This document shows positions 1 through 64,000 of a stretch of DNA of 64,000 bases, one piece after another. The first letter of the stretch is position 1. Every line of letters begins with the position of its first letter. Below the pieces are notes generated by a model. It saw only the letters and a list, made by a program, of their open reading frames with translations, ran no database searches and had not been told where the DNA came from. Origin of the DNA: an uncultured Bacilli bacterium (GTDB taxonomy: Bacteria; Bacillota_I; Bacilli_A; RFN20; CAG-826); NCBI GenBank assembly GCA_944369075.1, contig CALVXK010000003.1:30876-94875 (forward strand), written 5' to 3'. The translations under genes were made by a program, and so were the position numbers.

Positions 1-392
1 TCATCAAAAACAATAACTCCATCAACATGTGTTTTAATAATTTTTTCAATAGATTCAATAGCATCGCTTCTTGAATGAGAAGATGTATATAAGTTAGTTG
101 TAAAACCCTTAGATTTGCAGACTTCGATAATACCATTCAACATGTTGGAAATATAAACATAGTTTGCACTAGGAATAATAATACCAATAGATGTAGTTTT
201 ATTAGTCGCTAAAGCTTGGGCTAACCCACTAGGTTTATAGCCTAATTTATTAATGATAGATAAAACCTTATCTCTTGTTTCTTCTTTTACAGTTGTCGTA
301 TTATTAATAACTCTACTAACTGTTGCAAGAGATACACCGGCTGCTTTAGCGACTTCGTAAATAGTTACTCTTTCTTTGTAATCCTTACTCAT
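1..392 (-). CDS. LacI-family transcriptional regulator, N-terminal part (3' end runs off the window)
   Basis: The reverse complement of 392..301 reads MSKDYKERVTIYEVAKAAGVSLATVSRVINN, the classic LacI/GalR HTH. It continues into a periplasmic-binding-like core (SIGIIIPS...). It is absent from the ORF track because no stop lies in the window. Confidence 0.8.
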   Translation of the reverse strand, partial: MSKDYKERVTIYEVAKAAGVSLATVSRVINNTTTVKEETRDKVLSIINKLGYKPSGLAQALATNKTTSIGIIIPSANYVYISNMLNGIIEVCKSKGFTTNLYTSSHSRSDAIESIEKIIKTHVDGVIVFD

Positions 393-574
393 ACTAAATT
401 TAAAATTTCTTCCATATTTTCGGATATTTTAAACAAAAATTTTCCGAAAACCTCTTACATTATGAGATATTTTCTAAGATTTGACAAATAAAAAATTAAA
501 TATTATGAAAAAATTTTCATAAATTTGAAAATAAAGGAATTTTATCGTCATTTAGAAGTTTGTAAAACTAAAAT

Positions 575-1204
575 TTATCCTTTGTAATCAATAAAAAAGT
601 CATCACCAACTTTTAAAGATTCGTCATTAATTTCTAAAAGTCCATGAATATTTTCATATCCTTTTAAGCCTAATTCTCTCCCACTGCAAAGCATTCCAAA
701 ACTTTCAACTTTCATAAGTTTACCGGGTACAATTTGTTTCCCATCAGGCATAAAAGTATAAGGCATTGCACAAACACATTTTAAATCTTGTCTAGCATTA
801 AATGCACCACAAACAATTTGAAGAGGTTCTTTTTCACCAACATCAACTTTACAAATATGTAAGTGATCACTATCAGGATGTTCTTCAATATCGATAATTT
901 TTGCAATTCTAAATCCTGAATCTTTTAAATAAGGAAGAGGTTTTAATCCTTTAGAAGTTAATAAAGAATTTAAAACATCAGTAACTTCATTATTTAAATG
1001 ATGAATAAATCCATCAGCTTTAATTTTTATAATATCAGAAATATTAAAAATATTAATTCCGACTAAATCATCGTTGTCATATAAAACGACAACATTATCA
1101 TGTTTTTCAACTCTAGTAGGATACTCATTAGGCTTAAACTCAATAAGTAAAACATCGCCTATTGTTTTATGATTGTAATAAAGTCCATATCTATTATTTT
1201 CCAT
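575..1204 (-). CDS. ytpR: tRNA-binding domain protein (YtpR/CsaA-like)
   Basis: The C-terminal EMAP/PheT-type tRNA-binding OB fold carries HPDSDHLHICKVDVGE...LQIVCGAFN. I trimmed the start to the internal ATG at 1204 (MENNRYG), which has a purine-rich RBS and avoids overlap with the upstream gene. Confidence 0.75.
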   Translation of the reverse strand: MENNRYGLYYNHKTIGDVLLIEFKPNEYPTRVEKHDNVVVLYDNDDLVGINIFNISDIIKIKADGFIHHLNNEVTDVLNSLLTSKGLKPLPYLKDSGFRIAKIIDIEEHPDSDHLHICKVDVGEKEPLQIVCGAFNARQDLKCVCAMPYTFMPDGKQIVPGKLMKVESFGMLCSGRELGLKGYENIHGLLEINDESLKVGDDFFIDYKG

Positions 1205-1205
1205 A

Positions 1206-2288
1206 TTAATACCTACTCTCTTTAAATTCATTAAATTTATCTCTATTAAAGTCTTTTAACATATAAACTAGGGAATCTCTTGCTGAAATATAATCGCTAA
1301 CATCCATAATACTAGATTGAGTATGAATTGATCTAGCACAAATACAATGAGTTAAAGTCATTACATTTCTTAAATGGACTTGCCCAGCATTTGTTCCACC
1401 CATTGTTTCGAAATATTGATACTTACCATTAGTTTTTACAACTGCTTCTTTTTGCCACTTAAGTAAAGCTTTTGAAGCAATCATATTCGAATCAACAAAT
1501 CTAAGTAATACTCCCGATCCAATTTTACCAAAATCGGAATTAGAAATACTATCTTTTGCAGTTGAGCAATCTAGAACGAAAGCAAAATCAGGCTTAATTT
1601 CTTGATAAATTGTTTGAACTCCTCTTAACCCAACTTCTTCTTGAGTTGATCCACCAACGTATAAGTCAAAAGGCAAATCAGTATCTTTTAATATGTTTAA
1701 TATATCAAGCCCTAAAATAATTCCATATCTATCATCAAGAGCCTTTGATAAAATTCTTTTACCACCATTTAAAAACTCAATTTCACCTTTTAATGAAATC
1801 ATATTACCGATTTCAACTCCATTATTAAGAGCATCTTCTTTAGAAAAGAAACCAAAATCCATTAATAAATTATCTCTATTAACTTCTTGGCTTTGACCTT
1901 TTAATAAATGTGGTGGAGTTGAATCTATTGCACCTTCAAAAGTTTTTCCTTCTTCTACCGTTAAAGTAACTCTATTTGATAATAGTGTTTGATAATTAAA
2001 TCCTCCTAAAGGATAAGGAACAACTAAGCCATTGTCTTTAATTTCTTTAACTATAAATCCAACTTCATCCATATGAGCATCAATCATAACTTTAAGATTT
2101 GTTGGATTATTTCTACTCTTTTTTAAAGCGAAAATGGACCCTAAATTATCTTTTACTAGTTCTAAACCTAATTTTGAGTATTCATTAACAAGATAATGAG
2201 CTACTTGTTTTTCATTCCCACTAACACCATTAAGCTGAGTTAAATCTTTAAAATATTTAATCTCTAATTCATTTAATAAGCTATCCAT
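1206..2288 (-). CDS. M42-family aminopeptidase (YtoP/FrvX-like)
   Basis: Metal-ligand motifs HMDEVGF and ALDDRYG are present. Length is 360 aa, and the gene sits next to ytpR as in Bacillus. Confidence 0.8.
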   Translation of the reverse strand: MDSLLNELEIKYFKDLTQLNGVSGNEKQVAHYLVNEYSKLGLELVKDNLGSIFALKKSRNNPTNLKVMIDAHMDEVGFIVKEIKDNGLVVPYPLGGFNYQTLLSNRVTLTVEEGKTFEGAIDSTPPHLLKGQSQEVNRDNLLMDFGFFSKEDALNNGVEIGNMISLKGEIEFLNGGKRILSKALDDRYGIILGLDILNILKDTDLPFDLYVGGSTQEEVGLRGVQTIYQEIKPDFAFVLDCSTAKDSISNSDFGKIGSGVLLRFVDSNMIASKALLKWQKEAVVKTNGKYQYFETMGGTNAGQVHLRNVMTLTHCICARSIHTQSSIMDVSDYISARDSLVYMLKDFNRDKFNEFKESRY

Positions 2289-2297
2289 ACAATCTCC

Positions 2298-2921
2298 TTA
2301 TTTTGTTAAAATTAGTCGTTTAATTTTTATATCATGAGATTTAAATTTCTCTTCAAATTCTGTTTCTTCATCAACGTTAGGATCAACTTGATAATCTAGA
2401 TTTTCATAAATTATATTGAAACCATTTTCGATAAAAGATTCTCTTGAATAAGCAAAAAAATCATCATTATCTGTTTTAAAATAGATTTTTCCATCTGATT
2501 TTAAAATATTTTTATACGATTCTAAAAACAACTTCGAAGTAAGTCTTCTTTTTTCGTGTCTTTTTTTAGGCCAAGGATCACTAAAATTTAAAAAAATTCC
2601 ATCAAAAGTTTCTTTATCTAATAAAGATGATAATTTAAAAAAGTCATCTGCCACCATTTTTACGTTATGAATTTCTCCATCTTCATCAATCTTTTTTAAA
2701 CAAATTCCTGCAATGGTAGGCGAAATTTCAACAACTAAAAAATTGTAATTAGGAAATTTCTTTGCCATTCCTAAAATAAATTTACCTTTACCAGGGCCAA
2801 TTTCTAAAAAGCACTTATTTTCTTTTAAATAGTTTTTTAAAGAATCAATATCTTCTAAGGTAAAGATATTTGGAGATTCTTTTAAATAATCTACTGCCCA
2901 TTGTTTAAACTTAGTTCTCAT
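2298..2921 (-). CDS. trmB: tRNA (guanine46-N7)-methyltransferase
   Basis: The SAM loop LEIGPGKGKF and the TrmB signature FSDPWPKKRHEKRRL are both present. Confidence 0.9.
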   Translation of the reverse strand: MRTKFKQWAVDYLKESPNIFTLEDIDSLKNYLKENKCFLEIGPGKGKFILGMAKKFPNYNFLVVEISPTIAGICLKKIDEDGEIHNVKMVADDFFKLSSLLDKETFDGIFLNFSDPWPKKRHEKRRLTSKLFLESYKNILKSDGKIYFKTDNDDFFAYSRESFIENGFNIIYENLDYQVDPNVDEETEFEEKFKSHDIKIKRLILTK

Positions 2922-4282
2922 TATTTTAAATTACCTAAAGCATAAATTGCATGAGCATAAAGTGACATTGATGTGTAGAAATCTTCTAAATCAATTTTTT
3001 CGTTTGCGTCATGAATATGATCAACTTTACCAGGGAAATTTGAGCCAAAAGCTACCGTGTTTTTTGCTTCTTTTGCATAAGTTCCGCCACCAATTGTCTT
3101 AGGTTTATTTACTCTATCGCCTGTTTCTTCTACATAGACACTAGCTAAAACTTTAATAAATAGGGTATTTTCTGGGTCAAAATATAAAACTTCAGATCCT
3201 TTTTCGTAAGTAATTTCATATGGAGATTCGCTTTTAATTTTTGCTATAACTTCATCGACATTAACGTTTTCTGGATATCTAAAGTTTACGTCCATCGTGA
3301 ATAAAGAATTTTCATATGAAATTAGACCAACATTATAAGTTGTTGAACCCATATTTTTTGTTTCATAGAAACAGTATAAATTCTTTCCAAATGGATTTTC
3401 ATATTCATTTGCTAAAAGAGATAGGTGTGGCTCATTGTAACAATCGCCTAAAACTGATAAAGCAATAATACCTGCATTGACACCAAGTTCTGGAGTAGAT
3501 CCATGTGCAGCTGTACCAATAAATTCGAATGTATTTTCGTCTAATTTTTTATAATTAATTAAATCGTGTTTCTTTAAATAATCTTCTAATTTATTTGGAG
3601 TTTTAACTTTTACAATAGCACTATCAATAACTGAATTAACAACAACTCCTGCTTTTATAGATATAATATCTTTAAAAACTTCTTTTCCTTCATAATGATA
3701 ATTTGTAATACCTTTTTCACCATAAATTAATGGGAAATCACCATCAGGAGTAAATCCATAAGTAGGTTGTTCTTTCTTTAATTCATTAAAATAATATTCA
3801 AGGCAAGATGAACCTCTTTCTTCATCTCCACCATAAACAAGTCTAACTCTAAAATTCTTAATTAATCCATTATCTTTTAAAGCTTTTAAAGCATAATATG
3901 AGGCAATACCTGGACCTTTATCATCGCTTGTTCCTCTTCCATAAAGTCTATCATCTTTTAAAGTTGGTGTAAAAGGATCCGTGTCCCAGCCAACACTTGA
4001 AACAGGAACAACATCTTGATGGGCTAAGATATAAATTAAATTATCACCTTCACCACAAGAAATTTCTAAGCATCTGCCATCACATCTATCGACACTAAAA
4101 CCATCTTTCAAAGCAATTTCACTTAAAAAATCAAAGCATTTTTTTACTCCTGCACCATAAGGAGCTTCTTTAGATATGGTTTTTTCATCATAAACACTAT
4201 TAATAGAAATATCTTTTTTCAAAGTTTCTAAAGCATCGTTATAATAAGGTTTTACTAAATCTTTAAAATTAATTTCGCTCAT
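2921..4282 (-). CDS. pepV: M20-family dipeptidase (PepV/Sapep-like)
   Basis: Motifs HQDVVP and GRGTSDDKGP are present, in about 450 aa. The start is set at the ATG at 4282 (MSEINF), preceded by GAGGA. Confidence 0.85.
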   Translation of the reverse strand: MSEINFKDLVKPYYNDALETLKKDISINSVYDEKTISKEAPYGAGVKKCFDFLSEIALKDGFSVDRCDGRCLEISCGEGDNLIYILAHQDVVPVSSVGWDTDPFTPTLKDDRLYGRGTSDDKGPGIASYYALKALKDNGLIKNFRVRLVYGGDEERGSSCLEYYFNELKKEQPTYGFTPDGDFPLIYGEKGITNYHYEGKEVFKDIISIKAGVVVNSVIDSAIVKVKTPNKLEDYLKKHDLINYKKLDENTFEFIGTAAHGSTPELGVNAGIIALSVLGDCYNEPHLSLLANEYENPFGKNLYCFYETKNMGSTTYNVGLISYENSLFTMDVNFRYPENVNVDEVIAKIKSESPYEITYEKGSEVLYFDPENTLFIKVLASVYVEETGDRVNKPKTIGGGTYAKEAKNTVAFGSNFPGKVDHIHDANEKIDLEDFYTSMSLYAHAIYALGNLK

Positions 4283-4327
4283 AAAAAATCCTCGCAAAAG
4301 ATATTATACTTAATTTTAAAAAACTTG

Positions 4328-4975
4328 CTATGCACGAACTACTTTAAATTTACGGTCATCTTCTTCTTTGACGAATTTTATTTGTCTGATTGCCAAATAA
4401 GCAGGTAAAACAATTACAAAGGCGACAGCCCCCTCAACAACCATATTAATTGCAGACATTGCTGTAATTAACCCTAAGAAAGCATCGCTAGTTAAAATAG
4501 TGCTTAAACCTAAAGCTTCTGTAATATGGAATGGATCTAAAACACCAAAAACATATAGGCATGACATTGTTAAAACTGTATGTAAGCAAGTAAAAACAAA
4601 GCATAAAAATGGAGTTACAATTGAAAATTTAACTAAAGTTGTATGTTTTTTAATTACATCGAAAACAATTCCAGCAATAAAGCCAAATAAAGCTCTTGGT
4701 AAAACTGAAACAAATGGATTTAAAAATGCAAAGTCAAAAGTTCCAGGATACATTGCAGCTTTAATTAAAGAAGTTAAACCAAAAATAAATCCATAAAGTA
4801 AACCTTTTTTCCGTCCAAACAAACATGCTCCAATTAAAACAAAAACATGCATTACTTGAATTGAAATAGGTCCAATTTGATAATATCCTAAATAAGGAAC
4901 AAAAGTAAAAAGCACAAAGAGTGCAACAAATAAGGCATCAATTGCGATGCTTCTAAATAAATGTAAATTCTTCAT
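4328..4975 (-). CDS. Polytopic membrane protein, probable ECF-transporter S component (pantothenate-type suspected from context)
   Basis: 215 aa with about six hydrophobic helices and an S-component-like N-terminus. It lies 2 nt downstream of coaX in the same operon. The substrate assignment comes from context only. Confidence 0.45.
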   Translation of the reverse strand: MKNLHLFRSIAIDALFVALFVLFTFVPYLGYYQIGPISIQVMHVFVLIGACLFGRKKGLLYGFIFGLTSLIKAAMYPGTFDFAFLNPFVSVLPRALFGFIAGIVFDVIKKHTTLVKFSIVTPFLCFVFTCLHTVLTMSCLYVFGVLDPFHITEALGLSTILTSDAFLGLITAMSAINMVVEGAVAFVIVLPAYLAIRQIKFVKEEDDRKFKVVRA

Positions 4976-4977
4976 TA

Positions 4978-5742
4978 TTATTTCTCGCTTTCATTAATTT
5001 TGTAAATTTTAAATAATCCATCTAAGGCAAGATTTTCTTCATAAGCAAAACATACTATTTCGTCTTTAATTATTTTAGAAAATCCTCCAGTTAAAACTCT
5101 ATTTAAAGAATAACCTAACTCATTTTCCATTCTTCGAGCAAATTCACTAACCATATAAGCTTGGCCATAAATTACTCCTGATTGGATACATTCTTTTGTG
5201 TTTTTACAAATAATTTTATTAGGTTTTTCTAGTAAAACATCATAAAGTTGGGCAGTATTATCAACTAAACCTTTTAAAGATACTTTCATTCCAGCCGTAA
5301 TAACTCCACCAATAAAACACCCATTTTTATCAATTACTGATAATTTAGTTGTTGTTCCTAAATCAGCAATAACTAGTGGTGCTTTATATTTTTCTAAAGC
5401 CCCTACAGCAGTTGAAATAAAATCAGTACCAAGTTCTTTTGGATTATCAATTTTAATAGGAAGTTTAGTCTTTAAATCCTTATTTAAAATTTTAACCTTA
5501 ACGTTAAATACTTTAGCAATTGCATCTGCTAATACTTTTGTTAACGATGGTACAACACTAGAAATAATCGCTCCATTACAAGATAAATTATCTTGGGAAG
5601 CAAGAAGTTTTAGACGCATTGCAAAATCATCACTACTTCTTGTTTCTTTAGATAAAAATAAATAGCGACTTTTTAATAGTCCCGTTTCATCATAAAAGCC
5701 GAGATCAATTGCGGTATTCCCACAATCTAAACATAAAATCAT
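4978..5742 (-). CDS. coaX: Type III pantothenate kinase
   Basis: The N-terminal LCLDCGNT (DxGNT) motif and an ASKHA-fold pattern are present, in 254 aa. Confidence 0.85.
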   Translation of the reverse strand: MILCLDCGNTAIDLGFYDETGLLKSRYLFLSKETRSSDDFAMRLKLLASQDNLSCNGAIISSVVPSLTKVLADAIAKVFNVKVKILNKDLKTKLPIKIDNPKELGTDFISTAVGALEKYKAPLVIADLGTTTKLSVIDKNGCFIGGVITAGMKVSLKGLVDNTAQLYDVLLEKPNKIICKNTKECIQSGVIYGQAYMVSEFARRMENELGYSLNRVLTGGFSKIIKDEIVCFAYEENLALDGLFKIYKINESEK

Positions 5743-5795
5743 ATTTTCTCCTTTCTACAATCTAATTTCTTAGTATCGTGAAACGTACGTGTATG

Positions 5796-5824
5796 ATAAT
5801 AATCTAGCTTTAATGTAAAATCAA
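5796..5824 (-). promoter_or_regulatory. Candidate sigma-A promoter for the coaX operon
   Basis: On the minus strand: TTGATT (5824..5819), a 17-nt spacer, then TATTAT (5801..5796). Confidence 0.4.
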
Positions 5825-5852
5825 TGAAAATAAGATAAAAATGATTCCAAAG

Positions 5853-5881
5853 TAAAAATTAGAGCTCAACGAGCTCTAATT
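5853..5881 (-). terminator. Rho-independent terminator after leuS
   Basis: Perfect hairpin ATTAGAGCTC-aac-GAGCTCTAAT, followed on the minus strand by a T run. Confidence 0.8.
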
Positions 5882-5888
5882 TCCTTTA

Positions 5889-8288
5889 TTATCCTTTAAT
5901 AACTATATTTACAATTCTACCTTTAACGTAAATTACTTTAGCAATTTCCTTACCTTCAATAAATTTCTTTACTTTCTCCGAAGATAATGCCTTTTCTTTA
6001 ACACTATTTTCATCTTCATCTACGTTAACTTCAATTGTATCTCTTAATTTACCATTTACTTGAATAGCAATTTTTGCAGTATTTTTTGTTAGTTTTGATT
6101 CATCATATGCTGGCCAAGAAGTATAAGTAATCATATCTTCATGTCCTAATATATGCCAAATTTCTTCTCCAACAAATGGACAAATACAATCAAACATTTT
6201 AATGAAATTTTCCATATAAGGCTTATAAATTGATTTAGCCTTATAAACTTCATTAATAAAGATCATCATTTGTGAAATAGCGGTATTAAATTGTAAAGAT
6301 TCAAAATCTTTTGTAACTTTTTTGACTGTATAGTTATAAACATAATCAAGTTCATGTGAATTTTCATCACTAAACTTAGCTACATAATCGCTTTCAGTAT
6401 AAAGACGATAAACTCTTTCAATAAATTTTCTTGAACCTTCACATCCACCATCATTCCAAGGTAATGAATCTTCTAATGGTCCCATAAACATTTCATAAAG
6501 TCTTAATGTATCAGCACCATACTTTGTAACAATATCATCTGGATTAATGACGTTTCCTCTAGATTTAGACATTTTTTCACCATTTGCACCTAAAATCATG
6601 CCTTGATGGAATAATTTTTTAAATGGTTCTTTGCATGATACAATACCCTTATCATAAAGATATTTGTGCCAGAAACGAGCATATAGTAAATGTAAAACCG
6701 CATGTTCTTGTCCGCCAACATATAAATCAACAGGAAGCCAGTGATCTAAAAGTTTTTTATCACCAATTTCTTTATCATTATGTGGATCAATATATCTAAT
6801 ATAGTACCAACAAGATCCTGCCCATTGAGGCATTGTGTTTGTTTCTCTAACACCTTCTTTCCCGTTTTTTGTTACATGTAACCAAGAAATTGCATGAACT
6901 AATGGAGATTCACCTGTTCCAGATGGCTTATATTCATCAAGTTCAGGCAAAACTAATGGTAAATTATCTTCTAATCCAACCGTTCCATCGTTATAGAAAA
7001 TAATTGGAATTGGCTCACCCCAATATCTTTGTCTAGAAAAAAGCCAATCTCTAAGTTTATAGTTAACTTTAAAATTACCTTTTCCAAGTTCAATTAATTT
7101 ATTAGTAATAGCTTTTTTAGCTTCATCAATCATCATTCCATTAATGAAATCTGAATTAATATGTTTTGCATCACCAGTAAAAGCCTTTTCAGAAACATCT
7201 CCTTCAAGTACTGGAATAATTTCTAGACCATATTTTTTAGCAAATACATAATCTCTATCATCATGAGCAGGGCAAGCCATAACAGCTCCACTCCCATAAG
7301 AAGCTAAAACATAATCTCCAATAAAGATAGGAATTTCTTTATTATTTATAGGATTAATTGCATAAGCACCAGTAAATACACCGGTTTTTTCTTTACTTGT
7401 TCCAGTTCTTTCTAGATCTGATTTTGATTCGCATTCTTTTACGTATTGTTCAACTTTATCTTTTTGTTCTTCAGCTGTAATCTTTTTAACTAATGGATGT
7501 TCTGGAGCTAAAGTGACAAAAGTTGCACCAAATAAAGTATCAGCTCTAGTTGTATAAACCTTAAATGATTCATTAAAACCTTTAATATCAAAAACAATTT
7601 CAGTACCATAACTTTTTCCAATCCAGTTTCTTTGCATTTCGATTGTAGAAGCTGGCCAATCAAGTTCAGCTAAATCATCAGCAAGTCTATCAGCATAAGC
7701 AGTAATTCTTAAGTTCCATTGTTTCATTGGTTTTCTAATTACAGGACAGCCGCCTCTTTCACTTTTTCCATCGATAACTTCTTCGTTTGCCAAAACAGTA
7801 CCAAGTTCTGGACAAAAGTTAACTGGTTTATAATCTATATAAGCAAGATTATCTTCATACATCATAGAGAAAATCTTTTGAGTCCATTTATAATATGATG
7901 GCTCACAAGTTGTTACTTCTCTATCATAATCATAAGAAAAGCCAAGTAATTGTAATTGTCTTCTAAAATTATTAATGTTTTTTATTGTAAATTCATATGG
8001 ATGTTTATTCATTTTCATTGCATATTGCTCGGCAGGCAAACCAAAAGCATCCCATCCAATTGGGTGAAGAACATTAAATCCTTGCATTCTCTTCATTCTT
8101 GCAATTATATCAGTTGCTGTATATCCTTCAGGGTGACCAACATGTAAACCTTGACCACTAGGGAAAGGAAACATATCTAATACATAATATTTTGGTTTGG
8201 AAAAATCATAGACATCGGTTTTATATTCTTTGTTTTTTAACCAGATTTCTCTCCATTTTTTCTCTACTTCTAAATGGTTATAAGCCAT
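5889..8288 (-). CDS. leuS: Leucyl-tRNA synthetase
   Basis: 799 aa with the HIGH variant HVGHPEGY, the KMSKS motif and the class Ia CP1 editing domain pattern. Confidence 0.97.
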
Positions 8289-8299
8289 ATATAACTCCT

Positions 8300-8480
8300 T
8301 TCTATTAAAAAGTCCTTATATCAAAAGATATAAGGACGTAAAAACATTTTTACGCGGTACCACCTTATTTCGTATAAAATAATACGCACTTAATTTGTTA
8401 AATTTAATTTAGTAACGATGAGACTTTATTTTTAACTACTACTTTCCACCAAACATAGCTCTCTATAAGTTAAATAAATA
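8300..8480 (-). promoter_or_regulatory. T-box leader (Leu specifier) with intrinsic terminator
   Basis: On the minus strand the Stem I AGAGA and GGTGGAAAG elements are present. The candidate specifier is CTC followed by A (8422..8420). The T-box sequence is GGTGGTACCGCG (8364..8353). The terminator is GTCCTTATA-tcttttga-TATAAGGAC plus TTTTT (8337..8307), directly upstream of the leuS RBS. Confidence 0.85.
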
Positions 8481-8532
8481 AATTATTCGCCATGCATAAA
8501 GTTATCATTATTGACAACCTTTTTCAAGATAC

Positions 8533-9984
8533 TTAATTGTTATAAGAAAGAACTAATTCATATAATTCAAGATATTTATCAGCACTCTTATCCCAAGTAT
8601 GATCTGTTTTCATAGCATTATGTACAAGTTCATTAAATACTTTTTTATGATTAAAGAAAGTATCTAAGGCAAGATCAACGCACCATCTAGCTGCATCTTG
8701 ATTATAATCATCAAAACCAAAACCATTAGCAACATCTTGATTCTTTCTTTCTTTATCATAGCAAATAACGCTATCTTTTAGTCCCCCAGTTCTTCTAACT
8801 AAAGGTAAAGAACCATACCTATGAGCAATCATTTGTCCTAATCCACAAGGCTCAAATGCACTTGGCATAATAAAGAAATCACTAGAAGCATAAAGTTTAT
8901 GAGCAATATCATCGCTATATCCAATATAAACGAATGTATCGTTTGGATGACGAGCATATAAATCGTTAAACATTTGTTCAGTATCATATTGTCCGCTTCC
9001 TAAAACTGCAAAAGTTCCACCGTTTCCAATTAAATGCTCTGCCATAGCATAAATTAAATCTAATCCTTTTTGATCAGTTAATCTAGAAACTACTGCAAAA
9101 AGAGGTTTATTTTGATCTAGACCATGTTCATTAGCAAAAATTTCTTTATTTATTTTTTTATCGGTTAAACAATTTTTAACGTTATATTTATGATAAATTG
9201 AACTATCTTTTGATGGATCAAATTCTTTATAATCCATTCCATTAAGTATTCCAACAAAGTCATTTTGCCTTAAAACTAAGTCGTACCATAATCCCTTACT
9301 GCCTTCGACCGTTGTAAGTTCAAAAGCATGTGTAGGAGAAACAGTTGTAATTTTATCAGCAAATTTTATTCCGGCTTTTAAAGTAGAAACTTGGTTATCA
9401 AATCTAACACTTCCATTATCATATAACCAAAGTGGTAAATTAAATAAATCACCTAATGATTCTCTAGAAAGATATCCTTTAAATAATGGATTATGAATCG
9501 TCAAAACTGTTCTTATTTTTCCTAAAACTTGATCATTTTGATATAAATTCTTCAATATACAAGGAATCATACCGCCTTGCCAGTCATGAACATGACAAAT
9601 ATCAATTCTAAATGGTAAGTGCTTGATAAGTTCAATTACGGCATTTGAAAAGAAAGCAAATCTTTCTCCATCATCATAAAAACCATACAAACCACCATCT
9701 CTTGAAAAATAATAATCATTTTCAATAAAGAAATAGTCTATTCCGTCATGTAAACAATATAAAACATTGGCATTTTGTTCTCTCCAAGACATTTTTACAG
9801 GGAAAGAGTAAATAAAAGTTACATGATTTTTCTCAAAATCAAATTTTTTCTTATATAAAGGTGAAACAACTAGAACATTATGGCCTTTTTTAACAAATTC
9901 TTTGCTTAAAGAATAGGCAACATCGCCTAAACCACCAGTTTTAGAATAAGGAAGGCATTCACTTGTAGCCATTAAAATATTCAT
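8533..9984 (-). CDS. glgA: Glycogen synthase (ADP-glucose type)
   Basis: The N-terminal KTGGLGDV motif and a GT5 architecture are present, in 483 aa. Confidence 0.93.
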   Translation of the reverse strand: MNILMATSECLPYSKTGGLGDVAYSLSKEFVKKGHNVLVVSPLYKKKFDFEKNHVTFIYSFPVKMSWREQNANVLYCLHDGIDYFFIENDYYFSRDGGLYGFYDDGERFAFFSNAVIELIKHLPFRIDICHVHDWQGGMIPCILKNLYQNDQVLGKIRTVLTIHNPLFKGYLSRESLGDLFNLPLWLYDNGSVRFDNQVSTLKAGIKFADKITTVSPTHAFELTTVEGSKGLWYDLVLRQNDFVGILNGMDYKEFDPSKDSSIYHKYNVKNCLTDKKINKEIFANEHGLDQNKPLFAVVSRLTDQKGLDLIYAMAEHLIGNGGTFAVLGSGQYDTEQMFNDLYARHPNDTFVYIGYSDDIAHKLYASSDFFIMPSAFEPCGLGQMIAHRYGSLPLVRRTGGLKDSVICYDKERKNQDVANGFGFDDYNQDAARWCVDLALDTFFNHKKVFNELVHNAMKTDHTWDKSADKYLELYELVLSYNN

Positions 9985-9986
9985 AG

Positions 9987-11111
9987 TTATAAAATTTCTC
10001 CTTGAGGAACATAAATAATTGAGCCATCGTCGCTCTTAACTTCAACTTTATTTTCAAATCTACATAATTTATCAGCAATGACACCATCAAGATGAACACC
10101 AGATTTAATAATACAATCAGTGAAGATAATAGAGTTTTTAACACTAGCTCCTTCTTCAACGATAACATTTCTAGCTAAAATAGAATTATCGACTGTCCCA
10201 TAGACTGTACAACCATTAGCGATTAAAGAATCTCTAACAACTGCTTTTTGACCATATAAAACTGGCCTTGTATCATGGGTTCTAGTATAAATCTTCCATT
10301 CATTATCAAAGAAATGGCAAGAATCATGTCCAAGTAATTCTTTAAGTTCCATTGAAACATTGTAATATTTTTCTAATGAATTAACATAACGTACAGGGGC
10401 TTCACTCTTAATAGCGTGAATTGTTGCATCACCGTATTTTTGAATGAATGTCATCATATCAGTAATTGAGAAAGCTTTTGATAAAGAACGAGTTTTATTT
10501 AAGAAATCTTTTAAAACTTCTTTATTAAAGATAAATGTTTTAAGTCCTAAATAAACTTCATCGTCTTTCGAAGTTATTTCTTCTACTTTTTGAATATTTC
10601 CTAAGGCATTAATTGTATATTTATTTAAGCCAAGGAAATCAACACCAGCATTTTTAACAGGAGCATAAATACAAGAAACTCCTTTTCCGCTAGTAATATG
10701 TTCATCAATTACTTTTGAATAATCAATTCTTGTAATAAATCCAACAGGAATAACAATTACATATTTTGAACTTTGATCATAAAGGAAATAATCGTTAGCT
10801 CTAATATTATTAATATCTGTATTGAAAAATGGATTTTTTAAACCATCTTCATTTAACATCAAATTGAAATAACCTGTTTTTGAATTTTTTAAATATGTAT
10901 TATTATTTGTTAAATGTTTAACAACACTTCTAAAATGATCTTTAATCAAGATTCCAATATCATCAATACCAGAATTAGTTAAATTACTTAAAGCAAAATC
11001 AATAAAAGCATATCTACCTAAAACAGTTGTTGAAGCAACAGGTCTTTTTTCTGTTAAAACACCAAGTTCAGGCGATGCATGTAAATCAATAAGTGCAAAA
11101 ACGTTCTTCAT
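9987..11111 (-). CDS. glgD: Glucose-1-phosphate adenylyltransferase regulatory subunit
   Basis: The protein is GlgC-like with a left-handed beta-helix C-terminus. It lacks the GGxGxRL loop, and its position between glgC and glgA is as in Firmicutes. Confidence 0.8.
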   Translation of the reverse strand: MKNVFALIDLHASPELGVLTEKRPVASTTVLGRYAFIDFALSNLTNSGIDDIGILIKDHFRSVVKHLTNNNTYLKNSKTGYFNLMLNEDGLKNPFFNTDINNIRANDYFLYDQSSKYVIVIPVGFITRIDYSKVIDEHITSGKGVSCIYAPVKNAGVDFLGLNKYTINALGNIQKVEEITSKDDEVYLGLKTFIFNKEVLKDFLNKTRSLSKAFSITDMMTFIQKYGDATIHAIKSEAPVRYVNSLEKYYNVSMELKELLGHDSCHFFDNEWKIYTRTHDTRPVLYGQKAVVRDSLIANGCTVYGTVDNSILARNVIVEEGASVKNSIIFTDCIIKSGVHLDGVIADKLCRFENKVEVKSDDGSIIYVPQGEIL

Positions 11112-11113
11112 AA

Positions 11114-12247
11114 TTATTGTAAATTCCTTTCGTAATCTAAAAGGATAATTTCTCCTGTTCCTTTATTAATTACTTCATTTTCTTTAATTATTGTATTTGG
11201 GCCTAAAATTGCGTTTTCAACATAAGCACCTTTTTTAATAATAACGCCTGGCATTAAGACTGACTTAACAACTTTAGCATCTTTTTCAATTAAAACTTCG
11301 TTTGAAATTACAGATTCTTCAACATCCCCATAAATAAAAGCACCTTGGTTAATTAAACAATCTTTAACAACAGCCGATTTATCAATATATTGTGGGTAAG
11401 AGGATGTATCTTCACTATAAACTTTTGGATAATCATCAAAATGAATTGTATCGTCATTTCTTTGAGATGGTAAAAGTTCCATATTAGCTTGATGGAGTGA
11501 ATCAAGTGTTCCAACATCTCTCCAATAACCTTTAAATCTATATGCAACTAATTTTTGTTTATTATTTAGCATCTTAGGAATAATATTTTTGCCAAAATCA
11601 TGTTCACTATTAGGATCTTTAGCATCTTCTAATAAAGCTGTTTTTAAAACTTTATATGTAAATACATAAACACCCATAGAGGCAAGATTTGATTTAGGGA
11701 CTTTTGGTTTTTCAACGAATTTTGTAATTGTATCATTAGAATCAACTTCTAATATTCCGAATCTAGAAGCTTCTTTAATGTCAACTTCAAGAACCGAAAT
11801 TGTACAATCTGCTTTTGATTCAATATGAAGTTGAATCATTTTGTCATATGAAGTTTTATAAATATGATCACCAGATAAGATTAATACATATTTTGGATCT
11901 TCGTCGTCAAGAAATGCTAAGTTTTGATAAATTGCATCAGCAGTTCCTTTATACCAGTTAGCTCCATCTTCTGTTTGACGTGGGGCTAAAGCCACACAAG
12001 TTGAACCTACTCCATCAAAACCCCATTTTGCACCGTTTCCAATGTAGTTATTTAAAACAATACTTTCGTATTGAGTTAATACACCAACCGAGTCGATTGA
12101 TGAATTAGCTACGTTAGATAAAGAAAAATCTATGATTCTATATTTTCCACCAAAATAAACTGCTGGCTTAGCAACTCTTTTAGTTAATGCATGGAGTCTA
12201 GTGCCTTTTCCTCCAGCAAGAATCATTGCTACGACATTTCTACCCAT
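11114..12247 (-). CDS. glgC: Glucose-1-phosphate adenylyltransferase
   Basis: The ILAGGKGTRL nucleotide-binding loop is present, in 377 aa. A strong RBS (AGGGAGG) precedes the start. Confidence 0.93.
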   Translation of the reverse strand: MGRNVVAMILAGGKGTRLHALTKRVAKPAVYFGGKYRIIDFSLSNVANSSIDSVGVLTQYESIVLNNYIGNGAKWGFDGVGSTCVALAPRQTEDGANWYKGTADAIYQNLAFLDDEDPKYVLILSGDHIYKTSYDKMIQLHIESKADCTISVLEVDIKEASRFGILEVDSNDTITKFVEKPKVPKSNLASMGVYVFTYKVLKTALLEDAKDPNSEHDFGKNIIPKMLNNKQKLVAYRFKGYWRDVGTLDSLHQANMELLPSQRNDDTIHFDDYPKVYSEDTSSYPQYIDKSAVVKDCLINQGAFIYGDVEESVISNEVLIEKDAKVVKSVLMPGVIIKKGAYVENAILGPNTIIKENEVINKGTGEIILLDYERNLQ

Positions 12248-12316
12248 ATTTTCCTCCCTTTTTATATTATATTTTTAGGTAAAATACTTTTCTGATATCT
12301 ATATAATAAATCAAAT

Positions 12317-15300
12317 TTAATCTAATTTTGAGAAAATTCTTACACAAGATGAATTTTTTGTATGTAAAACTACTAATGTTTCGTCAACTAAAGGCGAAAT
12401 ATCTGGGATTTTATCGGTTGGACAAGAGATAATAACTTGAAGATTAAACTTTCTAAGAAGTTTAACAGCTTCTTTAATTCTTCCTCTATCCATTTTAGAA
12501 AATGCTTCATCAAATACGATGAGTCTGGAAGTATTTGCCATTTCTCCTTCTTGATTAACATGGTAAAGTTGAGCAAAGGAAGCAAGAACAGCAATGTAGA
12601 ATGGAGTTTGAGTTTCACCACCACTCTTCTTCTTAATCATTTTTGAAAGTCTTTGTTCTTCACCGCTTTCCTTATTAATAACAATAAGGTCAAAATCTAA
12701 GTAAGAACGATAATCGGTAAATCTTGCAATATTTTGAAGAAGTTCTTCATTACTTCCTTTATCATCGTTAACATCGACGATTTGTCTAAATAAATCTTCC
12801 ATGACATCTTTATATTTATTTAAGAATAAGGATTCATCTTCTCCGCCTTCAAGAATAATATCATCTTTTAACATGTCATAATATCTTCTAAAAACTAAAG
12901 AAGGTTTAACTGTAAAACGGTATAAATCGACACCAAAGGAAGATTCTTTTAAAGCACTATTTAAATTTTCAATTTGATCTTCGACATCACTTATTGCACC
13001 TCTAAGTTTAAAGATAAAATCATCTTTGAATTGTTGTGTAGCTTTTAAATAAGCATCATGAATTTGTTCGGTGTAATCTGGAAGTTTAACATCTCTAAAT
13101 TCTTTGAGCTCGTTTTCAAAAGTATCGTTATCTTTTGTATCTGGATCATAAGAAAGACGATATTCGTGCACATAATCTCTTCTTAATTTGCAAAGTTCAT
13201 TAAAAATATTGTTAAAAATATATTGAATTCTTGAAAGATTTGCATTAGCTTCGCTTAAAATTTCAATATATGATTTGCCTTGTTCAACTTTTTCTTTAAA
13301 GTAAGGTTCAGCTTTAGTTAAAACAAAAGAAACATCATAATTTTTATCTAAGGAAACTTTTCTTTCTTTAATTAAACTTTCTTCATTACTAATCTTATCG
13401 TTTTTTAATGATTCGATTTGTTTAGTCAAGTTACCTTTTTCTAAAAGTAAAGATTCTCTTTGAGCATTAACTTCTTTAATATCATCATCGACATCTTCTA
13501 AACGTTTATCTAAAGAAGCAATTAAAGCTGTATCTTGTTCGCTAAGTTCGTTATCAAGATATTCTAAAGTATCTTTATAGCCTTTTAGCTCGCTACTTCT
13601 AGCTAAAGATTTTAAAATGTGTTCGATTTCGCCATTAGATAAAAGTTCAAGATTATTAGCTTCGGTAATTAAATTATTTAATTCTTTATAATAAGAAATA
13701 TTTAGTAAATTAGATTTAAGTTGCTTTGCTTTTTCGTCAAAGAAACGTGAACCAATATCTTGCCCAATAAAACTTTCTTGATAGAGACGAGGATTGATTT
13801 TAGATAAAGTAAAATTACGATATAAATCACATTCTCTAGTTATACCATTTTGAGAAAGTCTAGCTTCTTCAATATCATCAGCTTTAGTAAGTCTACCAAT
13901 CAAGAAATTAGTATAAGCTCTTGCACCTTCATGCTCAGTTTCAATTTCTGAAGCCAAAGAATCTTCATTATACTCATAGTTTCTAGCAATAATTTTTTCT
14001 TGATCAACTAAGGCCGTTGAATAATAACGATATTCTTCAAGAAGTCTTCTCAAAATATTGTAAGCTTCTAAATAATATTTTGGTGCAACAAAAAGGTTGA
14101 ACTTTTGGGAGTAAAGATAACCTTCTATTGCATTTGCCCATTCTTCGTCTTTAATAGAAACTAAATCACAATATAATTCAACATCAATTTTCTTATTAAA
14201 TTTTAAAGATAATTCTTCTTGAAGTCTTTTCTTAATTAAAGTTAGACGTTGGTCAAAAGGTTTAGTGCCTTTTTTCATGTTGGCTTGTTCTTCTTTTAAA
14301 TTTTCAACACGTTTAGATAAACTTGAAATAGTTCTTGCTAATGAAATAGCTAAAGAAGAAACATTATCTTTAAAGTTTTTAGTAACATCTTTAAATTCAC
14401 TTAAATCATCTTTACTGACACTTAAAACATCATTTTCGATTTTTGATTTTAATGAAGTAGCAACCTCGCTAACTCTTTTAGAAGAGATTAAAATTTCCGA
14501 AATTTCTTCAGCTTTATCCTCATCAAGTGCATCTTTATCGACTTTATTTAAGTTTTCAAGTAAAGAATTGGATTCTTTTAAATATGAATTAACATAGTAA
14601 GATAAATCAGATTTTACAGCAGAGATTTCCTCATTTATCTCGTTAATTTTTTGATTTACTTCTTTCTTTTGGTTATATAAATCTTCGCTAATTTTAGCGA
14701 CATTATTATTCATTTTATCTTGAATCAAACGAACTTTTCTTTTCTCAAGTTCATTTAAATCAGATTTATATTCTTCTAGTTCATTATCAATTTCTTTAAT
14801 TCTATCTTCGCTTTTAACAATTTCTTCCTTAAAAGCTTTTAATTTTTCTTCACTAGAATAAAGTTCACATCTTTCGATTAAATATTTATTGAGTAAAAAA
14901 TCTTCTTCTCTTTCTTTATAAGAAGAATAGACTTTAGAAATTTCTTCAAGTTTATCAACTCTTTTCTTTATGTTTTCACTTTCAACTTGAAGTCTACGAT
15001 ATTGCAAAATATTTTCTTGAAGATGCGATAAATCTAAATTTTCTTGAGGATTACAGACATATTCAGTAATGAATGTAGTAATATCTGTTATTGGAGAAAA
15101 AGATGTTGATTTCTTTAAAAGTGAGAAATAAATATCTTTTAATCCGCCAAGTCTTTTCTTCAAGAATTCTTGATATTGTCTATTTGAATCAAAAAGATGA
15201 TATTTACCATCATAATCACTCTTTAAATATTTAACTAAGGCTTTATATTCAAGAGGAACTTTGTTTACAACAAATTCATTTTCTGGAATCTTATCTTCAA

Positions 15301-15688
15301 TGTTAAAGAAATGGTGTTCTTCGCTTCCATCTTCAAAAGTATCTAAACAAATACCTAAAACGAAATCTTTATTTTCAACATCATCATGAAATTCTATTGC
15401 AATATAAGATGTAAATCTTCCATTTCTTAAATATCTAAATCCACCAGATGTATCATCACCTATTTCACCTCTAAGATATCCTTTTAAGGTACGAGAAGAT
15501 TTTCCTAAAGCTGCTTTATTAAAGTTATAACCAGTTGTATCACCTAATAAAACAACTTCAATACCATCGATTAAAGTTGATTTACCGCTACCATTTAAAC
15601 CGGTTAAAAATACGATAGGTTTAATATCAAAAGTTTCGTTCCGAAAGTAATGCCAATTTATAATTTTAATTTTCGTAATAAGTTTCAT
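12317..15688 (-). CDS. jetC: SMC-like ATPase of MukB/MksB/JetC type
   Basis: 1123 aa. N-terminal Walker A: FLTGLNGSGKSTLIDGI. A very long coiled-coil (K/E/L-rich) is interrupted by a hinge-like segment (EEWANAIEGYLYSQKFNLFV). C-terminal signature SGGETQTPFYIAVLASFA and Walker B RLIVFDEAFSKMD. The start overlaps the upstream gene by 23 nt. Confidence 0.7.
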   Translation of the reverse strand: MKLITKIKIINWHYFRNETFDIKPIVFLTGLNGSGKSTLIDGIEVVLLGDTTGYNFNKAALGKSSRTLKGYLRGEIGDDTSGGFRYLRNGRFTSYIAIEFHDDVENKDFVLGICLDTFEDGSEEHHFFNIEDKIPENEFVVNKVPLEYKALVKYLKSDYDGKYHLFDSNRQYQEFLKKRLGGLKDIYFSLLKKSTSFSPITDITTFITEYVCNPQENLDLSHLQENILQYRRLQVESENIKKRVDKLEEISKVYSSYKEREEDFLLNKYLIERCELYSSEEKLKAFKEEIVKSEDRIKEIDNELEEYKSDLNELEKRKVRLIQDKMNNNVAKISEDLYNQKKEVNQKINEINEEISAVKSDLSYYVNSYLKESNSLLENLNKVDKDALDEDKAEEISEILISSKRVSEVATSLKSKIENDVLSVSKDDLSEFKDVTKNFKDNVSSLAISLARTISSLSKRVENLKEEQANMKKGTKPFDQRLTLIKKRLQEELSLKFNKKIDVELYCDLVSIKDEEWANAIEGYLYSQKFNLFVAPKYYLEAYNILRRLLEEYRYYSTALVDQEKIIARNYEYNEDSLASEIETEHEGARAYTNFLIGRLTKADDIEEARLSQNGITRECDLYRNFTLSKINPRLYQESFIGQDIGSRFFDEKAKQLKSNLLNISYYKELNNLITEANNLELLSNGEIEHILKSLARSSELKGYKDTLEYLDNELSEQDTALIASLDKRLEDVDDDIKEVNAQRESLLLEKGNLTKQIESLKNDKISNEESLIKERKVSLDKNYDVSFVLTKAEPYFKEKVEQGKSYIEILSEANANLSRIQYIFNNIFNELCKLRRDYVHEYRLSYDPDTKDNDTFENELKEFRDVKLPDYTEQIHDAYLKATQQFKDDFIFKLRGAISDVEDQIENLNSALKESSFGVDLYRFTVKPSLVFRRYYDMLKDDIILEGGEDESLFLNKYKDVMEDLFRQIVDVNDDKGSNEELLQNIARFTDYRSYLDFDLIVINKESGEEQRLSKMIKKKSGGETQTPFYIAVLASFAQLYHVNQEGEMANTSRLIVFDEAFSKMDRGRIKEAVKLLRKFNLQVIISCPTDKIPDISPLVDETLVVLHTKNSSCVRIFSKLD

Positions 15689-16322
15689 CTTCTTTTACCT
15701 CATCATTTTCGTTTAAGGAATTTATTTGATCAAGTGCATTTGACATTGCAGCAACTTTTTCATTGTCTAAAGCATATACAATTGAAGGAAGAATATAAAA
15801 AGCAACATTTCCTTCATCATAATTACCACTAACTTTATTTAAAATATTATGCTGGACTAAAAATCTTAAAGATTTAGCCAGATTTCTACCAGTAAGTTTT
15901 TTATTTGGAAGTAAAATTCCATGTTCTAACATCGTTCTAATTAAAGACTGAGTTGTTAAATAAATAGCTTCGCTTGTAGATGAAGATTGATCTCTTTCAG
16001 TTTCATAAATTAATCTTAAAGTAAAAATTAACAAAGAAGTTTCTCTATCAAGACGAATATGGTTTTCGTTATTCTCGTTTAATAAAGCAACAACACCTAA
16101 AATAGCATCTTTTTCGATTCTCCGATTAGAAAAAGAAAGATAAGAATTGATCAATTCATAATTTTTTTCAATAAAACGATAAGTAGGGGAAATTTTAATA
16201 ATTTTTTCTTTTGTATCAAAAACATCTCTAACAATAAAACCTTTAAGTAAAATTGTATTGACTACACTTCCAAATTGGTTTTTCTCGCCAAGAGAAAGTT
16301 CATTATATTTTTCTTCAAACAT
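15666..16322 (-). CDS. jetB: MksE/JetB-like (DUF4194-type) small subunit
   Basis: 218 aa. The tandem winged-helix-like pattern, acidic C-terminal tail and position between the kleisin-like and SMC-like genes fit JetB/MksE. Its ATG shares one base with the upstream TAA, giving TAATG at 16320..16324. Confidence 0.6.
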   Translation of the reverse strand: MFEEKYNELSLGEKNQFGSVVNTILLKGFIVRDVFDTKEKIIKISPTYRFIEKNYELINSYLSFSNRRIEKDAILGVVALLNENNENHIRLDRETSLLIFTLRLIYETERDQSSSTSEAIYLTTQSLIRTMLEHGILLPNKKLTGRNLAKSLRFLVQHNILNKVSGNYDEGNVAFYILPSIVYALDNEKVAAMSNALDQINSLNENDEVKEDETYYEN

Positions 16323-17782
16323 TATTCATTTTCCTCCTTAACTTGTTCGTCTTTTTTAACAAAAGTGAAATCAGGAATTAAATATTCACCGTTAATAATT
16401 TCTTTGTTTTCGTTTAGTTCAATTGTATAAAAAGAAGTATCATCATCGTATTTACAAATAGCTAAAATCAAACAAATAATTGATTCTTCAGAATCTAAAA
16501 CCATATCTTTAGTTGAAATTTCTTTCTTTCCAGAAAGAGAAGACTCAATAAAAGAATAAACCTTATCATCACTAAACATATTTGATGTATGTTCAATAAA
16601 TTCATCCATCATGACATCGCTAGTGTCATCAAAATAAGGGATTTCCATTGGTTCACCTTTTTCTTTAAATTTCTTTAGAATTGGTAAAATTAAAGAATCA
16701 GAATCAATGTAGCCTTGTTCATAAAAATCAAACGAATCATTCATCATATCTAAGATTTTATTGCGGAAACGATTATCGTCTTTGCTCGCAGCAAAATACT
16801 TAAAAATATTTTCTAAATGACCTTTAATTGTTCGATCAGAATTGTTTAAATATAAAATCTTTTGTGTAGAAGCTTTTGTGTATTGACTATTTTCTTTATC
16901 AATTGAGTTAATTAATACATTAAGATTAGAGTAGGTATCGGTTATATAATTGATTTTAGTAATAATATCGTTTTCAATTTCTTGCTTGTTATTATTTTTT
17001 GCACTTAATGAAGCAAGTAAAACTAATTTATTTCTAATCTCTTTATTATTTAACCATCGATCAAGAATTTTAATAATTGGTCTTTTAAATTTAGCAACGC
17101 TATCAAATGTTTTTAAAGGATGGTAATATCTATCACTAATTTTCTTTTTATAAATATCAAAATAAGAGTGCAAAACTTCATTTGTATCAAAAAGTTTAGT
17201 TAACCTGTTTTGGAAAATTCTAATTGAGTGAGTTAAAGTAACAAGCTCAACTTTTAATTTCTTTGTATTTTCATAACACCTTAAAAGAGTTGCATAAATC
17301 AAATCATCAAGTTCTTCATCTTCTAATTTTAGTTCACTATAAGTGGAATGAACTAAAGATACATAAGGTGATTCTTCATCACTTACAATATCATTAAAAG
17401 TTTTAAGCAAAGAAATTGTATAAGGAGGTAAAACAACTACTTCTTCATAATTATCAATATCCATTGAAATATCAATCCATCCAGTTTCTTCTAATCTTCT
17501 TAAAATAAAAGAAGCTTTTGATGAATCAGTAAAAGATATTCCTTCTTCTAGTTCTTCTTTACTTAGTTCTTCTTCTAAATCTAAAGAATCTAAATTCGAT
17601 TCTTTAGATTTAATTGCACTTAAAAAATCATTCTTTTTTATAACACTTTCTTCATTTTGAAGTAATGAATAAAGAATTTCTAAAGCTTCAATATAAATTT
17701 CTCTATTTTTTCCAGAAAATATAGAGAAATAATTACTAGGAACTATATTAAATAAATTCATAATTTGTCTAAAAAATAACAT
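16322..17782 (-). CDS. jetA: MksF/JetA-like kleisin-type subunit (DUF3375-like)
   Basis: 486 aa and the first gene of the three-gene operon. Its size, order and acidic linker regions match JetA/MksF. The start is uncertain: ATG at 17782 or Met8 at 17761. Confidence 0.55.
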   Translation of the reverse strand: MLFFRQIMNLFNIVPSNYFSIFSGKNREIYIEALEILYSLLQNEESVIKKNDFLSAIKSKESNLDSLDLEEELSKEELEEGISFTDSSKASFILRRLEETGWIDISMDIDNYEEVVVLPPYTISLLKTFNDIVSDEESPYVSLVHSTYSELKLEDEELDDLIYATLLRCYENTKKLKVELVTLTHSIRIFQNRLTKLFDTNEVLHSYFDIYKKKISDRYYHPLKTFDSVAKFKRPIIKILDRWLNNKEIRNKLVLLASLSAKNNNKQEIENDIITKINYITDTYSNLNVLINSIDKENSQYTKASTQKILYLNNSDRTIKGHLENIFKYFAASKDDNRFRNKILDMMNDSFDFYEQGYIDSDSLILPILKKFKEKGEPMEIPYFDDTSDVMMDEFIEHTSNMFSDDKVYSFIESSLSGKKEISTKDMVLDSEESIICLILAICKYDDDTSFYTIELNENKEIINGEYLIPDFTFVKKDEQVKEENE

Positions 17783-17940
17783 TAAAATTATATCATTAAT
17801 AGGCTTTATAAAAAAGCAAAAATATTGTTTTTTCTAAGGTCAAATAAGATAGTAATTTTAAGGATTATTTATAGCAAAAGATTAACTAATTTTATTAGAT
17901 CAAAGCACTAAGAAACTCGATTATATCCCTTTTTTTATTG

Positions 17941-17969
17941 TTGCAGGGCACTTCCTTTTGTGGTATTAT
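17941..17969 (+). promoter_or_regulatory. Candidate sigma-A promoter for rpmB
   Basis: TTGCAG (17941..17946), a 17-nt spacer ending in TG, then TATTAT (17964..17969). Confidence 0.5.
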
Positions 17970-18003
17970 CTTTAAGCATTAATTGAAAAAGGAGGTCTCG
18001 AAG

Positions 18004-18195
18004 ATGTCTAGAGTATGCCCAATTACAGGTAAACATCCAATTAGCGGAAATAAACGTTCACACTCACTTATTGCTACACGTAGAAGATGGGATGTCAATC
18101 TCCACACCTATAAAATTGAAATTAACGGAAAAATCTGTAAAGTTAGAATGAGTGCTAGAGCTTATAGAACACTCAATAAATCTAACGCTAAATAA
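18004..18195 (+). CDS. rpmB: 50S ribosomal protein L28
   Basis: MSRVCPITGK...SARAYRTL is present. The start is trimmed to the ATG at 18004, behind AAGGAGG. The track ORF begins at an upstream TTG. Confidence 0.93.
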   Translation: MSRVCPITGKHPISGNKRSHSLIATRRRWDVNLHTYKIEINGKICKVRMSARAYRTLNKSNAK

Positions 18196-18214
18196 TATAA
18201 TCTATAAATATTAA

Positions 18215-18248
18215 AATAACCAAGTCACATTGACTTGGTTATTTTTTT
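18215..18248. terminator. Bidirectional intrinsic terminator (rpmB / rpe-operon convergence)
   Basis: A 13-bp stem AATAACCAAGTCA-cat-TGACTTGGTTATT is flanked by A-run and T-run sequences. Confidence 0.8.
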
Positions 18249-18903
18249 AACCAAAAGCAGCAGTAATAAGAGGAATAAAAGAAATAATATAAGCTAAAAA
18301 GCTACCCCATTCTAAACCAGCAAGATAATTATATTTAGGTCTATAAAAAGTTTGTGCATCAACTTTTACCATTTTTGACCAATTTTTATATGATGGGTTT
18401 AAGGCAATAAGAAGCATAAAAATAATACCAATTATCGTAAATATCCAAATTAAAACTTTATTTGAGACAATAAATCCAGCAGAGTATGGATTAGTGAAAA
18501 TAAATATTTCAACTAAATAAATTAAGAAAGTTAATAAATAAAAAATTATCGCAAAAATAAGATGCAATTTGTAATTAGATAGTTTTATAAAAAACAACAC
18601 ATGAAATACAACAATATCAACTATAAAAAGTATTCCAATTAAATAAGCCATCGATTTAGTGTGATTTTTAACAATAAAAAAGGCTGCAGCAAAAACAAAA
18701 CATAAAACACCAATTAAAAATGCAGTCTCAAGTCCCCAAGATCTTTTTTGATCCCTTTTAAATTGATTTAATTCAAAAGGAAAACATGAAAGTGGAGAAT
18801 ATTTTGCACTTCCAGTTTTAGAATATGATAAAGCCATAAGCCCAAAACTTAAAAACGTAAAGATAATTCCGCAAATAACTAAGATTAAAATAGAAAATGC
18901 CAT
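18247..18903 (-). CDS. Hypothetical polytopic membrane protein
   Basis: 218 aa with about six hydrophobic helices. I recognise no motif. It occupies the slot held by thiN in Bacillus. Confidence 0.5.
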   Translation of the reverse strand: MAFSILILVICGIIFTFLSFGLMALSYSKTGSAKYSPLSCFPFELNQFKRDQKRSWGLETAFLIGVLCFVFAAAFFIVKNHTKSMAYLIGILFIVDIVVFHVLFFIKLSNYKLHLIFAIIFYLLTFLIYLVEIFIFTNPYSAGFIVSNKVLIWIFTIIGIIFMLLIALNPSYKNWSKMVKVDAQTFYRPKYNYLAGLEWGSFLAYIISFIPLITAAFG

Positions 18904-18909
18904 ATCGTC

Positions 18910-19569
18910 TTACTCTCCTTTTAATAAAGAAATTGCCTTACTTCGTGACTTTGCTTTAAAAATATATGAACCAGAAACTAATATATCAGCTCCTTTTTCA
19001 ATACATTTTTTTGAAGTTTTATCATTAATCCCACCATCTACTTCAATTAAAAAGTGATAGGAATATTCCTTTCTTATTTTATCAAGAATTTCAATTTTAT
19101 TTAATGAATTTATCATAAATTCTTGCCCACCAAAACCAGGTTCAACACTCATTACCAAAACAAGGTCTAAATATGGCAAAAATTCTTTGATTTTTTCAAC
19201 TTCTGTATTTGGTTTAATTGATAAACCTACTTTAACTCCTTCTTTATGAATTAATTCAATTAAAGGTAAAATTTCCTCTTTTTTAATGGCTTCATAATGA
19301 AAAGTTATAATATTTGCTCCGTTTTTTACAAATTCTAAATAATATTTTTTTGGATCCGTAATCATTAAATGAACATCAATAATTAACGAAGTAACATCTT
19401 TTATGCATTTTAAAACATATGGTCCAAAAGAAATATTGTTAACAAAATGACCATCCATTACATCGAAATGTAAGTAAGAAGCACCTTCTTCTTTCAATGA
19501 ACTTATTTCTTTCTCTAAATTTTTAAAATCAGCCGATAAAATTGATGGAGCAATAAAGATTTTTTTCAT
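18910..19569 (-). CDS. rpe: Ribulose-phosphate 3-epimerase
   Basis: APSILSADF, HFDVMDGHFV and VMSVEPGFGGQ motifs are present. Confidence 0.93.
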   Translation of the reverse strand: MKKIFIAPSILSADFKNLEKEISSLKEEGASYLHFDVMDGHFVNNISFGPYVLKCIKDVTSLIIDVHLMITDPKKYYLEFVKNGANIITFHYEAIKKEEILPLIELIHKEGVKVGLSIKPNTEVEKIKEFLPYLDLVLVMSVEPGFGGQEFMINSLNKIEILDKIRKEYSYHFLIEVDGGINDKTSKKCIEKGADILVSGSYIFKAKSRSKAISLLKGE

Positions 19570-19583
19570 ACCTATATTTTATA

Positions 19584-20486
19584 TTATTTTCTTCTTTTAG
19601 AGTTAAAGATTCTATCAAAAAAATTGAATGATTTAGAAATAACAGATTTATTTTGATAAAGTTTTTCGATGTCGTTTTTCATTTCATTTGCTGATTTATA
19701 TCTTAAAGATAAATCTTTATTAGTTGCTTTAAAAACAATATCTTCTGTTTCTTTTGGAAGAGAAACCATAAAACTTAAAGGAGAAGGAATATCATATTTT
19801 ATATGGGCGATTGCTATTTTATTAATGTTATCTTCATCTCCTTTATTCATAAAAGGTAAACATCCTGTTAAAAGTTCTAAAAAAGTCACACCAGCACTAT
19901 AAATATCACTTTGTTCGTTAGCTTTTGCTCCTTTTATAACTTCAGGCGCCATATAATGAACTGTTCCAACAACTTTTTTATATTCATCAATTCCCATTTT
20001 CGAACCTTTAATTATAGAAATACCAAAATCTGAAACTTTAGCAATTCCATCAGTTCCATAAAAGATATTTTGAGGTTTAATATCACGGTGAATAATACCT
20101 TTTTGATGCATAAAAGCTAAAGCAGATAAAACTTGAATCATAATTTGACAAGATTCAGCTAAAGAAAAATAACCTTTAAAGTTTAAAGCATCTTTTAAAG
20201 TTTGACCTTTTTGGAATTCATTTACGATAAAAGCTTGTCCTTTATATTTACCATAATTATAAATTTTAACAATGTTTGGGTGATATAAAGATGATGCAAT
20301 ACGGGCTTCATTTTCAAATCTAATTTGATTTTCACGAATATTCATCGAAGCCTCATTTAAAATCTTTATCGCGACAATTCTTTTCATTATAATGTCATGA
20401 GCCTCATAAACATCGCTCATCCCACCATGTCCTAAAAAAGCTCTTACTTTATATCTATCATCAATCATGTCCGAGATATTAATCAT
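19584..20486 (-). CDS. Hanks-type Ser/Thr protein kinase, kinase domain only
   Basis: GHGGMSDVYEA...VAIK, HRDIKPQN and DFGIS motifs are present. The start is set at the ATG at 20486, which overlaps the PP2C stop as ATGATTAA. About 300 aa, with no TM or PASTA region. Confidence 0.85.
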   Translation of the reverse strand: MINISDMIDDRYKVRAFLGHGGMSDVYEAHDIIMKRIVAIKILNEASMNIRENQIRFENEARIASSLYHPNIVKIYNYGKYKGQAFIVNEFQKGQTLKDALNFKGYFSLAESCQIMIQVLSALAFMHQKGIIHRDIKPQNIFYGTDGIAKVSDFGISIIKGSKMGIDEYKKVVGTVHYMAPEVIKGAKANEQSDIYSAGVTFLELLTGCLPFMNKGDEDNINKIAIAHIKYDIPSPLSFMVSLPKETEDIVFKATNKDLSLRYKSANEMKNDIEKLYQNKSVISKSFNFFDRIFNSKRRK

Positions 20487-21234
20487 TATTTGACTCCCAT
20501 AAAATTGCAGAAATATTATCGCTTCCACCATTAAAGTTAGCTAAACTAACCAAAGAATTAATCTTTTCATCAACCGTATTTTTATTATTCAAAGTAGCTT
20601 CAATATCTTTTTTATCAACATTATTATAAAGTCCATCGCTACAAAGAAAAACGCTTTCTCCGTGATATTCATAAATATTAATATCAAAAGAAACAGTTGG
20701 GAAAAGCCCAATTGCATTAATTAAATAATGTTTTTTAGGATGAGTTTCGGCTTCTTTGCTACTTATCTGTCCTGATCTTAAAAGATAATTTACATAAGTT
20801 TGATCTTCTGTTTTTTGTACTAGCTTTCCATCAACTAAAAAATAGCATCTAGAATCGCCAGCATTTAAAATAATAATCTTATCTTTATGAATTAAAGCTA
20901 AACATAAAGTTGTTCCACATCCTTTATAATTTTCATCAAAATCTTGAGTTCTAAAAATATATTTATTTATGGCTTTAACTTCTTTTATTAACCAGAAATA
21001 TGCGTTAAGTACTGAAAGAAATTTATCTTTAGCTTTAAAATCTCTTTCTAAAAATTCTTTAATTGTTTCTGAGGCAAAATCACCTTTTTTATGTCCACCC
21101 ATTCCATCAGCAACAAAAAGCAAAACATCATTTGAAAAATTAACGAAGCCCATAACTTGATCTTCGTTTGTTTTTCTAATCTTTCCAATATCACATTTAT
21201 AGGCAAAAATGCCGTTATACTTATTTCTTTTCAT
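20479..21234 (-). CDS. PP2C-family Ser/Thr phosphatase (Stp/PrpC)
   Basis: NEDQ, ADGMGGH and GGSDNIS motifs are present, and the gene is paired with the kinase. Confidence 0.88.
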   Translation of the reverse strand: MKRNKYNGIFAYKCDIGKIRKTNEDQVMGFVNFSNDVLLFVADGMGGHKKGDFASETIKEFLERDFKAKDKFLSVLNAYFWLIKEVKAINKYIFRTQDFDENYKGCGTTLCLALIHKDKIIILNAGDSRCYFLVDGKLVQKTEDQTYVNYLLRSGQISSKEAETHPKKHYLINAIGLFPTVSFDINIYEYHGESVFLCSDGLYNNVDKKDIEATLNNKNTVDEKINSLVSLANFNGGSDNISAILWESNND

Positions 21235-22264
21235 TTTTTGCTCTCAATTGCCCACATGCAGCATCAATATCAGTTCCAAATTCCTTTCTAATTGTAGCTG
21301 TAACACCACATTTTGTTAAGGTATCCAAAAAATCATGTACTGATTTCTCATCACTTCTTTGATATACAAGTTCTTTAATTGGATTATATGGAATTAAATT
21401 TACATAGGCTAAAGTTCCTTTGATTAACTTAGCAAGTTCTTTAGCGTTTTCTTTAGAATCATTTAATCCTTTTAATAAAATATATTCAAAAGTAACTCTT
21501 CTTCCAGCTTCTTTTTCGTAATATTTAACTGCCGACATAAGTTCATCCATAGGGTATTTCTTGGATATTGGCATAATTTTATTACGAATTTCGTCATTTG
21601 GGGCATGTAAAGATATTGCTAAATTAATTTGTAAACCTTCCTTAGCATATCTTCTTATTCCTTCAACAAGTCCACAAGTTGAAACAGTTATATGTCTTGC
21701 TCCAATGGCAAAACCATAAGGATGATTTAATATACGTACAAAATCCAAGACATTATCGTAGTTATCGAAAGGTTCGCCAGTTCCCATTACAACAATATGA
21801 GTAACTCTTTTATTAGGATCTTCTTCTTTTAATAAATCATCTAAAACTAAAACTTGGCCAACCATTTCAGATGTTTCTAAGTTCCTAGTTTTCTTTAAAA
21901 ATCCTGAAGCACAAAATGCACAACCCATGTTGCAACCAACTTCACTAGAAACACAAGCTACATTTCCATAGTTATATCGCATTAAAACAGTTTCAACTAA
22001 AGCGCCATCTTCCATTTGAAGTAATAACTTAATTGTTCCGTCACTACTTACTTGTTTTTTAAAAATAGTCGGTTTATTTAAGTTAAAATCTTTCTTTAAA
22101 ACTTCCCTAAAAGAAGCAGAAATATCGCTCATTTCATCAAAATTTGTAACTCTTTTTTCGTAAATCCATTTAAAAAGTTGAGTAGCGCGATACTTCTTTT
22201 GGAAATATTCGTTAACTAGTAATTCTTCAAGTTTTTCTATTTTAAAGTTATAAAGGTTAAACAT
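21221..22264 (-). CDS. rlmN: 23S rRNA/tRNA A2503 C2-methyltransferase (radical SAM)
   Basis: The CNMGCAFCASG radical-SAM cluster and the C-terminal ACGQL motif are present. Confidence 0.92.
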   Translation of the reverse strand: MFNLYNFKIEKLEELLVNEYFQKKYRATQLFKWIYEKRVTNFDEMSDISASFREVLKKDFNLNKPTIFKKQVSSDGTIKLLLQMEDGALVETVLMRYNYGNVACVSSEVGCNMGCAFCASGFLKKTRNLETSEMVGQVLVLDDLLKEEDPNKRVTHIVVMGTGEPFDNYDNVLDFVRILNHPYGFAIGARHITVSTCGLVEGIRRYAKEGLQINLAISLHAPNDEIRNKIMPISKKYPMDELMSAVKYYEKEAGRRVTFEYILLKGLNDSKENAKELAKLIKGTLAYVNLIPYNPIKELVYQRSDEKSVHDFLDTLTKCGVTATIRKEFGTDIDAACGQLRAKNEKK

Positions 22265-23532
22265 TATTTAATTCTCCTAATCAAAGCAAAATACAAAATC
22301 GAATTTTCTTCTTTAGTTGGAACATACATTCGTTGTAAGTCTAAAGAATAACTATCTTGATGTTTTTCAATAAAATCTTTTACAACATATGCAGTTTCAT
22401 TAAGATTCAAGGTTGGAACTATATAAAGTAGCACTCCATTAAATGCTAATTTTTTTGATAAAGAAACTAGTCCTTCTTTTTGATTTTTAATAAGTTCATC
22501 AAAAGAAGAAGGATCAAAAAATAACGAGTAATCAGGTTCTTTTCTAAATATTTCAAAATTAGAAGACTTAGGTGCATAAAGAATAAAATGTTGTTCTTCT
22601 TTAATTACATCACCAATTTGCTTCTCGCTAGAAGAAAAAGTTTTCACGTAATCAAAATTATATTCGTTAATAGTCGTAAAAAGTTTATTTTCTAATGGTA
22701 ATGAGGAGACAAAAGATAACTTGTTATTCTTATCGGCAAATTTTCTTAAAAAATCATAACAAACAGTGTCTTCGTCACCAATAAAACAAGTTAAATTTGA
22801 ATTAGTGTAATCTTCTACTTCATCTAAAACAAGTTGAGTTGCAAATTGAGAAGAATAGATTATTCCATCATGATATGCATCTTCTTTACGAATTGAATAA
22901 TCTAATAAAAATTCATAAAAATATGAATTAATTTTTTTATAATTTGAATTAGGTTTAAAGGATTTCATGTAGTTAACTGCCACAAATTGTCTAGGCATAG
23001 ATGAAATCTCATAAACAATTCTTAATCCATTAATACGACCATATTGCTTAGTTATAAGCTTAATAAGCCAGTCTGGCTTATTAAATCTTAAAGAATAGTA
23101 ACTAATACTTCCTTTTTTAACATCAAAAAATAGATAATTTCTTTTTTTAGAAATTACTTCTCTAATATACGTAATTTCGTTTTTTGTTAAAACATAACCT
23201 TTTTGAATAATAAAAGTCAAAAAAGATGTAAACATTGCATTAGCATCTTCTTTATGAGTAAAAGCATTATTTACATAAAGTAAACCTAATTTGATTAATT
23301 CATCGCTTTCTTTTGGAAATTTTAATAACTTTGATAAATGGCAAATTAAAAAATAATTACGGAAAAATAAAGAAGAGATACGAGCTATCTCAAGTTGATC
23401 GTATCTTGCTACGTCTTTAGTATACCTTTTAAATACATTCTTGAAAGGTTCACGATTTTTAAAGACTTCTTTTATAATGTTGGTTGAAGTTTCATATAAA
23501 TCCATAACGACAATTAATTTGCTTTTATTCAA
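22264..23532 (-). CDS. RsmB/Sun-like protein with degenerate catalytic motifs
   Basis: The NusB-like N-terminus, PDWLIKL...YG and the overall RsmB layout are in the syntenic rsmB slot. The SAM loop reads LTCFIGDEDT, motif IV reads YAPKSS and motif VI reads VPTLN, so neither catalytic Cys is present. The track start is TTG at 23532; the true start is uncertain. Confidence 0.6.
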   Translation of the reverse strand: MNKSKLIVVMDLYETSTNIIKEVFKNREPFKNVFKRYTKDVARYDQLEIARISSLFFRNYFLICHLSKLLKFPKESDELIKLGLLYVNNAFTHKEDANAMFTSFLTFIIQKGYVLTKNEITYIREVISKKRNYLFFDVKKGSISYYSLRFNKPDWLIKLITKQYGRINGLRIVYEISSMPRQFVAVNYMKSFKPNSNYKKINSYFYEFLLDYSIRKEDAYHDGIIYSSQFATQLVLDEVEDYTNSNLTCFIGDEDTVCYDFLRKFADKNNKLSFVSSLPLENKLFTTINEYNFDYVKTFSSSEKQIGDVIKEEQHFILYAPKSSNFEIFRKEPDYSLFFDPSSFDELIKNQKEGLVSLSKKLAFNGVLLYIVPTLNLNETAYVVKDFIEKHQDSYSLDLQRMYVPTKEENSILYFALIRRIK

Positions 23533-23590
23533 AAGCCTTTTACTTTTGAATAATTATAAGTTAGAAAACTAAATAATTAAATACTTGACA

Positions 23591-24067
23591 TTATTTATCT
23601 TTATTTTCTTTTTTGGCCTTTTCTAGTTTTTCCTCAAAACCTTCAAAAGCATTACCTAAATATATGTCTTCATTTGATGTTGTTTCATCTTCGCTTTCTT
23701 CGTAAAAATCAACAGAATTTTCTTCATCCATGTAACGTGGATAATCTTCATTTTCAAATTTATGATAGTTATCAATGGAAAAGTAATAGAAGATACATTC
23801 TAAATGAACTGTGACATTTTTAATATAATTTTCAATAATTTTATAAGCATCTTCTTCTAAGACACTAACTTTTTTTGGTGCATGAACTTCTACTAAAATT
23901 GAGTATGTATTTTGATCAACACCTTCATGAACATATAAACATTCAGGTGCAAAAAAATTTATTTCATCTTTAGAAATTTCATATAAATTTGCAAGTTTAG
24001 ATGTCATGTCTCTAGATAAATCATTTAATAAATAAGGATCAATCCCATAAACTTTTATTGTTATCAT
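23591..24067 (-). CDS. Hypothetical protein, tautomerase-fold DUF1904-like N-domain plus acidic tail (tentative)
   Basis: 158 aa behind the RBS AAGAGG. The N-terminal roughly 110 aa resemble the DUF1904 pattern from memory, and the C-terminal tail is E/D-rich. Confidence 0.35.
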   Translation of the reverse strand: MITIKVYGIDPYLLNDLSRDMTSKLANLYEISKDEINFFAPECLYVHEGVDQNTYSILVEVHAPKKVSVLEEDAYKIIENYIKNVTVHLECIFYYFSIDNYHKFENEDYPRYMDEENSVDFYEESEDETTSNEDIYLGNAFEGFEEKLEKAKKENKDK

Positions 24068-24127
24068 TTTCTTAGCCTCTTAAATTAACTACTTAATCAT
24101 ATAAGATTAAGACTTTAAAATCAAAGA

Positions 24128-26308
24128 TTATAAATCATAAGGATTTAGATCAACATATAGTCGAATATTTTTCAAATTTTGAAATTTAAATAATAATGAT
24201 TTTAAAACAATTTTTACCCCGTTTAAATGACTGGATTTAATTATAATATTATAAGAATAATATGATTTATATAAATTTTGTATTTTCGAAAGTGAAACAT
24301 GATCATTAATTAAAACTCTTACTAGTTCTCCTTCAATTCTTCGCGCTTCATTATACGCTTCATGAGCTATTTTAGAACAAACTTTTAAAGCAACTTGGTT
24401 TACAAAAGGTGGATAAAAATATTTATATCTTCTTTTAATTTCGAAATTATAAAAAGAATCATAATCATTATTAATAGCGTAGTTAATTACTTTATTATCT
24501 ACTTGATAAGTTTGAATAATTGCCTCTCCATCAATAAATCTTCCGCTTCTTCCAATAGTTTGAACTAATAAAGAGAAAGTATTTTCGTTTGCTTTATAGG
24601 AAGGAATATTAAGCATCGTATCAGCATTAATAATTCCAACAAGTGAAACATCTTTAAAATCATGACCTTTAGCAACAATTTGAGTTCCAATTAAGACTTG
24701 AACTTTTTTAGAATTAAAATCTTCTAAAACTTTTTGAATTTGATTTAACGTAGGAGTTTCATCGCTATCTAAAACAACATAATCCACTCCTTTAAATATC
24801 CTTTCAAATTCTTCTTTAACTTTTTCTATACCAAAGCCATTATAACTAATATTTATTGAACCACAGCTAGGGCAACGATGGCTAAATTTATGGTCATAAG
24901 AACAATGATGGCACATTAAATGGTCATTATTTTTATGATAAACAAGAGGTAAATTACAATTAGGACATTTAAAGACATATCCACAAGAATCGCATATTAA
25001 ACTAGAAGAATATCCTCTTTTGTTTATCATTAATATAATTTGCTCTTTCTTTTTAAGTTTTTCATAAATTTTATTTATTAGTAAATTAGAAAATACTGCT
25101 GATCCACTTGTAAAATTACTTTTTCTTTTAAAATCAATTAAAGAAACAAGGTTTTCTTTAGGATTAAAATATCTTTTATTTAATGTTTCTAATCGAATTT
25201 TTTTAGCTTTTGCTTTTGCCATTATGTCAATCGATGGAGTTGCGCTACCTAAAATTACTTTTGCTCCTTCTATACTACTCCTAAGTAAAGCAATATCTTT
25301 TGCATTATACGTTAAATCAAAATCTTGCTTATAAGATTCATCATGTTCTTCATCTATTATTATATATTTCAAGTTTTGAATAGGAGCAAAAATAGCACTT
25401 CTAGTTCCTACAACAATTCTAACTTTTCCATCAGCAATTTTACGATATTCATCATACCTTTCAGCTTGAGTCAAAGAAGAATGTAAAACTGCGATTTCTT
25501 CTTTAAAATAAGAAATAATATGTGAAATCATAAGTGGAGTTAATGCAACTTCAGGGACTAAAATTAAACTCCCCTTATTTTCTTTTAAAGCATCTTCAAT
25601 TAACTTAATATAAACTATTGTTTTTCCACTTCCAGTTACACCTTTAAGAAGAAAAATGTTTTCACGTGAGAAAATTATATCTTCTAAAACTGCCTTTTGT
25701 TCTTCACTAAGGTTAAGAATTTCATCATAATCAAAACTAGCTTTTGCTTGATAGCGATATTTTTCTTTTTCGATTAGACGAATTACATTTTTACTTATTA
25801 AATTGGTCAAGGTTTTAGATTCACCTATGTCATCATATTGAACTAATTTTGAATTTACGAATTTACTTAAAATTCGATCCTCAATTTTGTTTTCTGGAAT
25901 ATAGTTTTCATCGATTAATTCATAAAATTTAATATATTGTACTTTTGCTTTATTAATAAAAGACGTTTCACTCCTTAAAGATGGAGGTAGCATCGTATTT
26001 AAAACCCCAATCATTGTATAGAGGTATCTATCTTTTACTTTTTTTGCTAATAATAAAAGATTGTTATTAATAATTGGTTTTTCATCAATAATTTCACTTA
26101 TTTCTTTAACTTTAAAACCTAACTCTTTTTGTTTATTTTGCAAATCGTTAATTTCTTCGACTTTTAAAACGAATCCAACTAAAAATTGGCCATTAAAGTT
26201 TATCCTAACTCTAGAGCCAACAAAAACTTCTTTACTCGAATAATAAGTAAAATTTCTATCAAGTGATAAAACTTTATGTTCGGTTAAAACTGAAAGTAAA
26301 TAAATCAT
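24128..26308 (-). CDS. priA: Primosomal protein N' (replication restart helicase)
   Basis: Walker A GVTGSGKT, the DEEH box and the Cys-rich zinc region CDSCG...CPNC...CHHC...CPSCG are present. Confidence 0.93.
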   Translation of the reverse strand: MIYLLSVLTEHKVLSLDRNFTYYSSKEVFVGSRVRINFNGQFLVGFVLKVEEINDLQNKQKELGFKVKEISEIIDEKPIINNNLLLLAKKVKDRYLYTMIGVLNTMLPPSLRSETSFINKAKVQYIKFYELIDENYIPENKIEDRILSKFVNSKLVQYDDIGESKTLTNLISKNVIRLIEKEKYRYQAKASFDYDEILNLSEEQKAVLEDIIFSRENIFLLKGVTGSGKTIVYIKLIEDALKENKGSLILVPEVALTPLMISHIISYFKEEIAVLHSSLTQAERYDEYRKIADGKVRIVVGTRSAIFAPIQNLKYIIIDEEHDESYKQDFDLTYNAKDIALLRSSIEGAKVILGSATPSIDIMAKAKAKKIRLETLNKRYFNPKENLVSLIDFKRKSNFTSGSAVFSNLLINKIYEKLKKKEQIILMINKRGYSSSLICDSCGYVFKCPNCNLPLVYHKNNDHLMCHHCSYDHKFSHRCPSCGSINISYNGFGIEKVKEEFERIFKGVDYVVLDSDETPTLNQIQKVLEDFNSKKVQVLIGTQIVAKGHDFKDVSLVGIINADTMLNIPSYKANENTFSLLVQTIGRSGRFIDGEAIIQTYQVDNKVINYAINNDYDSFYNFEIKRRYKYFYPPFVNQVALKVCSKIAHEAYNEARRIEGELVRVLINDHVSLSKIQNLYKSYYSYNIIIKSSHLNGVKIVLKSLLFKFQNLKNIRLYVDLNPYDL

Positions 26309-26883
26309 TTACTTAATTTTAATTTATTTTCGATAATTTGTTTAATTTGTTTTGCACAATCTTCTGGAACAATGTTTGAAACAACAAAGTCATAATTACA
26401 TGCGAGTTTAAGTTCTTCTTTAGCTTTTTCTAATCTTTCTTTAATTTTACATTCGCACTCGCTTCTTCTTCCTCTAATTCTTTTTTCTAATTCCTCTAAA
26501 GAAGGACAAGTCAAAAAGATAGATATTTCGTCTTGTTTATGAAGATTTTTTAGTACTTGTCTAGCACCATTTGTTTCGATTTCAACTAAAACATTTTTAC
26601 CTTCATCTCTTAATTTATCGACATAAGTTCTTAAAGTTCCATACATGTTTCCGCAAAAATCTGTATACTCTAAAAACTCACCTTTATTTACTTTATCAAG
26701 AAATTCTTCTTTGCTAATAAAAAAATAATCGACACCATTAATTTCTCCAGCTCTAGGACATCTTGTTGTACAAGATACTGAGAAAGCAAGATTCAAAGAA
26801 GGATCTTTTAATAGATAACTTCTTACGGTGCCTTTTCCGACTCCACTTGGTCCACTTAATATAATTAGCAATCCCTTTTCCAT
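26305..26883 (-). CDS. gmk: Guanylate kinase
   Basis: The GPSGVGKGT P-loop and a GMP-binding pattern are present, in 192 aa. Confidence 0.92.
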   Translation of the reverse strand: MEKGLLIILSGPSGVGKGTVRSYLLKDPSLNLAFSVSCTTRCPRAGEINGVDYFFISKEEFLDKVNKGEFLEYTDFCGNMYGTLRTYVDKLRDEGKNVLVEIETNGARQVLKNLHKQDEISIFLTCPSLEELEKRIRGRRSECECKIKERLEKAKEELKLACNYDFVVSNIVPEDCAKQIKQIIENKLKLSK

Positions 26884-26957
26884 TCAAATATCATATTATT
26901 CTATTAAGACAATATCAAGCGTTAATTTGTCAATATTTAGCTCAAAAATATTAAAAC

Positions 26958-27749
26958 TTAATCAATTAAATTAAATTTTTTCAAAGCATTATATATTCCA
27001 TCATCTTCGATATTATCGGTAACAAAATAAGCATATTTTTTTGCTTCTTCTTTGCCATTACCTAAACAAATTCCGTATTTAACATATTTAAACATAGGAA
27101 TATCGTTTAAATCATCTCCAAAAGCCATAATTTCGTTTCGATCAAATTTAGCTGCATTAATTACCGCTTTAATTCCTTCATCTTTACTAAATTCTTTTAA
27201 AGTAATTTCGACATTATTGTCAGTGAAACGGTTATAAAATAAGTTATTTTTAACTACAAAATCTTTTAATTCTTTTTCTTCGTTTTCATAAAGAAAAACT
27301 TATATTGCTAAAACATTTTCTCCCTTATAACTAGAAATATCTAAAGGAAATGGTTCATAAAAAACTTTATAAAAATCATCGACTATATCTTTATTTTTGA
27401 TTTTTATAAAAGTTTTATATTTTGTAATTAAAAGATAAGAAAAGTTAGTTTTATCTAAAAAAGTTAAAAAGTCATGTTTTAAAGAGCCAGAAAAAGTATA
27501 AGAATAAATTTCTTTATTATTATACGAAGCAAGCCCTCCATTTGAAGTAACAAACCCATCAAAAGGAATTAGTTCAAATGCTTTTAAATTTTTTAAAGCA
27601 TAGTAACTTCTTGCCGAATTTATAATTAATTTAACCCCTTTTTTATGAACTTCATTTAATCCTTCAAGAGCTTTAAAGTTATAATTTCTAACTTTATGAT
27701 CAAATAAAGTCCAATCAAAATCTAAAAATATCGCTCTAATTTCATTCAT
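26958..27749 (-). pseudogene. Cof-type HAD phosphatase, disrupted (in-frame TAA plus a +1 frameshift)
   Basis: The N-terminal half carries the FLDFDWTLF (DxD) motif and ends at the TAA at 27302..27300. The same frame continues VFLYENEEK...IMAFGDDLNDIPMF...GICLG, then hits TAA at 27059..27057 after a GGG run (27062..27060). Dropping one G restores GNGKEEAKKYAYFVTDNIEDDGIYNALKKFNLID, ending at the stop 26958..26960. Confidence 0.8.
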
Positions 27750-27853
27750 AACTTTATACTAAATTTTGAATAAACTAATTTCAAACAATTTTGATAAAAA
27801 TAATCAAAGTTTTTTACTATCTTCTTAAACAAACAATTATTATAATAAACTAT

Positions 27854-29290
27854 ATGACTAAATTAGATTATTTAAAAGAAAAGATAAATATTGTTAATGA
27901 TAAACTTAAAGGAGCTTATGTAAATAAAATAAATGAATTATCTTCTTTAGATTATTTATTTACTTTTTCTAGACACTCCTTATCCCTTTTTATATCTTTA
28001 GTTTCTCAAAATCCTTTTTTTGAAGTTACTAATGAAATAAATAATAAAAGCACTCTTCAATCTATTTTTATCCAAACATTAAGAAATAAACTTTTAAATT
28101 CATGTTTTATTGAAGCAAGTTTAACAAATGAAGATTCAATTGTTGATTTTAAATTCATTAAAACAACCGATACTTACGATAAAATTGAATACCATCTCTT
28201 ATTTGAACTTTTTAAAGGAAACACAAATTTAATTTTATTAAATAAAGATAAGATAGAACTTGCATTTAGATACCATTCTTTAGAAACAAACCATCCTTTA
28301 ATACTAAACACAATCTATCTTCCACCAAAGAAAATTCATTTTCTTAAAGAAATAGACATTAATCAAGAATTAAATAAAGAAAAAGAATATATTTCTAACA
28401 TTAATTCTAAATATTTAAAGGAAAAATATGATTTTTTAATTTCTAAATTAAAACGAAAAAGAAAATCATTAGTTAACAAAGAAATTTCTTTAGAAAACGA
28501 TATAGCAAAAGCTAGTGAAAATTTAAAATATAAAGATTATGGTGATTATTTTTTAACCATCATGCATGAAATTAAAAAAAGGCAATCATCTTTTACCTAT
28601 GGAGGAAAAGAAATACCTTTAAAAGAAGGTTACTCTAAAAGCGATAATTTAATGTATCTATATAAAATTTATAAAAAAGCTAAAAACACTATTGCTTTAA
28701 CTTCGACTTTCTTAAAAGAAACAAAAGACGATATTTCTTACATTGATAACATTTTATCTTTAAAAGATATTTATAACGAAATAGATTATGAAGAACTTTT
28801 AAAGGAATTAAGTGAAAATCAAATTATTAAAATCAAAAATCTTAATATTTCTAAAACTAATAAGAATAATAAAAATAAAGAAATTAAAGCTATTAACCCA
28901 TATTTTGTTACCTATAATAACCATAAAATTGCGTATGGTAAAAATAATGTTCAAAACAATGAACTAACTTTCAAAAGAGCAAATAAAAATGATATATATC
29001 TTCATATTGCTAATACTCATGGTTCCCACGTGGTAATATTTTTAAACGATGATGATCGTCAAAATAATGATGTTGATGATAAAACACTTAATTTTGCTTT
29101 AAATCTTGTTTTATATCTGTCAAAGAAAAATGATGGAACAATCTATGTGGCAAAAATTAAAGATGTTAAAAAAGGACAAACACCTGGACTCGCAAATTTA
29201 ATTAAATATGAATCATATTTTATAAAAGCAAACATTGATTTAAAAGAAATCGAAAGTTTAGTTAAAAATGAAAAAAGATTACTTGATTAA
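27854..29290 (+). CDS. rqcH: RqcH / NFACT-family ribosome quality-control protein (FbpA-like)
   Basis: An NFACT-N-like N-terminus, a coiled-coil middle and an NFACT-R motif DIYLHIANTHGSHVVIF are present. The start is trimmed from the upstream TTG to the ATG at 27854. Confidence 0.75.
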   Translation: MTKLDYLKEKINIVNDKLKGAYVNKINELSSLDYLFTFSRHSLSLFISLVSQNPFFEVTNEINNKSTLQSIFIQTLRNKLLNSCFIEASLTNEDSIVDFKFIKTTDTYDKIEYHLLFELFKGNTNLILLNKDKIELAFRYHSLETNHPLILNTIYLPPKKIHFLKEIDINQELNKEKEYISNINSKYLKEKYDFLISKLKRKRKSLVNKEISLENDIAKASENLKYKDYGDYFLTIMHEIKKRQSSFTYGGKEIPLKEGYSKSDNLMYLYKIYKKAKNTIALTSTFLKETKDDISYIDNILSLKDIYNEIDYEELLKELSENQIIKIKNLNISKTNKNNKNKEIKAINPYFVTYNNHKIAYGKNNVQNNELTFKRANKNDIYLHIANTHGSHVVIFLNDDDRQNNDVDDKTLNFALNLVLYLSKKNDGTIYVAKIKDVKKGQTPGLANLIKYESYFIKANIDLKEIESLVKNEKRLLD

Positions 29291-29788
29291 GTAATCTTCA
29301 CCTTTAATAACTTCAGTAGTTGCAAGACCATAATAATTTACTTGTCTTAAAGCTTCATATAATACTATTGCTACACTATTTGAAAGATTTAAACTTCTTG
29401 CTGAAATAGCCATCGGAATTCTAATAGTAGAATCTAAATGTTCTTTTAAAACTTCTCTAGGAATTCCTGTTGATTCTCTTCCAAACATAAAAATATATTC
29501 TTCACTTGGATCATTAACTTTTATTGAGGAATAGACATTTTTTGAATATCTAGTTACATAAAATATCTTTTTATCTTTATAATCTTTTAAGAACTCTTCA
29601 TAAGAAGGATAAATTTTTATTTTTGCTAAATCTATATAATCCATTCCAGCTCTTTTTAAAGCTTTATCATCTAAAGTAAAAGATAAAGGACCAATAATAA
29701 CTAGACTAGATTCACTAGCATTACAAGTTCTAATAATATTTCCAACATTTGATGGTTTTTCTGGCTCGTATAAAACAATTTTAATCAT
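29279..29788 (-). CDS. trmL: SpoU/TrmL-type tRNA (cytidine/uridine34-2'-O)-methyltransferase
   Basis: 169 aa SPOUT fold with NVGNIIRT, FGRESTGIP and LNLSNSVAIVLYE motifs. Confidence 0.8.
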   Translation of the reverse strand: MIKIVLYEPEKPSNVGNIIRTCNASESSLVIIGPLSFTLDDKALKRAGMDYIDLAKIKIYPSYEEFLKDYKDKKIFYVTRYSKNVYSSIKVNDPSEEYIFMFGRESTGIPREVLKEHLDSTIRIPMAISARSLNLSNSVAIVLYEALRQVNYYGLATTEVIKGEDYLIK

Positions 29789-29838
29789 AACGTCAAAAAT
29801 TTTATCATTTAATTTTTATTTTTTGTATAATTATTTAC

Positions 29839-30666
29839 ATGGACCAAAACATTAAGACTTTATTTACTGAAATTACTAAAAAAGAAGCTCGCACTTCTCT
29901 TTTTTTAGAAGAAAGCATTTCTAACAATAATTATTTAATTAATGATGCTTATGTTTTAAGAATTCCTAAAATTAACCCAGAAAAAGCTACTAATTATGCT
30001 CACGAAAAAAACAATTATAAAGTATTAGAACCTCTTAAAATAAGCGAAAAACTTCTTTATTTAGACGAAATCCATGGTTATAAGGTTACAAAATTTATTC
30101 ATAACACTCGTTTCTATCAAGAAATTAATAACGAAGTTATGAATAATATTGCAAGATTATTAAAAAAACTTCATGGTTCAGGTATTAAAGTTCCTTATGG
30201 TTACCAACTTTTTAATCGTCTAAATAACTATAAAGAATTAATTGATCCAAAATACTATATTGCTGATGATTATGAGAAAAAAGTTGTTAAAAATGTTGAA
30301 AGAATTTTTAATAAGGAAGAGTTAACTTTCTGTCATAATGATCTTGTAAGAGGAAATCTATTATTTAGATTCAATACTACTTTTATCATTGATTGGGAAA
30401 ACGGATCAATGAACAATCCATTATTTGATCTTGCTTCTTTTATTAGCGAAAATAATTTAACATCTTCTCAAGAAGAATATTTCTTAAAAAAATATTTTGG
30501 ATATAAATATTCTTTATTAAAAAGAAAAAGAGTCGACATATTTGTCGAATTCCAAGATATATTATTTTATTATTGGGCTTTAGCTTACTTCTTTACAAGA
30601 AAAGAAGAAGTCTATCTTCGTATTGCTAAAGAAAAATTAGAAAGAATAACATCAAAATTACCTTAG
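29839..30666 (+). CDS. Choline/ethanolamine-kinase-like phosphotransferase (APH fold)
   Basis: The Brenner motif HNDLVRGNLL and the IDWENGSMNNPLFDLA motif are present. Confidence 0.7.
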   Translation: MDQNIKTLFTEITKKEARTSLFLEESISNNNYLINDAYVLRIPKINPEKATNYAHEKNNYKVLEPLKISEKLLYLDEIHGYKVTKFIHNTRFYQEINNEVMNNIARLLKKLHGSGIKVPYGYQLFNRLNNYKELIDPKYYIADDYEKKVVKNVERIFNKEELTFCHNDLVRGNLLFRFNTTFIIDWENGSMNNPLFDLASFISENNLTSSQEEYFLKKYFGYKYSLLKRKRVDIFVEFQDILFYYWALAYFFTRKEEVYLRIAKEKLERITSKLP

Positions 30667-30688
30667 GCATTCACCTAAGGTAATTTTA

Positions 30689-31222
30689 TTATTTATCATT
30701 TTCTTTAAATAATTCGATTGATTCTGTAATCAATCCAACAGCAAGATTTTCATCACCAACTTGTCCTACTGCTGTTTGTTTTCCTTCTAACACTTTATAA
30801 ACACTGAAAAAGTGAATAATTTCATCAACAAGATGTTTAGGTAAGTCATTTATAGAAGTAATTTGTGAGTAAAAAGGATCTTTAATAGGAACAGCTAAAA
30901 TCTTATCATCTCTTTTACCATTATCAAGCATTCTAATAACCCCAATTGGTCTAGCCATACAATAAGATAAAGGTAAAAATTCCTCACTAGAAATAACTAA
31001 AACATCCATTGGATCTCCATCATCACATAAAGTTAATGGAATATAACCATAGTTTTGAGGATAATGGGTTGAAGTATATAAAATTCTATCTAATCTTAAT
31101 AAACCTGTTTGTTTATCAATTTCATATTTATTTTTCATTCCTTTTGAAATTTCAATAAGGACAGGGAAGTGGTTTGCATCAAATTTTATACTTCTAAATC
31201 TTTCATCAGTTAAATTTACCAT
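30689..31222 (-). CDS. ppa: Inorganic pyrophosphatase, family I
   Basis: YGYIPLTLCDDGDPMDVLV and the surrounding family I pattern are present. Confidence 0.9.
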   Translation of the reverse strand: MVNLTDERFRSIKFDANHFPVLIEISKGMKNKYEIDKQTGLLRLDRILYTSTHYPQNYGYIPLTLCDDGDPMDVLVISSEEFLPLSYCMARPIGVIRMLDNGKRDDKILAVPIKDPFYSQITSINDLPKHLVDEIIHFFSVYKVLEGKQTAVGQVGDENLAVGLITESIELFKENDK

Positions 31223-31224
31223 AA

Positions 31225-32424
31225 TTAGTCTATCTTCTTTCTTACAAAGTTATCAAATTCGTTTACTTCTTCTAAAGTCTTAAACTTTGCCATAATATAG
31301 GAATCTCCCATATCATCACTTAATGCTCTAGGATAGTAGCCATATGTGGCAATGTTCATCTTATATTTAGCTAAAATCTCTTCTAAACTATGTTCATAAT
31401 GTCTTTCATTTCTTCTTGAAGAAGAAACAGCATAATATTTTTCATAGTCCATTTTTTGTCTATTTTCATCAAATGCCATTACATCTGCAAAAATGCGATA
31501 ACAATCAACAGAATTAGCATAATTTATTAGATCAGGGGTATACCCACCTGCAACTCTAAAATTAGCTTCAAGAGGAACAATGTCACCAATTCTTCCTAAA
31601 TAAGGATGATTTTGTCTTAATCTAAAGAATTCAAAATGGAAGAATCTTCTTTTAAGTCCGAATGCTTTTACCGCTTTTTCACCAATTTCTTTTAAGTCGT
31701 CTGGTACATGAGGTAAACAGCAATACATATCATCGCTTTTATTTAAGACAACATCAACTGTATTAACAGCGAAGAAGTGAGAAGTTTCAAATATAACATC
31801 ACCTTTTGAATTAGTTATACCATCAAATGAAATAATGCTTCCGTCAACATATTCTTCAAAAATATATTCTTTATCTTTAGGTAAAGACATGTAATAACTT
31901 TCAAGCTCAAATTCGTTATCAATCTTAAATGCACCTTGAGCGCCAACTCCGACGTTTGGCTTAACAAAGATAGGATAACCAACTTCATTAGCAAAAGCTT
32001 TTACTTCTTCTAAAGTTTTTGGAAGGCAATATCTTGCACACTTAAGTCCAGCTTTTTCATAAAATTGCTTTTGATTTGACTTTTTCATTCTAAATTCAAC
32101 TTCTTCTCTTGTAAAAGATGTTGTAACTCCAAAGTCATCTCTTAATCTAGCATCTTTTTGAAGCCAGTATTCGTTATTTGATTCAATATATTCAATAGGT
32201 CCGTATTTATCTCTAAAATAAGTTAATGCTCTTTTTTCGTTTTCATATTCATCCATAAAAGGGCAACAGTAATATTCGTTTAATGCGTATTGGCATTGAT
32301 TTGGGATTTCGTTATAAGGAGCATCCCCAACCCCTAAGACATTAAAACCATTCTCTTTTAAAGCCATACAAAATTTCCAGTATGAATCAGGAAAATGTGG
32401 TGAAATAAATACAAAATTTCTCAT
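31225..32424 (-). CDS. ATP-grasp domain protein of unknown substrate
   Basis: A pre-ATP-grasp Rossmann-like N-terminus, GYPIFVKPNVGVGAQG and an EEYVDG-type motif are present, in 399 aa. Confidence 0.6.
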   Translation of the reverse strand: MRNFVFISPHFPDSYWKFCMALKENGFNVLGVGDAPYNEIPNQCQYALNEYYCCPFMDEYENEKRALTYFRDKYGPIEYIESNNEYWLQKDARLRDDFGVTTSFTREEVEFRMKKSNQKQFYEKAGLKCARYCLPKTLEEVKAFANEVGYPIFVKPNVGVGAQGAFKIDNEFELESYYMSLPKDKEYIFEEYVDGSIISFDGITNSKGDVIFETSHFFAVNTVDVVLNKSDDMYCCLPHVPDDLKEIGEKAVKAFGLKRRFFHFEFFRLRQNHPYLGRIGDIVPLEANFRVAGGYTPDLINYANSVDCYRIFADVMAFDENRQKMDYEKYYAVSSSRRNERHYEHSLEEILAKYKMNIATYGYYPRALSDDMGDSYIMAKFKTLEEVNEFDNFVRKKID

Positions 32425-32639
32425 AAAAACCTCTCAAGCGATTATATTTTACACTCATTTTTAATTACGTGGTATTAATAAATAATTAAAATTGCTATAA
32501 ATATTGTATCAAGGATTAAAAATATTACGAAAATACTTTTTTACTTTTTTCTAGGTTTTAGATTATTAATCATATATAATATTTTCACTTGCGAAAATTT
32601 AAAATTAATAATTATTTTTTAATTAAGAAAGGAGGCAAA

Positions 32640-34292
32640 ATGAGCTTTACTTTAACTATCAACGACACTGAAACAAAGATATTTGAAAAAAGCATTAAAA
32701 TAATTGATTTAATTCCTAATAATGACCAAGATTTTGCTTATATTGCTGCTTTAGTTAATGGACGTATTAGAGAACTTGACTATTCCGTGCATTATGATGC
32801 AACAATCAAACTCTTAACTTTAAAAGATACTTTAGCAAATGGAATTTATGAAAGAGGCATTCGCTATTTATTTGCTATGGCTGTTTTTAATCTTTATAGA
32901 GATACTCAGTTTAGATTAAGTTATTCTATTTCTAGATCAATTTTTGCAAATAAAATTTGTGGAGACCTAAGAATAACTAATGACGTAGTTAGAAAAATTG
33001 AAAATGAGATGAAACGAATTGTTTCGTTAAATCTTCCTTTTGATCGCATAATAATTACTAATGAAGAAGCTACAAAATTATTTAAAGAACATAATTTAGA
33101 TGATAAACTTGCAACTTTAAAATATCGCCCAGAAAAGACGGTTCATTTATATAAAGTTGGTAATTATTTTAACTATATGTATGGAAAAATGGTTCCATCG
33201 ACTGGCTATTTAAAAGACTTTAAACTTCGTTATTATCATCCTGGAATTTTAATTCAATATCCAAGAAGTGAAACTAATGGTGAAATTCCACCATTTATTG
33301 ATGAGCCAATGTTCCAAGATACCTTAGAAGGAGCTAATGCCTGGTCAAGGCTTGTTCATTTATCAACAGTTGCTGATATTAATGAATATTCAGCCTTAAA
33401 AGAAGGAACTAATCTTATTAATGTTTGTGAAAATAAACATAATAGAATGTTAGTTCAAATAGGAGATAAAATTCAAAAAGATATCTCAAATATTAGACTT
33501 ATTTGCATTGCAGGCCCATCATCAAGTGGCAAAACTACTTTTGCTGATAGGTTAACTTTAGAATTAGTCTCAAGAGGAATAAATCCAATAAGAATTTCAA
33601 TTGATGACTACTATAAAAGAAGGGAAGAGGTTCCTCTTGATGAAGAAGGGAATAAAGATTTTGAAACTCTTGATGCTTTAGATATAGAAACATTTAATGA
33701 GAATATTTTATCTTTATTAGAGGGTGAAGAAGTTGCTCTACCAACATATGATTTCAAAACAAATTCTAGACATTATGATAGAAAAGTTAAAATTGGGCCT
33801 CATGATCCAATTGTAATTGAAGGAATTCATGCTTTAAATGAAGATTTAACACCACTTATTCCAAAACAAATTAAATATAAAATTTATATTTCTCCTCAAG
33901 CTCAAATTAATCTAGATAACGTTAATCCGATATCTTTAACCGATATTAGATTAATAAGAAGAATCGTTAGAGATGCAAAATATCGTAATGCGAACGCCGA
34001 AGAAACAATTTCTATGTGGCCTAGCGTTAGAAGAGGAGAATTTAAATGGATTTATAAAACTCAACAAGATGCAGATTTTGTATTTGATTCCTTCTTAAAT
34101 TATGAACTATGTGTTATGAAAAAATATGCAATGCCATTACTAGAAAAAATAGATAAAGATGGAAAATATGGTACAGATGCTGCAAGATTAATTAAATTAT
34201 TAAAATATTTTGTTGATATCGATGAAAAATATATACCATGTAATTCTATATTAAAAGAATTTATTGGTGGGTCTTCTTACCGCGATGTTTAG
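32640..34292 (+). CDS. Uridine-kinase-family nucleoside kinase with an N-terminal ThrRS/TGS-like domain
   Basis: The Walker A IAGPSSSGKTTFA lies in the C-terminal PRK-type kinase half, behind an N-terminal extension of about 290 aa. The start is at the ATG at 32640, behind AAGGAGG. Confidence 0.7.
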   Translation: MSFTLTINDTETKIFEKSIKIIDLIPNNDQDFAYIAALVNGRIRELDYSVHYDATIKLLTLKDTLANGIYERGIRYLFAMAVFNLYRDTQFRLSYSISRSIFANKICGDLRITNDVVRKIENEMKRIVSLNLPFDRIIITNEEATKLFKEHNLDDKLATLKYRPEKTVHLYKVGNYFNYMYGKMVPSTGYLKDFKLRYYHPGILIQYPRSETNGEIPPFIDEPMFQDTLEGANAWSRLVHLSTVADINEYSALKEGTNLINVCENKHNRMLVQIGDKIQKDISNIRLICIAGPSSSGKTTFADRLTLELVSRGINPIRISIDDYYKRREEVPLDEEGNKDFETLDALDIETFNENILSLLEGEEVALPTYDFKTNSRHYDRKVKIGPHDPIVIEGIHALNEDLTPLIPKQIKYKIYISPQAQINLDNVNPISLTDIRLIRRIVRDAKYRNANAEETISMWPSVRRGEFKWIYKTQQDADFVFDSFLNYELCVMKKYAMPLLEKIDKDGKYGTDAARLIKLLKYFVDIDEKYIPCNSILKEFIGGSSYRDV

Positions 34293-34306
34293 AAAAAAAT
34301 CCAGCT

Positions 34307-35470
34307 CTACTTAGGGTTGGATTTTTCATTATTTTTAGTTTGTCTTACTTTATATTTTGTAATAAAGTTTTGATTTGTATCATTATAAAGAGCAATTAAT
34401 TCACTTAAATAGACTTTCCTTATGTTTGAATAAGAGGCGATTTCTTCTTTTGAACCTACACGTGTATATAGTTTTGCAAAAATGTTTTCAAGTCTAAAGA
34501 AAGTATCGTATAAATTTAAATTTGCTAAAGTTGAATAATATTCTCTATTGGAATAAATTAAAAACGGTGATGAATGGGCAATTTCACTAGCGAGTTCATA
34601 AACTTTCGAATATCTTTTTAAATTAGCTAATGTTTCAACACCATCTCTAAAATTAAGTTTATAGTCAACATTAAATTCTTTATCTTTTACTGAAAAAAGA
34701 TATCCATATTCGATAAATTTTTTCATATTACAAGATCTAAGCCCTTTTTCTTTTATATGAGCTTTAATTTCTTGAAATAGATCATCAATCCTTTTTTCAT
34801 CATTAATTTGATGTCTAAAAGCCAAAGCATATTCAATATGTTTAAAGTATGCATCAAAAACTTCTTTTCCATATGTTGTTAAAACAATGAGTAAACACTC
34901 ATTTTCGTGTAAAGTTCTCCAAGTTGAAAAAGCTTCGACATCAAAACCAGAAATTAATAAATTTATAATACATTGTGATAAATTAAACGAATTTTTTAAC
35001 AAATCTTTTACTAAATTATCGTATTTATTTAACTTAATCTTATCTCTATTTAAAATAGTTAGGCAAAAATTTAAATATAGATTAATTGTAGAAATTTTTG
35101 GATTAAATTTATTTAGAAAAACTTTCGATTTTACATTTAATTGTTCGTTTGTTAAATATTTGTCGCAACAAATAGACGAAATAAAAGATACAAAATTATC
35201 ATCTTGAAATATTTTTGAATACTCTTCTACTTTTGTCTTATGTGAATGGACATAAAAACCAAATTCATTAACAATATAAAGTATAACAATTAATGGATTA
35301 ACAAAGTTAAAGTCTTTAAATTCGGCCTTATTTAAAACTTCTTCGATTCCCGAAGAAACAAAAGTATAAACTTCATATAATTCTTTATAAATATCAAGAA
35401 TTGATTTTGGTGAATTCAAACGCTCTAAAATATTTTTAAATTCTTGTTCGTTAATTGTTATTACTTTCAT
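34307..35470 (-). CDS. Hypothetical protein (possibly DUF5677-like helical protein)
   Basis: 387 aa and helical by composition, with no catalytic motif recognised. The ATG lies 1 nt after the glpK stop (TAAaATG), so it is co-transcribed with the glycerol operon. Confidence 0.5.
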   Translation of the reverse strand: MKVITINEQEFKNILERLNSPKSILDIYKELYEVYTFVSSGIEEVLNKAEFKDFNFVNPLIVILYIVNEFGFYVHSHKTKVEEYSKIFQDDNFVSFISSICCDKYLTNEQLNVKSKVFLNKFNPKISTINLYLNFCLTILNRDKIKLNKYDNLVKDLLKNSFNLSQCIINLLISGFDVEAFSTWRTLHENECLLIVLTTYGKEVFDAYFKHIEYALAFRHQINDEKRIDDLFQEIKAHIKEKGLRSCNMKKFIEYGYLFSVKDKEFNVDYKLNFRDGVETLANLKRYSKVYELASEIAHSSPFLIYSNREYYSTLANLNLYDTFFRLENIFAKLYTRVGSKEEIASYSNIRKVYLSELIALYNDTNQNFITKYKVRQTKNNEKSNPK

Positions 35471-35471
35471 T

Positions 35472-36947
35472 TTATTTAAATACCCTGGTTGCCTCGACCG
35501 CCTTTTTCCATTTTTTTGTTATTTCTGATACTTCCTTTTCATCTAAAGAAGGGAAATATTTTTTATTAATTTTATGCACTTTAGAAATTTCTTCAATATC
35601 TTTCCAAAATCCTGACTCTAAACCTGCTAAATAAGCTGCTCCTAAAGAAGTTGTCTCTAGATTTTTAGGTAAATCTACCTCACTATTTAAAATATCTGAT
35701 TGGAACTGCATTAAATATGAATTTTCGCTAGCTCCTCCATCAACGCGAAGTATTTCAATTTTCTTCTTTGTTACTTTACTCATTTCATCTATAACATCTT
35801 TAGTTTGTAAAGCAATAGAATTTAAAGTTGCTCTAATAAAGTGCTCTTTTTTCGTTCCACGTGTTAAACCAAAAATTGCCCCTCTACAATCATCATCCCA
35901 ATAAGGTGCACCTAACCCTGTAAAAGCCGGGACTACATATACTCCTAATGTATCATTAACTCTTCTAGCATAATTTTCACTTTCAGCAGCACTTTTAATC
36001 ATTCTCATTTGATCTCTAAGCCATTGAATCGAAGCTCCTGCAACAAAAACGCTACCTTCAATAGCATAAGCTACCTTATCTTTTATCTTCCATGCAATAG
36101 TTGTAATCAATCCGTTTTTATCTATAATTGGTTTTTCTCCAATATTCATTAAAACGAAACAACCTGTACCATATGTTGATTTAACATCTCCTTCATGAAT
36201 ACAATTTTGTCCAAATAAAGCAGCTTGTTGATCTCCAGCAACGCCACATATTTTTAAATCATCGCTCAAAAAAGATGCATTTCCAAAATAATAAGATGAT
36301 GGGCAAACTTCAGGAAGCATACATTTTGGAATATTAAACAGTTTTAATAAATCATCTTCCCATTTTAAAGTATGGATATTAAATAGCATTGTTCTAGAAG
36401 CATTAGTGACATCTGTTTTAAAAATTTTGTGTCTAGAAATTTTATACATTATCCAGGTATCGATTGTCCCAAAAAGTAATTCGCCTTTTTCAGCTCTTTC
36501 TTGGCCGTTTTCTATATGGTCAAGAATAAATCTTATCTTTGACGCACTAAAATAAGGATTAATAATTAAGCCAGTTTTTTCTTTTACAAAATCAGTTTTA
36601 TCTTTTATAGCATCACAAATATAGGCACTTTGTCTTGATTGCCAAACTAAGGCATTATATACTGGCATACCTGTTTTTTTATCGAATATAATCGTAGTTT
36701 CCCTTTGATTTGAAAGCCCAATTGAATCAATATTTTCAAATGTAAAATTTGTTCTAACTAGTAAATCATTAATTACATTTAAAACCGAAACAAAAACTTC
36801 ATTAGCATCTTGTTCTACCCAACCATCAAATGGAAAAAGACATTTAACTTCTTGTTGAGCCTTAGCTACAATATTTCCTTCTTTGTCAACTAAAGAAGCT
36901 CTAGTTGATGTTGTTCCTTGATCTATTGCCAATATAAATTTTTCCAT
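35472..36947 (-). CDS. glpK: Glycerol kinase
   Basis: AIDQGTTSTR and an FGGY-family pattern are present. The start is at the ATG at 36947, behind AAGGTGA. Confidence 0.95.
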   Translation of the reverse strand: MEKFILAIDQGTTSTRASLVDKEGNIVAKAQQEVKCLFPFDGWVEQDANEVFVSVLNVINDLLVRTNFTFENIDSIGLSNQRETTIIFDKKTGMPVYNALVWQSRQSAYICDAIKDKTDFVKEKTGLIINPYFSASKIRFILDHIENGQERAEKGELLFGTIDTWIMYKISRHKIFKTDVTNASRTMLFNIHTLKWEDDLLKLFNIPKCMLPEVCPSSYYFGNASFLSDDLKICGVAGDQQAALFGQNCIHEGDVKSTYGTGCFVLMNIGEKPIIDKNGLITTIAWKIKDKVAYAIEGSVFVAGASIQWLRDQMRMIKSAAESENYARRVNDTLGVYVVPAFTGLGAPYWDDDCRGAIFGLTRGTKKEHFIRATLNSIALQTKDVIDEMSKVTKKKIEILRVDGGASENSYLMQFQSDILNSEVDLPKNLETTSLGAAYLAGLESGFWKDIEEISKVHKINKKYFPSLDEKEVSEITKKWKKAVEATRVFK

Positions 36948-36961
36948 AATAATCACCTTTA

Positions 36962-38059
36962 TTACTTATTCTTTAATAAATTTTTTAAATAAAGTTTAAA
37001 AAATTCTCTTACCATTCCCTTAACCTTTGTCTTCTTTTCTTCATCATAGGTTTTAATTGTTGAAACATATTTATCATTTGAAAAAAGAAAATCTTTAAGT
37101 AAAGCCCCTAAAGTTAAAGCTTTATTTGATTTACAAACAGCAAAAATAAAATCTAAAAAGTCTTGTACTTCTTCATTAGAATATTTTTTAACCCAAGGAT
37201 TAAAAGTGTCTTGTAAAGACTTAGAATATGTTGTTAAAAATGGAGTTTTATTAAAATCTAAATAGTCTTTTTTACGATCTAAATTCCAAGTTAATAAATC
37301 ATGACTTGCAACTGAAATATTATTTGATGTTACAATTTCAAAATTTGAAGAAGAATCAAATAACATTCCAACTATACAATCTTGTGGAACAATTTTAATG
37401 ATTTTGGATTTATATGTTTCATAATCATACGAATCATTTTTAAAACCGGGTCCATCAAAATTATAAACATAATCAATTCTAGATTTATCTTTTTTAGATA
37501 GATTGAAAAAAGTATAGTAAGATAAATTTCCGCCTTTAGAGTGTCCTGTTAAAATAACTTTTCCTTTAATTTTGCCTATAACTTCTTTAGCATAGTTTTT
37601 TGCTAAAATTTGCGCTCCAACTTTATCATATAAAGTCATAAGCATATCTTCTTTAAATCCATTTAATGTATTATCGGTTCCTCGATAGCAAATTACCCAC
37701 TTTCCATCGATAAGGAAAGTTAAAGCAAAAAATTGAATTGAATCTTTTATGGAAAAATCATCTTTAAAATATCCCACTTTTAAATTCTTATATCGAGGAG
37801 ACTTAAAAAATAGTTCTAAGAATTCTTTATACCCTCGCCCAATTGTTAAATATCTTTGCTGTAAAATTTTAATAATATTTGATTTTCCAAAAACAGAAAG
37901 ATCTAAAAGTTCATCATTTTTAATTTCTCTATAATATGTTGTATCAATAAAATCAGCGTAAGATAGCGCAGTCAAAACAGCCACATCAATTACATTAAAT
38001 GGTGTCTTTTTAAAAGAATCATTCCCTTTCGCTTTTAAATAATGCTTAATTGTAGCCAA
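36962..38059 (-). CDS. DUF2974 / Mbeg1-like alpha/beta-hydrolase (lipase class 3-like)
   Basis: The nucleophile elbow TGHSKGGNL (GxSxG) and YRGTDNT, typical of this lipase-like family, are present. Confidence 0.65.
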   Translation of the reverse strand: MATIKHYLKAKGNDSFKKTPFNVIDVAVLTALSYADFIDTTYYREIKNDELLDLSVFGKSNIIKILQQRYLTIGRGYKEFLELFFKSPRYKNLKVGYFKDDFSIKDSIQFFALTFLIDGKWVICYRGTDNTLNGFKEDMLMTLYDKVGAQILAKNYAKEVIGKIKGKVILTGHSKGGNLSYYTFFNLSKKDKSRIDYVYNFDGPGFKNDSYDYETYKSKIIKIVPQDCIVGMLFDSSSNFEIVTSNNISVASHDLLTWNLDRKKDYLDFNKTPFLTTYSKSLQDTFNPWVKKYSNEEVQDFLDFIFAVCKSNKALTLGALLKDFLFSNDKYVSTIKTYDEEKKTKVKGMVREFFKLYLKNLLKNK

Positions 38060-38071
38060 AACTCATCCCTC

Positions 38072-38416
38072 TTATTTAATTTCTTTTGTTGCAATAATAT
38101 CAACATTCGTATCAAATATGTTTTTAAGAAGAACTTGATGCATCTTAACAGGTGCTTCGACACTAGCTTTTTTAAGTTCTTCCATTACTTTTAATAATAA
38201 ATCCTTTGGAATTGATGAAGAAGTCTTTACGCTTACATATGTGTCTTTTCTATTAGAAACTTTAACTGTTGAAGTTAACATCCTTTTAGGACAAGTAAGT
38301 TCTTCTTGAACATAATTTAGTCCTCTTAAACAGGTATATCCACTTATATTACCTTCATTATCCACTTTAATTCGGCAGCCTTTTGGGCAAACAATACAAA
38401 TAAATTCATTTTCCAT
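38072..38416 (-). CDS. DUF1667 domain protein
   Basis: CIVCPKGCRIKV is present, in 114 aa. This is the usual third gene of the GlpA-like/oxidoreductase/DUF1667 triads. Confidence 0.75.
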   Translation of the reverse strand: MENEFICIVCPKGCRIKVDNEGNISGYTCLRGLNYVQEELTCPKRMLTSTVKVSNRKDTYVSVKTSSSIPKDLLLKVMEELKKASVEAPVKMHQVLLKNIFDTNVDIIATKEIK

Positions 38417-38417
38417 A

Positions 38418-39689
38418 TTAAAGAGCCCTCACTTCAACTTTCAAGGAGTTTATATCATTTAAAGGTAAATCGCTAACATTAAGTTGAACCATTTCAGATG
38501 GTAACAAATCAACTTTATTAAATTTTTCAATAATATTACCATTTTCATCTTTAAAAAGAATTTCAGCTTTAGAAATTGGTTTTTTAACTCTAAAAGAAAA
38601 TAAAATATTTTCAACTGAATCATATACTTTAATTTCGTTAGGTAAAAGATAGGACATATTTTCGTTATGCGAAGTTAAAATAACTTTATCGTATATTTTT
38701 CTTCCTTCAAGAACTAACTTCGCGGCATTTTTACCGGCAATTTCACTTTCTAAAGAAACGTAATCAACTAAGTCATGGACATGCAAAACGTTTCCACATG
38801 AAAAGATAGAATCAAGACTAGTTTCAAGATTTTGATCTACATAAGCACCTTTAGTCTCTAAATTAACTTTGGCTCCACTGTTTTTTAACATTGCATTAAA
38901 AGGATATAACCCAATAGAAAGTAAAAGGGTATCGCATTTAATAAATTCTTCACTTCCTTTAATAGGATTTAAATCATCATCAACATCAGAAATTGTGATT
39001 CCTTCAAGTTGGTTCTTCCCATGAATCTTAGTTACTGTGTTATGAAGTCTTAAAGGAATATTAAAATCATTTAAACATTGAACAATATTTCTATTTAATC
39101 CATTGGAATATGGCATAATCTCGCTAACTCCAATAACATTAGCGCCTTCAAGTTTCATACGTCTAGCCATAATAAGTCCAATATCGCCTGAACCTAAAAT
39201 ATAAACATTCTTACCTACTAAATAACCATCAATATTTAAATATCTTTGAGCTAGACCAGCGGTGAAAACTCCATTTGGTCTTTCTCCAGGAGTCATAATT
39301 TGGCCTTGCGTCCTTTCGTTACATCCTGCAGCAAAAATTAAAGCCTTATATTTTAAAGTTGTATAACCTTCTTCTGAATTTGAATAAGTAATTTCTTTAT
39401 TTTTAGGACTAATAGAATAAACTAAAGTATCTAATAAATAAGGAATATTATTTTCTTTTATAAAAGAAATATATTTATAAGCATATTCTGGACCTGTTAA
39501 CTCTTCTTTAAATTTGTGTAATCCGAATCCATTATGAATACATTGATTTAAAATACCACCAAGTTCAGAAGATCTTTCGATAATTAAAATATCTTTCAAC
39601 CCATTTTCATAAGCCGATTTTGCAGCACTTAATCCTGCACTTCCACCACCAATAATTACTAAATCTACTGCTCTATTCATTTTATTCAC
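38418..39689 (-). CDS. FAD/NAD(P)-binding pyridine-nucleotide-disulfide-family oxidoreductase
   Basis: Two dinucleotide folds are present: IIGGGSAGLSAA and ILGSGDIGLIMA. Confidence 0.75.
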   Translation of the reverse strand: MNKMNRAVDLVIIGGGSAGLSAAKSAYENGLKDILIIERSSELGGILNQCIHNGFGLHKFKEELTGPEYAYKYISFIKENNIPYLLDTLVYSISPKNKEITYSNSEEGYTTLKYKALIFAAGCNERTQGQIMTPGERPNGVFTAGLAQRYLNIDGYLVGKNVYILGSGDIGLIMARRMKLEGANVIGVSEIMPYSNGLNRNIVQCLNDFNIPLRLHNTVTKIHGKNQLEGITISDVDDDLNPIKGSEEFIKCDTLLLSIGLYPFNAMLKNSGAKVNLETKGAYVDQNLETSLDSIFSCGNVLHVHDLVDYVSLESEIAGKNAAKLVLEGRKIYDKVILTSHNENMSYLLPNEIKVYDSVENILFSFRVKKPISKAEILFKDENGNIIEKFNKVDLLPSEMVQLNVSDLPLNDINSLKVEVRAL

Positions 39690-41139
39690 CTTTGCTTGGA
39701 TATTTTAAAATTTCACTACCTTCGTCTTTATAACGAATTTGATTAATATCTACATTTAACTCTCTTGCTAAAATCTTCAAAACTTCTTCTTGGCAGAAGC
39801 ATCCTTGGCATTTACCAAAACCTGCTCTTAATCTTTTCTTTACACCTTTTATTGTTCTTGCTCCACAATTACGATGTATAGAATCTATTATTTCACCTTC
39901 ACTAACTTTCTCACAGCGGCAAATTATATGACCATAAGTAGGATCTTTTTTAATTAATTCATTATATTTGTCTTTGCCTAAAGAAGTTAATTTAAAAACT
40001 TTTCTTCTTATTGGATTATAATCTAAATTCTCACTAAGATTTAATTTTTCTTTGATTAAATTAGAAACATATTCTCCTATTGCTGGAGAAGAAGCTAAAC
40101 CAGGAGACATTATTCCACCAACATTAAAGAAAAGGGGATTTTCTTTAGATTCTTCAATAATAAAATCATCTGTGTCAGGATTAGGTCTTGTTCCAGCAAA
40201 AGTTCTAATAACTTCGCCATAAGGAATATTTTTTATTAATTTTGATGCTACTTCCTTAATTTCGTTTAAAGTTTCAAAATCTGTAGAAGTATCTTCTATA
40301 TCTGTTAACTCATTTGATGGACCAATAATATAGTTATAAGAAGTTGTAGGTGATACTAAAACGCCTTTTCCTACTTTAGTTGGACACATAAAAAGGGTAT
40401 GTTTAACAAAATTTGCATTAAAATGATCAAGTAAAATATATTCACCTTTTCTTGGATTAATCTTATAACTTGGTTTCTCAATTAAAGAAAGTATTTTATC
40501 ACTATACAAACCAGTTGCATTCACTAATGATTTAGCAATAAATTCATCTTTATTTGTATAAACGTGGTATAAACCATTATCTATATCACGTTCAATATTT
40601 ATAACTTCACTGTCTAGACTAAGTTTGACTCCATTATCCATAGCATTTTCCATAAAAGCTATCGTTAATTCAAAAGGAGAAACAATCGCACTATCTTCAG
40701 CATATAGAGCACATAAACATTCTTCATTTAAATTTGGTTCCATGTTATGGAGTTCATCTTTTTCAATAAATCTTGCCTTAACTCCATTTATTTTTGCTCT
40801 TTCAATTAATTCCAAAATAGTTTTTTTATCGTCGCCATTAAAACCAATAGTTAAAGAACCATTTTTTATATAAGGAACATCTAAATCTTTGCAAACTTGT
40901 TCCATCATTTTATTTCCCAAAACATTAAACTTTGCCTTCAAAGTACCAGGTTTTGGATCGTAACCTGAATGAACTATTGCACTATTAGCACTACTTACTT
41001 CTTCACAAACATCGCTATGTTTTTCTAAAAGAATAGCATTAATATTAAATCTTGATAAATATCTTGCTATGGAGCAGCCAATTACACCGCCACCGATAAT
41101 TAAACAATCAAAAACATCTTTATTTTTATTTAAACTCAT
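39682..41139 (-). CDS. FAD-dependent glycerol-3-phosphate dehydrogenase/oxidase-like protein with a BFD-like [2Fe-2S] domain
   Basis: The N-terminal IIGGGVIGCSIA motif and the C-terminal CRCEKVSEGEI...GKCQGCFC motif are present. Confidence 0.75.
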   Translation of the reverse strand: MSLNKNKDVFDCLIIGGGVIGCSIARYLSRFNINAILLEKHSDVCEEVSSANSAIVHSGYDPKPGTLKAKFNVLGNKMMEQVCKDLDVPYIKNGSLTIGFNGDDKKTILELIERAKINGVKARFIEKDELHNMEPNLNEECLCALYAEDSAIVSPFELTIAFMENAMDNGVKLSLDSEVINIERDIDNGLYHVYTNKDEFIAKSLVNATGLYSDKILSLIEKPSYKINPRKGEYILLDHFNANFVKHTLFMCPTKVGKGVLVSPTTSYNYIIGPSNELTDIEDTSTDFETLNEIKEVASKLIKNIPYGEVIRTFAGTRPNPDTDDFIIEESKENPLFFNVGGIMSPGLASSPAIGEYVSNLIKEKLNLSENLDYNPIRRKVFKLTSLGKDKYNELIKKDPTYGHIICRCEKVSEGEIIDSIHRNCGARTIKGVKKRLRAGFGKCQGCFCQEEVLKILARELNVDINQIRYKDEGSEILKYPSKGE

Positions 41140-41267
41140 ATCTAAAATTTCCTAAATAAATTATATGATAAACTGACATAGTAAAGAACAATAAGTTTTC
41201 TTTTTTACAATAAAAGTCATACCCATTTCTAGATATGACTTTATAAAATTTAAATAAAATATTGGTT

Positions 41268-41612
41268 TTATTCTTCTCTATTCTTAGATAGATCGCTTGA
41301 AAAAGTTTCCCCGTGGTATCTTTTATGAAGTTTATTAAGATTATAGGCAGCAACTTCTTCTAAAGTAATTCCTAAACCAGAAGCAGTTTCAGCAATGTAC
41401 CATAAGACATCTCCAAGTTCATCTTTTAAATGCTCTTTATCTAATTCATGACCTTGGTATTTATATTTTTTGACAATATCGCAACATTCTCCAGCTTCGC
41501 CTGCTAAACCTAAGACACCATTTGTAATCATGTCTTTCTTTCCTTCTTCGGAAATTAGATTATAAGCATGTTTTTGATATTCATTAAAAGAGATGGTATC
41601 TTTCTTTTCCAT
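41268..41612 (-). CDS. MazG-like nucleotide pyrophosphohydrolase (YpjD type)
   Basis: GLAGEAGE and ELGDVLWY motifs are present, in 114 aa. Confidence 0.8.
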   Translation of the reverse strand: MEKKDTISFNEYQKHAYNLISEEGKKDMITNGVLGLAGEAGECCDIVKKYKYQGHELDKEHLKDELGDVLWYIAETASGLGITLEEVAAYNLNKLHKRYHGETFSSDLSKNREE

Positions 41613-41617
41613 AAAAA

Positions 41618-43447
41618 CTAGTTAACATATCTTTCAAAATCTTCAGCACCATGTTTACAAAGTGGGCAAATGAAGTCTTTTGGTAATACTTCTCCTTCGT
41701 AAACATAACCGCAAATTTTACAAATCCATCCATTGATTTTCTTTTCGCTTCTTGCTGGTTTTGGTTTGATATTAGACATATAGTAAGAATATGTTAATGA
41801 TTCTTCTTTAGATAATTGTTGAGATTCAGAAATTGTAGCAATGAATAAGTAATGTGAACCTAAATCTTCGCAAGAAATAACATCTAAAGACATAAATGCA
41901 TTAGCGTATTTTGTCAAATATGTTAAACCATTCTTAGAAACTTTATAATCTTTGAATGTTTCAAATTTATTTACATCTTTTCCGCTTTGGAAACCAAAGT
42001 TTTTAAAAACAGAGAATGGTGTGTTAACACTTAAAATAGACACATTAGCTTTCTTTGTTTCTTTAACAACTTCAGCACTGTAATTATGTTTATTAATTGT
42101 AAATGCAATTCTAACAGGATTTTCACCAACTTGGTTAATAGTATTTAAAATCATGCCATTATCTTTACCATTAGAATCTTTTGAAGTTAAAACATATAAA
42201 CCATATGAAATTGAGAATAAAGGATTATCGCTTAATTGAACAGCAGGGAAATCTTCAGCAATCTTTCTAGCTAATACTTTCACATTTTCTATTTGAGAAC
42301 TTCTAATTGCAGACTTAATTGTAAAAGAAACATCTTCTAAAATCTTCATATTTTTCATTTCGGAGAAAATTTTCTTCATTAAACTCATTGAATTAGGAGC
42401 CCAAGAACCATTTTCAACTAATGCAACTGTTCTATTTTGCATATTATGATATTTTAAATCGAGTAAGAACTCTTCTACTGGGGTAAAGATTCCCATATTG
42501 TATGTTGATGCAACTACAACTAAATGAGAATATTTAAATGTTTCGGCAACTAAAACTGACTTATCAGTCTTTGATGCATCATACATATGAATATCTCTAA
42601 TTCCATCATTTGCGAGTTGATCAGCGATTAAGTTAGCGACTTTTTCACCATTTCCATAAATAGAACCGTAAACAATTAAAACACCTTTTTGTTCTGGTTC
42701 GTATCTTGACCATTTATCGTATAAAGAAATTAAATATGATAAATCTTGTCTCCAGATTGGTCCATGTAAAGGACAGATTGTTTCAATTTCAATACTTGAA
42801 GCTTTCTTTAAAGCTGCTTGAACTTGTGGACCATATTTTCCAACGATGTTTGTATAATATCTTCTTGCTTCATCTAAGCAGGTATTTTTAAAATCAATCT
42901 CATGTGCAAATAAATTACCACTTAATGCATTAAATGTACCAAAAGCGTCAGCTGAGAATAATGTTTTTGTATAGATATCGTAAGTTAAGATAACTTCTGG
43001 CCAGTGAACCATTGGAGCAGTAACAAATGTTAATGTGTGTTTACCTAATGATAAAGTGTCTCCTTCTTTAACAAGGATCAAATTTTCAACAGTTTCTCCA
43101 TCATTATAGTTTTGAAACATTGTATAAGCTTTATCAGATGTAACAAGAGTAACTTCTGGATGTCTTAATAAAACCTTCTTAATTTCGTAAGAATGGTCTG
43201 GTTCCATATGTTGAACAATTAAATAATCAAGTTTTCTTCCTTCTAATACATCTTCAATTTTTTTTAAGAAAATGTCTTCAACGCTAACATCAACAGTATC
43301 TAATAAACAAGTTTTTTCGTCTAAAATAATGTAAGAGTTATACGAAACACCATTTGTTAAAGGATAAATGTTTTCAAATAAAGCAAGTCTTCTATCGCTT
43401 GCTCCTACATAATAAGTATTTTTTGTAACAAGTCTTTTTGAGTACAT
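41618..43447 (-). CDS. Multidomain flavodiiron protein (metallo-beta-lactamase + flavodoxin + flavin-reductase-like + rubredoxin)
   Basis: The diiron motif HMEPDHS, a flavodoxin-like block VIVYGSIYGNG, a flavin-reductase-like segment of about 150 aa and a C-terminal rubredoxin CKICGY...CPLCKHG are present. Confidence 0.8.
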   Translation of the reverse strand: MYSKRLVTKNTYYVGASDRRLALFENIYPLTNGVSYNSYIILDEKTCLLDTVDVSVEDIFLKKIEDVLEGRKLDYLIVQHMEPDHSYEIKKVLLRHPEVTLVTSDKAYTMFQNYNDGETVENLILVKEGDTLSLGKHTLTFVTAPMVHWPEVILTYDIYTKTLFSADAFGTFNALSGNLFAHEIDFKNTCLDEARRYYTNIVGKYGPQVQAALKKASSIEIETICPLHGPIWRQDLSYLISLYDKWSRYEPEQKGVLIVYGSIYGNGEKVANLIADQLANDGIRDIHMYDASKTDKSVLVAETFKYSHLVVVASTYNMGIFTPVEEFLLDLKYHNMQNRTVALVENGSWAPNSMSLMKKIFSEMKNMKILEDVSFTIKSAIRSSQIENVKVLARKIAEDFPAVQLSDNPLFSISYGLYVLTSKDSNGKDNGMILNTINQVGENPVRIAFTINKHNYSAEVVKETKKANVSILSVNTPFSVFKNFGFQSGKDVNKFETFKDYKVSKNGLTYLTKYANAFMSLDVISCEDLGSHYLFIATISESQQLSKEESLTYSYYMSNIKPKPARSEKKINGWICKICGYVYEGEVLPKDFICPLCKHGAEDFERYVN

Positions 43448-43623
43448 ACTTTCCCCCTAATTAAACAAAATAATTATATATTATTTTGATGCCCTAATAA
43501 ACAAAGAAGATAAAAAATATTATTAAGAAATATTTGCAATAAGCGTAATTTCTAAAGCAAGATTATTGTTTAATTTATTTTTTAAAATTATAATTAAAGA
43601 AACAAAAAGGAGAATTTAAAACA

Positions 43624-44007
43624 ATGGCAGAATTAAAATTATTAAAATGCGATAAATGTGGTAAAATCGTTGAACTTTTACCAGGAACTCATGGTTGCCA
43701 AACAATTTGCTGTGGCGAACCTATGAAAGAAATGGTTGCTAATACTACTGATGCAGCTTTAGAAAAACACGTACCAGTTGTAAGTGTTGATGGTAACCAC
43801 GTCCATGTTCAAGTCGGAAGTGTTGAACACCCAATGACAGAAGAACATCATATTGCTTTTATTTATCTTGTAACAGATAAAGCAACACATAGAGTTGATC
43901 TACCTCATGATGGAAAACCAGTTGCTGATTTCTATGTTGAAGGTGAAAAACCATTAAAAGTTTACGAATACTGTAATCTCCATGGCTTATGGGTAAAAGA
44001 ACTTTAA
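43624..44007 (+). CDS. dfx: Desulfoferrodoxin (2Fe superoxide reductase)
   Basis: The N-terminal desulforedoxin Cys motif CDKCG...CCG is followed by the SOR core EKHVPV...HPMTEEHHI...C.LHGLW. Confidence 0.88.
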   Translation: MAELKLLKCDKCGKIVELLPGTHGCQTICCGEPMKEMVANTTDAALEKHVPVVSVDGNHVHVQVGSVEHPMTEEHHIAFIYLVTDKATHRVDLPHDGKPVADFYVEGEKPLKVYEYCNLHGLWVKEL

Positions 44008-44078
44008 TCTAAATTTTATAGACAATTTAATAAAATAACTTAGGTTTTCCTAAGTTATTTTAAAATTAAAGGGGAAAT

Positions 44079-45005
44079 ATGATTTTATTTGTAAGTGGAA
44101 GAACCGATGTATTAACTTATTATCCTAAATGGTTCCTAAATCGAATAAAAGAAGGTTTTATCGATACAAGGAACCCATATTTTCCTAAACAAGTATCAAG
44201 AATATATTTTAAAAATGTTGATATGATTGTTTTTTGCAGCAAAAATCCTCATCCATTTTTTCAATATTTAGATGAGATTGATCCACTTCTTCCAACTACT
44301 CCTCTAGTTTTTCATATAACTATTACCCCTTACAATAAAGATATAGAACCAGTGATTGCTCCTTTAAAAAGGGAAATTATAGAAGACGTTAAATATTTAT
44401 CATCAAGATATGGAAAAAATAGAATATTTATTCGTTATGATCCAATAATTAAAAATAAGCACTACACGATTTCTTATCATATTAAAGCTTTTAAAAAACT
44501 ATTCTCTTTAGTTAAGGATTATACATCAAATATCGTAATCTCTTTTGTTGATAAATATAAAAATACCCTAAAAAACGATAAAGAAATGCAAATTGAAGAC
44601 TTAACCGACGAAGATTACAAAACTATTGGTGAATCTTTTTCTAATATTGTGAAAGGTAGTGATGTAAAAATATTTACTTGTGGAGAAAAAGAAAACCTTA
44701 TGGAATATGGATTTAATAAAGGAAGTTGTGTCACAAAAGAGTATGTTGAAGAAATATTAAAAGAATATGGTGAAAATATATCGACAAAGAAACAAACTTT
44801 TAGAAAACATAATAATACTTATTGTGACTGTATAAAAATGGTTGATATTGGCGCCTATAATTGCTGTTTGTCATTTTGTAAATATTGCTACGCTAACTAT
44901 GATGAAAATAAGGCTAAATTTAATTCAACAAAACATAACGACAATTCCTCTCTTCTTATTGGAGAATTAGAAGAAGACGATATTATAAAAGAGCGCATAA
45001 ATTAA
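44079..45005 (+). CDS. DUF1848 domain protein
   Basis: The N-terminus SGRTDVLTYYPKWFLNRIKEGF and the C-terminal Cys cluster CDCIKMVDIGAYNCC..FCKYCYAN match the DUF1848 pattern. Confidence 0.7.
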   Translation: MILFVSGRTDVLTYYPKWFLNRIKEGFIDTRNPYFPKQVSRIYFKNVDMIVFCSKNPHPFFQYLDEIDPLLPTTPLVFHITITPYNKDIEPVIAPLKREIIEDVKYLSSRYGKNRIFIRYDPIIKNKHYTISYHIKAFKKLFSLVKDYTSNIVISFVDKYKNTLKNDKEMQIEDLTDEDYKTIGESFSNIVKGSDVKIFTCGEKENLMEYGFNKGSCVTKEYVEEILKEYGENISTKKQTFRKHNNTYCDCIKMVDIGAYNCCLSFCKYCYANYDENKAKFNSTKHNDNSSLLIGELEEDDIIKERIN

Positions 45006-45007
45006 AT

Positions 45008-45036
45008 TTGATTTAGCAAGGAAGTTTTGATATTAT
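45008..45036 (+). promoter_or_regulatory. Candidate sigma-A promoter for tRNA-His
   Basis: TTGATT (45008..45013), a 17-nt spacer, then TATTAT (45031..45036), about 20 nt before the tRNA. Confidence 0.55.
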
Positions 45037-45056
45037 ATTAAGGCACTTAAAAATAT

Positions 45057-45134
45057 GGCGAAATTGGAGAAGCGGTTAACTCACTTGGCTGTGAACCAAG
45101 CATTTCACCGGTTCGATCCCGGTATTTCGCCCCA
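45057..45134 (+). tRNA. tRNA-His (anticodon GTG) with encoded G-1 and CCA
   Basis: The acceptor stem GCGAAAT/ATTTCGC carries an extra 5' G opposite discriminator C. The anticodon arm is CTTGG-CTGTGAA-CCAAG, the T arm is ACCGG-TTCGATC-CCGGT, and the 3' CCA is encoded. Confidence 0.9.
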
Positions 45135-45145
45135 TATAGTGCATT

Positions 45146-45170
45146 AACGCGATGAAAATCGCGTTTTTTT
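45146..45170 (+). terminator. Intrinsic terminator after tRNA-His
   Basis: Hairpin AACGCGAT-gaaa-ATCGCGTT followed by TTTTT. Confidence 0.8.
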
Positions 45171-45182
45171 ATTCCCACATGG

Positions 45183-45209
45183 AAAAAAGGCCCACATTTG
45201 CAGGCCTTA
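45183..45209 (-). terminator. Probable intrinsic terminator after the decarboxylase gene
   Basis: On the minus strand: AAGGCC, a 10-nt loop, GGCCTT, then TTTTCC. Confidence 0.5.
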
Positions 45210-45211
45210 AA

Positions 45212-46777
45212 TTACTTCTTTTTATCGGCTATATATTGGTGAAAACTTTTAGCCATCATCTTCATTTTAGAGTTATTTAAGAACTTCTCTAGTTCTTCTT
45301 CTTTTAATTTTCTTTCATCAATAACACTAACGGCGTTTGGCCCTTCATAATCACTTACAATATTCGCTTTTATTTTCTTATAATAAGCAAGTTCATCGAT
45401 AACTTCTTGTGTAAATCTTTCACCAGGAACAATTAAAGGGATTCCAGGTGGATAAATCATAATTGTTTCTTTAGCTATTTTATTTAGTGCATTTTGAAGT
45501 TTAACAACTTTAAGTGGAGCTTGATAAGCTTCTCTTGGTGTTAAAACTAATTCTGGGAAATGGCTCATATAACGATGGTTTTCATAAGTTACATTAGGAT
45601 CATAATATTTATCACTAATTTTTCTTAACGCATTACATAAAATAGTTATATCTTTTTCTTTTGAACCAACTGTAAAAAGTAATAAAAATACATAGGTTTC
45701 AGCTAATTCTATTTGAATGTGGAATCGATCTCTCAAAATCTTATATACTTCAAAACCGGTAATCGACAACTTATCAATTTCAACAACTACTTTTGTATCA
45801 TCGTAAGAATAAGCGCCTTTTGTTTTAAAATATTCTTTATCTCTAGCTATAAACCCAGGGATTTTATTTATTTCATCCCTACAAATTTTTGCAAGACGAA
45901 TCGCTTCATTAATATGCTTTTTACCCTCAAAAACTAAGAACTTTCTTGCACTATCAAGAGAAGCTATTAATAAAGATGATGGGGAAGTCGTTGTTAAAAG
46001 ATTAAACGTTTTAACAACATCATATCTTAAAACTCTTTCTCCTTTAACGAGTAATACAGAGGATTGAGTTAAACTACCACCGGTTTTATGGACCGATAAA
46101 GTAGTCATATCAGCGCCAGCATCCATTGCTGAAATAGGTAATGAATTTGAAAAATAAAAATGGGTTCCGTGAGCTTCATCAACCAAAACTACCATGTGAT
46201 GTAAATGAGCATAATCAACAATCTTTTTTAAATTTGTGGTTGCTCCAAAATAAGTTGGATTAATAATAAAGATAGCTTTAGCATCACTATGAAGATCAAT
46301 GGCCTTTTTCCATTCTTTATAAGAAATTTGATTAACAATTTCTGTTTGCTCATCAATTTCTGGCATTAAAAATATAGGGGTTGCACCACACAAAATTAAA
46401 GCAGAAATTACTGATTTATGAACATTTCTAGGTAGTAAAATTTTATCACCTTCGCTTAGAGTAGACATAAGCATGATAAGATTTCCTTCACTAGATCCAT
46501 TAACTAAGAATTTTGAATAAGAAGCATTAGCTGCCTCAGCAAAAAGATCTTGAGCTTCCTTAATTACTGTCTTAGGATGAGATAAATTATCCATTCCTCT
46601 AGGTGCATTAACATCACTTTTATAAATTGAATCGCCAAATACTTTATTAAAATCTGTTTCGATATTTCCTTGGTGATGACCAGGAACATCGAAGACAGCT
46701 TGTTTTTCTTCCAAATACTTTTTATATGCTTCAAGATATGGGGTCTTGAGTTGTTTTTTGTAATCAATTTTTTTCAT
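45212..46777 (-). CDS. PLP-dependent Orn/Lys/Arg decarboxylase family protein
   Basis: The fold-type I major domain carries the PLP lysine motif LSVHKTGGSL and DEAHG, in 521 aa. Confidence 0.8.
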   Translation of the reverse strand: MKKIDYKKQLKTPYLEAYKKYLEEKQAVFDVPGHHQGNIETDFNKVFGDSIYKSDVNAPRGMDNLSHPKTVIKEAQDLFAEAANASYSKFLVNGSSEGNLIMLMSTLSEGDKILLPRNVHKSVISALILCGATPIFLMPEIDEQTEIVNQISYKEWKKAIDLHSDAKAIFIINPTYFGATTNLKKIVDYAHLHHMVVLVDEAHGTHFYFSNSLPISAMDAGADMTTLSVHKTGGSLTQSSVLLVKGERVLRYDVVKTFNLLTTTSPSSLLIASLDSARKFLVFEGKKHINEAIRLAKICRDEINKIPGFIARDKEYFKTKGAYSYDDTKVVVEIDKLSITGFEVYKILRDRFHIQIELAETYVFLLLFTVGSKEKDITILCNALRKISDKYYDPNVTYENHRYMSHFPELVLTPREAYQAPLKVVKLQNALNKIAKETIMIYPPGIPLIVPGERFTQEVIDELAYYKKIKANIVSDYEGPNAVSVIDERKLKEEELEKFLNNSKMKMMAKSFHQYIADKKK

Positions 46778-46866
46778 TGCCTAATATAATAGATACTTAC
46801 AACGTAAATAACAATAACAAATATACTTATTTAATTATATTTTTATGTATTATAATTTTACATGTT

Positions 46867-47367
46867 ATGAAAATTGTTGTTGTTAGTGATTCACATGGCG
46901 ATTATCAATCATTATTAGATATTGTTAATAAAGAATATGGGACAGATATCTATATTCATTTAGGTGATTATTCAATACCCGATTATTTAATGAGCAATTA
47001 TCTAACTGTTAAAGGAAATAACGATTATGGCAGCGAATTTCCTTTTCAAAGAGATATTACTTTAGGCAAACACAAAAATATTAAAATTCATCTAGAACAT
47101 GGGTTTAATTTCATGTTTTTATTTAATCGTGAAAAATATATAAAAGAAAAAGATTGTGATATATTTTTATTTGGCCATAGCCATAAAAAAGAAGCTTATA
47201 AAGAAGATAAAACTTACGTTTTTAACCCAGGGAGTTTAACTAAGCCTAGAGATGAATCTAGAGGTTCTTATTTAGTGTTGAACATTAAAGAAACACTTGA
47301 AAAGGAAGAAAAATTCGAACTAACTTATGAATTTAAATACTTGGATGATTTAGAAAATCAGAACTAA
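46867..47367 (+). CDS. YfcE/MJ0936-type metallophosphoesterase
   Basis: MKIVVVSDSHGD, GDY, GNND and GHSH motifs are present. The start is trimmed from an upstream TTG to the ATG at 46867. Confidence 0.8.
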   Translation: MKIVVVSDSHGDYQSLLDIVNKEYGTDIYIHLGDYSIPDYLMSNYLTVKGNNDYGSEFPFQRDITLGKHKNIKIHLEHGFNFMFLFNREKYIKEKDCDIFLFGHSHKKEAYKEDKTYVFNPGSLTKPRDESRGSYLVLNIKETLEKEEKFELTYEFKYLDDLENQN

Positions 47368-48625
47368 TACTTTTTACAACTTTCATTGCACTTGAAAAAC
47401 AAAACATCAAATTATAACCACCACATAAGCCATCTGAATCTAAAATTTCACCAATAAAGTATATATTTTTGTTACTTTTTGAATTTAATGATGATAAATC
47501 TAAATTTGAATAAGATACTCCTCCAATAGTAACTTGTGATGATTTAAAATCATCTTCCAAAGCATAATCAATCTTAAAATTTTTTAAATTCTCAAATATA
47601 ACTTTTACTTCATTTTCATTTAATTGTAAGTACTTCTTATTTATATCTAACTTTAAGAACTTAGATAAATATTTAGCTATATTGGTAGAAAAAATACCAA
47701 ATAAGAATAAAGAACCAAGTTGTTTGGTATACTCTAAAAGTTCTTCATACTTATTAATAGTTGGTATTAAATCGAGTGTTAAGGAAATATCTTTAATATT
47801 TTTTACAAAAGATAATCTTTTAATGATTGAATAAATATTAAAAGCAACAATTCCTGAAACATAGTTTTTCTTAAAAATTACTTCGCCAACTTCTTCATAT
47901 TTTACTTCTTTTAACCGTAATTTTGCTTTAATTTTTAATCTTTCGTTTTCAATTTCACTAAAATTATTTTTTACTCTTATAGGTGAAAGCCCTGCATGAG
48001 GCTCTATTACTTTAATACCATGCTTTTTTAAAATACCATATATTGAACCATCACTACCTAAAGATGGAGATGACATTCCACCATTTGCGAAAATTATCTT
48101 GTTAGCTTCAATTGTTCTTTTATCTGTTTTAATTAAGATTAAATCACCTTTTTCTTGATAATCTAAGAATTTTTCTTCTATAGAATAAGTTAAATTTATT
48201 TTAAATTTTTTCGAAGTTGAATTGATATATGAAAAATTATTGTTGATGATGCTTAAAAGTAAATTTAAGGTAGATTTAGCACTTTTTGAATAAGGATAAA
48301 CAAAAGAATCATAGTTTTCTTTAGAAATATCAAGTTTTAAACCGTGTTTTTCAAAATAATCTATGATAGATTGATTATCAAACTCATTATATACATCATA
48401 AGTCTCGCTATTATTATAAGAAAAATCAGTAGTTATTTTATTAGCGATGTTGCACCTTCCATTTCCAGTAGCTAAAAACTTTCTTCCTATCACTTTATTC
48501 TTTTCTAAAACAATAATATCGATTGTCAAATCTTTTAAATTTAGAACATTTTCCTTTAAAAAATTACTTAAAATATATAAATAAAAAATTGCACTTGAAG
48601 AGGCACCAATTAAACAAATTTTCAT
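47333..48625 (-). CDS. HI0933/BaiN-like flavoprotein
   Basis: FLATGNGRCNIANK, ANGGMSSPSLGSDGS and GEILDSDGLCGGYNL motifs are present. The N-terminal dinucleotide loop reads GASSSA, which is atypical. Confidence 0.7.
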   Translation of the reverse strand: MKICLIGASSSAIFYLYILSNFLKENVLNLKDLTIDIIVLEKNKVIGRKFLATGNGRCNIANKITTDFSYNNSETYDVYNEFDNQSIIDYFEKHGLKLDISKENYDSFVYPYSKSAKSTLNLLLSIINNNFSYINSTSKKFKINLTYSIEEKFLDYQEKGDLILIKTDKRTIEANKIIFANGGMSSPSLGSDGSIYGILKKHGIKVIEPHAGLSPIRVKNNFSEIENERLKIKAKLRLKEVKYEEVGEVIFKKNYVSGIVAFNIYSIIKRLSFVKNIKDISLTLDLIPTINKYEELLEYTKQLGSLFLFGIFSTNIAKYLSKFLKLDINKKYLQLNENEVKVIFENLKNFKIDYALEDDFKSSQVTIGGVSYSNLDLSSLNSKSNKNIYFIGEILDSDGLCGGYNLMFCFSSAMKVVKSISSDFLNHPSI

Positions 48626-48691
48626 AAAATTATTATAATGTAAAATAATTCTGTTTTTAAGTTTTAATACTTAATATGATAAAATTTATTC

Positions 48692-49375
48692 ATGGAAAAA
48701 TTTGGACTTGTTATTGCTGTATTTAGCGAAATTAAAGCCTTACTTGACGAAAAAGGGGCTGTTTTAAATCATATTGAAGAAAAACCGTTTAATATTTATG
48801 AATATAAAATTAAGGATGACAAAATTTTATACATAATTCATTCGGGCTGCGGAGAAGAATTTGCATCTATTGCCACAACTTATTTAATTTTAAAATATAA
48901 AGTCACAACCATTTTTAATTACGGGGTTGTTGGCGCGCTTAATCCAAACTTAAAAGAGTGTGATACCTGCTTGATTAATGAAGTTGTTCAACATGATTTT
49001 GATACTGATGATATTGATCATAAAGGGGTTGGTTATCATAGTGAATTCGAAACAAACACTTTTAATTGTGATAATGAACTTATTAAAAAAAGCCTAAAAA
49101 TCGTTGATTTACCAATTTATAGACTTTGTAGTGGGAATAGATTTATTTCAAGTGAAAAAGATAGAAAATATCTTTTTTATACTTTTAAGGGAGATGTTTG
49201 CGATATGGAATTAGTTGGAATTTTAATGACAGCTAAATTATTTAATATCCCGGTTTTATCAATTAAAGGTGTTAGTGATTCTTATCATGCAAATGTTCAA
49301 GATTTTGAAACTTTAGCCTATAAATCAGCTTCAATTGCTGTAAAAATTATTCTTAATATCGTAGAAAATATATAG
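48692..49375 (+). CDS. PNP_UDP_1-family nucleosidase (MTA/SAH nucleosidase-like)
   Basis: An MtnN-like layout is present: NYGVVGAL, QHDFD, SGNRFISS, DMELVG and the C-terminal VSDS. Confidence 0.6.
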   Translation: MEKFGLVIAVFSEIKALLDEKGAVLNHIEEKPFNIYEYKIKDDKILYIIHSGCGEEFASIATTYLILKYKVTTIFNYGVVGALNPNLKECDTCLINEVVQHDFDTDDIDHKGVGYHSEFETNTFNCDNELIKKSLKIVDLPIYRLCSGNRFISSEKDRKYLFYTFKGDVCDMELVGILMTAKLFNIPVLSIKGVSDSYHANVQDFETLAYKSASIAVKIILNIVENI

Positions 49376-49424
49376 TTCTATTATTAGAAATTAAGACTAA
49401 GATTTTACTTATAATTAGATAACA

Positions 49425-49454
49425 AAAAAAGGTCACGATTTGTGACCTTTTTAA
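49425..49454. terminator. Bidirectional intrinsic terminator (nucleosidase / tuf convergence)
   Basis: AAAAAAAGGTCAC-gattt-GTGACCTTTTT. Confidence 0.85.
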
Positions 49455-49474
49455 AATTGATGTTATTCAGCTAA

Positions 49475-50659
49475 CTATTTTAAGATTTCGCTAACTGTAC
49501 CAGCACCGACTGTTCTACCACCTTCACGGATGGAGAATTTAGTACCTTTTTCAATAGCAACTGGGTGAATTAATTCGACAGTGAAGCTTACGTTATCACC
49601 TGGCATAACCATTGAAATGTCGGATGGTAATGTAATTGTACCGGTAATATCAGTTGTGTGGAAGTAGAATTGTGGTCTGTAATTAGAAACGAAACCAGTA
49701 TGTCTACCACCTTCTTCTTTTGTTAAGACGTAAACTTGGCAAGTGAATTTAGTATGTGGAGTAACTGAGCCTGGTTTTGCTAAGACTTGTCCTCTGACTA
49801 CTTGATCTCTGTTAACACCTCTTAAAAGGATACCAGCGTTATCGCCTGCTTCTGCGAAATCAAGAGTTTTTCTGAACATTTCGATACCAGTAACGACTGA
49901 TTTAATTGTTGGTTTGATACCCACGATTTCAACTTCATCGTTTAATTTAACTTGACCTCTTTCAACTCTACCAGTAACGACTGTACCTCTACCAGTAATT
50001 GTAAGAACGTCTTCGATTGGCATTAAGAATGGTTTATCAACATCTCTGACTGGATCAGGAATGTATGAATCAACAGCATCCATTAATTCCATAATTTGTT
50101 TTTCAGCTTCTGGATCACCATCAAGAGCTTTTCTAGCAGAACCTCTGATGATTGGAGTTGTATCTCCTGGGAAACCATATTTATTTAATAAGTCTCTTAC
50201 ATCCATTTCAACTAAGTCGATTAATTCTGGATCATCGACTAAGTCACATTTATTTAAGAAGACTACGATATAAGGGACACCGACTTGTTTTGCAAGAAGA
50301 ATGTGTTCTCTTGTTTGAGGCATAACACCATCAGTAGCAGCAACAACTAAGATAGCACCATCCATTTGAGCAGCACCAGTAATCATATTTTTAACATAGT
50401 CTGCGTGCCCTGGACAGTCAACGTGTGCGTAGTGTCTTTTTGCTGTTTGATATTCGATGTGAGCAGTATTAATTGTAATACCTCTTGCTTTTTCTTCTGG
50501 TGCAGCATCGATTTGATCGTAATCTTTAACTTCAGATAAGCCTTTTTTACCTAAAACGTGTGTGATAGCAGCTGTTAAGGTTGTTTTACCATGGTCGACG
50601 TGGCCAATGGTACCAATATTCATATGAACCTTACTTCTATCAAATTTTTGTTTTGCCAT
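49475..50659 (-). CDS. tuf: Elongation factor Tu
   Basis: [14 protein letters not shown] and NKCD motifs are present, in 394 aa. Confidence 0.98.
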
Positions 50660-50805
50660 AAGTATTCATTTCCTCCTAATGATATCTTGCTTTTGCAATG
50701 ATATTATTTTATAGCATTTATATCAACATATCAATAAATTACTTATAGTAAACTACTTGTAATTTATTGACAAAATTGACTTTTAAATTGATTTTTCTGA
50801 GCTAA

Positions 50806-52878
50806 TTAACGGCCGCTCATGCCTGAATTTTTAACAATTTCTTCTTGAATGAATTTTGGACATTCTCCGAAATGGTCAAATTCCATTGTATAGCTTCCTC
50901 TACCTTGTGTGAAGCTTCTTAAATCAGTGACATAGCCAAACATTTCTGCAAGTGGTACTTCTGCGTCAATAATCTTAGCATTACCTCTTTGAGATTCGCC
51001 TGTCATTTGACCTCTTCTTCTAGAAATATCACCAATAACATCACCGTAGTAGTTTTCTGGAACTGTAATTTCTACCTTCATAATTGGTTCAAGAATTACA
51101 GGTGAACATTTCTTAGCAGCTTCTTTTAATGCCATAGAAGCAGCAATCTTATAAGCAGCTTCAGATGAGTCGACATCGTGGTAAGAACCATCATGTAAAG
51201 TAGCTTTAATATCAATTACAGGATAACCAGCGATTAAGCCTCTTTGTAATGCATCTTCAAGACCGTCTTGTGTAGGTTTGATATATTCTTTTGGAATAAC
51301 ACCACCGACAATACCATTAACGAATTCAAATCCTTTTCCTGGGTTTGGTTCGAATTTAATAACAACGTGACCGTATTGTCCTCTACCACCAGATTGTCTA
51401 ATGTATTTACCTTCACAATCTCCGGCAGCTTTAATTGTTTCTCTATAACCGACTTGTGGTTTACCAACGTTAACTTGGACACCAAATTCTCTCTTTAATC
51501 TATCAACAATAATATCGAGGTGTAATTCACCAACACCAGCAATAATTGTTTGACCACTTTCTTCAGAAGTATGAACTTTGAATGTTGGGTCTTCTTCAGC
51601 GAGTTTAGAAAGAGCAATTGCCATCTTTTCTTGGTCAGCTTTTGTTTTTGGTTCAACAGCTTCTTCGATGACAGGTTCTGGGAATTCCATCTTTTCTAAC
51701 ATAACGAAGTTATTTTCGTCACAAATAGTTTCCCCAGTAGTTGTATTTTTTAAACCGATGATAGCACCGATTTCGCCAGCGTGAAGAGCTTCAACTTCTT
51801 CTCTATGGTTAGCGTGCATTAAGACTAATCTACCAATTCTTTCTTTAGAATTCTTGTTTGAATTTAAAACGTATGATCCTGATTTCAAGACACCGCTATA
51901 AACTCTAACGTAAGCTAATCTACCAATGAATGGGTCGGTTGCAATCTTAAATACTAAGCCAACGAATGGACTATTATCATCTGCTTTGCATTCAACTTGG
52001 TTACCATTTTTATCATATCCTTTAGCACCAGGAATATCGAGTGGTGAAGGAAGATAATCAATAACACCATCAAGTAATAATTGAATACCTTTATTTTTAT
52101 AAGCAGAACCACAGAAAACAGGGTGGAATGTACCTGCGATAGTTGCTTTTCTAATAACAGCTTTGATTTCTTCTACTGTTGGTTCTTCGCCATCTAAGAC
52201 TTTCATCATTAAATCATCATCAAAAGATGCGATTGTTTCTAATAAATCTTGTCTTAATGCTTTGCATTTTTCTAAATATTGTTCGGGAATTGGAACTTCT
52301 TTAGGATTGTCTTTATCTGTAAAATCCCAACCTTGCATATTAATAATATCGATAACCCCAGTTAAAGTTGAAGAAATACCGATAGGATATTGAACAGGTT
52401 TTGCATTAGCACCTAATTTTTCATGTAATGAATCAACACACATATCAAAATCAGCGCCAATAGCATCAAGTTTGTTTACGAAGACAATTCTAGGAACACC
52501 ATATTTGGATCCTTGTCTCCAAACTGTTTCTGTTTGTGGTTCAACACCGTTTTTACCGTCAAGAACTGTGATAGCACCATCAAGAACTCTTAAAGAACGT
52601 TCAACTTCAACAGTAAAGTCGACGTGCCCTGGAGTATCGATGATGTTGAAACGATTGTTCTTCCAGAAACATGTAGTTGCAGCAGATGTAATTGTAATAC
52701 CTCTTTCTTGTTCTTGTACCATCCAGTCCATTGTTGCTGCACCTTCATGGACTTCACCTATCTTATGAATCTTGTGTGTATAATATAAGATACGTTCGGT
52801 AGTTGTAGTTTTACCAGCATCGATGTGAGCCATGATACCGATATTACGAGTGTGATGTAAATCGAATTCTCTTGCCAT
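50806..52878 (-). CDS. fusA: Elongation factor G
   Basis: [17 protein letters not shown] and NKLD motifs are present, in 690 aa. Confidence 0.98.
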
Positions 52879-52962
52879 AATAAATCCCTTAAAATTTCAA
52901 CTTTATAATTGTAATAAAAACAATATTAATTTTTTATTAATTTATGTAAACAATTGTTTAGA

Positions 52963-53433
52963 TTACCATTTATAGTGAGCGTAAGCTTTATTAGCTTCAG
53001 CCATTTTATGGACGTCTTCTCTTTTCTTAACAGAACCACCAGTTCCATTAGCTGCATCGATAATTTCGTTACATAACTTTTCTTCCATGCTCTTTTCTTT
53101 TCTTAATCTAGCATAGGAGACTAACCATCTTAAACCTAAAGTAACTTTTCTTTCTTTAGAAACTTCAGTTGGTACTTGGTAGTTAGCACCACCAATTCTT
53201 TTTGCCTTTAATTCAACTTCAGGCATAACGTTTTTGATAGCTGTAGCAAATACATCCATTGCAGATTTATTTGTTTTTGCTTCAATCATTTCGAATGATT
53301 TGTATAAAATTCTTTGAGCTGTACCTTTTTTTCCATCTAACATGATTTTGTTAATTAATCTAGTAACTAATTTTGAATTATAGATTGGATCTGGTAAGAC
53401 ATCTCTCTTTGGAATATAACCTTTTCTTGACAT
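52963..53433 (-). CDS. rpsG: 30S ribosomal protein S7
   Basis: MSRKG...[17 protein letters not shown]...AHYKW is present. Confidence 0.97.
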
Positions 53434-53456
53434 AATTTATCTCCTCTCTACTTTAA

Positions 53457-53882
53457 TTAGTTGTTATCGTTTCCTTTTGGTTTCTTAGTACCATAAAGGC
53501 TTCTACCTTGTCTTCTCTTTTCAATACCAGCGCAGTCAAGGGTACCTCTAATAATATGGTATCTAACACCTGGGAGGTCTTTAACTCTTCCTCCTCTGAT
53601 CATGACAGTTGAGTGCTCTTGTAAGTTATGACCTTCACCGCCAATATAAGCAGTAACTTCATAGCCGTTTGAGAGCTTAACTCTTGCGTATTTTCTTAAA
53701 GCAGAGTTTGGTTTCTTAGGTGTCATTGTACCAACACGGGTACAAACTCCTCTTTTTTGTGCACTATTTTGATTTGTCTCTTTCTTTGTTAAAGAGTTAT
53801 ATCTTTTTAATAATGCAGGTGCTTTTGATTTGAATGTAGTTTGTGTTCTACCTTCTCTAACTAATTGATTAATAGTTGGCAT
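53457..53882 (-). CDS. rpsL: 30S ribosomal protein S12
   Basis: MPTINQLVR...[10 protein letters not shown] is present. The start is trimmed to the ATG at 53882, behind GGAGGA. Confidence 0.97.
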
Positions 53883-54134
53883 TAATATTTCCTCCAATAT
53901 ACACGATTCCTGGTGTATCAACTATAATATTAAAAAAATAACTTTTCAGTTGCTCGTATATTAAACTAAAAGTAAGAATCAAAGTCAATAACTTTCGTTA
54001 AAATCGAACAAAAACTTGTATAATTATAATCTTATAATATCTAACCACCAACTTTTTGGGTGAAACTAAATTATTTATTTATACTAAAAATTATTATTTT
54101 CTATGAACACATTTCCAAGTGTACCAAAAATGTT

Positions 54135-54165
54135 TAAAAAAGAAAAGCGCTCAAATACGAGCGCA
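54135..54165 (-). terminator. Intrinsic terminator after the ABC transporter operon
   Basis: On the minus strand: GCGCTC-gtattt-GAGCGCT followed by TTTCTTTTTT. Confidence 0.75.
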
Positions 54166-54169
54166 ATCC

Positions 54170-55195
54170 TTATTCTATATGTAAGAATTCTTTGGTTCTT
54201 GCTTTTTTTGGATTTTCAAAAACGTCTTTTGGAGAGCCTTCTTCAACAATATAGCCATTTTCCATAAAAATAACTTTGTTTGAAACATTTTTAGCAAAGT
54301 TCATTTCGTGAGTAACAACAATCATAGTCATTCCTTTGCTAGCAAGATTTTTAATAACTTCAAGTACTTCATTCACCATTTCAGGGTCTAAAGCACTTGT
54401 TGGTTCATCAAATAAAATCATTTCTGGATCCATACAAAGAGCTCTAGCAATGGCAACTCTTTGTTTTTGTCCACCACTAAGTTCACTAATTTTATAATTC
54501 ATTCTATCTTGCATATTAACAGCAGTTAAATGTTTAATAGCAATTGTTTTTGCTTCATCATAACTTCTATGGAGTACTTTTGTTTGAGCAAATATACAAT
54601 TATCTAAAACATTAAAATTATTGAATAAATTAAATGATTGGAAAACCATTGTAACTTTAGATCTCAAATGGTTTAATTCTTTTCCATTAACTACAAAACT
54701 TGGACTATTTTTAATTGCTTCTTCATAAGAAGTTCTATCAAAAAAGTCTTTCTTTAAAATTGGGTGTTTTCTTACTTCTTTAAATTCTTTTTTTGCTACT
54801 TTAATCTTTTCTTTTAATGATTTATCACTTTTATCTTCAATTCTTTTGTTTTGATAAATTGCAAGATTATCTTCAGTTTCTACAAGTTTCTCTTCATAAT
54901 CCTTAAGAGCTTTAGTATATGCTTCATAATCGACATAATCGTCTTTACATTTAGCAATATTAAAATAAGGATTACCATTAAAAGTTAATCTTCCTCTTGT
55001 TGGCTCTTCTAATAAATTTAAACAACGAAGAAATGTCGATTTACCACTACCAGATGGTCCAATGATCGAGATAACATCACCTTTATGAACTTCTAAGGAT
55101 ATATCTCTTAAAACTTCTGTTTTGCCAAAAAATTTAGCGAGATTTTCAACTTTTAATAAACAATTATCTGATGACATAATTAAATTGTTATCCAT
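54170..55195 (-). CDS. Polar amino-acid ABC transporter ATP-binding protein with an internal insertion
   Basis: Walker [10 protein letters not shown], the Q-loop region MVFQSFNLF, the signature LSGGQKQR and Walker [12 protein letters not shown] are present. A charged segment of about 90 aa sits between Walker A and the Q-loop. Confidence 0.85.
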
Positions 55196-55198
55196 AAA

Positions 55199-55987
55199 TT
55201 AAAAACTCTCCTTTTTTCTAGCCCATCTAAATGGATTAAGCGAGAATTTAACTCCATCGAGTTTTTTCTCAACTAATTTTAAAACGCCACTAGCAATTAA
55301 AGTTAAAACAAGATATATGAGTGCAAGTATTAAATATGCTTCTAAGAAAGCAAATGTAGTTGAAGCAATATTCATCATACGGTAATAAAGTTCAGTAACG
55401 GCAATAACATTTAAAACAGATGAATCTTTAATATTAACGATTAATTCATTTCCAATGGTTGGGAGTGCGTTTCTTAATGCTTGAGGGAGAATAATTGAAA
55501 GCGAAGTTCTGGTGCTTGACATACCTAAACTTCTAGCACCCTCAACTTGTCCAACATCAACTCCGTTAAGTCCGCTTCTTACAATTTCACCCATATAAGC
55601 AGCAGTATTTAAGGTAATAACAATTAAACCAGCAATAAACCAACCATTAATATAATCTAATAAAACATTTGGAAAACGAATATCTCCCCAGTTAACTCCT
55701 AAAGCTTGACAACCATACTTAAAGATTAAAGCTTGAACCATCATTGGAGTTCCTCTTAAAACGGTAGAATATATAGTACAAATGCCTTTACATAAACCTT
55801 TTAAGACTTTTATAACTTTTCTATCTGTATCTTTAAATTTTATATTCTTACCATAGGCTAAAAATACACCTAAAATAAGACCAACTAATGTTCCAACGAC
55901 TGCTAGAATTATCGTATCGACAATACCAGCGATTATTAACTCATAATTTTCAGCAATTAAATTCCAGGCTCGACCAAAATCAAACAT
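55199..55987 (-). CDS. Polar amino-acid ABC transporter permease
   Basis: The His/Glu/Gln/Arg-type permease carries an EAA-like loop VEGARSLGMS...ILPQALRNALP. Confidence 0.85.
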   Translation of the reverse strand: MFDFGRAWNLIAENYELIIAGIVDTIILAVVGTLVGLILGVFLAYGKNIKFKDTDRKVIKVLKGLCKGICTIYSTVLRGTPMMVQALIFKYGCQALGVNWGDIRFPNVLLDYINGWFIAGLIVITLNTAAYMGEIVRSGLNGVDVGQVEGARSLGMSSTRTSLSIILPQALRNALPTIGNELIVNIKDSSVLNVIAVTELYYRMMNIASTTFAFLEAYLILALIYLVLTLIASGVLKLVEKKLDGVKFSLNPFRWARKKESF

Positions 55988-55992
55988 ATATA

Positions 55993-56877
55993 TTAAGCAG
56001 CATTAGAAGCACTTCTTTGTGCTGCTTCTCCCATCAATTGACCTCTAGTTGCATCATCTAAACGAGATAAAGAATCATTTAATTCATTTAAAAGTTCTTC
56101 ATTACCTTTTTTAATTCCAATTGAAACAGATAATCCTTCTAAGTCTTCAGCTTTTAAGAAACTTTGATCAACATATAAGATACCTAAATCATCTGGGTCA
56201 ATATTAACCATTGCTTCACAAACAGGAAGTTCAGCAGGCATTGCAAAAGAAGTTCCTAGAGAAACATCTTGTGCTGCTAAAGGATAAGTTGCAAGTGGAT
56301 CATTATGACGAATTGAAGAATCAACACTACTAAAATATATATCAATATAGTCATCGCCAACAACACCTCTTTGGCAAATTAAACTTTGACCAGCAAATAA
56401 TTCTAATAATTCTTCATATGTAGCAGGATTAGATTCACTATTTCCTTCAGGTATATTTTCTTTTTTAATTAAGAAAGCTAAGTCGGAAGTTAAATATGGA
56501 TCAGTAAAATCAATTGCTTCTCTTCTTTCAGCAGTTGAACTCATACCAGCTAAAACCATATTAATTTCATTATTTTGTAATGATGGAATTAAAGAATCCC
56601 AAACAATTCTTTTAATTATTACTGGTTTATTTAAATCTTCACTTAAATATTTTGCAACTTGAATATCATATCCATCGACAAATTCGTTTGAATTATCAAT
56701 TGGTAAAGTATATTCGCTTTCTTTTGTTACAGTCCAGTTGAAAGGTTGATATTGGCATTCCATACCAATAACAAGTGTGTCATTATTTACTTCACTACTT
56801 CCACCACAAGAAGCAACAGAAATTGCTCCAATAAAAGACATAGCGACAATTCCGCTTCTTAATAAATTTTTTCTCAT
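55993..56877 (-). CDS. Amino-acid ABC transporter substrate-binding lipoprotein
   Basis: A signal peptide with the lipobox SVASC and a family 3 SBP pattern (GYDIQVAK, LAGMS) are present. Confidence 0.8.
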   Translation of the reverse strand: MRKNLLRSGIVAMSFIGAISVASCGGSSEVNNDTLVIGMECQYQPFNWTVTKESEYTLPIDNSNEFVDGYDIQVAKYLSEDLNKPVIIKRIVWDSLIPSLQNNEINMVLAGMSSTAERREAIDFTDPYLTSDLAFLIKKENIPEGNSESNPATYEELLELFAGQSLICQRGVVGDDYIDIYFSSVDSSIRHNDPLATYPLAAQDVSLGTSFAMPAELPVCEAMVNIDPDDLGILYVDQSFLKAEDLEGLSVSIGIKKGNEELLNELNDSLSRLDDATRGQLMGEAAQRSASNAA

Positions 56878-56891
56878 CTTAAAACTCCTTT

Positions 56892-57114
56892 AAACAAATA
56901 AAGATTGCATCTCTATCAGATGCAATCTTAAATTCTATAAAAGAGTTTAACTTTACACCGATAGCGCCTCTAGATAAATCTAGGAGTCTATAGGAATATT
57001 CTTCCATAGCCCAACCAACATTTATGCCTAAATGTTGTTTCGGCAACCATACCTTTCACTTATTTCTTTGAATGCCTTCTCCATAAGTTACTCTTATAGG
57101 CTGCGCCTCTATCA
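56892..57114 (-). promoter_or_regulatory. Lysine riboswitch (L-box) with terminator
   Basis: On the minus strand the P1 helix is TGATAG...CTATCG. Conserved blocks are AGAGGCGC, AAGAGTA, TGGAGAAGG, GTGAAAGG, GTTGCCGAA and TGGTTGGGC, with the 3' AGAGGCGCTATCGG. The terminator is AAGATTGCATCT-gatag-AGATGCAATCTT plus a T-rich tract (56929..56892). Confidence 0.8.
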
Positions 57115-57129
57115 ATCTTTATGTGCAAT

Positions 57130-57158
57130 ATGATAAAGAAGGAAAAATAAATTGTAAA
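57130..57158 (-). promoter_or_regulatory. Candidate sigma-A promoter for the L-box/ABC operon
   Basis: On the minus strand: TTTACA (57158..57153), a 17-nt spacer, then TATCAT (57135..57130). Confidence 0.5.
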
Positions 57159-57185
57159 GTAAAATTTTTATATTTTCAGGTTATA

Positions 57186-57536
57186 TTAGAAATTTTCTCC
57201 GTTAAATCCCCAATTTTTGGTAAAGAAGTAAGAAATATAAATATGATCTTTGTTTAAACCAGGAAGAATATTAATTAGGATTTCACTAACTTTCGCAGTG
57301 AATTTATTTAAAATACTTTCACTTAAAGTATCTCCATAAACCAATACTTTAATCATCATATTCTCTTTTTCTTTATCCCCTTTAAAATAAAGTTTCATAT
57401 TATCTTTTATTTCAACCATAAGCCACTCTTCACTTTTTCCAGGAAGAATACTTATAGCTTTTCCAAGTTCTTCTTTTATCTTTTTTTCTTCACTAGATGT
57501 AATAGTTTTGTTGTAATTTAATTCAATATAAGGCAT
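57186..57536 (-). CDS. MIF/tautomerase-superfamily protein (Pro-1)
   Basis: The start is at the ATG at 57536, behind AGGAGAG, giving MPYIEL (catalytic Pro1 after Met removal). About 116 aa, with a C-terminal WGFNGENF resembling the MIF family. Confidence 0.6.
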   Translation of the reverse strand: MPYIELNYNKTITSSEEKKIKEELGKAISILPGKSEEWLMVEIKDNMKLYFKGDKEKENMMIKVLVYGDTLSESILNKFTAKVSEILINILPGLNKDHIYISYFFTKNWGFNGENF

Positions 57537-57681
57537 ATAACTCTCCTTTTTAAAATTATTATACATTTTCTAAACAATTATTAAGATAATATTATTTTTA
57601 ATTTTCGTTATCCAATAAAAATTGAATAATTAATTTATAAAAAATAGAATAAAACTACTTTTTATTTTTTTAGGAATAAGT

Positions 57682-58239
57682 ATGAAAGAAATTGTATTAT
57701 CAAACGAAGAAATTCAAGAAACTGTAAAACGTATTGCAAAAGAACTTGAAGAAAAATTTAAAAATAGCGATAAAACTCCTATTTTCGTTGGAGTATTAAA
57801 AGGTGCCTTACCTTTTATGATGGACCTTGTTAAATATTATAAAGGCGATTTAATTGAAGACTTTATTCAAGTTTCATCTTATGAAGGAACTGCTTCTACT
57901 GGCGTTATTCATTTGAAAAAAGATTTATCAACTGATGTTAAAGATAAAGACTTAGTTATTATTGAAGATATTATTGATACAGGAACTACTTTATCTTATT
58001 TAAAACAATATTTACAAATTAAGTATCAACCTCGTTCAATAACTTTAGTAACATTACTTGATAAGAAACCATTAAGAAAAGTTGATTTAGAAGCCGATAT
58101 TAAAGGAATTACCTTAACCAAAAACCAATTCTTAGTTGGTTATGGACTAGATTACAATGAACTTTGTAGAAACGTTCCATATATCTTTATACCTGATGAA
58201 GACGATTTAGCTCGTTGGAACCAAGAACTTAAAAACTAA
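57682..58239 (+). CDS. hpt: Hypoxanthine(-guanine) phosphoribosyltransferase
   Basis: The PRPP loop LVIIEDIIDTGTT and YGLDY are present, in 185 aa. Confidence 0.92.
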   Translation: MKEIVLSNEEIQETVKRIAKELEEKFKNSDKTPIFVGVLKGALPFMMDLVKYYKGDLIEDFIQVSSYEGTASTGVIHLKKDLSTDVKDKDLVIIEDIIDTGTTLSYLKQYLQIKYQPRSITLVTLLDKKPLRKVDLEADIKGITLTKNQFLVGYGLDYNELCRNVPYIFIPDEDDLARWNQELKN

Positions 58240-58244
58240 AAAAT

Positions 58245-58279
58245 AACTCCGCATCGATTTAGATACGGAGTTTTCTTTT
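58245..58279. terminator. Probable bidirectional terminator (hpt / galK convergence)
   Basis: AACTCCG, a 14-nt loop, CGGAGTT, then TTTCTTTT. The loop is rather large. Confidence 0.5.
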
Positions 58280-59450
58280 ACTTACTAAATGGAGTAAAGT
58301 TACAAGCCTTTGGTGAAATGTGAACTTTATAATATCTTGAAGGATATTTATCTTTTAAAATATTTTCAAATTCATCAACAAAATCATTTTTAATGAAAAC
58401 TAAAACTGTTCCTTTAAATCCACCGCCATGGATTCTAATTGCTCCATGACCTCCAATAAATGGGGTTAAATAATCGATAATTGATTGAGGAGATCCATCA
58501 TATTCTCCCTTTACATATGTATTTTCGATATTATTTTTTGAAGTTTCTTGTGATTTTCTAATTGCATCTAAGAATTTTTCAAGATTTTCAGTTTCAATAG
58601 CTTCTTTTGCTTCTAAAACATTATTATTTTCAATAAAGAAATGTTTTGCTTTTCTTTTTACTTCATCACTTAAGTCTAAAGAATCAATCCTTTCAAATAA
58701 ATCATCAGCTAAAGGAACATCTCTTAAAAATTCAACATTCGCTAGTTTTTTAGCAACTTCTTTCATTGAAGCAGGAATTGCTGCATATAATGCTGTTAAA
58801 GAAGAGTGATTTCCTTCGCTTTTTACTAAGAATAATGTTAAAGGAAGGTTAAATGGTAAGGTTTTAATTGTAGGATTGTTAATATCTCCAAAATCTATAA
58901 AGTTAGAGGAATCAAAACTTGTCCCAACTTGGTCTAATAATCCACATGGTTTATTGAAAAAATTATTTTCGGCATATTGACCAGCTTTTGCAATTACTAC
59001 AGGTTCAATTTTACCATCATTATATAAATGAGAAATTGTATATGCAAAAAGAGACTCAACGGCAGCCGATGAAGAAACGCCACTACCATCAGGAATTTCG
59101 CTATCTAAAGCCATGTAAAACCCACCAATTTTATAACCAAGTTCCTTTAATCTAAATAAAATACCTTTAGCTAAAGCGATTGGACGACCTTCTTCTTCGA
59201 CCTTATGAGTTAAATCATCAAGAGAAAAGCTAAAAATAGGATATCCTTTCGACTTAACTTCAACAATATTATCTACTTTCTTTAAAGCACTATAGCATCT
59301 TAAAGAGCAATTTGCGACCAAGCATAAACCATGGTTATGATCGGTATGATTTCCGATAATTTCAAATCTTCCGCCAGTATCTAAAAGATAATCTGGCTCT
59401 AGATTAAATGTTTCTTTAAAGATTTGTACAACTTCTTCTTTTTTAGTCAT
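58278..59450 (-). CDS. galK: Galactokinase
   Basis: GRFEIIGNHTDHN (galactokinase signature) and the GHMP motif PDGSGVSSSAA are present. Confidence 0.92.
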   Translation of the reverse strand: MTKKEEVVQIFKETFNLEPDYLLDTGGRFEIIGNHTDHNHGLCLVANCSLRCYSALKKVDNIVEVKSKGYPIFSFSLDDLTHKVEEEGRPIALAKGILFRLKELGYKIGGFYMALDSEIPDGSGVSSSAAVESLFAYTISHLYNDGKIEPVVIAKAGQYAENNFFNKPCGLLDQVGTSFDSSNFIDFGDINNPTIKTLPFNLPLTLFLVKSEGNHSSLTALYAAIPASMKEVAKKLANVEFLRDVPLADDLFERIDSLDLSDEVKRKAKHFFIENNNVLEAKEAIETENLEKFLDAIRKSQETSKNNIENTYVKGEYDGSPQSIIDYLTPFIGGHGAIRIHGGGFKGTVLVFIKNDFVDEFENILKDKYPSRYYKVHISPKACNFTPFSK

Positions 59451-59452
59451 AA

Positions 59453-60997
59453 TTAGAAATTAACTCCTTTCAAGAATTTCTTGAATCCAGCTTGTCCTTT
59501 TTCGTCTTCTTTAAAGACAGCAGTATTTTTCAAGATATTCATGCAAACATTATTTATATATTTTCTAATGTCGCTATCAATAGTTTCCTCGTTATAATTT
59601 TCTTTAAGTTCATGAATCATTGTAAGGAAATTGCCAGTCATATCCGGGTATTTTAAAACAATTTCATCATCGTTAAGATTATTCTTTAAACAATCTTTCA
59701 TTTGATTTGATTGTCTAATTAGTCTTGCTGGAAGAATAAATAAACCCATAGCTTCAATAATTCCAATACCTTCATGTTTAATATGATGATATTCAGGGTG
59801 AGCATGGAAAATACCATCAGGATAAGTTTCATTACATCTATTGTTTCTTAAAATTAAATATAGATAATATGTTTCGCCAATCTTTCTAATACATGGAGTT
59901 ATAGTATTATGTCTAGTTTCACCTTCATGAGACAAAATTTCGTTATCTAAATCATCATAATTTCTCCAATGATCAAGGATTTTAGTTGCAAGAGAAGTCA
60001 CATCATTTTTATCTCTACCTTCAATTAAAACAGTAGAATTGTACCAATCTAAAATACCCACTTTTGAGGAATGTTTACTTTCATCAATATCAATATATTC
60101 TTTTACTTTTGAGTGCATGATTGGCAAAATATGTTCGCCACCTTGATAATGCTCGTGATTTAAAATTGAACCCCCAACAATTGGTAAATCAGCATTGCTT
60201 CCTACAAAGAAATAAGGGAAAGTATCAACAAATGAAGCTAATTTCTTAAATGTAGATTCGTTGATTACCATATTTGAATGACAATCCCTTAAAACAATAC
60301 AGTGCATATTAAAATATCCATAAGGTGAATATTGTAGGTACCATCTTTCGCCTTCAAGATTCAAAGGAATTAAACGAATATTTTCTCTAGCTGGATGATC
60401 ATCTCTTCCATAATAACCTAAGTTCTCTTTACAAAGTAAACATTTAGGATATTTTTCTAAAGATGGATCTTTCTTAACTAAAAGTTTAGCAATATCCTTA
60501 TTATTTTTTTCAGGTTTAGAAAGGTTAATTGAAACTTCAATATTTTTATCTTCAAAATCACTTTCCCAAACTAAATTTTTATCAATCTTAGATTTCTTAA
60601 CATAATCATTATATATGGATAAAGAATAAAGATATTTTAATGCTTCTTCATCGCTGACTTTATGATAAATATCATTAAATTTTCTAACTACTTCACTTGG
60701 AAAAGGTGTTAATAAACCTAGAATTTTTGTAATTTTTCTATCGATTTCATTATCAGTTAATTCGGTTGTTTCTTTTAAATAAGAAGTTAAAGAATCAACA
60801 AAATAATCAGGATTTTTCATATTTTCGATTTCTTTAACTCTAGAAGAATCAAGTTCAACTACTTTAAAAGTATCAATGCTTAGTTCACCTAAAATAATAT
60901 TACGACTAAATAATTCATCTTCATAAGAATTGTTACTTAATAAATTTTTCTTTGCATAAACAACGAATTCATTTACTAATAAATTAATATCTAACAT
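59453..60997 (-). CDS. galT: Galactose-1-phosphate uridylyltransferase, type 2 (long Firmicute form)
   Basis: 514 aa with the ILNHEHYQGG motif, located between galM and galK. Confidence 0.88.
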   Translation of the reverse strand: MLDINLLVNEFVVYAKKNLLSNNSYEDELFSRNIILGELSIDTFKVVELDSSRVKEIENMKNPDYFVDSLTSYLKETTELTDNEIDRKITKILGLLTPFPSEVVRKFNDIYHKVSDEEALKYLYSLSIYNDYVKKSKIDKNLVWESDFEDKNIEVSINLSKPEKNNKDIAKLLVKKDPSLEKYPKCLLCKENLGYYGRDDHPARENIRLIPLNLEGERWYLQYSPYGYFNMHCIVLRDCHSNMVINESTFKKLASFVDTFPYFFVGSNADLPIVGGSILNHEHYQGGEHILPIMHSKVKEYIDIDESKHSSKVGILDWYNSTVLIEGRDKNDVTSLATKILDHWRNYDDLDNEILSHEGETRHNTITPCIRKIGETYYLYLILRNNRCNETYPDGIFHAHPEYHHIKHEGIGIIEAMGLFILPARLIRQSNQMKDCLKNNLNDDEIVLKYPDMTGNFLTMIHELKENYNEETIDSDIRKYINNVCMNILKNTAVFKEDEKGQAGFKKFLKGVNF

Positions 60998-61011
60998 AAC
61001 TTCTCCTTAAA

Positions 61012-62004
61012 TTACATTCTTACAATTTTATATTCAATATAGTGACGATATTTTTCGCCTTTTTTGAAATAAATAGAATCTAAATCAAAATCATAAAGTT
61101 GAGGCTCTAAAGCTATTCCTCTTCTTGCTTTAAGATTTTTATTATTTAAGAATTTAACATTGCTTAAAGATGAATCTGCATAAATATTAAATGCAGGATA
61201 ATCTGTTTTTAAAGTAAGTTTGTAGTTCTTGTTTTCTAATGTAACGGTATGCTTTTTACCTTCATCCTTATTAAATAAGAATGTATTATCTATTGTTCCA
61301 ACACTTGTTTTGTCTGCAGCATCAAGATGTGATTTAAGCATAGATTTTTTCTTAAATCTTAAATAATCTGGAGTTTTTATAGTTCCAACAATTAATAATC
61401 TATCATCTAATTCTCCAATTTTTGGAGCATCAAATTTCAACTTATAATCATCGATAGTTAAATCTTTTGATAAGTTCCAGTAAATGTGGTTAGAAAGATT
61501 AATTAGACTATCTTCAATAACATTAACTTTGAATATTATTTTGAAAGAATTTTTCTTCTTGGATAAAGAATAAATTACATTTATTCTAACCTTTCCATCA
61601 AATCCTTCATCTCCTTTTCTTGGAGAAATTGTAAACTTAAGGTCGATTTTGTTTTTACGATCTTTTACCTCATATTTCCAATTTTTAAAAGATAAAGATT
61701 TAATATCTCCACCGTGTAAACAAATATTTTCACCACTATCTTTAAGTTTGAATTCCTTATCACCAATTTTAAAATTAGTTTTAAGTCTTCCGGCAACTAA
61801 GCCTAAAGTTTTTCCAAAATATTGCGTACTTTTTAAAAATAAATCCTTGTCTTCAAGCACTAAATTCAATGGATTATCTCCATCATAAAGTGAATAAAGT
61901 GAAGCACCGCACGAACAAAAAGTATAAGTTAAATCGCATGCTTTAACTGTAATAAAATCTGCATTATTAAATTTTTCTATTGTACAAAGTTCATTTTCTA
62001 CCAT
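61012..62004 (-). CDS. galM: Aldose 1-epimerase (galactose mutarotase)
   Basis: A mutarotase pattern is present (LHGG, NHIYWNL, IALEPQ), and the gene is the first of the gal cluster. Confidence 0.8.
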   Translation of the reverse strand: MVENELCTIEKFNNADFITVKACDLTYTFCSCGASLYSLYDGDNPLNLVLEDKDLFLKSTQYFGKTLGLVAGRLKTNFKIGDKEFKLKDSGENICLHGGDIKSLSFKNWKYEVKDRKNKIDLKFTISPRKGDEGFDGKVRINVIYSLSKKKNSFKIIFKVNVIEDSLINLSNHIYWNLSKDLTIDDYKLKFDAPKIGELDDRLLIVGTIKTPDYLRFKKKSMLKSHLDAADKTSVGTIDNTFLFNKDEGKKHTVTLENKNYKLTLKTDYPAFNIYADSSLSNVKFLNNKNLKARRGIALEPQLYDFDLDSIYFKKGEKYRHYIEYKIVRM

Positions 62005-62067
62005 AATTTTACCCTTTTAGAATTCTTCAATAATTCTAGCAAAAATGAAATGCTATTTATAGACAAA

Positions 62068-64000
62068 TTAGTTCTTTTTTGAATTATTTTCATCTTTTCT
62101 TTGCTTAAAGAATAAAACTAGGAAAACTGTTACACCAATAACAAATAAAACACCAATTGTAATTAAAATTGGAGATAAAATTTTTGCAAGAGCAAAAGGT
62201 TCCATATTTACTTCAATTTCAAACAAAGTATAAGGAGACTCAAATTCAATAAGCTCATTTTGAGCTTCTATTGAGGAGATAAAGTTAACATCTAGTTTTG
62301 AACTTCCATCAAGTGCGTAAATATTAATAAAATTCGACATTTTAGGTAAAAAATATTTAATTTTATTTTGAATTAAAGATTCATCTATTAATTCTCCAGT
62401 TTCTTCATCGCACAAACTTAAACCATAGGAAGAAGAATTTTTCCTAGATAAATTAAGGAAGTAATTTTCTTTAACATCAAGCCCTGACATACCTAGTTTA
62501 TTTTTTAAGTCAAACTTAAAGTTATAAGAAATATGATTGGCGTTTACGATAGTTAAGAAAATATAATCTTCATCTTCAAAATCATTTAAATCGATTTCTA
62601 TATTAAAATTAATATCATCAATTTGCTGAATTTTGTCGGTTATATTTTCACCATTTAAATTAACAACCATTTTTTCTCTTTCTTTAACAAAAATTCTAAG
62701 AACATTATCTTTTAAGGTAACATTATAAATATCAGGCACAGAAATAAATTCTTCATTGAAATGAATTTTATAATTATATTCAACTAAAGAATTATCGCCT
62801 AAAGTAAATTGAAGTCTTAAAGTATATATCCCATCTTGGAAAGCTTTATTATTTTCTTCATTAAAAAGCGGAATAAATAAATATGATCTATGGGTATAAT
62901 ATTTTTCAGAAATTAATGAAGCAGATTCCTCCAAAATAACATTCCTATATAATTCTCTAGTAAAACCACTTGAAATAAGATTGTCTTCAAAATATGAATC
63001 ATACACTAAATTTTTATTCTGATCATAAATTGTAACCTTATTATCAATGACATTTCTTGTCATAAAAAGTTGAATTAAAATATCACCATAGCTTGAATAA
63101 TCACCAGTGTAAATATGATAAATATGATTTATATCGTCATAAATATATTGCATTAAATCATATTGTTTAGTTAAAGATAACTTATTATTTAAAATGTTTT
63201 TCTTGTAGTAATCTTCATTATTACCAAGCAATATATATGATCCTGTTTCAACTTTACTTGCTTCAACATTATAGTGAGTTGAAATAAAATCATTCATAAT
63301 GTCGCTTTCATAAACCTTATTTTCATCCTTCTCAAAAGAGAAATCTTCATATGGTTTAGCCTTATCATATTCGCCATAAAAACCAAGATAAGGAATATTT
63401 AATGTATGCTCGTTGTTTTTGAAAATGACGTATCCTTCTAATACTGTTCCATTGTCAAAATTCTTTAAATAATCTCTTTCGTTTTTAAGTAGTGAATAAT
63501 TTATATTATAAAGATTGTCACCAACTTCACTGCTAAATTTACCTAAATTTACAGTATTTAAAATAATGTCATCACTATTTTTTACTTTAAAACTTTCCCC
63601 GTTAATTACCTGCTCACTAATTCTAGGAGCCATAATAACTAAGGAAACATCGTAAACTTGGGCTTTTTCTTCTACTAAATTTAAATTAAAGAATAAATGT
63701 CCGTTTTTAAAAAGGTCATCGTTTTTTAATTCTATTTTAGACTTATCTCCATAAGTTAGATACGAAGTTGCTTCATTACTCGCCTTAATATTAACCAATC
63801 CTGATCCTTGTTTTCTTGGAGAAAGATAAGAACCATATTCATCTAAAAGTAACGTTGTATTAGATAGCATTTTTTTAGAAGCAATACTTGCATTTTTATC
63901 TCTTTCAATATCATTTATATTATTATAATTAGATAAAATGGTTGAATAAGCACCCATTAAATTTGGAGTAGCCATTGAAGTTCCACTAATGCAATAATGA
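62068..64000 (-). CDS. Subtilisin-family (S8) surface protease, C-terminal part (5' end off the window)
   Basis: The reverse complement of the last bases reads ...HYCISGTSMATPN, the catalytic Ser motif. A long beta-rich spacer follows, then a C-terminal hydrophobic helix ILSPILITIGVLFVIGVTVFLVLFF plus KQRKDE. I saw no LPXTG. Confidence 0.8.
   Translation of the reverse strand, partial: HYCISGTSMATPNLMGAYSTILSNYNNINDIERDKNASIASKKMLSNTTLLLDEYGSYLSPRKQGSGLVNIKASNEATSYLTYGDKSKIELKNDDLFKNGHLFFNLNLVEEKAQVYDVSLVIMAPRISEQVINGESFKVKNSDDIILNTVNLGKFSSEVGDNLYNINYSLLKNERDYLKNFDNGTVLEGYVIFKNNEHTLNIPYLGFYGEYDKAKPYEDFSFEKDENKVYESDIMNDFISTHYNVEASKVETGSYILLGNNEDYYKKNILNNKLSLTKQYDLMQYIYDDINHIYHIYTGDYSSYGDILIQLFMTRNVIDNKVTIYDQNKNLVYDSYFEDNLISSGFTRELYRNVILEESASLISEKYYTHRSYLFIPLFNEENNKAFQDGIYTLRLQFTLGDNSLVEYNYKIHFNEEFISVPDIYNVTLKDNVLRIFVKEREKMVVNLNGENITDKIQQIDDINFNIEIDLNDFEDEDYIFLTIVNANHISYNFKFDLKNKLGMSGLDVKENYFLNLSRKNSSSYGLSLCDEETGELIDESLIQNKIKYFLPKMSNFINIYALDGSSKLDVNFISSIEAQNELIEFESPYTLFEIEVNMEPFALAKILSPILITIGVLFVIGVTVFLVLFFKQRKDENNSKKN

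Follow-up and report, generated by a model that had tools for sequence, protein, structure and literature searches.

A type I Wadjet-related jetABC operon that lacks the gene for the JetD nuclease is found in a 64 kb stretch of DNA from an uncultured Bacilli bacterium (hereafter, the window). Judged from sequence comparisons, this operon would encode a domesticated, nuclease-free, MksBEF-like loop extruder that acts on the chromosome, a reading to which we assign a probability of roughly 60%. The chromosomal role, one of several possibilities raised in the initial annotation, is favored because of clade-wide vertical inheritance, purifying selection, and the apparent loss of the JetD-docking loop from JetC. 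The features considered are the following, with positions counted along the window:

16322..17782, minus strand: jetA, mksF-like kleisin gene (ORF of 486 aa); matches Pfam JetA PF18982 and PADLOC JetA1 PDLC00449
15666..16322, minus strand: jetB, gene for an mksE-like KITE subunit (218 aa), coupled to jetA and overlapping jetC; matches Pfam DUF4194 and PADLOC JetB1 PDLC00502
12317..15688, minus strand: jetC, gene for an mksB-like SMC ATPase (1123 aa); matches PADLOC JetC1 PDLC00519, AAA_29 and SbcC_Walker_B
15575..15601, minus strand: JetC Walker A, GLNGSGKST, residues 30-38
12824..12853, minus strand: JetC head 'larynx' loop, LEGGEDESLF, residues 946-955, placed by profile alignment to PDB 9qxt/8as8 and by MAFFT --add
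12602..12625, minus strand: JetC ABC signature, SGGETQTP, residues 1022-1029
12500..12523, minus strand: JetC Walker B / D-loop, LIVFDEAF, residues 1056-1063
12248..12316, minus strand: jetC-glgC spacer of 69 nt, which carries the glgC ribosome-binding site AAGGGAGG
8533..12247, minus strand: glgC-glgD-glgA, conserved downstream neighbors; Pfam NTP_transferase/Hexapep and Glyco_transf_5 on orthologues
17783..17982, no strand assigned: jetA-rpmB divergent intergenic region, presumed promoter region of the operon
17983..18195, plus strand: rpmB (ribosomal protein L28), divergent upstream neighbor; Pfam Ribosomal_L28 on orthologues

By profile comparison, the three proteins are clear type I Wadjet subunits. 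JetA matches Pfam JetA (7.5e-89, residues 37-477 against profile positions 2-434 of 434) and PADLOC JetA1 (1.9e-120, residues 8-480 against 1-463 of 464), while JetB matches DUF4194 (1.9e-14, which exceeds the Pfam cut-off) and, over its full length, PADLOC JetB1 (5.7e-60). For JetC, an SMC ATPase with a long coiled coil, the match to PADLOC JetC1 (E = 0, 1087 bits) extends over residues 1-1121 against 1-1087 of 1097, and Pfam recognizes both AAA_29 (3.3e-16) and SbcC_Walker_B (2.8e-25). Solved JetC-type proteins are found by single-sequence search as distant relatives only; a profile built from JetC relatives matches those in PDB entries 9qxt and 8as8 at 1e-23. Thus, the kleisin, KITE and SMC-ATPase layout of JetA-JetB-JetC (MksF-E-B) proposed in the initial annotation is borne out by the profile searches suggested there. 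The accompanying suspicion that the subunits might be too divergent to assign, or might form an uncharacterised subtype, is not, as their full-length PADLOC matches are those of an ordinary type I system.

Other SMC-like families fit far less well. JetC scores only 1.7e-08 against Lamassu LmuB, compared with E = 0 for JetC1, and a Rad50/SbcCD identity would leave it without an SbcD partner; in both cases, the neighbors are instead JetA and JetB. With these two families, named beforehand as possible refutations, scoring so far below JetC1, the family assignment survives. Smc-ScpAB was rejected as well, since JetC reaches 19 bits with SMC_N (cut-off of 40 bits) and 19.8 with TIGR02168 (cut-off of 567), and Pfam and TIGRFAM profile searches gave no match to an SMC hinge family. 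As for MukBEF, JetC gives just a 24-bit match to the MukB N-terminal P-loop, and neither JetA nor JetB matches the MukF or MukE profiles.

The three minus-strand genes are tightly packed, and the sizes, junctions and JetC motifs originally reported for them were all confirmed. The jetA stop and jetB start have one base in common (TAATG at 16324-16320, minus-strand GAATAATGTTT), with an AAGGAGG ribosome-binding site immediately 5′ of the jetB start. Judging by the TAATG arrangement, jetA and jetB are translationally coupled. The jetB and jetC genes overlap by 23 nt (15666-15688).

The absence of a JetD/MksG nuclease gene, which had been noticed from the sequence, was examined with a JetD1 HMM built from 16 downstream ORFs, two of which are validated by PADLOC as JetD1 (1e-134 and 7e-109). 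This HMM was searched with hmmsearch --max in six frames (E <= 10) against the 64 kb window and against related loci together with as much as 10 kb of flanking DNA. As a positive control, all 20 JetD-linked loci of Clostridia type gave a jetD match immediately behind jetC. By contrast, it gives zero matches in the six frames of the window and none in the 57 jetABC loci of the Bacilli clade. Pfam scans of the larger ORFs in the rest of the window revealed no JetD or Toprim gene either.

In effect, comparison of neighborhoods across related genomes, another check suggested at the outset, indicates that the nuclease-less form is conserved: at least 57 GTDB species carry jetABC without jetD within 10 kb. 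Labels carried by these species include Ca. Onthovivens, Ca. Enterosoma and uncultured Bacilli, and most of the species are read as members of the order RFN20. In a neighbor-joining tree, their JetC proteins group as a single clade (bootstrap 100/100), the sister of which consists of JetD-bearing Clostridia-type systems, where canonical JetABCD operons have 34-39% JetC identity; within the JetD-less clade, identity to the JetC of the window falls to 35%. Because the JetD-less proteins are a single clade, the tree places jetD loss as a single and ancient event, older than the divergence of the clade to 35% JetC identity.

Such a history bears on whether the operon might still be a canonical Wadjet, with jetD supplied in trans from elsewhere in the genome and plasmids still cleaved. 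Inspection covered 64 kb of the source genome and, in relatives, flanking DNA to 10 kb, which leaves space for a distant jetD, and four isolated JetD-less loci that fall outside the clade retain the JetD-type docking loop and might work in this way. Nevertheless, jetD is directly 3′ of jetC in every one of the 20 JetD-linked relatives, the absence of jetD predates the divergence of the clade, in which JetC identity falls to 35%, and has been maintained ever since, and the parts of JetC and JetB that would meet JetD are changed.

In E. coli, a pocket of JetD receives residue F919 of JetC, and the F919E substitution abolishes restriction (bioRxiv 10.1101/2023.11.03.565488). In a low-scoring profile alignment between distant JetCs (E ~1e-7), F919 aligns with D951 of the window JetC. 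The JetD-linked JetCs (20/20) have at this place a loop, EG[YF]N[IL][AF]S, with whose hydrophobic dyad F919 aligns, whereas in the JetD-less clade (57/57) the loop is one residue shorter and has acidic residues in place of the hydrophobic one, the window version being LEGGEDESLF. The change tracks the clade and not the mere absence of an adjacent jetD, since the four outlying loci still have the hydrophobic form. The N-terminus of JetB, predicted in the literature to contact JetD, differs systematically too: it is MF in the window and the rest of the clade, and MW in all JetD-linked relatives. These observations suggest that the JetD interface has been lost from the JetC of this clade, and they make provision of JetD in trans decidedly unlikely. 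The initial annotation had also considered that the effector might be of a new kind or encoded at another place, and the altered docking loop weakens that idea. Still, the acidic loop is itself conserved and could point to a new partner instead of simple loss.

A new partner would also fit an immunity that is independent of the nuclease. In such a scheme, small circles would be sensed by their complete extrusion, and plasmids or episomes would then be trapped, compacted, silenced, or passed to an unlinked host nuclease. There is a precedent in Smc5/6, which needs no dedicated nuclease to restrict extrachromosomal DNA and silences viral episomes, and the acidic replacement loop is conserved throughout the clade, as expected for a contact with something else. 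However, defence systems usually turn over fast and reside in variable islands, whereas jetABC is syntenic, vertically inherited and housekeeping-like in its evolution in at least 57 species. It is accompanied by no adjacent defence or mobile-element genes, and no additional gene is conserved beside it across the JetD-less clade; two membrane proteins (c19 and c52) occur near jetABC in some families only and are not present in the window. Immunity of this kind is therefore considered unlikely, although somewhat less so than a jetD acting in trans.

The surroundings of the operon are those of a core gene set. In most members of the clade, jetABC adjoins glgC-glgD-glgA, with glgC immediately 3′ of jetC in 32 species (median gap of ~33 nt) and rpmB upstream of jetA in ~36; the jetABC-glgCDA arrangement is also found on a 1.08 Mb contig, taken as a near-complete genome. 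In the window, the initial placement between rpmB and glycogen genes holds, as the divergent rpmB occupies 17983-18195 (+) and the glgC start (12247) is separated from the jetC stop (12317) by 69 nt. The glycogen block itself consists of glgC-glgD-glgA, and the next large ORF beyond glgA (5889-8288, 799 aa) is leuS rather than another glycogen gene. No terminator-like hairpin was found in the 69-nt spacer, where only the ribosome-binding site AAGGGAGG was recognized, and the first minus-strand hairpin of this type 3′ of jetC is at 8337-8312, past glgA; from this layout, jetABC and glgCDA are probably co-transcribed. Promoter-like consensus matches in 17783..17982 are no commoner than in shuffled sequence. 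In agreement with the earlier remark that mobile-element genes do not flank the operon, no integrase or transposase was detected when the larger ORFs elsewhere in the window were scanned with Pfam.

Selection on the three genes resembles that on these neighbors. Relative to a 99% identical strain, dN/dS is 0.077 for jetA, 0.083 for jetB and 0.064 for jetC, compared with 0-0.13 for the neighboring genes, and in a pair with 73% JetC identity, the JetABC proteins are 71-74% identical, equal to def, rpe and glgA. By these measures, jetABC is under purifying selection like its housekeeping neighbors. The motor is preserved as well: Walker A residues G30, G35, K36 and T38 are invariant among 28 relatives, and Walker A, signature, Walker B and D-loop are intact in every member of the JetD-less clade (57/57). 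The loss of JetD, an essential component of the canonical system, might have left a decaying and functionless remnant of a defence system. Such decay is all but ruled out by the evidence of selection and conservation and can be regarded as extremely improbable, since all three ORFs are intact across the species examined, dN/dS stays at 0.06-0.08, the catalytic motifs are complete, and 5.5 kb are kept in genomes down to ~1.08 Mb.

The favored chromosomal role can be outlined as follows. JetA (kleisin), JetB (KITE dimer) and JetC (ATPase) would form a type I JetABC complex that is permanently without the JetD Toprim nuclease and is inherited vertically as part of the core gene set of gut Bacilli with small genomes (order RFN20 and relatives). 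Transcription of its genes would begin at a promoter between rpmB and jetA, and the transcript would probably include glgCDA. The complex would still load on DNA and extrude loops using ATP, as known JetABC does, and, with no nuclease to activate, it would act on the host chromosome as an MksBEF/MukBEF-like condensin, compacting and individualising sister chromosomes. A chromosome role of JetABC proper is documented for no JetABCD system in the literature.

In its core families, A-B-C order, sizes and ATPase motifs, the window operon is like type I Wadjet JetABCD (E. coli GF4-3, PDB 8AS8/8BFN/8Q72/9QXT; P. aeruginosa PA14, PDB 8DK1-3). It differs from these systems in having no jetD, in the shorter and acidic JetC loop aligned with F919, and in its fixed core-genome position instead of a defence island. 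A further type I JetABCD system, that of B. cereus Q1, is said to have been described by Doron et al. in 2018.

Nuclease-free MksBEF complexes have already been described, and the window JetABC joins this known type. Those of P. aeruginosa PAO1 and M. smegmatis are likewise three-gene kleisin/KITE/SMC operons that carry no MksG/JetD gene. The P. aeruginosa complex, believed to have arisen from JetABCD when JetD was lost, contributes to chromosome organisation and segregation, and for M. smegmatis, MksB has been reported to be a condensin. By contrast with those cases, the loss seen here is independent, occurred in Bacilli and is nested in the type I Wadjet systems of Firmicutes; moreover, MksBEF is described as 'scattered, likely by HGT', whereas the window operon is clade-wide, syntenic and vertical. 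MukBEF of gamma-proteobacteria, for which a Wadjet-like ancestor has been proposed, is also a KITE-based SMC complex and a lineage-fixed housekeeping condensin, although MukB (~1480 aa) is larger than JetC (1123 aa). With Smc-ScpAB, JetABC has in common the general SMC/kleisin/KITE architecture and presumed loop extrusion, but its partners are JetA and JetB rather than ScpA and ScpB.

Smc-ScpAB usually co-occurs with MksBEF in the same hosts, P. aeruginosa and M. smegmatis among them. Here, smc, scpA and scpB are absent from the window and from the 87 loci retrieved for comparison, which represent a small part of each genome. If Smc-ScpAB is present in these bacteria, it is less obvious why a genome of ~1 Mb would require a second condensin. 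A bolder version of the chromosomal role, in which JetABC replaced Smc-ScpAB as the sole chromosomal SMC complex of RFN20 and close relatives, is put forward very tentatively and is doubtful. Under that version, the acidic loop and the order-wide glgCDA linkage could reflect a new regulatory input. Were it true, a former anti-plasmid system would have taken over chromosome maintenance for a second time, independently of MukBEF but in a like manner, in a case where the JetD-bearing sister clade is extant and the lost docking loop is a molecular scar.

Reviews of the field propose that chromosomal condensins such as MksBEF and MukBEF arose from Wadjet-like defence by nuclease loss. The known examples are old and diverged in sequence, so that the transition is hard to study. 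The JetD-less clade offers a cleaner natural experiment, with nearest relatives (34-39% identity) that retain JetD, a single and well-supported loss, a specific change at the predicted docking loop, and core-gene behavior in genomes down to ~1 Mb; it supplies material for asking how a loop extruder that kills plasmids becomes one that organises the chromosome. For genome annotation, rules needing four genes miss these operons, while taking any JetABC as Wadjet defence over-calls in RFN20 gut bacteria.

A smaller point of annotation concerns jetA, where the 486-aa ORF reported initially is real, although the protein is probably shorter. Its true start is probably Met8 (17761), which gives 479 aa, because the profiles match from residue 8 and a 99% identical copy is called at 479 aa; JetA in relatives measures 472-479 aa.

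Three minus-strand genes of the window make up the jetABC operon, encoding a kleisin, a KITE protein and an SMC ATPase of the MksF, MksE and MksB type:

jetA, 16322-17782, minus strand: ORF of 486 aa
jetB, 15666-16322, minus strand: ORF of 218 aa
jetC, 12317-15688, minus strand: ORF of 1123 aa

One base is common to the stop codon of jetA and the start codon of jetB (TAATG, 16324-16320), with an AAGGAGG ribosome-binding site just 5′ of it. The last 23 nt of jetB are shared with jetC. In JetC, GLNGSGKST at residue 30 is the Walker A motif, SGGETQTP at 1022 the signature and LIVFDEAF at 1056 Walker B. The shared base, the overlap and the motifs, together with the 69 nt from the jetC stop to the glgC start, were found exactly as described in the initial annotation. 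Its coordinates are also exact, with one minor correction: the JetA start is most likely Met8 (17761), giving 479 aa. The ribosome-binding site of glgC is the only element in the jetC-glgC spacer, where no terminator-like hairpin occurs; the first such hairpin on the minus strand 3′ of jetC is found at 8337-8312, after glgA. Beyond glgA, a 799-aa ORF is leuS, and not a glycogen gene. A promoter scan gave matches no better than those in shuffled sequences. Transcription probably begins in the rpmB-jetA spacer, and it may read through into glgCDA.

The assignment of the three proteins to the type I Wadjet families, left by the initial annotation to profile searches, is unambiguous. JetA matches Pfam JetA PF18982 (7.5e-89) and PADLOC JetA1 (1.9e-120, full length), and JetB matches DUF4194 (1.9e-14) and JetB1 (5.7e-60, full length). 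JetC matches AAA_29 (3.3e-16), SbcC_Walker_B (2.8e-25) and, over residues 1-1121, JetC1 (E = 0, 1087 bits). Rival families are far below for JetC (LmuB, 1.7e-08; MukB N-terminus, 24 bits), and Smc models fall under their cut-offs (SMC_N, 19 against 40 bits; TIGR02168, 19.8 against 567). Searches of the PDB with single sequences found no match for JetA or JetB and only weak N-terminal matches for JetC; consequently, profile searches were needed for structure matches, and a profile of JetC relatives matches the solved JetC structures of E. coli (1e-23) and Pseudomonas aeruginosa (2e-18).

The fourth component of canonical type I Wadjet, the Toprim nuclease JetD (MksG), is missing, as had been proposed. 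A JetD HMM was built from 16 ORFs directly 3′ of JetC in distant relatives, two of which were confirmed as JetD1 by PADLOC (1.2e-134 and 6.9e-109). With filters off, it found no match at E <= 10 in all six frames of the window. Elsewhere in the window, the large ORFs are housekeeping and metabolic genes, among which Pfam found no Toprim, DUF2220, DUF3322, integrase, transposase, smc or scpAB, in agreement with the earlier remark that mobile-element genes do not flank the operon. The main interpretation offered there, a JetABC operon without JetD/MksG, is therefore supported by the full-length type I profiles and the empty JetD search.

The absence of JetD extends well beyond this contig. JetC relatives at 57-99 % identity number in the hundreds and go under the names Ca. 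Onthovivens, Acholeplasmataceae or Bacilli bacterium. When a JetC profile was run on a single genome from each GTDB species, 80 loci were retrieved, with flanks reaching 10 kb at most. JetD lies 3′ of JetC in 20 of them, all of Clostridia, Peptococcaceae or Alicyclobacillus type, at 34-39 % JetC identity, and within the same flanks the JetD HMM found nothing in 56 of 56 loci of the 'Bacilli' group. With the window, these give 57 JetC sequences that form one clade (neighbour-joining bootstrap 100/100, 1103-column alignment). The neighbourhood comparison suggested in the initial annotation shows the nuclease-less form to be kept throughout the clade, and the JetD-less state, which spans the clade, is ancient and has been passed on vertically. 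JetD is also absent within 10 kb from four scattered loci outside this clade. The clade takes in Ca. Enterosoma and Ca. Onthovivens, the latter of which we take to belong to the RFN20 family CAG-826. Ca. Enterosoma belongs to the RFN20 family CAG-288 (PMC8035907). RFN20 is a gut order with small genomes, and peptidoglycan is predicted to be missing in CAG-826 and CAG-288; SMC proteins are not mentioned in this literature (PMC10868615, PMC7301438). Six GTDB representatives with unrelated titles (loci L010, L014, L015, L018, L039 and L082; Phocaeicola dorei, Slackia, Parabacteroides, Gemmiger, Lachnospiraceae and Prevotella 'cleanbin' isolates) carry a low-GC locus of RFN20 type, and these records look like mislabelled or contaminated bins.

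JetC itself differs at the position where the nuclease docks. In the cleavage state of E. coli JetABCD, the aCAP domain of JetD docks on the 'larynx' of the JetC head; JetC F919 enters a JetD pocket, and its replacement by glutamate inactivates restriction (bioRxiv 10.1101/2023.11.03.565488). Two independent placements, one from aligning a profile of the C-terminal head to the PDB JetC and one from MAFFT addition, put F919 in a loop flanked by two conserved anchors. In JetD-linked systems this loop reads EG[YFLH][NST][ILVM][AFSYL][ST] (20/20, with an extra glycine before the aromatic residue in 2/20), and F919 aligns to its hydrophobic dyad. In the JetD-less clade, by contrast, the loop is acidic and one residue shorter (57/57); loop type and clade are perfectly correlated. 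The loop of the window is L946-EGGEDES-LF955, in which D951 occupies the F919-aligned position, although we infer this residue equivalence from a low-scoring alignment to E. coli JetC. The N-terminus of JetB, which is also predicted to contact JetD (bioRxiv 10.1101/2023.11.03.565488), starts with MW in all JetD-linked systems and with MF in the clade, a conservative difference that is weaker than the loop change. Both the hydrophobic JetC loop and the MW start are kept at four JetD-less loci outside the clade (L057, L061, L069 and L075), which may represent recent JetD losses, insertions, split systems or JetD in trans. At L069, two ORFs without an assigned family (560 and 522 aa) lie 3′ of jetC. 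For the clade, a rival reading is that JetD or another effector is encoded in trans, beyond the flanks covered by the searches; set against it is the loss of the docking motif itself.

The surroundings of jetABC are also conserved. In most clade members glgC-glgD-glgA follows the operon, directly in 32 species (median gap about 33 nt), and divergent rpmB lies 5′ of jetA in about 36 species, some at 43-54 % G+C. A 1.08 Mb contig (ena:ERZ2606006 NODE_12), taken to be a nearly complete genome, shows the same order. This linkage to glycogen genes is clade-wide (window 8533-17782; loci L007-L046, L074, L079 and L084), and the divergent families carry a pullulanase-type gene 5′ of jetABC. The SMC operon and the glycogen genes may share one transcript.

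In divergent relatives, the 5′ flank encodes FtsK, an M16 peptidase, AcpS, a pullulanase-type enzyme and a PlsC-like acyltransferase (Pfam). The idea that jetABC occupies the smc slot (rnc-smc-ftsY) was refuted, as these flanks resembled acpP-rnc...ftsY by size only. Searches with B. subtilis Smc, ScpA and ScpB sequences, and with motif expressions for FtsY, RNase III and Smc, found no smc, scpA, scpB, ftsY or rnc in the fetched loci, which extend on each side no further than about 10 kb from jetABC and cover a small share of each genome. On the 3′ side, two gene clusters can stand between jetC and glgC, with kin in L025, L040-L045, L052, L062, L067 and L082:

c19, L043:13976-14908, plus strand: protein of 300-350 aa whose hydrophobic N-terminal segments resemble two transmembrane helices; in several RFN20-like families
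c52, L043:13423-13857, plus strand: protein of about 145 aa resembling a small membrane protein; sometimes present

Neither has a Pfam match. Both were rejected as effectors replacing JetD or as degenerate forms of it: c19 aligns to JetD with an hhalign probability of 0.5 %, PADLOC gives no match, and the window contains neither.

The operon is under purifying selection. In the comparison with a strain of 99 % identity, jetA has a dN/dS of 0.077, jetB of 0.083 and jetC of 0.064 (neighbours, 0-0.13); in a relative at 73 % JetC identity, JetA, JetB and JetC are 71-74 % identical, the same as def, rpe and glgA. The catalytic motifs are kept in 57/57 clade members. Together with the synteny, this is the behaviour of a core gene and not of a mobile defence island, and the possibility that a defence system has lost its nuclease and is decaying as a remnant is effectively excluded. 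What is left is an intact kleisin, KITE and SMC-ATPase set with no nuclease gene nearby and the nuclease-docking motif gone. Such a complex would still entrap DNA and extrude loops with ATP, like JetABC elsewhere, and with no nuclease to activate it would act on the host chromosome as a condensin resembling MksBEF or MukBEF; MksB of Mycobacterium smegmatis has been reported as a condensin. A less likely rival reading is plasmid restriction independent of a nuclease, for instance by trapping plasmids or silencing them as Smc5/6 does; the core-gene behaviour favours the condensin reading.

Nuclease-free, Wadjet-derived complexes of the MksBEF type are already known; thus, JetABC here is an added member of the same kind and not a new system. 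Its value is that the state is order-wide and independently derived, with a JetD-bearing sister group still extant and an identifiable change at the interface, making the locus an unusually clean example of nuclease loss from a Wadjet-type complex. MksBEF is usually found together with Smc-ScpAB. If Smc-ScpAB is present in these bacteria, JetABC would be a second condensin, like Pseudomonas MksBEF; if it is absent, the finding would be a MukBEF-like replacement, of much greater significance.

Elsewhere, the window has a G+C content of 23-36 % in 2-kb bins, genes mostly on the minus strand and negative GC skew in nearly all bins. A PrkC-like Ser/Thr kinase (19584-20531, minus strand) has 315 aa; its orthologues have 298-300 aa, with only kinase domains recorded and no PASTA repeats seen, which would agree with the lack of peptidoglycan predicted for CAG-826. 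The gene order departs from the ylo order of Bacillus in two respects. Several relatives have cluster c24, a gene of about 285 aa that by position may be rsgA/cpgA, between prkC and rpe, whereas the window lineage lacks it (18910-24067 against L025, L029, L030, L035, L045 and L056); and the interval from def (23591-24067) to rsmB (22264-23532) has no ORF of fmt size. Neither Pfam nor PADLOC matches a 635-aa ORF at the edge of the window (62068-63975, minus strand), and no identical protein is on record for it; a second protein from the window edges was placed on a 1.5 kb contig. Three poorly characterised genes, DUF5677 (34307-35470, minus strand), Mbeg1-like (36962-38059, minus strand) and DUF1848 (44079-45005, plus strand), stand amid metabolic genes; the last matches the PADLOC DRT-associated DUF1848 profile (1e-34), with no reverse transcriptase nearby. 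A lysine riboswitch (87 bits; 56954-57119, minus strand) lies 5′ of an amino-acid ABC transporter operon (54170-56877) encoding a substrate-binding protein, a permease and an ATPase. Finally, the mechanical rpmB ORF (17983-18195, plus strand) has a TTG start and 70 aa; as its orthologues are called at 63-64 aa, the true start is probably an internal ATG (MSRVCPITGK...).
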